Shown here one piece after another: positions 1-32,000 of a DNA stretch of 32,000 bases. Within the stretch, counting starts at the first letter, position 1; the number at the start of each line of letters is the position of its first letter. The notes below the pieces were generated by a model that had not been told where the DNA came from, did not search any database, and saw nothing but the letters and a program-made list of their open reading frames with translations. The stretch lies in assembly GCF_001306055.1 (NCBI RefSeq), contig NZ_LGHJ01000017.1, positions 240,001-272,000 on the forward strand, written 5' to 3'. Origin of the DNA: Bellilinea caldifistulae (GTDB lineage: Bacteria > Chloroflexota > Anaerolineae > Anaerolineales > Anaerolineaceae). Both the position numbers and the translations under genes were made by a program.

Positions 1-49
1 AGGGCAGGGTCATCCGGCTGGAACAGAACCGCACGATGGAGATGGTGAG

Positions 50-556
50 ATGGACGGCTGTATCCTCGGACTGATTTTGTTTCTGGCGGTGGTACTGTAT
101 TTCACGCTTGGACTGCGGGTGACGGCGGAGTTGACCCCACCGGCGGAGCGGCATGTGGACGCCCGCAGCAATGACCCGGCGGAGACCTACCGCAGGGTGA
201 TGGGCGTGGCGGATGAGGTACACAGCCGCTGGTACGAGGGCAAACACCCTGATGAGGTGATTCACCTGCACCTGCCCAACCGTGCGGAGATGGCGAAGCA
301 CGACACGGACGTGCGGATCAATTTTCGCTGGCTGGAACGGGACGCCGGGGATGTGGATGTGGTACTGCACTATGAGGGTGAACCCGCCGTTGACCGGCGA
401 GTACGCTGGGACAGGGTGGAGCGCAGCGCAGACGGCAGTATCCGGCGTGCCGAATGGCGGCACAGAGTACCCCGAATGGGGCACAAAGAGGCGGGCTGTC
501 TGCCGCTGCTGGTTGTGGCGGTGTTGGTGGTCGTGGTGGGAGTTGTTCTGTGGTGA
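50..556 (+). CDS. hypothetical membrane protein with a hydrophobic helix at each end
   Basis: 168 aa ORF. N-terminal CILGLILFLAVVLYFTLGL and C-terminal LPLLVVAVLVVVVGVVLW hydrophobic segments. G/C-rich third codon positions. Its stop overlaps a GTG of the next ORF (GTGA at 553-556). Confidence 0.5.
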   Translation: MDGCILGLILFLAVVLYFTLGLRVTAELTPPAERHVDARSNDPAETYRRVMGVADEVHSRWYEGKHPDEVIHLHLPNRAEMAKHDTDVRINFRWLERDAGDVDVVLHYEGEPAVDRRVRWDRVERSADGSIRRAEWRHRVPRMGHKEAGCLPLLVVAVLVVVVGVVLW

Positions 557-561
557 AGCGG

Positions 562-1469
562 ATGACGGTTGTCGTGTTCCTGTTGCTGTGCGGGTGCGTG
601 AGCGCACCGGCGCAGATTGTCCCGCCCGACCCGGCGGCGTTGCGGGCAACCGCCCAGGCTGCCGAGGCGTTAGCCGGGCAGGTGGAAGAACAGGCACGGG
701 CAACCCAATCTGCCCAGGAGACCTACCTGCGGCAGACCGCCGAAGCGGTGAGCATCGAAGCCACCCGGCAGGCGGTCAGCGTGGAAGCCACCAAACAGGC
801 GTTACTGGTCGCCGAGCAGACCTACCGGATGACGGCAACCGCCCATGCGGTGGAGCGGGAGGCGGAGCGGGAAGAGCAAGCCCGCCGTCAGGAGGGTGTG
901 CTGCACCTGCTGGCGCTGGTCGTCCTGCTGCTGACCCTCTTATCCCTCGGCGGGGTGTTGGTGCTGCTGGTGTGGAAAGCGGGCAACGAGTGGATTGGCT
1001 GGCAGTCGCGGCGCAGGCAGTTGGTGGAGAGCCGGGCGGGGACGCTGCTGCTGGTGGCGGAGAACGGCCCGCCGGTGCGGGTGCAGGTCATTCAACCGGC
1101 GTTACCGGCGAGGCTGCCGGTGGTCGAGGACGAGGAGACCGAGACCGAGCCGATCCCGTACTCGGTGGACGGGGAACTGGTGGGCTTCATCCAGCGCAGG
1201 GGAGACCCGCAGCGGAGGCTGGTGTTGAGACTGCTGCGGGAGAGCATCCAGGCGGTTGGAGCGAGAAGCAGCCGCTTCCCGGCTGGCGGGAGTTGGGATG
1301 GAGTGCGGAAGTGTGGACGCAGGCGGTGCGACTGCTGTGGCGGTATGTCGAAACCCAGCCGGGCAAGGGTACATACCTGACGGGGGAGTACCCGACCTTG
1401 CAGGAGTTGTACTATGCGGTAGGAGAGAAGCGGGCAATCCTCTCCCCTGCCCCGCAGGAGGTTGATTGA
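562..1469 (+). pseudogene. putative lipoprotein / membrane-anchored coiled-coil protein whose reading frame changes near 1255
   Basis: Begins MTVVVFLLLCGCVSAP (lipobox-like LLCGC), followed by Q/A/E-rich coiled-coil-like text and a TM segment (LHLLALVVLLLTLLSLGGVLVLLVW). After ...RLLRESIQAVG the G/C-rich third-position signal moves to the -1 frame (WSEKQPLPGWRELGWSAEVWTQAVRLLWRYVETQPGKGTYL...EVD, stop at 1467-1469). That frame has no start codon nearby. Confidence 0.45.
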
Positions 1470-1478
1470 TTGTTCGGC

Positions 1479-1556
1479 GAACAGAACGGCGAACAGAACA
1501 GAACAGGATGGAACAGAGCAGAACAGGGCAGAACGATGGAACTGGATAACGAACTG
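1479..1556. repeat. phased GAACAG / GAAC repeat array
   Basis: GAAC starts at 1479, 1485, 1491, 1496, 1501, 1511, 1521, 1531, 1539 and 1551. The copies at 1491, 1501, 1511, 1521 and 1531 are exactly 10 bp apart. The array lies between the stop at 1469 and the ATG at 1536. Confidence 0.8.
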
Positions 1557-1784
1557 GTCAAATTCAATCCGTACCGCTGCAAGGCGTTAGGCTTGACGGA
1601 AGTCGAGGCACGCTGTTTGAACTTCGTCCGCATTCACACACCGCTCACGGCACGGCTGAAGCAGAGTTTTCCGGTCGTGTACGAGAAGTTAGAACGGCGT
1701 GGGCTGATCGAGAACATCGGCGGCGAGTGGCGGCTGACCGAAGCCGGGCGGAGCAAGATACGGGTACTTTTGATGGGCAAATGA
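1536..1784 (+). CDS. small winged-helix-like DNA-binding protein (hypothetical)
   Basis: Internal ATG (MELDNELVKFNPYRCKALGLTEVEARCLNFV...LERRGLIENIGGEWRLTEAGR) has the layout of a small wHTH regulator. The longer TTG-initiated ORF from 1470 would translate the repeat array. Confidence 0.5.
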   Translation: MELDNELVKFNPYRCKALGLTEVEARCLNFVRIHTPLTARLKQSFPVVYEKLERRGLIENIGGEWRLTEAGRSKIRVLLMGK

Positions 1785-1787
1785 GCG

Positions 1788-2117
1788 ATGCGGCGGTTTG
1801 TGTTGATACGGGAGAGCGATCCCAGCGGCGTGAGCGGGACGGGTATCGTGGCGGAAGGGGTGGAGTTTTCGGATGGGATGGCGGTACTGCACTGGCGGCG
1901 AGAGCCGTATGGGTTGAATGTGTACCTACGGGTTGAAGATTTACTCGCCGTACATGGACACGGCGGGATGAGTTATATCCGGTGGATAGACGGAGATGGA
2001 CATGGACAAGAGCGAATGGAGAGTATATCGAATCGAGGACAAAGAGGATTGGGAAGCGGCGATAGCGTTGTACGCCAAACGCAAGGGGGTGAAGCCTCGC
2101 TATGCACGGGTGAGTGA
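1788..2117 (+). CDS. hypothetical protein, small mobile-element type
   Basis: MRRFVLIRESDPSGVSGTGIVAEGVEFSDGMAVLHWRREPYGLNVYLRVEDLLAVHGHGGMSYIRWID reads like a real domain. The last roughly 40 codons overlap the next, better-looking ORF in another frame. Confidence 0.45.
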   Translation: MRRFVLIRESDPSGVSGTGIVAEGVEFSDGMAVLHWRREPYGLNVYLRVEDLLAVHGHGGMSYIRWIDGDGHGQERMESISNRGQRGLGSGDSVVRQTQGGEASLCTGE

Positions 2118-2265
2118 GAAAGCACCGGCGTGGCTGCTGTCGCTTCTGGAAGAAGCTGACGGGTTGGAGATTGAACGGGCAAGCAATCTGCTGCCGCTGG
2201 ATGTCTGGCTGACGCATGAGAAGAAGGCGGAGCCGCAGATGAGTCTGTTCGGGGAGGCGGGATGA
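1996..2265 (+). CDS. hypothetical protein
   Basis: 89 aa ORF with good coding third-position bias. Its stop overlaps the parA-like start (ATGA at 2262-2265). Confidence 0.5.
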   Translation: MDMDKSEWRVYRIEDKEDWEAAIALYAKRKGVKPRYARVSEKAPAWLLSLLEEADGLEIERASNLLPLDVWLTHEKKAEPQMSLFGEAG

Positions 2266-3050
2266 AGGTCTTTTCGTTCATCAACCAGAAAGGCGGGGTA
2301 GGCAAGACGACCTCGGCGATCACGCTGGGGCATGGATTGGCAATTGGGGGATACAGGGTGTTGTTGATTGATGGGGACAAACAGGGTCATGTCGAAAGGC
2401 ATTTGAAAATACCCAAAGCGGGGGGTTTTCGGCGCTGGTTTTATGAAGAAGAACCGATGGAGAAACACATCGTTGAGGCGCGTCCGAATCTGTGGGTATT
2501 ACCGGGTGACAAGAGTACCAATCTGGTGATTGGAAAGTTGAGGGATGAACCGCTAGCAACGCCGTTGTTCGTGCGGCGGATTCGACAGGAAGCGGAAAGT
2601 TTAGGGATGCAAGTATGTTTGATTGACTTGGGGCCGGGGCTGGATCACTTACAAACGGCGGCGATGATGGCATCGGATTATGTGGTGATACCGGTATCGC
2701 CGCGCTTTCTGGACATGGATGGGGTGGCCGAAGTAACCAGCACGATGGCAGAGTTGAATTACAGCAAAGGGAAGAGTTGGGAGCGGTTCATAATCTTACC
2801 GACCATGTATGTACGGGTATGGCGGGAAAGTGGGACGCGGCTGAAGGAGTTGGTGGACACTTTTGGGTCATTGGTTTGGCCGCCGATACCGAATGATCCG
2901 CGGGTGGTGGAGTCGGCTGGGCGTGGGATGACGCTGTGGGAATATGCAGCGGAAACGAAGGCGGTAAAGGGTATCGAAGCAGGCGGAAAACGGATTGGCG
3001 GGTACGAGGAAGCCTTGCGGCGAATGAGAAGGTTGTTGGAGGAAGGATGA
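2262..3050 (+). CDS. parA: ParA/Soj-family partition ATPase
   Basis: Deviant Walker A NQKGGVGKTT near the N-terminus, LLIDGDKQG, 262 aa. Followed by a small RHH gene with an ATGA overlap. Confidence 0.9.
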   Translation: MKVFSFINQKGGVGKTTSAITLGHGLAIGGYRVLLIDGDKQGHVERHLKIPKAGGFRRWFYEEEPMEKHIVEARPNLWVLPGDKSTNLVIGKLRDEPLATPLFVRRIRQEAESLGMQVCLIDLGPGLDHLQTAAMMASDYVVIPVSPRFLDMDGVAEVTSTMAELNYSKGKSWERFIILPTMYVRVWRESGTRLKELVDTFGSLVWPPIPNDPRVVESAGRGMTLWEYAAETKAVKGIEAGGKRIGGYEEALRRMRRLLEEG

Positions 3051-3508
3051 GCAAACGGAAGAAAGACGATCAAGTTCTTTCTGCATTTGAGGGATACGAT
3101 GAAGGGCTACGGTTGTTGATGGAAGAGACCGAGCGGCGAGCAGAAGAGAGTCGGTTATCGCCGGAAGAGCGGAAGAAATTAGCCCAAATGCGCAAGCGGG
3201 AAGAGGAAAAGAAACGCAAAGAAAAAGCCCGTGCAATGGCTCGGGAGAAAAACCGTGTCACAACTTACCTGCCAACGAATTTACGGGAAAGGATTGAACG
3301 AATTGCAGAAAAAGAAAACGTAAGCATGTCGCAGGTGATCACCTTCTTCCTGTTTGAAGCGGTGGAACGGTATGACAAAGGTGAGATTGGTTTTTGGGGC
3401 TTCAAGCATCCCTCAGAATCACCGCGTTACAACTGGATTCTGGTTCATCCGCAGGATGTAGAAAGGACAGAAAAAATTGAGTCGCGGAAAAGTAAAAAAT
3501 CGTGGTGA
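3047..3508 (+). CDS. ribbon-helix-helix centromere-binding-type protein (ParG-like partner of ParA)
   Basis: Lys/Glu/Arg-rich N-terminal tail, then an RHH-like segment RVTTYLPTNLRERIERIAEKENVSMSQVITFFLFEAVERY. Translationally coupled to parA. Confidence 0.6.
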   Translation: MSKRKKDDQVLSAFEGYDEGLRLLMEETERRAEESRLSPEERKKLAQMRKREEEKKRKEKARAMAREKNRVTTYLPTNLRERIERIAEKENVSMSQVITFFLFEAVERYDKGEIGFWGFKHPSESPRYNWILVHPQDVERTEKIESRKSKKSW

Positions 3509-3520
3509 AAAACAAAACTA

Positions 3521-3625
3521 TAGAACGTTCCAATGGTTTTCAAGGAACGTTCCATTACAACGTTCCTTGAAAAGTAAAGGAACGCTATTATGGAACGTTC
3601 CTTCAAAAAATCAAGAACGTTTCTT
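3521..3625. repeat. array of six (G)GAACGTTC(C) palindromic boxes; candidate centromere or iterons
   Basis: Boxes at 3523-3530, 3544-3553, 3559-3566 (half site), 3579-3586 (GGAACGCT), 3592-3601 and 3615-3623 (GAACGTTTC). They are arranged roughly symmetrically about position 3570, immediately after the parA/RHH pair. Confidence 0.75.
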
Positions 3626-3682
3626 GTCGCGTTTAGAAGCCCTACAAGCCCTCTATTTTTCATGGGTGGCTATGTCAATATG

Positions 3683-3738
3683 GGTTGTTTGAAAAGGTGG
3701 CTGAAAATGGCTAATTTCGATTGTTTCAGAAACAACCA
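3683..3738. promoter_or_regulatory. inverted repeats upstream of the wHTH gene (candidate operator)
   Basis: Perfect palindrome TTGTTTC-A-GAAACAA at 3721-3735. GGTTGTTT (3683-3690) is complementary to AAACAACC (3731-3738). RBS GGAGGTG precedes the ATG at 3762. Confidence 0.45.
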
Positions 3739-3761
3739 AAATCCAGTTTTGGAGGTGAAAA

Positions 3762-4055
3762 ATGAGCAGTGAAATCATGGCAAGAGTATGGCAAAACAGC
3801 CAGGCGGGGGGCGACAAACTGTTGTTGCTGCTGGCGTTGGCAGATGGGGCGGACGGCGATGGTCTGGTCATTGTGAACAAGCCGCTGCTGGCGGACAAGT
3901 GTCGTCGAAGCGTGAAAGGGATCGAGCGGGCGTTGGAGGAGTTGGAGCGAGCGAACGAACTGGTGCGCAGGGGAAACCTGGCGGTCATTCTGGCAGGGCG
4001 GGATCGGGACGAGGGTGAAACCGTCCTGCGCCGTTGGGAGGTGGGGAATGAGTAA
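3762..4055 (+). CDS. helix-turn-helix protein, plasmid/phage replication-associated type
   Basis: MARVWQNSQAGGDKLLLLLALADGADGDG...KCRRSVKGIERALEELERANELV resembles the common HTH-domain proteins encoded beside replication genes in mobile elements. This is an assignment by pattern only. Confidence 0.5.
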   Translation: MSSEIMARVWQNSQAGGDKLLLLLALADGADGDGLVIVNKPLLADKCRRSVKGIERALEELERANELVRRGNLAVILAGRDRDEGETVLRRWEVGNE

Positions 4056-4135
4056 TGATTTGCAAGGCGTGATCAACCTGATTCGGGCGATAGCGGCGAA
4101 TATACGGATTTAGACAATTTAGCGGGAGGGAAGAG

Positions 4136-5197
4136 GTGATGAGTGAAAACGACGATTTCGGCCCGATACTGGACGGGATCAGCATACCGGACACGGTGGT
4201 GCTGCCGCCGGAGGTGGTGATGCTCTTGCCGTGGCTGAGCCTGGCGGAGTTGAAGGTGGTGATTGCGGCGGTTGCCCGGCTGATGCAGGTGGGGGGCGCC
4301 GAGCCGATCACCCTGTCGGAGTTTCAGGAGTTGACCGGCTTATCGCGCCCGGCGGTGCTGGACGGCATTGAACGGGCGATGAAACGGGGGCTGCTGATGC
4401 GCTTCGAGATGACCGGTTATCGTGGTCACACCATGCACGTGTACGAGTTGAAACCGAGGGCTATCGGTGGGAATTTTCCACCGATTGGCGGCTCAATCGG
4501 TAAAGATTTTATCGGTAAAAAATTTTTACCGATTACGCCTATTAAAGCAAAGCAAAGTAAAGATGTTGTTAATGATCTAGATTTAACAACAACAAACTTT
4601 GCTTTGCTTAACTTAAGCGAGCGCGAAAAAATTTTTTCAAAAAAAACGCCCGAAAACGAGGCAAAAAACGGGCTTTTTGCGCGGTTGCGCAAAATCGGAA
4701 TTTACGCCAAAACAGCAAGATTTTTGCTGGATCACTTCCCCCTGGAGCGGATCGAAAAGTGTTTGGGGTTGTACCCATTGGCGGTCAAAGCGGGAAGAGC
4801 GGATGGTCCCGGCTGGCTGGTCAAAGCGGTGAGCGATGCGACCTGGGATTTGGACATCGAGCAAGCCGACCTGCAGGAGCGGGTTGAAGCGCAAACGGCA
4901 GAACAAGGCAAATCGAACGGACGCCGAAAACCGACCAAACCACAGTTGCCCAAGAGCATGGCGGAGGGGCTGCAAGAAATCGGCTGGAACGGGAACCCAG
5001 CGGAGTTGGCGGAGTATTACCGCGCCGACCGCAAAGCGTTCAAGGCGTGGTTGGAATGGGCTTTGACGCAGCCGAGGGAATATGCTGCCGCCCGCTTTCT
5101 GACCGGGCTGCGTTCCGGGCTGCTGCCGCCCAAAAAACAAACCGATGACCGCCGCCGGTATGTCGAGGGTGAGTATGCGGACTTCATCGAGCATTAG
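4136..5197 (+). CDS. replication-initiator-like protein with an N-terminal wHTH, an AT-rich-encoded linker and a C-terminal domain
   Basis: 353 aa. N-terminal ITLSEFQELTGLSRPAVLDGIERAMKRGLL is wHTH-like. The central part is encoded by the AT-rich palindromic DNA at 4460-4730. The C-terminus contains GIYAKTARFLLDHFPLERIEKCL...GPGWLVKAV. An alternative ATG is at 4139. Confidence 0.55.
   Translation: MMSENDDFGPILDGISIPDTVVLPPEVVMLLPWLSLAELKVVIAAVARLMQVGGAEPITLSEFQELTGLSRPAVLDGIERAMKRGLLMRFEMTGYRGHTMHVYELKPRAIGGNFPPIGGSIGKDFIGKKFLPITPIKAKQSKDVVNDLDLTTTNFALLNLSEREKIFSKKTPENEAKNGLFARLRKIGIYAKTARFLLDHFPLERIEKCLGLYPLAVKAGRADGPGWLVKAVSDATWDLDIEQADLQERVEAQTAEQGKSNGRRKPTKPQLPKSMAEGLQEIGWNGNPAELAEYYRADRKAFKAWLEWALTQPREYAAARFLTGLRSGLLPPKKQTDDRRRYVEGEYADFIEH
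4460..4730. other. putative replication origin embedded in the initiator-like gene
   Basis: Sharp local drop in GC inside a GC-rich ORF. There are two 23 bp palindromes sharing ATCGGT...ACCGAT arms (4463-4485 and 4511-4533), plus CCGATTG-N6-CAATCGG (4481-4500). A 65 bp near-perfect cruciform lies at 4545-4609 (AAGCAAAGCAAAGT / ACTTTGCTTTGCTT arms, centre ATCTAGAT). A/T runs span 4625-4680. Confidence 0.5.
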
Positions 5198-5417
5198 GCA
5201 GTTGCAGGAGCAATTGGGCGGCGAGTTGGTCATCGAGTTAGTGCGGGACTTACCCACCGCCGAACTGCAAGCCGCCTTTCTGGACGAGAATCACCCGCTG
5301 GCCAAAGATTTGCGGACGGCGGTCATAGCAGCGGTGGATGCCGGGCGCAATCATGCGCGGCAGATCGTGGTCACGGCGTTGGAGAAGGTTTTACAGGAGC
5401 GGTTGGATGAACGATAA
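5175..5417 (+). CDS. hypothetical small protein
   Basis: MRTSSSIRQLQEQLGGELVIELVRDLPTAELQAAFLDENHPLAKDL... has good third-position GC. The start is uncertain (5145, 5160 or 5175). It overlaps the neighbouring genes at both ends. Confidence 0.4.
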   Translation: MRTSSSIRQLQEQLGGELVIELVRDLPTAELQAAFLDENHPLAKDLRTAVIAAVDAGRNHARQIVVTALEKVLQERLDER

Positions 5418-5805
5418 ATTTCTGCCGATTGTGGGCAAGATCATCCGCCATGCCCGGCGGGTGCAGCGGGAGTTGGGACCGGGACATGCCGAACTGGTGT
5501 ATCATCGGGCGTTGCTGCTGGAATTGCGCTCCGCCGGTGAAGAAGTGTTTTACCAGCCGCGCCTGAAAGTGCGCTATGACGGGCAGGCAGTGGGTGAGGT
5601 GGTGCCGGACTTGCTGGTGCGCAAGGGCAACGCTTCGGTGTTGATCGAGTGCAAGGCAACGGGGCGGTTCGAGCAGGCGGACTTCGACCAGTTGCGCCGC
5701 TACCTGCGGGCGTATCAGGGCGATGCGGTGGGGCTGCTGCTGGGCTTTAGCGGCGAGCGGTTGGAGTTCCGGCGGGTGTGGCGGGAAGAGCGGGTAAAAT
5801 CTTGA
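5407..5805 (+). CDS. GxxExxY family protein (PD-(D/E)XK nuclease superfamily)
   Basis: LGPGHAELVYHRALLLEL carries the G-x-x-E-x-x-Y signature. It is followed by VPDLLVRKGNASVLIECKA, a PD...E-x-K-like motif. Confidence 0.75.
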   Translation: MNDKFLPIVGKIIRHARRVQRELGPGHAELVYHRALLLELRSAGEEVFYQPRLKVRYDGQAVGEVVPDLLVRKGNASVLIECKATGRFEQADFDQLRRYLRAYQGDAVGLLLGFSGERLEFRRVWREERVKS

Positions 5806-5821
5806 AAAACCGGGAGGTTTG

Positions 5822-6253
5822 ATGAAACGGTACAATCAGGTGATTCTGGACGGGCAGATGAGCCTGAGGCGGGTGTACGCCATCCGGGGCGTGCTGGCGG
5901 TAGAAGCCGTCCTGTCCACCGATTTGGCGGTGCTGGGCGGCAGTCATCGGGTGGTGTGTGAGAACGACCTGGCGCTGGAAACGCTGGCGTTCGTCCTGAC
6001 CAGCCGGGCGCATCGGGAAGCCCTGCACGCCACCGTCCACGGCTGGCTGTGGTCTGCGGATGAGCGGGCGCATGTGGTTGCCCGTGAAGTGGTCTTTCAT
6101 GTCCCGCCGCTTCTGCGGGAGCAGGCGGTCAATGTCATCAAGCAGTTGCGGAAATCGCAGCCCGGCTTGCCGGAGCGAGTAGCGGTGAACGGCTGGCAGG
6201 TGAATGTGCGGGAGATCCTGGCGGATGTGGAGATGGACGGCGCGCCGGTCTAG
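5822..6253 (+). CDS. hypothetical protein
   Basis: Strong G/C third-position bias on the + strand. GGGAGG lies 6-12 nt upstream of the ATG. No motif recognised. Confidence 0.5.
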   Translation: MKRYNQVILDGQMSLRRVYAIRGVLAVEAVLSTDLAVLGGSHRVVCENDLALETLAFVLTSRAHREALHATVHGWLWSADERAHVVAREVVFHVPPLLREQAVNVIKQLRKSQPGLPERVAVNGWQVNVREILADVEMDGAPV

Positions 6254-6430
6254 CGACCGGCAAGGGCAGCCTGGCGGCTGGGCGTGCGGCACAAAGCGCC
6301 TTGCGCCCCGTCACCGCTGGACGCCTAGCGGCGTCTGCGCTCTTGGCGTAGCCGCCTGCGTTCGGGGGCGCACCGGCGCAGGTGTGCCTTGTGCGGGCTA
6401 CCGCCCGCTGAATCTTTGCGGAGGCGCAGC

Positions 6431-6634
6431 ATGGACTACCTGATGCGGTTTTTCAGAAATGTGCTGGTTTTGTTTTTGGTCGTGGGCGGGATGCTGCTGG
6501 TCTTGCTGCTCACCGGTCAGGGTGAGGCTTTGAACGTGTTTGGCTCGATGTTCGAGGTCTATGATGCACTGGGCATATTGCCGTATGTGTTGATTTTGCT
6601 GATATTGGCTGTTTTACCGAAACGGCGGAGGTAA
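6431..6634 (+). CDS. small two-TM membrane protein
   Basis: MDYLMRFFRNVLVLFLVVGGMLLVLLLTG...GILPYVLILLILAVLPKRRR. GGAGG lies upstream of the ATG at 6431. Confidence 0.55.
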   Translation: MDYLMRFFRNVLVLFLVVGGMLLVLLLTGQGEALNVFGSMFEVYDALGILPYVLILLILAVLPKRRR

Positions 6635-6670
6635 AGGGCTGAACGAGGTGGTATGGCGTTTCGACATCAC

Positions 6671-6705
6671 AAAACGAACCGGCAAATTTTGCCGCTTCGT
6701 TTTTG
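6671..6705 (+). terminator. intrinsic terminator-like hairpin
   Basis: AAAACGAACCGGCAAA / TTTGCCGCTTCGTTTT is a 16 bp stem with one mismatch, followed by a T run. It lies directly after the 6431-6634 ORF. Confidence 0.6.
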
Positions 6706-6728
6706 GGACGTGCGGGGAGGAGTGAGGC

Positions 6729-7619
6729 ATGAATGCCCTGGATTTGTTCTGCGGTGGTGGTGGGGCTGGTCTGGCGATGGCACGCTTGGGGCTTGAGCCG
6801 CTGGGGGTGGATCGGGATGAGAGCGCACTGGAGGTTTACCGGCATGTGGGTACAACAGTGCGGGGAGATGGGGCGCATCTCGACCCGCTTGCTGTGTGGG
6901 AGGAGAATCTACCGCCCTGGTTGATCTGGGCGTCTCCACCCTGTCAGCCGTGGAGCGAAGGGAGGCGCAATCGGGGCTTGCTGTGGGGCTTTGAGACGAC
7001 CGGCGGTAAACTCCTGTTGGAGCCCTTGCGTTGGGCAGAGGCACTTAAGCCGGAGTGGGTGGTGGTGGAGAACGTGGATGGATTGCCGGATGAGCAAATC
7101 GTGCCGCTCACGGATGGGCTGGCCAGGCAGTTTGCCTTTGTCAGCATCCTGCGCTTGAACGCACGGGACTGGCTTCCGCAGAAACGAGGGCATGTGTTTG
7201 TGATTGGCGGTCCCGCTCCGGTGGTTGAACCGGCGGGAGCGGGTGGAAAACGCTTTGGTGATATTCTGGATGGACATGACGCCGAACCGGTGAAAGCCAA
7301 TCACCTGCGCTACGCCCTGCGCAAGCGATTCGATGTGCCGATTGTGACACTGGATGACGTACTGCCAACGGTGACGACCCGACCGTACAGCCAGCGGTGG
7401 ACGGCGTTCGTGATGACCGAGCGGGGTAAACTGCGCTTCCCAACGTTTCTGGAAGCGGCACGGGCGCAGGGTTTCCCGGATGAGCATCCTCTTCATGACC
7501 TGTACCGAAGGCATCCACAAGTTGCCTGGCGTTTACTGGGCAACGCTGTGCCGGTGCCTCTGGCAGAGTCAGTATTGCGGGTACTCATTGGAGCGGGCGA
7601 TGAGGGTGGTGGGGGGTAA
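6729..7619 (+). CDS. dcm: DNA (cytosine-5)-methyltransferase
   Basis: Motif I DLFCGGGG, motif IV PPCQPWS, motif VI VVVENV, motif VIII QKRGHVFVIG, motif X LGNAVPVPL. Confidence 0.9.
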   Translation: MNALDLFCGGGGAGLAMARLGLEPLGVDRDESALEVYRHVGTTVRGDGAHLDPLAVWEENLPPWLIWASPPCQPWSEGRRNRGLLWGFETTGGKLLLEPLRWAEALKPEWVVVENVDGLPDEQIVPLTDGLARQFAFVSILRLNARDWLPQKRGHVFVIGGPAPVVEPAGAGGKRFGDILDGHDAEPVKANHLRYALRKRFDVPIVTLDDVLPTVTTRPYSQRWTAFVMTERGKLRFPTFLEAARAQGFPDEHPLHDLYRRHPQVAWRLLGNAVPVPLAESVLRVLIGAGDEGGGG

Positions 7620-7658
7620 TTGCATGGCGAAACAAATCGGAATTGTTTGGGAGCGAAA

Positions 7659-8129
7659 ATGAGTTACGCCTTTCGCAAACACGACTACAACCTGGACGAC
7701 TTTGACCGTTGCCCGGAACACGGCTGTGTGATGATGCAGGTACAGGACTTGCCGCCGGTGTGTTTGATTGAGTGGCTGGTCAAGAACGCTGCCGAGCGCA
7801 GGGTGCGGGACGTGATTCCGCGTGAGCCGGTCAATCCGGTGGAGGCGGGACTGCCGGGGGTGGTACTGGACAACGGCTTTCTGCTGCCGGTGCGCAAGGC
7901 GGTGGATGTGGCATCGAGGAGACCGGACGGCGAGGTGAACGAGAGCATCGTGGGCTGGCGGGTGACGGACATTCTCTACATGCGGGGGGAGAATCAAGAG
8001 TTGGTGGGGGTAGAACTGCTGCCGGACGGGACGGTGGTGGACGAGGATCCGGGTTTTCTGCTGTATCTGGACATGCAGATACTGCTCTACCTGCTGTTCG
8101 ATGAGGAAATCCGCAAGTGTGAGCCGTGA
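7659..8129 (+). CDS. hypothetical protein
   Basis: 156 aa from the internal ATG, with coding-like third-position GC. No nuclease or Vsr motif recognised. Confidence 0.45.
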   Translation: MSYAFRKHDYNLDDFDRCPEHGCVMMQVQDLPPVCLIEWLVKNAAERRVRDVIPREPVNPVEAGLPGVVLDNGFLLPVRKAVDVASRRPDGEVNESIVGWRVTDILYMRGENQELVGVELLPDGTVVDEDPGFLLYLDMQILLYLLFDEEIRKCEP

Positions 8130-8280
8130 GGTAAAATGACCGTACCCGGAAACTGGCGGAACGGATTGCTTGCCGTAAAATCCGGCGGGGATACCGCTTT
8201 TCGGCAGGGTGAGGGCAGGGTTGCGGGAAAAATCTTATCCGTACCATTGTGCCAGGAAAAAATAGGGGGGTTGCAGGCAC

Positions 8281-8326
8281 AAGGGTACGCTTGTGGTAAG
8301 GTAGCGGAAGGGTACGCTTGTAATAT
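8281..8326 (+). promoter_or_regulatory. two 14 bp direct repeats abutting a -10-like TAATAT
   Basis: AAGGGTACGCTTGT occurs at 8281-8294 and 8308-8321. TAATAT at 8321-8326 lies 18 nt before the ATG at 8344. Confidence 0.45.
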
Positions 8327-8343
8327 ACTGACATATCCCGCTT

Positions 8344-9072
8344 ATGCAAAAAGTGAGACCAATTCGTAGTGACTTGTGGAGACGTGTCGAAAATGCCTTG
8401 CAAATTCTGGCGGAGGGAGTTTCCCTGCGGGTTGAGGTGGAGTACCGCATGGGAATACACGGCGGGGCTTCTAAACGCCTGTTCGATACCCTGATTGCGG
8501 AGGGATTTGTCGAGCAGTGGCTTTTGCCAATGAACCGCTTTACTTACGGTGTCGTTCGCCTTACAGAGTTAGGAGCCGACTTCACCATGCGGGAGTACGG
8601 CATCGCAATAAACCCTTCCGAGTGGGATGTTCTTGTCCAAAAACACAACGCCGAAGAACACGCCAATCACGCCTTTGCCATCCTGTTGTTTGCCTACCAT
8701 GCTCGCAGACGGGGCTGGCGGGTGGAAGTGTGTCCGCCGGTGGACAATCCGCTGGTCGAGCCGGATGTGCTGGTCGAGAAGGGCAGCGATCGGATTTATG
8801 TCGAAGTGGAAGTTTTACGCAATCCCCGCAAACTCCGAGACGGTGCAGATAACACCTGGGTACGCAAGTGGCGCAATCAGCGGAATTTTCAAGGGCGGGT
8901 GGCGGTATGCACCCTGACGCCCAAACGGATGCAGGGAATACTCCGCTATCTCAAACTGCGCTATCCGGGAGTGGCCACCGAACTGACCACGCTGGCAAAG
9001 CAGCCGGATAGTGACCTGTGGCTGGAACGCTGGAACTGGCCAAACGAGTTTTCGATGCGAGGGTATCGGTAG
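8344..9072 (+). CDS. wHTH plus PD-(D/E)XK-like protein (replication-relaxation-like or restriction-endonuclease-like architecture)
   Basis: N-terminal LFDTLIAEGFVEQWLLPMNRFTYGVVRLTELG is wHTH-like. The C-terminal part has HANHAFAILLFAYHARRRGWRV followed by EPDVLVEKGSDRIYVEVEV...K. Confidence 0.4.
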   Translation: MQKVRPIRSDLWRRVENALQILAEGVSLRVEVEYRMGIHGGASKRLFDTLIAEGFVEQWLLPMNRFTYGVVRLTELGADFTMREYGIAINPSEWDVLVQKHNAEEHANHAFAILLFAYHARRRGWRVEVCPPVDNPLVEPDVLVEKGSDRIYVEVEVLRNPRKLRDGADNTWVRKWRNQRNFQGRVAVCTLTPKRMQGILRYLKLRYPGVATELTTLAKQPDSDLWLERWNWPNEFSMRGYR

Positions 9073-9076
9073 GGGG

Positions 9077-9122
9077 TTGACAAATTGTGTAATATTGTGT
9101 ATCTTGTAAGCAAGATTGTGTA
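9077..9122 (+). promoter_or_regulatory. promoter with three ATTGTGTA operator-like repeats upstream of the antitoxin gene
   Basis: TTGACA (9077-9082), a 17 nt spacer, then TATCTT (9100-9105). ATTGTGTA occurs at 9084, 9094 and 9115, giving spacings of 10 and 21 bp. Confidence 0.6.
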
Positions 9123-9138
9123 TTAGCGAGGTTATCTC

Positions 9139-9414
9139 ATGGAACGCTATCAGGTCTTGCTGGAACCGGAACAGAAAGAGCGCATTCAGCGTCTGGCTGC
9201 GCTGCAACGGCGGTCTGCTGCCAGCGTGCTGCGTCAGGCTTTGGACATTGGGCTGGATGCACTGGAAGGCAACGATGAGGTGTGGGAGCGGCGGATGGAA
9301 ATTCTGTCCAAGAACCGCAAACGCATGAAGAACCTGCCGCTGATTGAACTGGATTTGGTCAACGATGCCCGGCAGGAACGGGAGGAGGAGATTGAGCAAA
9401 CATGGCGGTTGTGA
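9139..9414 (+). CDS. vapB: RHH (CopG/VapB-type) antitoxin
   Basis: MERYQVLLEPEQKERIQRLAALQRRSAASVLRQALDIGL fits an RHH fold pattern. It overlaps the downstream PIN gene by 13 nt. Confidence 0.7.
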   Translation: MERYQVLLEPEQKERIQRLAALQRRSAASVLRQALDIGLDALEGNDEVWERRMEILSKNRKRMKNLPLIELDLVNDARQEREEEIEQTWRL

Positions 9415-9833
9415 TTGACGCAAACATTGCCCTGGCTTTGTTCCTGCACCTGCCGTACACCGAACAGGCTTACCGCCTGATGGATCGTCTGCGGGAACGG
9501 CGGAGCGCCGTTCTGTCGCCGGTGTTGTGGGAGTACGAATGTTTGAGCGGTTTTCATCGAGCGGCGCAGTTAGGAGCAATCCGCCCCGAAGATGCGCGGG
9601 AGTTTATGGCTGACCTGCTGGCGTTGGAGATTGAGCGAGTAACGCCGACTGTTGAAAGTCATCATGCCGCCCTGCGCTGGGCGGAACGAATGGGACAGAG
9701 CAAAGCCTACGATGCCCAGTATGCAGCCCTGGCGGAGCAGTACGGGACGGAGTTGTGGAGCGCAGACCAGCGGCTGGTCAACACCCTGCAAGCACAGGGA
9801 GCAGGTTGGGCGCATTGGATTGGGGAGGTGTGA
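9402..9833 (+). CDS. vapC: PIN-domain toxin (VapC family)
   Basis: MAVVIDANIALALFL carries the N-terminal acidic Asp motif. 143 aa, with the conserved-looking YDAQYAALAEQ segment and the typical antitoxin-toxin gene order. Confidence 0.8.
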   Translation: MAVVIDANIALALFLHLPYTEQAYRLMDRLRERRSAVLSPVLWEYECLSGFHRAAQLGAIRPEDAREFMADLLALEIERVTPTVESHHAALRWAERMGQSKAYDAQYAALAEQYGTELWSADQRLVNTLQAQGAGWAHWIGEV

Positions 9834-9834
9834 G

Positions 9835-10355
9835 GTGGCAGTCGTTACACGCAAAGGTTTGAAACTGGCAGCCCGCAACCTGGCAGCCTTGCCGTTCAGG
9901 GTTTTGCTGTTTGCGTTTGAGTGGGTGTTGCGCCTGACGATCATCGCCGTACTGGTCTTTGTGCTGGCTGTTGGCGGGGTGGGCTGGTACTTCTACGCCG
10001 TCAAAGCCAATCAGCCGATGCAGATTGACCCGCGCTTTGCCCGGACACTGCCGCCGGAAGGGATGACCTTCGGGAGTTCTGGCAAGACCGCTTTGCCGGG
10101 TGGGAGAAGATTGACGAACTCCGCTATGATATGGGGGTATCAAAAAGCGATGATAATTGTCGCTTTGTAGGGTTTGTCTTATTTCCCGCCTATCAAATCC
10201 TGGCTCCCTCCCTGCGGGTGTATTTCGTGCGCACCCAGCCCTGAACAGCCGAAGCCGAATCGTGGATTCGGGGGATAAAAGGCATCATTGCGCCGGAGGA
10301 TTTGCCATTTCTCGATGCCTGGAGGTGGCAGATCGAGAACGAGTCATGGTGGTAG
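9835..10355 (+). pseudogene. decayed paralogue of the membrane protein encoded at 25669-26133
   Basis: GTG start with a GGGGAGG RBS. TM segment, then KANQPMQ...EGMTF, matching KGNQPMQ...KGMTYFEF of the other copy. Similarity continues in another frame after about 10072 (REFWQDRFAGW...) and across an in-frame TGA at 10242-10244 (...PEDLPFLDAWRWQIENESWW, stop at 10353-10355). Confidence 0.55.
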
Positions 10356-10471
10356 TGGGTTGACCATCAGGCTATCTGTAAACTGCCTCCACCGCAAAGA
10401 CCGGCGGCAACTCCCTGACCTTGCAATTTTGTAAGGAACTGGAAAATACCACTTGCGAACGGAAAAATAAC

Positions 10472-11448
10472 TTTACATGAGTTCAGGATAAGGGGCTCCC
10501 TGGCGTAGACTTGGATTTACCAAAACAAGCCTTCCAAGGAGCCCCCGATGGATAGTCAAATTGAATCGTTCTCTGAGCTCGATGATTTTTGCCAATCTTT
10601 TCTGCCTGTCTGGCGAAAACAATTGTTGAGCGCAGGTGAAATTCAGCGGCAGCGTGAAAGAAGCCTGAGCATGAGTAAGGTCATGACTATTTTGATCCAT
10701 TTTCATCAATCACACTATCGTAATTTCAAAGCGTACTACACCGAATATGTGCTGGAACGCCTGCGCGCTGAATTTCCTGGTCTGGTCAGTTATAACCGTT
10801 TTGTCGAGTTTATTCCTTCCGTCCTGGTTCCGTTGTGTGTGTACCTGCGCACACGCTGTCTGGGAACTTGTACAGGCATTTCGTTTATCAATTCAACCGC
10901 TTTGGCGGTCTGCAAAAATCCCAGAATCCACTCTCATAAGGTCTTTGCTGGACTGGCAGCGCGTGGCAAAACCTCCACCGGCTGGTTTTTTGGCTTCAAA
11001 CTTCATCTGGTTTTCAACGACCGCGGCGAATTACTCAATTTGATGCTCACTCCGGGCAATGTGGATGACCATAAACCTGTTCCTAAGTTGGCTCAGCGCC
11101 TATTTGGTAAGCTGTTTGGAGACAAGGGTTACGTCTCCCAACAGCTGGCGCAACAATTGCGTGAGATGTTCAATGTGCAGCTCATTACTAAGCTGCGCGC
11201 CAACATGAAGAACCAACTCATGCTGCTCACAGCGACCGGCTGCTCCTGCGTCGTCGCGCGATCATCGAGACGATCATCGATCAGTTGAAAAACATCTCGC
11301 AGATTGAGCATTCCCGGCATCGCAGTGTCACTAATTTCTTTGTCAATGTGCTGTGTGGTTTGATTGCTTATTGCCGTCGACCCATCAAGCCGTCGCAGGG
11401 CTTGGACAGTTATCTGCCCTTGCCCGTCTAACCCGAACTCACGTTACC
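10472..11448 (+). mobile_element. IS982-family insertion sequence
   Basis: Roughly 977 bp. Imperfect terminal inverted repeats with core ACATGAGTTCAGG (10475-10487) versus the reverse complement of CCCGAACTCACGT (11432-11444). Candidate 5 bp target duplication ATAAC at 10467-10471 and 11449-11453. The internal DDE transposase is of the IS982 type. Confidence 0.8.
10548..11431 (+). pseudogene. IS982-family transposase, frameshifted near 11230-11236
   Basis: The first frame gives ...[19 protein letters not shown]...GDKGYVSQ...[14 protein letters not shown]. The expected C-terminus [38 protein letters not shown]... is in the -1 frame and ends at 11429-11431. Confidence 0.8.
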
Positions 11449-11868
11449 ATAACAAATTTCGAGCCGTCAATGCATTCCGTCTTTGAAACCACTTGTAACA
11501 CCTGAAAACTTTATGTCGAACTTGATCTGGCGATTATTTTTGAAACACTGTCTAATGTCCCTAATTGTTTCACTCAAACAGAATTACGGAAAATATCCGC
11601 ACGATTTGCATTTTGGCTGATTTAGGTAGTATTAAGTCTAAAAGGGTATAGCTGGCCTTGTAACCAATGCAAGTATTCAGATCAAGTGTATATATCGGTG
11701 CCTGGAAATTTAGCTATGGGCAAAAGCGCTTTGTTGTCAATACATATTAACCTGCTTGTTGAAGTAAAATTCGTTTGAGTACAACCCAAAACATTTTCGT
11801 ATCATCAATATTTTTTAAAAAATCTGAAATGAAGCGCCAGGTTCAATCTTAACGCTATAATTCTAATT

Positions 11869-13680
11869 GTGAAACCTTTACCATTGATTGCAACCAAATT
11901 TTTCCCGCTGCCATCGCCCGGGAAACAATTGAAGCGGCAGGGTCTTATCTCTCGCATGGAAGAGGGTTTGGCGGCGCGCCACCCACTGATTTTGATTTCG
12001 GCTCCCGCCGGCTATGGGAAAAGTACTCTCGTTGCGGAGTGGCGGGAGAGCACCCAACGAACAATCACCTGGCTTTCTCTGGATGATTCCGATAATGAAC
12101 CTTCGCGTTTTCTTGTTTACTTGATTGCAGCACTTCAAAATGCGGACAAATCGATCGGGATGGAATTGATGACCATGCTGGAAGCCAATCAACTCCCGCC
12201 TCGCGAAACGATCATAGCATTGTTAACTGAAGACTTGTTGGCTTCTAGGAATTCGTTGGTGTGCGTATTAGATGACTTCCAGGTGATCCAGGACCCCAAT
12301 GTCCTCGACATTCTGCAAGACCTCATCGTTCATCCCCTTCCGTTACAATTCGCCATTGTCACCCGGGAAGATCCCGCCCTGCCTTTGGGTCGCTTGCGCG
12401 CAAACGACCGGTTAACCGAGATCCGCGCTTTGGATTTACGCTTTACGAAGGAAGAAACGGCAGCATTCTTTCGAGAGGTGATGAACATTCCACTTACCGA
12501 GCGTGACCTTTCGCTTTTGCTGGAACGCACCGAAGGTTGGGTGGCGGGGCTTCAGCTGGCTGGTCTTTCCATGCAGGGAGGAAAAGACCCATCTGAGGTA
12601 ATTGCCTCCCTGAGCGGGAATAACCGCCATATTCTCAGTTATCTCACCGAGGAAGTTCTCAAGCAACAAGAAACTTCCGTACAGGAATTTCTTCTATATA
12701 CCTCGATCCTCTCAAAATTTAATGCGGATCTATGTAATGCCGTTACCCAACGAAGTGATTCGGCTGTCCTGCTGGAAGCAATGCTGGCTTCCAACCTCTT
12801 CTTGATCCCATTGGATGACGAAGGATTCTGGTATCGTTACCACCATCTTTTTGCGGAATTGCTTTTCAGTTATCTGCTCCGTTCCCAGCCAGGCCTGCTG
12901 AAAGAATTACATCATCGCGCCGCAGAGTGGTTTGAGAGCCAATCCATGCCAGCGGAAGCTATCGACCACGCTCTGGCTGCAAGAGATTTCGCCCGCGCTG
13001 CGACCCTGCTTGAAATAAATACCTGGACATTGTTGAATCAAGGATATGTTCGCCGTATCGAAGCCTGGATGCAATCCCTGCCTGTCGAGTGGCGTACCCA
13101 AAGCCCACGGACAAACCTCAGCTTTGCCTGGATGTATCTCCTGCGGGGAAATTTCATCAAAGTAGTACCCCATCTCCAGGAGGCTGAAACTGCGCTGGAG
13201 AACGCACCGGAGGCAGATGACTTGAGAGCAGAGTGCCATGCATTGAGAGCTAACCTCTTACAATCCCAGGGTGAGATTCCTGCCGCAATTGAAAACGCCA
13301 AAGAGGCTATAAAGATCGTCTCTCCGGGAAATGTTCGCCTGTTAGGGTTGGCGAATCTGGGATTGGGAGCAGGGTATCGACAAGCGGTGCAGTTTGATCT
13401 GGCAGTAAATGCCCTGCAGCAAGCAATTCGTTTCAGCCGTGAATCAGGCGACTCTGTCACGGGTGCATTAGCAGCCACGCATCTCATCCTGATGAGTCTC
13501 CAGCATGGGCGATTGAATCTTGCAGAAGCAGTGTCTTCGCAGATGATCGAACTAATGGAGTGCATCGGGGAGGCGGTGCCACCCATCATCGGCGCAATCT
13601 ATGGGGCGTTAGGGTTAGTCTATTACGAGCGAAATCAGATCGAGCAGGCGCGTGACCATTATTTACGGGGAATTCATTAA
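11869..13680 (+). CDS. MalT/LuxR-type large ATP-dependent regulator, N-terminal part (P-loop NTPase plus TPR-like repeats), ending at an in-frame TAA
   Basis: PLILISAPAGYGKSTLVAEW is a Walker A motif and LVCVLDDFQ is Walker B-like. The long helical repeat region is typical of MalT-like STAND regulators. GTG start with no RBS, preceded by TATAAT at 11856-11861, so the mRNA may be leaderless. Confidence 0.8.
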   Translation: MKPLPLIATKFFPLPSPGKQLKRQGLISRMEEGLAARHPLILISAPAGYGKSTLVAEWRESTQRTITWLSLDDSDNEPSRFLVYLIAALQNADKSIGMELMTMLEANQLPPRETIIALLTEDLLASRNSLVCVLDDFQVIQDPNVLDILQDLIVHPLPLQFAIVTREDPALPLGRLRANDRLTEIRALDLRFTKEETAAFFREVMNIPLTERDLSLLLERTEGWVAGLQLAGLSMQGGKDPSEVIASLSGNNRHILSYLTEEVLKQQETSVQEFLLYTSILSKFNADLCNAVTQRSDSAVLLEAMLASNLFLIPLDDEGFWYRYHHLFAELLFSYLLRSQPGLLKELHHRAAEWFESQSMPAEAIDHALAARDFARAATLLEINTWTLLNQGYVRRIEAWMQSLPVEWRTQSPRTNLSFAWMYLLRGNFIKVVPHLQEAETALENAPEADDLRAECHALRANLLQSQGEIPAAIENAKEAIKIVSPGNVRLLGLANLGLGAGYRQAVQFDLAVNALQQAIRFSRESGDSVTGALAATHLILMSLQHGRLNLAEAVSSQMIELMECIGEAVPPIIGAIYGALGLVYYERNQIEQARDHYLRGIH

Positions 13681-13737
13681 GGAACCTTTCTCGGACATCA
13701 TGCCTCCCTGGTCTATACAAAACTCAATTTTGCTCGC

Positions 13738-14523
13738 TTGTTAATGGCTGAAGATAATTTCATTGACGCGAAAAAGAATCTGCAAGATGCCGAGGTATTG
13801 GTCCAGGCAGGTGCCCCAGACTGGTTGAGACCCGGTCTGATTGCGCATCAGGTTCAATATTTTCTTGCAACCGGCAATTTGCCGGAAGCAGAAGCAATAT
13901 TACGGCAGAGTGGCGTCACACCAGACGGGCGAATCACTCATGCCACAGATGAGATTTATCTTGCTTTTCTACGCATCAAGTTGACGCGTGGAAAAGAAGC
14001 AGACCTCCGTGAAGGAGCAGAACTTGCGGGGAGGATTCTCACACTAGCAGAAAGTGGCCAACGGAACAAAACAACCATATTGGCTTCCATGTTGGGAGCT
14101 TTGTTTCACGAACGATTAGGAGATACAAGATCTGCCTCTATGTGGCTCGAACATGCACTGGTATTAGCTGAACCTGAAGGATATGTACGCCTTTTTGTGG
14201 ACGAGGGAATGGAAATTGTTGCATTGCTAAAGCGATTAACACCGACGGATTATATTCGGACCCTGCTGGCGGCGTTCCCTGCGGTAGAGAGATCTGTCGT
14301 TAGACCTCGGCCGGTAGATGGAATCATCGAACCACTCAGTGAGCGTGAAGTGGAAGTATTGCGATTGTTGGCGCAAGGGATGAAATATGCCGAGATTGCA
14401 GAGTATTTGTTCGTGAGTATGAATACAGTACGTTTTCACGTCAAGAGCATTTACGGAAAGCTAAATGTCGATAAACGGGTTAAAGCGGTTGAGCGGGCAA
14501 GGGAACTAAAACTGATCGAGTAA
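13738..14523 (+). CDS. C-terminal part of the same MalT/LuxR regulator (TPR-like repeats plus LuxR-type HTH)
   Basis: Same reading frame as 11869-13680. The C-terminal LSEREVEVLRLLAQGMKYAEIAEYLFVSMNTVRFHVKSIYGKLNV is a LuxR/GerE HTH. Confidence 0.8.
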   Translation: MLMAEDNFIDAKKNLQDAEVLVQAGAPDWLRPGLIAHQVQYFLATGNLPEAEAILRQSGVTPDGRITHATDEIYLAFLRIKLTRGKEADLREGAELAGRILTLAESGQRNKTTILASMLGALFHERLGDTRSASMWLEHALVLAEPEGYVRLFVDEGMEIVALLKRLTPTDYIRTLLAAFPAVERSVVRPRPVDGIIEPLSEREVEVLRLLAQGMKYAEIAEYLFVSMNTVRFHVKSIYGKLNVDKRVKAVERARELKLIE

Positions 14524-14548
14524 CCCCAAAACCACATCAATTACACCT

Positions 14549-14580
14549 AACGGGCTACATCTTTGTGTAGTCCGTTTTTG
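14549..14580 (+). terminator. intrinsic terminator
   Basis: AACGGGCTACA / TGTAGTCCGTT is an 11 bp stem (one G-U pair) with a 6 nt loop. A T run follows at 14575-14579, 26 nt after the regulator's stop. Confidence 0.7.
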
Positions 14581-14616
14581 TTTGATGCAAGATAAACTGC
14601 AAACATACGAGGAAAC

Positions 14617-14868
14617 ATGATGCAATCCAATCCCGACACAACTCTGAGCGCAATTCGCACGTATACCCTGATTATAGACGGGGAACTTGATGTAGATTTT
14701 GCTGCCGCCTTTTGTCCACCTGATACCATGCTTGAGCATGACGGGAAAACCCTCAGGTTGACTAACCTGCGCGTGGACCAGTCCGGCCTGCTGGGCATCA
14801 TCCGCAGCCTGCACAACCTGGGCTGCGTCCTTGTTTCTTTATCCATCGATACCGGAGAAATATCATGA
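14617..14868 (+). CDS. small conserved hypothetical protein
   Basis: 83 aa with a GAGGAAA RBS. The C-terminal LRVDQSGLLGIIRSLHNLGCVLVSL resembles a widespread small-protein family of unknown function. Its stop overlaps the next ATG (ATGA). Confidence 0.6.
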   Translation: MMQSNPDTTLSAIRTYTLIIDGELDVDFAAAFCPPDTMLEHDGKTLRLTNLRVDQSGLLGIIRSLHNLGCVLVSLSIDTGEIS

Positions 14869-15512
14869 GTCCGCGAAATATGTCGCGCCGCGAGTTTTTG
14901 AAATTCACCGGATTGACGTTGGACGCAGCGGCCGTCGCCTGCTCCGGGCTGGGCTACGCCGCCACCCGTTCCCCCAGAACTGCCGACCCGAAAATCAAAT
15001 TTGAAAAGGACCCTGCCGTGAATAAAAGAGTATTAATCGCTTAGGCCACCCGCGCCGGTTCCACCACGGAGATTGCCGCGGTAATTGGCGAAACCCTCGC
15101 CGGGCGTGGTTTTGGCGTGGACGTCAAACCCGCCAAAGACAATCCATCCCTCCAGGAGTACGACGCGGTGATCCTGGGCAGCGCTGTTCGCATGGCAAAC
15201 TGGCTGCCAGAGATGGTGGATTTCATCAAGAAAAACCAGGCAGAGCTTGGAAGAAAACCCGTGGCGCTGTTCACCGTTCACATACTCAACCTTGGCGATA
15301 ATGAGGCCAGCCGTGAGGCGCGGCATGCGTATTTGAATTCTCTTCATCCATGCTTGAACCCAATCGATGAAGCGTTTTTCCCGGGGAAAATCGACCTGGA
15401 ATCCCTATCCTTTGTGGATCGCCTGATGGTGAAGATGGTTAAATCGCCTATTGGCGATTTCCGAGATTGGAAGCAGATTCGAGCCTGGTCACCAGTCATT
15501 TTTTGGGAATAA
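14865..15512 (+). pseudogene. Tat-signal flavodoxin-fold protein interrupted by an in-frame TAG at 15042-15044
   Basis: MSPRNMSRREFLKFTGLTLDAAAVACSG is a twin-arginine signal. The text then reads ...KRVLIA-TAG-ATRAGSTTEIAAVIGETLAGRGFGVDV...AVILGSAVRMANWLPE, all in one frame. Confidence 0.7.
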
Positions 15513-15543
15513 GTATTATTGTCTGAAAAACGAAAGAAAAAAG

Positions 15544-16401
15544 ATGAAAAATCAAGTTGCATTGGTAATTCTCATCCCGTTAATATTTATCCTTGCGTTC
15601 ATTGCTGCAGGTATGGGGCTCATTAGTCAGACACCTGGAGAACCTTTTCCTGTGACCACTCTACACGGCGAGCAAGTAACCATCAATGCGCACGGGCTGT
15701 ACTACTGGGACACGGTCAGTTCCGCCACCCAGATGCAAGCCAACGACATGGTGACGCTCATACTTGGACTGCCCCTGTTGGCGGTTTCGTTCTGGCTAAC
15801 GTTGCGCAATTCCTTACGCGGACGGCTGCTTCTGGCTGGCACGCTCGGCTTCATCCTCTACACCTACGTCACCATGTGCTTTGGGGCAGCTTACAACGCC
15901 CTGTTTATGATCTATGTCGCCCTGTTTAGCCTGAGCCTGTTTGCCTTTGTGTTGGTGATGATGTCCTTCGACCTGACGACCCTGCCCGCGCATTTTTCCG
16001 ACAAACTGCCGCGCGGCTGGATTGCGGGCTTGCTCTTCTTCACCGCCGTCTTCATTTCGCTCGCCTGGCTGTGGCGCATCGCCCCGACTTTTACTCCGGG
16101 GTCAATCCCCGCCCTTGAAAACACGACCAGTATGTTCATTCAGGCGATGGATTTGGGACTTATCGTCCCGCTATGTGTGTTATCGGGCGTCCTGCTTTTG
16201 TACCGAAAGCCTTGGGGCTACCTACTGGCTTCGGTGGTGTTGATAAAGTTCCTGACGATGGGAACGGCCGTCAGCCTGATGGCGCTCAACATGGCGCGCC
16301 TGGGTGTGTCCGTCAGCGCGGTGGAATTGGTGGTTTTTCCCGCCATGGCCATTGCCAACCTGGTCATGGTGTCGTTGCTGCTTCGGAATATCAAGAATTA
16401 G
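15544..16401 (+). CDS. polytopic membrane protein (hypothetical)
   Basis: 285 aa from the internal ATG with about 7 hydrophobic segments. No motif recognised. Confidence 0.6.
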   Translation: MKNQVALVILIPLIFILAFIAAGMGLISQTPGEPFPVTTLHGEQVTINAHGLYYWDTVSSATQMQANDMVTLILGLPLLAVSFWLTLRNSLRGRLLLAGTLGFILYTYVTMCFGAAYNALFMIYVALFSLSLFAFVLVMMSFDLTTLPAHFSDKLPRGWIAGLLFFTAVFISLAWLWRIAPTFTPGSIPALENTTSMFIQAMDLGLIVPLCVLSGVLLLYRKPWGYLLASVVLIKFLTMGTAVSLMALNMARLGVSVSAVELVVFPAMAIANLVMVSLLLRNIKN

Positions 16402-16417
16402 AACAAAGGAGGAACAA

Positions 16418-16627
16418 ATGGATAAAAAATTTGGTTTCATAATCATCTTGGGAGCGCTGATAGGCGCGGTTTTCGGTGTGTCTTTTACGCCAGTCATCGA
16501 GAGCGACATGTTTGCCGTCTTGGGCGGAGCGCTCGCAGGGATTTTCATCGCCTGGTTCATCGCCACCGCTCTTCGCCAGAAGTCTGCCCGCCAGTGGCCT
16601 CAAAGCGAGAAAAGGGACGAACAGTAA
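16418..16627 (+). CDS. small glycine-zipper membrane protein
   Basis: AGGAGG RBS. MDKKFGFIIILGALIGAVFGV...VLGGALAGIFIAWFIATAL. Confidence 0.55.
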   Translation: MDKKFGFIIILGALIGAVFGVSFTPVIESDMFAVLGGALAGIFIAWFIATALRQKSARQWPQSEKRDEQ

Positions 16628-16714
16628 AATATGCATCACCATCTGTATCTAATCGGCTTGAGTGCATCACGACCAGATTAAGATTTTGAACGGAATTTAT
16701 TAGGAGACTATCCA

Positions 16715-17044
16715 ATGACTGATTTTAAACCCGCAATAAGTAACGCTTTTCAACTATTCCTGAGCGAAGCACCTCAACATGCTGAGGCTTGGATGACATT
16801 AGTTCAAGGATTGGATAACGCGAGTGCCCTGGAGAAGAAAACTGAAGAATTGGCATATTTAGCCGTTTTGGCAGCCTTACGAATGGAAAGCGGTGTTCCC
16901 TTTCATGTGCAGTCAGCCAAAAATGCAGGTGCTTCACGTGAAGAAGTGATTAGTGCTGTTCTTATCGGTTTGCCTGCCGCGGGTCACTGCGTGACCCAAG
17001 TTCTGCCGGCGGCCATAGCCGCTTATGACGAAAGTCAATCATAG
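16715..17044 (+). CDS. carboxymuconolactone decarboxylase (AhpD-like) family protein
   Basis: 109 aa. ELAYLAVLAALRMESGVPFHVQSAKNAGASREEVISAVLIGLPAAG matches the CMD-domain pattern. TAGGAG RBS. Confidence 0.6.
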   Translation: MTDFKPAISNAFQLFLSEAPQHAEAWMTLVQGLDNASALEKKTEELAYLAVLAALRMESGVPFHVQSAKNAGASREEVISAVLIGLPAAGHCVTQVLPAAIAAYDESQS

Positions 17045-17123
17045 CACAAACCTAAGAGAACCTGGCGATAACAGACAGCGCATAAAGAAAAAGCATTTGG
17101 CAGGTAAGAAACAACAAATAATT

Positions 17124-17999
17124 ATGAAACTCACCATTTCCCAACTCTCCAAACAATATCCGCGCAGCGTCTGGGGATTGCGCGACTTCGACTTGGAACT
17201 CGTCCCTGGCGTGATTGGCTTACTGGGACCGAACGGCGCAGGTAAATCCACGCTCATGCAAATCCTGGCGACGGTAGTCCTGCCCAGCGCAGGGACGGTC
17301 AAATGGAACGATGCCGACATCCTCAAATCGCCAGACACCCTGCGCGCCGTGCTCGGATATTTGCCGCAGGATTTTGGCGTCTACCCCAATCTGACTGCCG
17401 TTGAATTTCTCGAATACATGGCTGCTATCAAAGGCATGGATGCCAAATCCGCCCGCAGCCGCATCGAAGAATTGCTCGTTGTGCTCAATCTCACCCTTGC
17501 AGCGAAGCGCCCGCTGGGTGGATATTCTGGCGGAATGAAACAGCGCGTTGGTATTGCCCAGGCTTTGCTCAATGATCCACAACTGCTCATTGTGGATGAG
17601 CCCACCGTTGGTCTGGACCCCGAAGAGAGAGTTTATTTTCGCAGTTTGCTTTCCGATTTATCAGGTGAGCGCATCATCATTCTCTCGACACACATTGTAT
17701 CGGATGTGGAAGCTGCCGCCACTGAAATCGTCCTCATCAACCAAGGACGCAAAATTCAACACGCCGCGCCTGAAAACCTACTGGCGCAGTTGGACGGCAA
17801 AGTTTGGCAATGGACGATTCCATCCTATGAGTTGCCCACCCTCAAGCAGAAGTATCTTGTCAGCGGCATTATTCGCCGCGAGAATTTGATTCAGGTTCGC
17901 GTGGTTAGCGATGCGTCTCCATCGCCGGAAGCTCAAGCCTTATCGCCAAGCCTTGAAGATGCCTATCTCCATCTTATGCAAAACGGGGACAAATCATGA
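17124..17999 (+). CDS. ABC transporter ATP-binding protein
   Basis: Walker A GPNGAGKST, signature YSGGMKQR, Walker B LLIVDEPTVGLD, H-loop STHIV. Confidence 0.9.
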   Translation: MKLTISQLSKQYPRSVWGLRDFDLELVPGVIGLLGPNGAGKSTLMQILATVVLPSAGTVKWNDADILKSPDTLRAVLGYLPQDFGVYPNLTAVEFLEYMAAIKGMDAKSARSRIEELLVVLNLTLAAKRPLGGYSGGMKQRVGIAQALLNDPQLLIVDEPTVGLDPEERVYFRSLLSDLSGERIIILSTHIVSDVEAAATEIVLINQGRKIQHAAPENLLAQLDGKVWQWTIPSYELPTLKQKYLVSGIIRRENLIQVRVVSDASPSPEAQALSPSLEDAYLHLMQNGDKS

Positions 18000-19564
18000 A
18001 CGCCCTGCGTGTCCTCTATCATTTGACGCGCGCCGATTTTTTGGAGCGCGTCCGCCGCTACAGTTTTCTCATCACCCTGGGGTTGGCGTTGTTTCTGGGT
18101 TACAGCATCGCCAGTGGACAACTGACGCTGGTAGTCGGACAACACTATCGCGGGATGCTTAACTCTGCCTGGGTGGGTGGATTGATGTCGGCGATGGTCA
18201 ACTTTTTCCTGGGGCTGTTCGGCTTTTATCTGGTCAAAGGCTCGGTCAGCCGGGATTACAAAACAGGTGTGGGGCAAATCATGGCGGCGACTCAGCTCAA
18301 ACGTCCGATTTACACGGTAGCGAAATGGATGAGTAACTTTGCCGTGCTGGGTGCCATGGTGGTCGTATTGATGGCTGTTGCTGTGGTTATGCAAACCCTT
18401 TTCCGCGAAGCCCCAGTGATCCAGTGGTGGGCATTGCTGACGCCGTTTTTGTGGCTGGTTCTGCCATTCATGGCGTTCACAGCCGCACTGGCTGTACTGT
18501 TTGAAACCATCGCAGGACTGCGCGGCGGTGTTGGCAATGTGTTTTATTTTTTCTCCTTCATCATTGTCGTCACAGCGCTCAGCGCCGCCGTCTGGCTGGG
18601 AGCCAGCCCAGCCCTCGACCTGATGGGGATGGGTATCTTGAGCCGCAGCATGGGGCAGGCGGCGCAAGCCGTTTACCCAAATTACGATGGCAGTTTTCGC
18701 ATCACCTGGCTTGTTCCACAGTTCCAGATTTTCCGCTGGGATGGCATAGACTGGACGCCCGAAATCATCCTCTCGCGCCTGGCGCTGATTTTTGTCTCCA
18801 TCGGGATTGCCGCGCTGTCTGCCCTTTTCTTTGACCGCTTCGCCCCCGCGCGGAGTCAACCCTCCAGGCGGATGGAGAACGCTTCGGACTCCCCCGCGCC
18901 TGCTCCCGCGCTCGAAGCGGCTCCCCGCTCGAACCTGGTCCTGACCCCGCTGCCCGCCGCCCGCGCCCGCTTCCGTTTCGGCGCCTTGTTCGCCGCCGAA
19001 TTGAAACTGCTCCTGAAGGGACAGCGCTGGTGGTGGTATCTCGTCGCCGCGGGACTGCTGCTGGCGCAGTTATGCGCGCCATTGAAGTCCGTCCATTCGC
19101 TGCTGATTGCTTCCTGGCTTTGGCATCTCCTGCGCCTCAGCAAACTTGGTTGCCGCGAGACCGTTTACAACACCCGCCAGATGATTTTTTCCGCGCCGCG
19201 CCCGTTGGCGAATCAACTGCCAGCCGCCTGGCTCTCCGCTTTTGCGGTCACCGCCCTGCTGGGTTCAGGCGCATTGATGCGCTTTCTCCTCGCGGGTGAG
19301 ACGTTCAGTCTGCTCGGCTGGCTGACGGGCGCGCTTTTCATCCCCTCGCTGGCGCTTGCCCTCGGCGCGCTGACGGGCAGCAGCAAAGCCTTTGAAGCGC
19401 TTTACGTGCTATGGATGTACCTGCTCAGCCAAAAAGTCCCTGCCTTCGATTTCATCGGTCTAACGCCCCAAAGCCCGCTGAGCGCTTACGTTTTGCTATC
19501 GCTGCTCTTGCTTTGCCTGGCTTTCATCAGCAGGTCCACAATGAAAATCAAAACTATGCGATGA
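17996..19564 (+). CDS. ABC transporter permease-like polytopic membrane protein
   Basis: 522 aa with many hydrophobic segments. ATGA overlap with the ATPase gene. Confidence 0.7.
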   Translation: MNALRVLYHLTRADFLERVRRYSFLITLGLALFLGYSIASGQLTLVVGQHYRGMLNSAWVGGLMSAMVNFFLGLFGFYLVKGSVSRDYKTGVGQIMAATQLKRPIYTVAKWMSNFAVLGAMVVVLMAVAVVMQTLFREAPVIQWWALLTPFLWLVLPFMAFTAALAVLFETIAGLRGGVGNVFYFFSFIIVVTALSAAVWLGASPALDLMGMGILSRSMGQAAQAVYPNYDGSFRITWLVPQFQIFRWDGIDWTPEIILSRLALIFVSIGIAALSALFFDRFAPARSQPSRRMENASDSPAPAPALEAAPRSNLVLTPLPAARARFRFGALFAAELKLLLKGQRWWWYLVAAGLLLAQLCAPLKSVHSLLIASWLWHLLRLSKLGCRETVYNTRQMIFSAPRPLANQLPAAWLSAFAVTALLGSGALMRFLLAGETFSLLGWLTGALFIPSLALALGALTGSSKAFEALYVLWMYLLSQKVPAFDFIGLTPQSPLSAYVLLSLLLLCLAFISRSTMKIKTMR

Positions 19565-19588
19565 TTGAATGAACAATGAGGAGAAAGA

Positions 19589-20758
19589 ATGACTCACATT
19601 TTGAAATGCCACGACAATATAGCCAAAAATCTTGTGCGCGGAGAGAATTGTTATCTATACGATGATCAGGGAAGGCGTTACATCGATTTTGAATCGGGAA
19701 TTTGGTGTACAGTTCTCGGTCACAGCCACCCACGGATCAGCCAGGTTGTTGCAAAGCAGGCTGCAACATTAATGCATTTGGGAACTCGTTATCCAAATTC
19801 TATTACCGAAGACGCAGCTTTGGCTGTGTTGGGTATTGTTGGGCTGGATAATGGTAAGTGCATGTTTCTGAGTTCGGGCAGTGAGGCTGTTGAGTTTGGT
19901 GCTCAAACAATCCGAAAAGTGACCGGTAAAAACCTTTTATTGACTTTTTCTAATTCCTATCTGGCAGCTTATGGATCAGCCGGAAGAAAAAATATTGATG
20001 AATGGTATCTTTTCGATTGGGATTCAGACTCAGAATCAAATCAATCCCTGATTCAAATTCCATTTGAGCACATTGGCGGTTTTATTTTTGAGCCTGGAGG
20101 CAGCGGTTCGGGATATGTCCGGTTTCCACCGCAACCTGTGGTCACCAAAATTATTCAAAAAATCCGTGAGGCAGGCGGCCTCGTCATGTCAAATGAAGTC
20201 ACAACTGGGATGGGGCGAACAGGAAAGTGGTTTGGTTTTCAGCATTATGATTTTCAGCCTGATATTGTTGCTCTTGGAAAAGGTCTTGGTAATGGCTATC
20301 CAGTCAGCGCAATTGCTATGAGCATGGATGTGGCCAAAAAACTTGAGGACAGTGGGTTACGATATGCTCAATCCCATCAAAATGACCCATTGGGTTGCGC
20401 CGTGGCAAAGGAAGTCATCGCTGTTCTGCGCGACGAAAGCCTGATTGAACATGGTGCAGCGCTCGGAAAATATTTTTTGGATAGATTGCAAACTTTGGTC
20501 GATGAGTTTGCCATTGTAAAACAAGCGCGTGGTCGCGGAATGTTGTTGGGATTGGCATTTTACCCGAATGAAAGATTCTCTGCTGAAACAGCCTTTCATG
20601 CTTTGCTGGAACAAGGTTTACTTGTTGGATGTTATCCAGGTGGAAATATGTTACGTTTTGACCCTGCTCTGGTCATTGAAAAACAATGTATTAACCGTCT
20701 TTTTGACTGTCTTGAAAAAGTTTTACAGGGACTCAAGCCCCAACCGTCTTTAGGATAA
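19589..20758 (+). CDS. class III pyridoxal-phosphate-dependent aminotransferase
   Basis: SSGSEAVE, NEVTTGMGRTGKWFGFQHY and DIVALGKGLGNGYPVSA (the PLP lysine context). GAGGAG RBS. Confidence 0.85.
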   Translation: MTHILKCHDNIAKNLVRGENCYLYDDQGRRYIDFESGIWCTVLGHSHPRISQVVAKQAATLMHLGTRYPNSITEDAALAVLGIVGLDNGKCMFLSSGSEAVEFGAQTIRKVTGKNLLLTFSNSYLAAYGSAGRKNIDEWYLFDWDSDSESNQSLIQIPFEHIGGFIFEPGGSGSGYVRFPPQPVVTKIIQKIREAGGLVMSNEVTTGMGRTGKWFGFQHYDFQPDIVALGKGLGNGYPVSAIAMSMDVAKKLEDSGLRYAQSHQNDPLGCAVAKEVIAVLRDESLIEHGAALGKYFLDRLQTLVDEFAIVKQARGRGMLLGLAFYPNERFSAETAFHALLEQGLLVGCYPGGNMLRFDPALVIEKQCINRLFDCLEKVLQGLKPQPSLG

Positions 20759-21270
20759 TGCGCGAAGAAAGAAGCTATGCTGTCATGAGTCAATCGTTGA
20801 ATTTTTCTCCTGCCCTTGTCCAATACCTGCCTGAAACCTGTACCTTGCTTCAGTCTGCCAACCTGGTCGTTCACCCCACCGTCGTACGGGTAGTTCTGCA
20901 TGGTTCGCGCGGCCTGGGAGGCGGCGCTCGTCCAGATTCAGATATTGACCTGAGTCTGATTGTGGATTTGCCTGTCAACTTGGAAGCAACGCAACTTGAG
21001 CCGCTTTTGCATGTTGTTTTCCAAACCACGTTCAACGCCTGGCAATCTGAGATTGAGCCAGATCTGGCTGTGATATTTAAGACTCGCGCCTGCGCGCTGG
21101 ACTGTTTCACTCAAACAAACTGGCAGGATGATATGTGTTCCATCGGTGGATACGACTGTTTTGGCTTGTACAAAGTCCAAAAAGGTTTCAGCGGTCTTGT
21201 TACTCACGCCGGGATTGAGATCAGGCGCATGGTCCCCTGCCTGGAAATCTGGAGACGAGCCATCTGTTGA
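20758..21270 (+). CDS. nucleotidyltransferase-domain protein (Pol-beta superfamily)
   Basis: VVLHGSRGLGGGARPDSDIDLSLIVD matches the G-S...D-x-D motif. An alternative ATG is at 20785. Confidence 0.65.
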   Translation: MREERSYAVMSQSLNFSPALVQYLPETCTLLQSANLVVHPTVVRVVLHGSRGLGGGARPDSDIDLSLIVDLPVNLEATQLEPLLHVVFQTTFNAWQSEIEPDLAVIFKTRACALDCFTQTNWQDDMCSIGGYDCFGLYKVQKGFSGLVTHAGIEIRRMVPCLEIWRRAIC

Positions 21271-21341
21271 CCCCGTTGCAGATGGCAAAATATTCGCCTT
21301 AGAAATTTTAATTGAAAACTAATACAAGGAGAAAATAAAAA

Positions 21342-21524
21342 ATGAACAACAATTCAACTTCCCAATCTCAGAGAAATCGCCGCAAGCAAATTGCAGCCAG
21401 CTTGGGGCTTGGCGTTGCCCTGGGCATAGCACTTGGTGCCGCACTGGGAAACGTTGCGCTGGGTCTGGTGATTGGCATCCTGATCGGGGGTTTGGGAGCC
21501 GCTGTTCGAGCCAAGAGATCATAA
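21342..21524 (+). CDS. small glycine-zipper membrane protein
   Basis: AAGGAG RBS. SLGLGVALGIALGAALGNVALGLVIGILIGGLGAAV. Confidence 0.5.
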   Translation: MNNNSTSQSQRNRRKQIAASLGLGVALGIALGAALGNVALGLVIGILIGGLGAAVRAKRS

Positions 21525-22540
21525 TGAAGAAATCTCGTTGGCTGGGTTTCGCTATTCTGCTCGCTATAGCAGCGATTTCGTTCGCTGCGCTTTTTCCCCA
21601 CCATCAGCCTTTGGCTGTGAGTGGAGCTTATGCTGTTCGAACAGAGCGTTACACCTACATGGACGACCAGCGCACGGAACCATATACCAACAGCAGCGAA
21701 TTTCGACAGATCAATGTGACCTTTTGGTATCCCCAAAATGAGAGCGATGGCGAAATCTTCCCGCTGGTTATCTTTTCACATGGCGGGCTTGGCTCGGAAA
21801 ACAGCAATGAGTCTCTGTACCGCGAGTTAGCGAGTCATGGCTATGTGGTCTGTTCGATTGGTCATCCCCACCACGCCTTGTGGACAAAAAGCAAAGATGG
21901 ACACTTGACTTTCGTAAGCCTGGAATACTTTGGCGAGCTCCAACGAGAGGATGCCCATGCCGACAAAGAGCAAAGTTACCGCTACTACCAGAAGTGGATG
22001 AATATCCGCACGGCAGACATCAACTTTGTGGTGGATACCCTCCTGACAAAAGCCGCGGAAGGCACAAGCGGCGTGTACACCCTCATAGACGGCACAAAAA
22101 TCGGCGTGATGGGGCATTCCCTGGGCGGCTCGGCAGCGCTGGCTATCCCAAGGCAGCGAGAGGATATTGACGCAGTCATTGCGCTGGAATCTCCTTTTCT
22201 CTACGACATCGTTGGCGTGGAAAATGGTGAGTTCATCTGGCTGGACGAAGAATATCCCGTCCCCGTCCTCAATATCTACTCGGACAGCTCCTGGAGTCAT
22301 CTCGCCGAATGGCCGCAATATGCCCGTAATGCATCGCTGCTGACCAATGCTCCGGCGACCGCTATCAGCCTTTACCTGCCTGGCAGGGGACATTTCTCGC
22401 TGACTGACCTCTCGCTTGCCAGCCCGCTGCTGACAAGAATACTCGATAGCGGGAGACCAGCGCGCGATAGCGTAGAATATCTGCGCGAGGTCAATCAGAC
22501 CTGTCTGGAATTTTTCGACCGCTATTTGAAAAATCAATAG
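21524..22540 (+). CDS. secreted or membrane-anchored alpha/beta hydrolase (PAF-acetylhydrolase / dienelactone-hydrolase-like)
   Basis: N-terminal hydrophobic signal, IFSHGGLGS, and the nucleophile elbow GHSLGG. Confidence 0.75.
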   Translation: MKKSRWLGFAILLAIAAISFAALFPHHQPLAVSGAYAVRTERYTYMDDQRTEPYTNSSEFRQINVTFWYPQNESDGEIFPLVIFSHGGLGSENSNESLYRELASHGYVVCSIGHPHHALWTKSKDGHLTFVSLEYFGELQREDAHADKEQSYRYYQKWMNIRTADINFVVDTLLTKAAEGTSGVYTLIDGTKIGVMGHSLGGSAALAIPRQREDIDAVIALESPFLYDIVGVENGEFIWLDEEYPVPVLNIYSDSSWSHLAEWPQYARNASLLTNAPATAISLYLPGRGHFSLTDLSLASPLLTRILDSGRPARDSVEYLREVNQTCLEFFDRYLKNQ

Positions 22541-22554
22541 GTGGAGATAAAGCG

Positions 22555-23097
22555 ATGACTCTAAACGAGTGTCAACGTGAAATGCGTTTCAACTTTCTGG
22601 GCGGGTTTGCCGGGCAGCTGGTTTCCGGAATCATCTGGTTGGCCGCGGCGGCGCTCGGAACCTGGCTCTCGCCTGGCGCGGGCATGGCTGTGCTCTTTTT
22701 CGGCAGCATGGGTATCTTTCCGCTCACCCGGTTGTTGGTGCGCCTGATGGGGCGTCCCGGCAAAGTCAGTCCGGATAATGGGTTATGGCAGTTGGGTTCC
22801 CAAGCGGCATTTACAGTACCGCTCAATTTCCTGTTGGTCGGTGCGATAACGCTTAACCGTGAAAACTGTTTTTTTCCGGCGGCGATGATTGTGGTCGGCA
22901 CGCATTACCTTCCCTTCATCACCTTGTACGGCATGAAAATGTTCGGCATTCTAGCTGGTTTGCTGGTTAGCCTCGGTGCAGGGCTGGCGCTGTACGGACC
23001 GGATATGTTCAGCCTGGGCGGCTGGGTCACTGCCGCCCTTCTGATTGCTTTTGCCTTCCTGGGGCGATCTCTGGTTTTGCTGGAGGAAAAACGATGA
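22555..23097 (+). CDS. polytopic membrane protein (hypothetical)
   Basis: 180 aa with 5-6 hydrophobic segments. GGTGGAG RBS. Confidence 0.6.
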   Translation: MTLNECQREMRFNFLGGFAGQLVSGIIWLAAAALGTWLSPGAGMAVLFFGSMGIFPLTRLLVRLMGRPGKVSPDNGLWQLGSQAAFTVPLNFLLVGAITLNRENCFFPAAMIVVGTHYLPFITLYGMKMFGILAGLLVSLGAGLALYGPDMFSLGGWVTAALLIAFAFLGRSLVLLEEKR

Positions 23098-23858
23098 ATC
23101 CAAGTTATCCGATTCTCGAAAACGATACCGTTTCCGCGTCCAAACTCGAACCATCGCGCATCATTGCGCCGCGCGATGTACCTGAGCACTGCGTGATTTC
23201 GTTTTTTCGCGAAGTGAATGAAAAAGTGACAACTGAAAAGCAAGCCAAAGTCGCTGTCGCCAACCGCTGGGAGGATGGTGAACATCCCCTTTACGAAATC
23301 GAGCACCGCGGCCGGCGGCTGGCATTTTTTCACCCCGGCGTGGGCGCGCCGCTTGCCGCCGGATTGCTGGAAGAGGTCATTGCATTCGGCTGCAAGAGAT
23401 TTGTCGTGATTGGTGGCGCGGGGGTGTTGGAGAAGGGACTGACGGTCGGCAAACTCATTCTGGTCGAGAGCGCCGTGCGGGATGAAGGCGTTTCATATCA
23501 CTATCTCGCGCCGGACCGCGAAATTCAGGCGCCGCAACCGGCACTGGCAGCGATTCGCGCCGCGCTCGAAACGCGCCGCGTTCCGTTTGTGAGCGGCAAG
23601 ACCTGGACAACCGATGCCCCCTACCGGGAAACCCAGGCGGTGATCGCTGCCCGCCGCGCCGAGGGTTGCCTGACGGTCGAGATGGAAGCCGCCGCGCTGC
23701 TGGCGGTGGCGCAATTCAGAAAGGTTTTGCTGGGGCAAATCCTGTATGCGGGCGATGACCTGAGCGGTGAATACTGGGACAATCGCGGCTGGCAATCGCG
23801 CCGTGAAGTGCGGGAGAGTCTGTTCTGGCTGGCCGCCGATGCCTGTTTGGAGATGTGA
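23094..23858 (+). CDS. nucleoside phosphorylase family protein (PNP/UDP type)
   Basis: FVVIGGAGVL, and TVEMEAAALLAVA typical of the PNP_UDP_1 fold. ATGA overlap with the upstream gene. Confidence 0.7.
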   Translation: MNPSYPILENDTVSASKLEPSRIIAPRDVPEHCVISFFREVNEKVTTEKQAKVAVANRWEDGEHPLYEIEHRGRRLAFFHPGVGAPLAAGLLEEVIAFGCKRFVVIGGAGVLEKGLTVGKLILVESAVRDEGVSYHYLAPDREIQAPQPALAAIRAALETRRVPFVSGKTWTTDAPYRETQAVIAARRAEGCLTVEMEAAALLAVAQFRKVLLGQILYAGDDLSGEYWDNRGWQSRREVRESLFWLAADACLEM

Positions 23859-24697
23859 ACGTGAAACATAAATACACTGTCCTCATCCTTTTAATCACGG
23901 CGGTTGGGATGATCTTCATCACGCGCGCCTGGCTGGCTGTTCACACGGCTGCGCCGCGCACTTTTGAAATTTTTGATATCCTGACGGTGGTCAGTGCGGT
24001 TATTCTTTTATTGAAAGGCGGCCGCAGCTTGCGGTGGGGAGATTGGGCGGCCGCTCTGGTCCTGGGCGCAGTGGTTACCGCAGGAATGCTGTTTGCCACG
24101 CTATTCTCCCCCTATCCTTTCTTGGGGTTCATTAAAAGCAACGCCGAACAGGCTGTCATTCGCGGAACATTCACAACCCTGGCGGCATTGGGCGGGCTGG
24201 TGGTGATGCGCCGGGGCGGACCGGTGCAATTTCACGCGGCTGCGGGCAACTGGCGGGCGATAAGCAAAGGCATATTGTTGGGACTGGTGATTGGTTTACC
24301 GTTGGCCGTTCTCAATGTTTTTGCCTTAAAGTTCACGCAGGGGCATCCCATTCAATGGCAAAGTCCCGGTGCGGCGCTGCTGGACGCCCTGCAGCCCGGG
24401 ATTGGAGAGGAAGTCATCTACCGCTTTGCTTTGTGGGGTTTGCTGTGGCTGATGCTGCGAAAAAGCCTTCCGGAAAAGGCACACGGGATATCCGGGCTGC
24501 TGGCGATGCTGATCCACAATTATTCGCACTTCGACGACCTGTTTATCCAATCGCCGCTGACGGCGCTGGGGTTAGGCGCCGTGCTGGCGCTGGTGTGGGG
24601 GTTACCGCCCCTCCTCCTTGCCCGCCGGCGCGGACTTGAATCCGCCATTGGATTCCATTGGATTCAAGATGCGGCCCGTTTTCTGGCCGGTTATTAG
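23855..24697 (+). CDS. CPBP-family intramembrane glutamic protease (CAAX protease / Abi type)
   Basis: GIGEEVIYRFALWG matches the EExxxR motif, with LIHNYSHF and FHWIQD as the later motifs. Polytopic. GTGA overlap with the upstream gene. Confidence 0.75.
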   Translation: MNVKHKYTVLILLITAVGMIFITRAWLAVHTAAPRTFEIFDILTVVSAVILLLKGGRSLRWGDWAAALVLGAVVTAGMLFATLFSPYPFLGFIKSNAEQAVIRGTFTTLAALGGLVVMRRGGPVQFHAAAGNWRAISKGILLGLVIGLPLAVLNVFALKFTQGHPIQWQSPGAALLDALQPGIGEEVIYRFALWGLLWLMLRKSLPEKAHGISGLLAMLIHNYSHFDDLFIQSPLTALGLGAVLALVWGLPPLLLARRRGLESAIGFHWIQDAARFLAGY

Positions 24698-24752
24698 GTT
24701 TGACAATTCGCTTCGTACCAAGAACGGCACAAATCAAATATCTTGAGGCGGC

Positions 24753-25406
24753 ATGTATTTTGAGATGAACACAACTGACGACAACCTTAATCAACTCCTT
24801 TCAAACTCTTATATCCTGGCTGGTTCACCCTGCTGCGGAAAAAGCACGCTGGCAGAACGACTAAAGGATGAATTTCATTTCCAATGGTATACCGTGGACG
24901 ACCACCAGGATTTGCATCTCAAACAATGTACGCCTGAGAGACACCCAACTTTGTGCTGCTACGCATCCATGTCCTGGAATGAAAGATGGAGCCGCCCCGT
25001 AAACGTTCAGGTGCAAGAGGTGTTTGCCATTAGCCGCGAACGGTTTGAGATGATTCTTCAAGATCTGGAACCATTTGATCCGGCAAAGCCGCTAGTCCTC
25101 GAGGGGACGGCATTTCTGCCAGAATGGCTGGCAGCCCACCGGGTCGACCCCGGACGTGTGATTTTTTTTGCACCCACACCGGAATTTCAACGCCGCCAGT
25201 ACGGCAAACGCTTATGGATCAGGGATATATTGAAAGAATGCGAAGATCCGGAACAGGCATTTGAGAATTGGATGCTGCGTGACCAGGCCTTTGGAAGGGA
25301 AATACTCCGCCAGGCTGTGGAGAGGCAGTATCGGACGCTGTGGGTTGACGGCCGGCAAACCATAGACGAACGATATCATGAGGTCAAAGGAATGCTGGCT
25401 ATCTGA
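24753..25406 (+). CDS. P-loop NTPase / kinase-like protein
   Basis: Walker A LAGSPCCGKSTLAERL. 217 aa. GAGG RBS. Confidence 0.6.
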   Translation: MYFEMNTTDDNLNQLLSNSYILAGSPCCGKSTLAERLKDEFHFQWYTVDDHQDLHLKQCTPERHPTLCCYASMSWNERWSRPVNVQVQEVFAISRERFEMILQDLEPFDPAKPLVLEGTAFLPEWLAAHRVDPGRVIFFAPTPEFQRRQYGKRLWIRDILKECEDPEQAFENWMLRDQAFGREILRQAVERQYRTLWVDGRQTIDERYHEVKGMLAI

Positions 25407-25668
25407 CAGTCTATGAAGGATATCGGGGTGGTTGACGGATGAAAACCAAGGAGAGTTTTTCCCAAGGAAAATTCGTACCAGTGACTCATCAGGTCGATCG
25501 TCGTCAATGACCATCCCTCTCATGCGATAGCGCTGAATTTGATCCCAGATGGATAGAACTGGTTTGAGAAAAAGATCAACCTCGGTGAGCATGCAAAGTA
25601 GAGGCGCGGTGGGTACAATTGATAAGATTATCCCCAGAATTCTCAAGGCAACAAAATCAATTTGGGGA

Positions 25669-26133
25669 TTAATTATTTGTGTATTGTACTGATCTAAAAT
25701 TACATCCATAGACCGACTGCTTCCCCACCATAGTCCAGGATAATCTTTCAATCGTATTCCACCAAATGCCAGGCATTTCATACCACTTAGCATTTGCGAC
25801 TTCCTTAGGGATATCTGGATCTGGGGCGGTGCCTCGCGCAAGAGCTCCATCCGGATGGATACCAACCTCCGTATAAACAAATGAATAAATTGGACCCAGG
25901 GTGGCTAAAGATAACATCATACCCCACCCGCACCGGGAAGGTTCTGCCGTTTTTGCGGCATCAATCCGATCAGCAACGAATTCAAAGTAAGTCATCCCCT
26001 TCGGAGCTTCAGGAACCTGCATAGGCTGGTTTCCCTTGTAGGCAACGAATAAAATACTGGAGCAAATCGCCAGGATGACAGTAGTTTTGACAACCCATCC
26101 AATCAACTTAAGAATAACTACGATGAATTTCAT
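25669..26133 (-). CDS. membrane-anchored hypothetical protein; intact paralogue of the 9835-10355 pseudogene
   Basis: N-terminal TM, then KGNQPMQVPEAPKGMTYFEFVADR...WWNTIERLSW. AAGGAGAA RBS. Lies 7 nt downstream of the RHH gene. Confidence 0.65.
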   Translation of the reverse strand: MKFIVVILKLIGWVVKTTVILAICSSILFVAYKGNQPMQVPEAPKGMTYFEFVADRIDAAKTAEPSRCGWGMMLSLATLGPIYSFVYTEVGIHPDGALARGTAPDPDIPKEVANAKWYEMPGIWWNTIERLSWTMVGKQSVYGCNFRSVQYTNN

Positions 26134-26140
26134 TTTCTCC

Positions 26141-26362
26141 TTAATTCTCTTGATTCATCTGATACTGATCCTCAGGTCGGGCACCTTCTCGTAGGACCCG
26201 GTTATAACGAATCTCCTCGCGATACATTCGATCAAGAGCAACCTCAATCACATCGCTTTCACTCCGTCCCATAACGCTTGCCATCGCTCTTAATTGACTC
26301 ACGCCTTCTGGGCTAATTCGAAAAGATCGTACTGGTTTTTTCGCGGAATTTGTTTTCGGCAT
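26141..26362 (-). CDS. ribbon-helix-helix (CopG-like) DNA-binding protein
   Basis: VRSFRISPEGVSQLRAMASVMGRSESDVIEVALDRMY shows the beta-strand, helix, helix pattern of RHH proteins. Confidence 0.65.
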   Translation of the reverse strand: MPKTNSAKKPVRSFRISPEGVSQLRAMASVMGRSESDVIEVALDRMYREEIRYNRVLREGARPEDQYQMNQEN

Positions 26363-26393
26363 GCTCGTTTTCCTTATCGGTTAGTTTATCTAT

Positions 26394-26422
26394 AATGTAA
26401 TACTCTAGTATTTCTTTGTCAA
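26394..26422 (-). promoter_or_regulatory. promoter of the RHH gene with an operator palindrome in the spacer
   Basis: On the minus strand: TTGACA (plus-strand coordinates 26417-26422), a 17 nt spacer, then TACATT (26394-26399). The 14 bp palindrome AATACTCTAGTATT (26399-26412) occupies the spacer. Confidence 0.55.
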
Positions 26423-26516
26423 GTTAATTTCCACTTTTTTCCTAATTTCGTCAAATATGTCCCCCTAGGATAGGTGCTTTCTTCTTGCTATGATTAGAGT
26501 CACAACCAAATATCTG

Positions 26517-26640
26517 TTCGGTCGCTGATAATCATCAGCTGTTCCAAAGAATCCTTGGAGCGACCATCAGCTTCTTCCCTATCTACACAACTTACGTGCG
26601 TGTAAATATGCGTTGAGATCTAGATGGTCGCTTTTGTTTT
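26517..26640 (+). promoter_or_regulatory. structured leader with mutually exclusive helices and a terminator-like end (candidate attenuator or riboregulator)
   Basis: GGTCGCT (26520-26526) pairs with AGCGACC (26559-26565). AGCGACCATC (26559-26568) pairs perfectly with GATGGTCGCT (26623-26632), which is followed by TTTGTTTT. GCTGAT (26524-26529) can pair with either ATCAGC at 26534-26539 or ATCAGC at 26566-26571. Confidence 0.4.
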
Positions 26641-26680
26641 AACTTACTTTCGAACCCGTTAACCGGAAAAGGAGAAAAAA

Positions 26681-27241
26681 TTGAAAGAAATTCCAGTCTC
26701 AAAACGTAATCTGATCATTGCCGTCATCTTGGCAGTTGTCGTTGCTTTAGGTATCCTGGTGATCGAAAACTGGCCACTTCATACGGAGCAAGGTTCAGCA
26801 GCAGCAACCAACGAAGATCGTCTGGTTTCTACTGCAGCGGTCAATGCTATCGAGCAGGTCTTCCAGGTGAACTATCAGGAAGGAAAAGAAGCCTGGCTTG
26901 AGCGTATCTGCGAGGTAAGCACTCCCGCTGGATGTGAGCTGTTTTCGGCCGGCGCAGACCGTATGTGGGAAAAATACGTGGATGCCAAATCTGTGGTCAC
27001 AGCTGCCTCTCAGGCAGCAGAAAAAGTAGCAGACAATGGTTTTGAGCAAGTCTGGAAGATGACCATCACGCTATCTTCTCCCCTACCAGGCAGCAATAAA
27101 ACCCAGGATACAGCATATGTTGTTCTCGCGAAAACAGAAAGTGGTTGGAAGTTTGATCGTTTCCTGATGGAAGAAGAAATCAATGCCATTCTCGCTCGGG
27201 GAAAAACTCCCACCACAACTGTAGAAGAAGGAAAGAAGTAG
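26681..27241 (+). CDS. membrane-anchored protein with a possible NTF2-like ectodomain (cassette gene 1)
   Basis: TTG start with an AGGAG RBS. TM segment LIIAVILAVVVALGILVI, then AAVNAIEQVFQVNYQEGKEAWLERICEVSTPAG...AYVVLAKTESGWKFDRF. This is reminiscent of SnoaL/TcpC/VirB8-like folds, by pattern only. Confidence 0.6.
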   Translation: MKEIPVSKRNLIIAVILAVVVALGILVIENWPLHTEQGSAAATNEDRLVSTAAVNAIEQVFQVNYQEGKEAWLERICEVSTPAGCELFSAGADRMWEKYVDAKSVVTAASQAAEKVADNGFEQVWKMTITLSSPLPGSNKTQDTAYVVLAKTESGWKFDRFLMEEEINAILARGKTPTTTVEEGKK

Positions 27242-28533
27242 TGAAAAGAATCTTCCTGATCATTGTCGTTATGACCTTGCTCATACCATCTGCTGTTTAT
27301 GCTCAGGGCACTGATCCCTGGTCAGAAGTTTTTCAGCCGGATGGAAATCTGAATCCTGATTTGATTGATCTGGGAGTTACCACAGATCACCCCGATTGGA
27401 TGTCAATTGAACTGCCTTTTGGCCAGTCCATTGATCTTGATGCTAATTATCACCGCTATCAAACGCCTAGCGGGAATATCGTCGTCTTACCCTCTGCCTC
27501 GACGTTATTTTTTATGGCCATGAACTCCCAAGAAAGCGGTTTGACCGGCTCTTATGGATCACTGGGAAATGGTTACGGCAGCCTGATCTCTTTTCTTGGG
27601 CTTGTTGCCGGCGATAATCTGGATTGGAGCAAGGTACAGGCGGAACATCCAGAGTACACCAGCCCGGATCAATTCTGGGGAGCGGTTCTCAATGGGCAGC
27701 AAGATGTATGGACCTATTTCTCCGGGTGGGGATTCATCACAACCCTGCTTCAAATGACTTGGAATGATGGCGCTCTTCGCTCATTGTATTTGTTGTATCT
27801 GAATGGTTCACAAAACTGTGCGGCCATTCCAGGGGGGTGCTCGGGAATTGTCACCCCACCTCCTCCCCCAAGGGAGTGTCCTGATCCAACGGTTTCTATA
27901 CAACAACCTGTCCTCGTTATTCAAAAAACTGCGCCGAACAATCCCCTGGTTGTGGGACAAGATACCGAAAATCGCCGCGGTGCAGATATCCAGGTCAGGG
28001 TGACAGTTCCTCCAGTGATCTTCACCTGGTATGAGCCGATTTATGAAGAAAGAGATGTTTGCCGCTCAGCCAGTTCCGGAGAAACCGCCAATTGTAATAC
28101 CGGAGCTGGATCAGCTATGAATGATGGTGTTTCAGATACAGAAATGGTATTCAAGGAATGCCGGACACATGTAGAACATCTACCGGATGCGGTAGCATCA
28201 CTGCAAGCTACTGCAGCATTGGATGGTGCCAGCCAGGATTGGATCACAGGTAGATTAGGGCAAACCCATTATGAAGCCTTCGTCCACCAGGCAAATTTCA
28301 CCCTGATTCCCGGAATTGGTTCATGGACAGGCGGATGTGATGGCGGCGGCACCTGCACTGCTACTGGCCAGGCACTCCGTGTTCCATTTGCAGATCCAGG
28401 AACCTTCAACTTGCGAATGGACGTAGTGACCACGGGGACTCGCTTCCGCGGAGTTCCAATCACCCAACCGAGGCGAGTAGGGATTGATGGAACGATGCAA
28501 GTATATGTGGCTCTTCCGGCGCTGGTGCCTTAA
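27241..28533 (+). CDS. secreted Cys-containing two-domain protein with a poly-Pro linker (cassette gene 2)
   Basis: GTG start overlapping the upstream stop. Signal peptide MKRIFLIIVVMTLLIPSAVYAQG. Internal linker TPPPPPREC. No known domain recognised. Confidence 0.65.
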   Translation: MKRIFLIIVVMTLLIPSAVYAQGTDPWSEVFQPDGNLNPDLIDLGVTTDHPDWMSIELPFGQSIDLDANYHRYQTPSGNIVVLPSASTLFFMAMNSQESGLTGSYGSLGNGYGSLISFLGLVAGDNLDWSKVQAEHPEYTSPDQFWGAVLNGQQDVWTYFSGWGFITTLLQMTWNDGALRSLYLLYLNGSQNCAAIPGGCSGIVTPPPPPRECPDPTVSIQQPVLVIQKTAPNNPLVVGQDTENRRGADIQVRVTVPPVIFTWYEPIYEERDVCRSASSGETANCNTGAGSAMNDGVSDTEMVFKECRTHVEHLPDAVASLQATAALDGASQDWITGRLGQTHYEAFVHQANFTLIPGIGSWTGGCDGGGTCTATGQALRVPFADPGTFNLRMDVVTTGTRFRGVPITQPRRVGIDGTMQVYVALPALVP

Positions 28534-28542
28534 AAGGTCAAA

Positions 28543-28662
28543 GTGCAGATTTTATCGATTGCGGTCGGTGTGTTGCTGACAGTCGTCCTGGGTTTCATGG
28601 CCGTCATCTATTTACTACTGGTGATTGGGTTGTGGTGTCCACGAAACGATTATGACAAGTAA
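28543..28662 (+). CDS. 39 aa single-TM peptide (cassette gene 3)
   Basis: GTG start. VQILSIAVGVLLTVVLGFMAVIYLLLVIGLWCPRNDYDK. It fills the gap between genes 2 and 4, and its stop overlaps the AGGAGG RBS of gene 4. Too short to appear in the ORF track. Confidence 0.4.
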   Translation: MQILSIAVGVLLTVVLGFMAVIYLLLVIGLWCPRNDYDK

Positions 28663-28676
28663 GGAGGCATTGGTTC

Positions 28677-29360
28677 ATGACAGATTATTTTGTCGTCTTT
28701 GGAGATTTTCTCACTGCTCTGCCTACTTACCTGTTGAACGGCGTCCTCGCAACCGTTTACTGGCTTGGCGAATCTGGAGCTGCTCTAGTAAGTATTCTTT
28801 GCGCAGGGTTGATCATCCGTTTCGTGGATCAACGTGTGCAATCCAGAGCAGCTTTCCGACCAGGACGAAGTGGGCGGGAGGCTGCTACTCCGGATTTATA
28901 CACAGCTCAAATCACAACGGCGATTATTCTGGTGCTTTGGGTAATCAGCCAATGGGGGATGGGAGCACCGGTTCCCTGGCTGGGTGCAGCAATGTGGATC
29001 GCTGGCACAGTCATCCTTTTACTGGTGCACATGCAGGAACATACCCTTTTGTGGAATATGAAATCGGGAATTGCGATTTATTCCCTGGCCGTCATCGGAA
29101 GCCGGCTCTACCTGGCATACACCGCTCAATTATCAGCAGATCAATGGGCTGCACTGATAGGGACATCTGAAAGCGCATCAGCAGTGATTGCGAATACACG
29201 CGGAAATGTAACTACGATTATTCTTTGGGCTTTATGGTTGGTGATCCCGTTAGGTTATTTTGCCATGTTGCTGCAGCAAGTTCTGATCAATCCGATGTCG
29301 TTGGTCAATCCATTGGCAGGCGCCAGCGAGTTGATCAATCGCTATCGAACCAGAAGATAG
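28677..29360 (+). CDS. polytopic membrane protein (cassette gene 4)
   Basis: Strong AGGAGG RBS. 227 aa with about 6 hydrophobic segments. Confidence 0.7.
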   Translation: MTDYFVVFGDFLTALPTYLLNGVLATVYWLGESGAALVSILCAGLIIRFVDQRVQSRAAFRPGRSGREAATPDLYTAQITTAIILVLWVISQWGMGAPVPWLGAAMWIAGTVILLLVHMQEHTLLWNMKSGIAIYSLAVIGSRLYLAYTAQLSADQWAALIGTSESASAVIANTRGNVTTIILWALWLVIPLGYFAMLLQQVLINPMSLVNPLAGASELINRYRTRR

Positions 29361-29512
29361 GGTGATAGATGAAACCAGCACACAAAATCGTGGGCTTGCT
29401 TGATTTATCCCAAAGGGACGCTTCGCGTACTCAACCTTTTTAGGTGAGAGTCTTATGAACGTCGGAAATTCTTGATTAACGCCAGATTCTATTTCAACGA
29501 TTGGAGGTCAAT

Positions 29513-29866
29513 ATGTCACAACTGATGGATTTGCTGCGCGGACCTGCTTTAGGCGTGATTGTCATGATCATCCTGATGGCAGGCGTTCTCATCATCACTG
29601 CATTTGCGGCGCTGATTGCCCAGATGAGTCTCTTGTTCCGGCTTCGACCTTGGAATACTTCCGAAAAGAGAAGTGAAAAAGGGAATGAAGGTTACCCACA
29701 AGAAACATTTGAGCAACGTTCCGCAACTCGTGAAGGCCAGCGAGCATCATCTCCCCATCGCCAGAGTTCACCATCGGAACATCCCCGCAGGGGACAGGTG
29801 GTGGTTGTCGAACCAAATACGAATGAGGTGGTTGATGCAATCTGGTGGGAAACAGTGAAGCAATAG
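29513..29866 (+). CDS. bitopic membrane protein with a disordered basic/Ser-rich tail (cassette gene 5)
   Basis: GGAGG RBS 5 nt before the ATG at 29513. TM segment ALGVIVMIILMAGVLIITAFAALIA, then a tail rich in E, K, R, S and P. Confidence 0.6.
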   Translation: MSQLMDLLRGPALGVIVMIILMAGVLIITAFAALIAQMSLLFRLRPWNTSEKRSEKGNEGYPQETFEQRSATREGQRASSPHRQSSPSEHPRRGQVVVVEPNTNEVVDAIWWETVKQ

Positions 29867-29904
29867 CAATCCAGGGCTTCTCTTGCGCAAGTAAGAGCAG
29901 CCTC

Positions 29905-31212
29905 ATGAATTTACCAGCTGGTCAAGTTGGCGAATTGATGAGGCAGAACGCCAAGTACGGAGAAAAGAGAACGATGATTATTGGAAAACTGACCGAAAAA
30001 ATACCCTGGCTGAGAACGAAGGACTCTCTATCCATTCCAAATGACCTGGAAGTGGAAGGCACAGAGCTACATTTCAACGACCGAAATGAGCTGGACTATC
30101 TGGTCTTTCGTGTCAAAGAGCGGGAAGGCCCGCGGGAATATCAGGGATACCGGGCGGTCCGGCTGCTGCAATTACGCTACATCTCTCTGGAAGCTCGCCG
30201 GGATGCCGGGCTGCTACAAAAGATGCTTACGGTCTCGCGTGGTTTGTATGGCGCTCAAGTGGATCTGGTTTATCTGGCTGCCGGCGTTTTTAAGAACCCC
30301 AATGTTGGAATTGTTCAATGCTATGGAGTCGCTGCGTTTTCGCCAAAGAAAGATGAAGCTATCCAGCGTTCTTTACGTGATCTGTCTGCCTTACGAGCCG
30401 GATTGGTGGGTGCTTACCGTCAAATCCGCCTTGAACCACTTTCAACTGAAGTGGCTCAATGGTTAGCGCGTGCTCTGGAGCAGATGCCTTATGCCATTGT
30501 GGCTGTCGGGCATCCAGATCCACGTGAAAACGCCCACGGGGGTGATTCTTCGATGCGTGACCCATTAGTGTCTGGAAGTCAGGGTGCACAACAATATTCC
30601 ATTCAACAGAGTGAACTGCTCTTTCGCGGTATGAGCAGCCTGAAAGAAGAATTCTTGTTGATGCTGCTCACAAATCATGTTCGTCTTGAAGATATTACTC
30701 GAATGTTGGCCGGTATGTTGGAAGACACCTCCGTTTACGCTTCCCGTCAGTTGGGAACCCGGGCTGTTTCGTTTGGAATCAGCCCGCCGGCCATTTTGAC
30801 TGGGGGACTTGCTGAAAACGCATCCAGGTCTTATGGCACAAACCATTCGAGCGGCGTCACCCAGGGTGAAGCTGCCACAGATGGCGTCGCAAATTCAGAA
30901 GGCCAGGCGCACACCACGGGTCATGCCAGCACTCGCGGTTGGGCGCACACGGTTGGAATCTCCGAAACCGATACGATTGGTTTATCTTCCACGGTTGGAA
31001 CTGCAGTCAGTCAAGGGACAGCTCATACCGAAGGAACAGCAGTAACCGATGGAACGTCCCACTCAGATTCGTCCGGTGTAGCGAACTCCCATACGGATAG
31101 CTCTTCCTATGGCGTGAATGGCGGTGTGAGTGGGAGCATTGCTCCGGCCGGCGTAGGTTTATCGGCTAACGTGTTAGCATATGGCAACCGGCCAGCCGGG
31201 GCACCCTGCTGA
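29905..31212 (+). CDS. soluble protein with an unknown roughly 310 aa N-terminal domain and a T-x-G-x-A-x hexapeptide-repeat tail; 3' end possibly altered by the IS110 element (cassette gene 6)
   Basis: No TM segment, signal peptide or P-loop. The repeat tail runs from about 30850 to 31140. An alternative GTG start is at 29845. The composition changes just before the stop at 31210-31212. Confidence 0.65.
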   Translation: MNLPAGQVGELMRQNAKYGEKRTMIIGKLTEKIPWLRTKDSLSIPNDLEVEGTELHFNDRNELDYLVFRVKEREGPREYQGYRAVRLLQLRYISLEARRDAGLLQKMLTVSRGLYGAQVDLVYLAAGVFKNPNVGIVQCYGVAAFSPKKDEAIQRSLRDLSALRAGLVGAYRQIRLEPLSTEVAQWLARALEQMPYAIVAVGHPDPRENAHGGDSSMRDPLVSGSQGAQQYSIQQSELLFRGMSSLKEEFLLMLLTNHVRLEDITRMLAGMLEDTSVYASRQLGTRAVSFGISPPAILTGGLAENASRSYGTNHSSGVTQGEAATDGVANSEGQAHTTGHASTRGWAHTVGISETDTIGLSSTVGTAVSQGTAHTEGTAVTDGTSHSDSSGVANSHTDSSSYGVNGGVSGSIAPAGVGLSANVLAYGNRPAGAPC

Positions 31213-31506
31213 GTGCGGGGCGCCTTTCGCATTCCAGGTTTTAGGGGTAGTACCCCTGGTGGTTGAGTGAACGGGGACGCTGCCCCCGGGTGCGTGGCGT
31301 TTGGGCAGGCCGTCTTCGCGTATGGGAAGTCCTTGGACATGCCCGCTCTCGCGTTTGGCCGCCCGTTCGATTCCGCTCACCTGAGATCGGTCAGGCTACC
31401 ACCCTGATCCAAGCTCGAAACTGTGTGTGATGCCATGCCCAATCTGGAACGCGCCCGGACCGGCTGGCCGGTGCTTGCCAGCACACATCCAAAGGAGGCT
31501 GGACAT
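31213..31506 (+). ncRNA. non-coding left end of the IS110 element; candidate bridge (seek) RNA region
   Basis: About 290 bp without a credible ORF, upstream of the IS110 recombinase gene. Several short GC-rich hairpins are present (AGGGG-TAGTA-CCCCT, CGGGG-ACGCTG-CCCCG, TCAGG-CTACCAC-CCTGA). The assignment rests on family knowledge only. Confidence 0.3.
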
Positions 31507-32000
31507 ATGCTGCCATCTGATTCTACACCAAAGCGCAGCGAAGCTGCGCACCGTTTCGTGGGACTGGACGTCCACAAGCACTACCTGGTGGCCATCGGCA
31601 TCGACCGCCAGGGGACCCAGGTCTTTGGACCTCACCACGTGCCCATCCCCAGGCTGGAAGAGTGGATCGCCAAGCACCTCACCCGTCAGGACGCGGTGGT
31701 ACTGGAGATGACTACCAACACCTGGAAGATGCACGACCTCTTGGCTCCGCACGTGTTTTCGGTGACAGTGGTGCATCCGCCGCACGTGGCGCTGATTGTG
31801 CGCGCCCAGGTCAAGACGGACAAGAAGGCTGCCCTCACCCTGGCGCAGCTCCACGCTGCCGGACTCTTGCCGGGTGTCTGGGTGCCGCCTCAGGAGGTGC
31901 GTGAGCTGCGGGCGCTGGTTGCCCAACGCCACAAGATGGTGCGCCTGGGAGCGACCACCAAGAACCGCCTGCACGCCCTGCTGCATGCCAGGCACATCCA
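31507..32000 (+). CDS. IS110-family transposase (DEDD recombinase), N-terminal part, open at the window end
   Basis: AAAGGAGG RBS. MLPSDSTPKRSEAAHRFVGLDVHKHYLVAIGIDRQG...AVVLEMTTNTWKMHDLL...VVHPPHVALIVRAQVKTDKKAALTLAQL...VRELRALVAQRHKMV. It is absent from the ORF track because no stop falls inside the window. Confidence 0.85.
   Translation, partial: MLPSDSTPKRSEAAHRFVGLDVHKHYLVAIGIDRQGTQVFGPHHVPIPRLEEWIAKHLTRQDAVVLEMTTNTWKMHDLLAPHVFSVTVVHPPHVALIVRAQVKTDKKAALTLAQLHAAGLLPGVWVPPQEVRELRALVAQRHKMVRLGATTKNRLHALLHARHI

Follow-up and report, generated by a model that had tools for sequence, protein, structure and literature searches.

Bellilinea caldifistulae, a member of the Anaerolineae, carries six co-directional genes for membrane, secreted and repeat proteins of no recognisable function. 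An earlier note had described these genes as a six-gene cassette. This raises the question of which larger system, if any, they belong to and whether the copy is complete. We analysed a stretch of 32,000 nt (NCBI RefSeq assembly GCF_001306055.1, contig NZ_LGHJ01000017.1, positions 240,001 to 272,000), hereafter the window, and compared it with related loci; all coordinates refer to the window.

The six genes (g1 to g6) and the divergent A154 and RHH genes make up the leading section, or front module, of an extensive accessory island that occurs mostly in Anaerolineae (Chloroflexota). We are close to certain of the following taken together: the front module and its gene order, the HerA-type ATPase encoded by g6, and a window copy cut by IS110 and unable to work as encoded there. 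As the best explanation of the whole, a Tad-linked island whose HerA motor would serve pilus-coupled DNA translocation is given a probability of roughly 0.45.

Gene structure and coding status

All six co-directional ORFs proposed earlier were found in place (Table 1). Their dN/dS values of 0.03–0.3 indicate purifying selection (g1, 0.11–0.29; g2, 0.03–0.09; g5, 0.16–0.32), even for the 39-aa g3 (0.09–0.2, compared with loci L017 and L028). The divergent genes gave 0.05–0.08 (A154) and 0.06–0.2 (RHH). Judged by sequence comparison, the six ORFs are real genes.

Table 1. Features of the island front module and adjoining IS110-family element in the window.
Feature	Coordinates	Strand	Description
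A154	25669..26133	-	154 aa, bitopic (TM 3-21); opens the conserved block
RHH gene	26141..26362	-	73 aa, CopG/Arc-like ribbon-helix-helix, putative repressor, divergent to the operon
Divergent control region	26363..26680	+	Conserved extended -10, ∼180-nt leader and Shine-Dalgarno site
g1	26681..27241	+	186 aa, bitopic (TM 10-28), alpha+beta ectodomain, two invariant Cys
g2	27241..28533	+	430 aa, secreted, signal peptide, two domains
g3	28543..28662	+	39-aa peptide, one TM
g4	28677..29360	+	227-aa polytopic membrane protein, 5-6 TM
g5	29513..29866	+	∼117 aa, bitopic, charged and low-complexity tail; ORF open from 29501; start probable
g6 fragment	29974..31172	+	N-domain and first third of the period-6 linker; ORF 29845-31212; start probable
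IS110-family element, left end	31173..32000	+	334 nt non-coding, then transposase from ATG 31507, continuing beyond the window

The genes had been described as tightly packed through overlaps and Shine-Dalgarno sites. This holds for the 1-nt overlap of g1 and g2, the gaps of 9 nt (g2-g3) and 14 nt (g3-g4), and the AGGAG-type sites upstream of g1, g4 and g5, but not for the supposed overlaps at g4-g5 and g5-g6. The likely start of g5 is ATG 29513, with GGAGG 6 nt upstream, and that of g6 is probably ATG 29974, because homologues start there. With these corrected starts the spacers are therefore ∼150 nt (g4-g5) and ∼107 nt (g5-g6). Predicted topologies agreed with those suggested before, i.e. 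one TM segment each in g1, g3 and g5, a signal-peptide-like N-terminus in g2 and no TM segment in g6; for g4, with ∼6 segments claimed, four strong and one or two weaker segments were predicted.

Gene 6 is a truncated ATPase gene, as judged by profile matches

g6 had been read as a soluble 435-aa protein with a hexapeptide-repeat tail. The repeat is real (residue autocorrelation peaks of 75 and 62 at lags 6 and 12, over a background of ∼25) and no TM segment is present, but the protein is not complete. By its match to NCBIfam NF033849 (“serine-rich protein”; E = 8.5e-121, model positions 1-360 of 1163), g6 is the first 443 residues, or N-terminal 37%, of a ∼1,200-aa protein. Full-length members consist of an alpha/beta N-domain, a Ser/Thr/Gly linker of ∼300 residues with period 6, predicted to be disordered and corresponding to the supposed tail, and a C-terminal HerA-class P-loop ATPase. 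An intact gene of 1,207 aa is present in Leptolinea sp. HRD-7, and the Walker A motif GDTGFGKS was found in 21 full-length relatives.

Homology with intact genes ends at 31172, which places the breakpoint at 31172/31173; the final 12 codons and stop of the g6 ORF derive from IS110, and GC content climbs to 62% in the IS110 part. The IS110 element flanking the genes, noted previously, was confirmed by tblastn (329 plasmid records; the best 37–39% identical, E 1e-19 to 1e-21, annotated ‘IS110 family transposase’). A search across the window for the rest of the gene found no further piece, and neither an ATPase domain nor any Tad gene is left in it, so the window copy cannot work as encoded there. 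It has been inactivated by IS110 cutting g6 after residue 443.

Several profiles bear on the ATPase type. DUF87 matched the C-terminal half of the L002 protein at 24 bits (cut-off 23.2), and among 35 diverse full-length relatives DUF87 was detected in 15 and HerA_C in 6. In a profile search of the PDB, HerA/DUF87 proteins were the best matches (8yho, 2.8e-8; 8wiv and 8ziq). VirB4 models reached 12.5 bits against a cut-off of 643, beside weak matches to VirB4_CagE, TraC and AAA_10, and in Foldseek the top match of the N-domain model was R388 TrwK/VirB4, at an E-value of only 0.057. These scores place the full-length protein in the FtsK-HerA superfamily as a HerA/DUF87-type rather than a VirB4 ATPase. 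The previous impression that no VirB4-like ATPase was visible is thus an artefact of the IS110 cut, since g6 itself is the start of a HerA/VirB4-superfamily ATPase.

Proteins encoded upstream of the ATPase

As the earlier note had maintained, family, profile and structure searches gave no characterised family for any single protein. Profile searches of the PDB with g1 and with g4 gave no match, and g1 showed no sequence signal for the NTF2/VirB8-like ectodomain proposed for it. The description of g2 as a secreted two-domain Cys-containing protein is borne out by its signal peptide and its AlphaFold model (pLDDT 78.4), in which a novel alpha/beta N-domain (∼25-200) and a Pro-rich hinge are predicted to precede an Ig-like beta-sandwich (∼217-423) containing the conserved Cys. 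At E ≤ 0.001 Foldseek found no match to this model; what it returned were generic folds of the Ig or fimbrial-adhesin kind. The 301 clusters of g2 homologues include none with a Pfam domain.

Among 52 loci, homologues upstream of the gene-6 homologue were found for g4 in 51, g2 in 50 and g1 in 48. Of the partners of the ATPase, g4 is thus the best conserved; its amino acid identity among close relatives is 96–99%, and its HMM also picks up the gene that immediately precedes the ATPase gene on Ruminococcus albus pRUMAL01 (E 5.9e-7). g5, the gene directly before the ATPase gene, was detected by HMM in 30/52 loci, and g3 in 20/52, where the short query restricts detection.

Gene order and spread of the island

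The order of the window genes recurs in more than 50 genomes. The supposed six-gene cassette makes up the 5′ portion of a cluster with at least 17 genes, the other half of which is a Tad/Flp pilus machine. The island runs A154 and RHH on one side and, on the other, g1, g2, g3, g4, g5, the ∼1,200-aa ATPase gene (g6), cpaB, tadZ, tadA, tadB and tadC, followed by an ICMT-like methyltransferase gene, pilin-sized ORFs, tadE and tadG. In copies without the IS, g6 continues into its ATPase part, and in 37 of 43 intact loci cpaB-tadZ-tadA lie directly behind it (Pfam RcpC/SAF, AAA_31 and T2SSE), with gaps of 7–59 nt in L015. The remaining 6/43 have g1-g2-g4-g6 without adjacent Tad genes; coupling of g1-g6 to Tad is therefore not obligatory.

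Two clostridial megaplasmids, R. albus pRUMAL01 and Alkaliphilus pB6464, bear a distant version of the cluster (g4-like, ATPase, CpaB-like, TadZ, CpaF, TadB, TadC, Flp, A24 peptidase, TadE); it sits immediately 3′ of dnaE, primase and ssb genes that have the same orientation. g1 and g2 were not recognisable on either plasmid. In L002, an ssb gene follows the cluster.

Over 5.5 kb the window shares 93–96% DNA identity with Levilinea, Flexilinea and Leptolinea isolates as well as with MAGs of Bellilinea and Ornatilinea. Similarity to ∼30 loci begins at 25670-25690, at the A154 stop codon, and the left flanks are unrelated. Copies ∼95% identical in different genera with unrelated flanks point to spread by recent horizontal transfer. 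This agrees with the suggestion of an accessory or mobile, envelope-associated unit, as does the conservation of g1, g2 and g4 next to the ATPase gene. dS forms a mosaic along the cluster, and some genomes hold two or three divergent copies. Defence, toxin-antitoxin and transposase genes abound in the flanks; one distant copy has ordinary chromosomal genes at its borders.

Proposed function and alternatives

Our favoured mechanism, a tentative one, is DNA translocation coupled to a pilus. The RHH protein would repress the divergent promoter. g1, g2, g3, g5 and A154 would enter or cross the single membrane, where g4 may form a polytopic platform or channel; a g6 hexamer might dock onto g4/g5 via its N-domain, as suggested by adjacency only. 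The Tad half would assemble Flp-type pili that make contact with cells or surfaces, and at the contact site the HerA-class motor would carry a macromolecule, most probably DNA, over the envelope; a relaxase would not be required. Most of the FtsK-HerA ATPases that have been characterised translocate nucleic acids, and DNA uptake in Micrococcus luteus reportedly requires Flp pili. Members of the FtsK-HerA superfamily can also transport proteins (T7SS EccC/EssC) or pull out pilins (VirB4), and DNA is therefore not the sole possible substrate. The replication and ssb neighbours on the clostridial plasmids and the ssb gene in L002 were counted for DNA transfer; counted against it were the clostridial plasmids' lack of recognisable g1 and g2, the loci without adjacent Tad genes, the lack of DNA-processing genes in the cluster and among the commonest flanking families, the ordinary chromosomal surroundings of one distant copy, and the published reading of Anaerolineae Tad clusters as pili for adhesion or aggregation.

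The proposed division of labour is like that of archaeal Ups/Ced, which combines type IV pili, a VirB4/HerA-like ATPase and a polytopic channel, and that of R64, with a thin pilus and its T4SS. Ced and Ted join a polytopic channel and small TM proteins to a VirB4/HerA-like ATPase; they depend on type IV pili and work without a relaxase (PMC9905601, PMC11868833); both Ced and the R64 T4SS are helped by type IV pili (PMC12102498).

An unlikely but serious contender is that the Tad/Flp pili serve attachment or aggregation only and no DNA is moved, g1-g6 being a lineage-specific biogenesis module for pilus anchoring or passage through the Chloroflexota envelope, VirB4-like pilin extraction or retraction, or export of g2 as an adhesin. 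The Tad genes are canonical, and published work takes Anaerolineae Tad clusters, highly transcribed in digesters, to encode pili for adhesion or aggregation (PMC4877987). Tad loci are known to spread horizontally and are plasmid-borne more frequently than other type IV filament systems (PMC6668835). The Ig-like end of g2 recalls many adhesins, and neither the cluster nor the 25 commonest families of 101 flanking ORFs showed genes for DNA binding, nucleases, relaxases, coupling proteins or integrases. However, the monoderm Tad loci characterised so far are not known to rely on a HerA-class ATPase, and the additional motor therefore hints at a further role; retention of g1-g2-g4-g6 without adjacent Tad and the replication and ssb genes beside the clostridial versions also argue against pili alone.

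A Gram-positive-type conjugative T4SS scaffold on an integrative conjugative element, with g1 as VirB8/TcpC-like, g4 as VirB6-like and g6 as VirB4, extends a resemblance noted before and appears improbable. The gene content is compatible with it, comprising one bitopic alpha+beta and one polytopic protein, small TM proteins and an ATPase of the VirB4/HerA superfamily; the TrwK/VirB4-like N-domain match, the weak VirB4-type matches and the very recent transfer fit as well. To suspect an ATPase-driven, T4SS-like machine was reasonable. The ATPase is HerA-type, with VirB4 models far under cut-off, and its neighbours are type IV filament rather than T4SS genes. Neither the extended loci examined nor the 25 commonest families listed for 101 flanking ORFs contained a relaxase, VirD4-type coupling protein, cell-wall hydrolase or integrase. 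MOB-suite calls pRUMAL01 only ‘mobilizable’ and pB6464 ‘non-mobilizable’.

Just as improbable is a translocon driven by the FtsK-HerA motor for protein secretion or effector delivery, exporting g2 or toxins by a logic comparable to T7SS EssC/EccC and the Tad-like Kil system. T7SS are driven by FtsK-like ATPases, g2 is an abundant, conserved secreted protein, and RHS/YD-shell toxin genes adjoin the cluster in L001 and L002. These are the only two such loci of ∼85, however; g2 carries its own Sec-type signal peptide, and the cluster has no conserved effector family, whether of the WXG100/LXG type or another.

HerA-based anti-phage defence is highly improbable. In its favour, the motor domain finds its best matches in the PDB and PADLOC among HerA proteins associated with defence, and defence genes are plentiful in the flanks. 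These matches, however, are partial and limited to the conserved core of the motor (residues 1010-1134), partners of the SIR2, DUF4297 or nuclease kind are absent, and PADLOC gave no match on g1-g6. Chance juxtaposition of orphan ORFs, the outcome named in the earlier note as speaking against a functional unit, is excluded, since more than 50 loci keep the order and dN/dS lies well below 1.

Control region and divergent genes

The proposed divergent RHH regulator received weak yet consistent matches (Pfam RHH_1, E 0.041, below cut-off; PHROG Arc-like repressor, E 5.3e-5). Its gene adjoins A154 in 29/52 loci; A154 homologues occur in 35/52, and no family-database match to A154 was found.

The extended -10 (TGCTATGAT, 26486-26494) is conserved, as are the leader elements GGTCGCT (26519-26525 and 26625-26631) and AGCGACC (26558-26564), and a strong Shine-Dalgarno site lies ahead of g1. 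The leader had been called structured, which is only partly borne out. A 10-nt inverted repeat (26559-68 and 26623-32), invariant blocks around a variable core and four pairs with compensatory change in a 15-locus alignment favour this, but the covariation term in that alignment is only -0.52, the MFE z-score is -1.6 and Rfam gave no match. In four loci a 4.2-kb insertion separates the RHH gene from ∼26461, and the operon's own control region therefore begins near 26461.

The sixth gene of the cassette is a truncated ATPase

All six co-directional ORFs described in the earlier note (g1 to g6) are present. The last of them had been taken for a whole 435 aa protein and is instead a fragment: the NCBIfam model NF033849 ("serine-rich protein", 1,163 positions) matches g6 with E 8.5e-121 and 404 bits, aligning residues 83-431 to model positions 1-360 only. 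This score lies below the curated cut-off of 650 bits because the copy ends at residue 443 of about 1,207. Intact relatives match over the full length (799 bits for P0011, one of them), and plasmid homologues are annotated by the same model. DNA similarity of the window to about 30 related loci ends at 31172, base-level alignment sets the breakpoint at 31172/31173, and GC content climbs to 62% beyond it. Because similarity stops there and an IS110 element lies beyond, the window retains residues 1-443 of a 1,207-aa protein (length from L015, a related locus). Neither the rest of g6, nor a HerA/DUF87 motor domain, nor Tad genes (TadA/CpaF PF00437, TadB, TadC) were found elsewhere in the window. 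It is well supported that the window carries the front module, inactivated by IS110, of a pilus island of the Tad type with a HerA-class motor; in practical terms, this copy is a pseudogenised remnant.

The IS110 assignment of the earlier note held, since the 164 residues encoded in the window align over 97-98% of their length, at 37-39% identity, with plasmid genes annotated as "IS110 family transposase" (E 1e-17 to 5e-19). Matches lacking annotation reach 4e-21; by sequence, the fragment resembles no solved structure. IS110 elements encode a guide ("bridge") RNA in the region that corresponds to the non-coding DNA between the insertion point and the transposase start. Coordinates of all features are collected in the table.

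Positions of features in the window and in related loci
Feature	Sequence	Position	Strand	Remark
ParA-type ATPase	window	2262-3050		
C5 cytosine methylase	window	6729-7619		
143-aa ORF	window	9402-9833	+	16 kb upstream of the cassette, high-GC part
DDE transposase	window	10548-11288		just 5' of split STAND regulator
STAND regulator, first ORF	window	11869-13680		AAA_16, TPR_MalT 2-149
STAND regulator, second ORF	window	13738-14523		TPR_MalT 173-334, GerE
A154 (154-aa ORF)	window	25669-26133	-	
RHH gene	window	26141-26362	-	
Site corresponding to RHH-g1 insertion	window	~26362-26461		
Extended -10	window	26486-26494		5' of g1
g1-g6	window	26681-31212	+	
Non-coding DNA, insertion point to IS110 transposase ATG	window	31173-31506		334 nt; Rfam: no match
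IS110-family transposase	window	from 31507		incomplete at window end
RHH-g1 insertion, 4.2 kb	L009, L013, L035	about 2417-6657		
RHH-g1 insertion, 5.4 kb	L003	1241-6657		
ICMT/PEMT methyltransferase	L039	18780-19382		
ICMT/PEMT methyltransferase	L050	18848-19420		
ICMT/PEMT methyltransferase	L085, L087, L089	10001-10573		
Second Tad-like set	L085	10925-18838		
Second Tad-like set	L087	12998-19986		
Cargo genes	L001	17162-19002		
Cargo genes	L085	3666-7896		
Cargo genes	L087	10794-12295		

The hexapeptide periodicity reported for the tail of g6 was borne out by residue autocorrelation, which peaks at lags 6 and 12. This period-6 linker (16% Ser, 13% Thr, 12% Gly, 11% Ala) is predicted to be disordered. 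Longer g6 homologues run on beyond the Ser/Thr/Gly-rich stretch into a Walker A domain, with the HerA-type motif GD(T/S)GFGKS in 21/21 full-length relatives (1,149-1,277 aa), an EEA(N) Walker B and DUF87/HerA_C matches. The C-terminal ~560 residues score 24.0 bits against DUF87/HerA, just over the Pfam cut-off of 23.2 bits, and among 35 diverse full-length members 15 match DUF87, six HerA_C, three TraG P-loop, two AAA_10 and two FtsK. VirB4 models stay below their cut-offs (TIGR00929, 12.5 against 643 bits; TraC, 11.2 against 567; AAA_10, 18 against 27.5), the VirB4_CagE match of the C-terminal half falls far under its own, and CedD (NF053655) reaches 17 bits against a 600-bit cut-off, in the Walker region only. 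With a profile of 19 C-domains, the best solved structures are defence-type HerA/DUF87 ATPases (8yho, 2.8e-8). Matches to PADLOC HerA models are confined to the motor core (about residues 985-1153 of 1,207). For the g6 of the window, the AlphaFold model is poor overall (pLDDT 52.7, confident for residues about 68-215 only), and Foldseek placed TrwK/VirB4 of R388 on top with a non-significant E of 0.057. From these results taken together, we place g6 in the HerA class of the FtsK-HerA superfamily; VirB4 is part of that superfamily too, but g6 is not named a VirB4.

Classical HerA proteins have no N-domain, linker or Tad context like those of g6. The N-domain alone, searched against 1.84 billion representative proteins, retrieved 267 clusters, and most matches longer than about 1,000 aa carry it within the first ~100 residues. 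The anti-phage systems SIR2-HerA and DUF4297-HerA differ in that HerA matches in the island are partial, no partner gene is present and g1-g6 give no PADLOC hit. NF033849 itself is without functional annotation, and gains a context and a testable role whichever reading of the motor holds.

Intact relatives place the cassette in front of Tad pilus genes

A genome scan recovered 141 relatives. Almost all of the 80 loci kept come from Anaerolineae-type MAGs and isolates, the exceptions being a few MAGs labelled as other phyla. The arrangement seen in the window recurs, and the order A154(-), RHH(-), g1, g2, (g3), g4, g5, g6, cpaB, tadZ, tadA is kept down to 25-50% amino acid identity. Where enough upstream DNA is available (52 loci), 51 have g4, 50 have g2 and 48 have g1. 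The genes cpaB-tadZ-tadA stand straight after g6 in 37 of the 43 loci where g6 is complete and 4 kb or more of the DNA behind it is available, and the six loci lacking them make up one subgroup. Pfam recognises RcpC/SAF, AAA_31 and T2SSE in these downstream genes, followed farther on by TadB, TadC, an ICMT/PEMT methyltransferase, ORFs of 48-72 aa, TadE and TadG. TadE (PF07811) and Tad (PF13400) domains adjoin the 48-72-aa ORFs in five loci (L002, L053, L085, L087, L089); no prepilin peptidase was identified in the Anaerolineae loci. Of strains in culture, three (Flexilinea flocculi TC1, Levilinea saccharolytica KIBI-1 and Leptolinea sp. HRD-7) have copies that read intact from g1 to tadA. In complete or near-complete genomes, the island lies at about 494-516 kb of AP024710 (Leptolinea sp. 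HRD-7), 1.083-1.104 Mb of DF968181 (Flexilinea flocculi) and 2.475-2.497 Mb of OY969938. The identity of the whole as a Tad-type pilus island including a HerA-class motor is well supported.

Three further features of the operon were observed. The ICMT/PEMT-family (Ste14-like) membrane methyltransferase, of about 190 aa, stands straight after tadC in at least 17 Anaerolineae loci and is unusual in a pilus operon. In the clade of the window, a second Tad-like set is appended, with a ParA-like protein, CpaB, a second T2SSE ATPase, two platform-size proteins, two 48-56-aa ORFs, TadE and TadG. The operon also contains a cargo hot spot, where toxin-antitoxin and defence-type genes (DUF6577+AbiEii, Mrr_cat/ATPase_2 + HTH, AbiEii/AbiEi) lie between tadA and tadB or after the methyltransferase; a ~3-kb gap in close relatives is due to cargo genes inserted there.

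Outside the Anaerolineae, tblastn of the intact ATPase against PLSDB found full-length "serine-rich protein" genes on the clostridial megaplasmids pRUMAL01 of Ruminococcus albus and pB6464 of Alkaliphilus. On both, the ATPase is preceded by dnaE/primase/ssb, two hypothetical genes, a small TM ORF and a g4-like polytopic protein, and is followed by CpaB-like, TadZ, CpaF, TadB, TadC, Flp, A24 peptidase and TadE genes. The g4 HMM matches the R. albus gene with E 5.9e-7; proteins like g1, g2, g3 and g5 were not detected on these plasmids. Because g1 and g2 are unrecognisable there, the core common to both phyla is, by sequence comparison, a small TM protein, g4, g6 and Tad.

Genes and control region of the front module

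The front module comprises A154, the RHH gene and g1-g6, all of which are under purifying selection (dN/dS 0.03-0.3 against relatives 76-84% identical in DNA); this holds even for the 39-aa g3 (0.09-0.21 in the same comparison). One TM segment each is found in g1 (186 aa), g3 and g5 and none in g6. In g4 (227 aa), four hydrophobic segments are strong and one or two more are weaker, and the N-terminus of g2 (430 aa) resembles a signal peptide. There is a strong ribosome-binding site of the AGGAG type before each of g1, g4 and g5, and in the last case the position of the site points to ATG at 29513, not TTG at 29501, as the start. Homologues of g6 start at the Met encoded at 29974. As read from the sequence, g3 and g5 are without the G/xxxxEY pilin motif.

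Queried directly against Pfam, PHROGs and PADLOC, g1-g6, RHH and A154 yielded no usable match; among family searches, only NCBIfam recognised one of them, g6. Profile-against-PDB searches for g1, g2 and g4 gave no match. The RHH gene matches the RHH_1 profile weakly (14.3 bits against a cut-off of 20.5 bits, E 0.041) and a PHROG Arc-like repressor with E 5.3e-5. The AlphaFold model of g2 (pLDDT 78) has a novel alpha/beta N-domain and an Ig-like beta-sandwich C-domain. Foldseek of the model against PDB and BFVD returned generic Ig-like folds only, none at E<=0.001, and a role of g2 as a phage receptor-binding protein or hydrolase was dropped. A single near-identical g2 protein cluster has 874 member sequences in public data.

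Upstream of g1, an extended -10 element (TGCTATGAT) is common to fifteen loci, and transcription is predicted to start near 26500. The structured leader proposed in the earlier note is supported only in part. Invariant GGTCGCT / AGCGACC / GGTCGCT elements flank a variable core in the fifteen loci; the folding energy is unremarkable (z -1.6), covariation is slight and Rfam gave no match for 25500-32000 at E<=1. Because the folding energy is not unusual, and with Rfam silent, we did not adopt the label of riboswitch. The invariant elements may serve as operators for the RHH protein, as an RNA switch, or as both. Four loci carry an insertion between the RHH gene and g1.

The island is mobile and recombining

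The inference that the cassette is accessory or mobile was supported. A 5.5-kb block of the window shares 93-96% DNA identity with copies in Levilinea saccharolytica, Flexilinea flocculi, Leptolinea sp. HRD-7 and MAGs of Bellilinea and Ornatilinea; similarity starts exactly at the A154 stop codon, and to the left of it different genomes mostly have unrelated DNA. Along the block, dS takes values between 0.036 and 0.46, a sign of mosaic recombination. In several MAGs there are two or three divergent copies. Whole-cluster copies within one MAG differ by 30-50% in protein sequence (L012, L039 and L054 in JAVSME01; L041, L051 and L069 in CAYTHO01; L032, L042 and L044 in JBGSJZ01), which suggests that co-resident copies are distinct types.

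Flanking ORFs are enriched in AbiE, CBASS (SMODS), pPIWI, Fic, ATPase_2/DUF234 and transposases. In the flanks of about 45 loci (101 ORFs, a survey that reaches about 6-10 kb and lists families with more than one member), the 25 commonest Pfam families include no relaxase, VirD4-type coupling protein or integrase; relaxases and VirD4-type coupling proteins are also lacking from the annotated extended loci. The locus belongs to the accessory islands of the Tad "colonization island" type and is not recognisable as an ICE. We rejected a prophage origin, as no phage record has a g6 relative and IMG/VR holds no relative of the ICMT gene. A link to the RHS toxins beside L001 and L002 is no general feature of the loci.

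Comparison with known systems and possible function

The downstream half of the island has the parts of Tad/Flp (type IVc) pilus loci in the usual order: CpaB/RcpC, TadZ/CpaE-like, TadA/CpaF (PF00437), TadB, TadC, pilin-sized ORFs, TadE and TadG. Like the Tad "widespread colonization island", it forms one locus and spreads by horizontal transfer (PMC6668835). It differs from Tad/Flp loci in the front module, in the ICMT-family methyltransferase after tadC and, in the clade of the window, in the second Tad-like set. Literature searches gave no description of a Tad-plus-HerA arrangement, and we know of no described Tad locus with a front module made up of g1, g2, g4, small TM proteins and a HerA-class ATPase of ~1,200 aa that carries a period-6 Ser-rich linker. 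What is new is an Anaerolineae Tad-type island whose conserved front module has so far lacked a description; the whole unit passes between genera, with copies about 95% identical in DNA. The Anaerolineae belong to the core community of anaerobic digesters and wastewater sludge and often dominate it.

The front module probably adds a translocation function, because to our knowledge characterised monoderm Tad loci need no HerA-class motor. Since the usual substrate of the FtsK-HerA superfamily is nucleic acid, we favour, tentatively and with a probability of roughly 0.4, that the motor would translocate DNA; protein secretion seems improbable. DNA is favoured also because the cluster adjoins ssb, primase and dnaE genes on the plasmids and because its parts list parallels Ced/Ted (PMC9905601, PMC11868833). 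In those archaeal DNA-exchange systems a polytopic channel (CedA, 6-7 TM), small TM proteins (CedA1/A2) and a VirB4/HerA-like ATPase (CedB/CedD) are combined with required pili (Ups) for cell contact, there is no relaxase, and ParA/MinD-type ATPases are encoded nearby (PMC9905601, PMC11868833). The island likewise pairs a type IV filament with counterparts of CedA (g4, 5-6 TM), CedA1/A2 (g3, g5) and CedB/CedD (g6), has ParA/MinD-type ATPases nearby, and showed no relaxase in the loci and flanks surveyed. Sequence homology is not detectable, however, and the likeness would be one of parts list and logic only; the island is one bacterial operon, and its g6 has no TM segment and a long linker.

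A role of the motor in pilus biogenesis, or of the island in adhesion only, is somewhat unlikely. It agrees with the proposal that Tad pili explain the prevalence of Anaerolineae via aggregation (PMC4877987), and would define the island as a new subtype of Tad, one for envelopes that are monoderm or atypical; the same comparison with monoderm Tad loci weighs against it. If the motor moves DNA instead, the island would provide relaxase-independent bacterial gene exchange and would connect type IV filaments with T4SS/Ced-like translocons. A fuller version of this DNA-moving reading, which we consider unlikely, is that the intact island does in bacteria, from one operon, what Ups/Ced does in archaea: the Tad pilus would make contact between cells, and the HerA-class ATPase and g4 channel would import or export chromosomal DNA without a relaxase, driving the island's own near-identical spread among Anaerolineae genera and onto clostridial megaplasmids. 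If true, it would represent a new class of bacterial DNA-exchange apparatus.

Conjugative elements of the IncI1 R64 type carry, beside a T4SS, a thin (type IV) pilus that serves mating-pair contact (PMC12102498). They resemble the island in joining a type IV-filament pilus to a VirB4/HerA-superfamily ATPase, and differ in having a complete T4SS, relaxase and coupling protein, none of which was seen in the island loci and flanks surveyed. The resemblance raised in the earlier note to Gram-positive T4SS scaffolds (MPF-FA/FATA, with VirB4, VirB6-like and VirB8/TcpC-like proteins and a hydrolase) stands for the parts list, with bitopic, polytopic and small TM proteins and a large cytoplasmic ATPase, but not beyond it: the ATPase is HerA-type and not VirB4, hydrolase, coupling protein and relaxase were not seen in the loci and flanks surveyed, and the neighbours are Tad genes, so a classical conjugative T4SS is improbable. 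The observation in that note is partly confirmed and its interpretation partly supported.

Other features of the window

The first 10 kb of the window (1-10000) has a GC content of 55-65% and a GC skew of +0.15 to +0.35, against 44-58% and a skew of about 0 in the remainder, and by composition may be a different mobile element; a ParA-type ATPase and a C5 cytosine methylase are encoded there. The 143-aa ORF in this part is 31% identical (E 1.8e-17) to a 165-aa protein encoded in the related locus L002 between a ParG-like gene and the A154 homologue. A MalT/LuxR-type STAND regulator appears to be divided between two ORFs, which suggests a frameshift or pseudogene, and a DDE transposase gene lies beside it.
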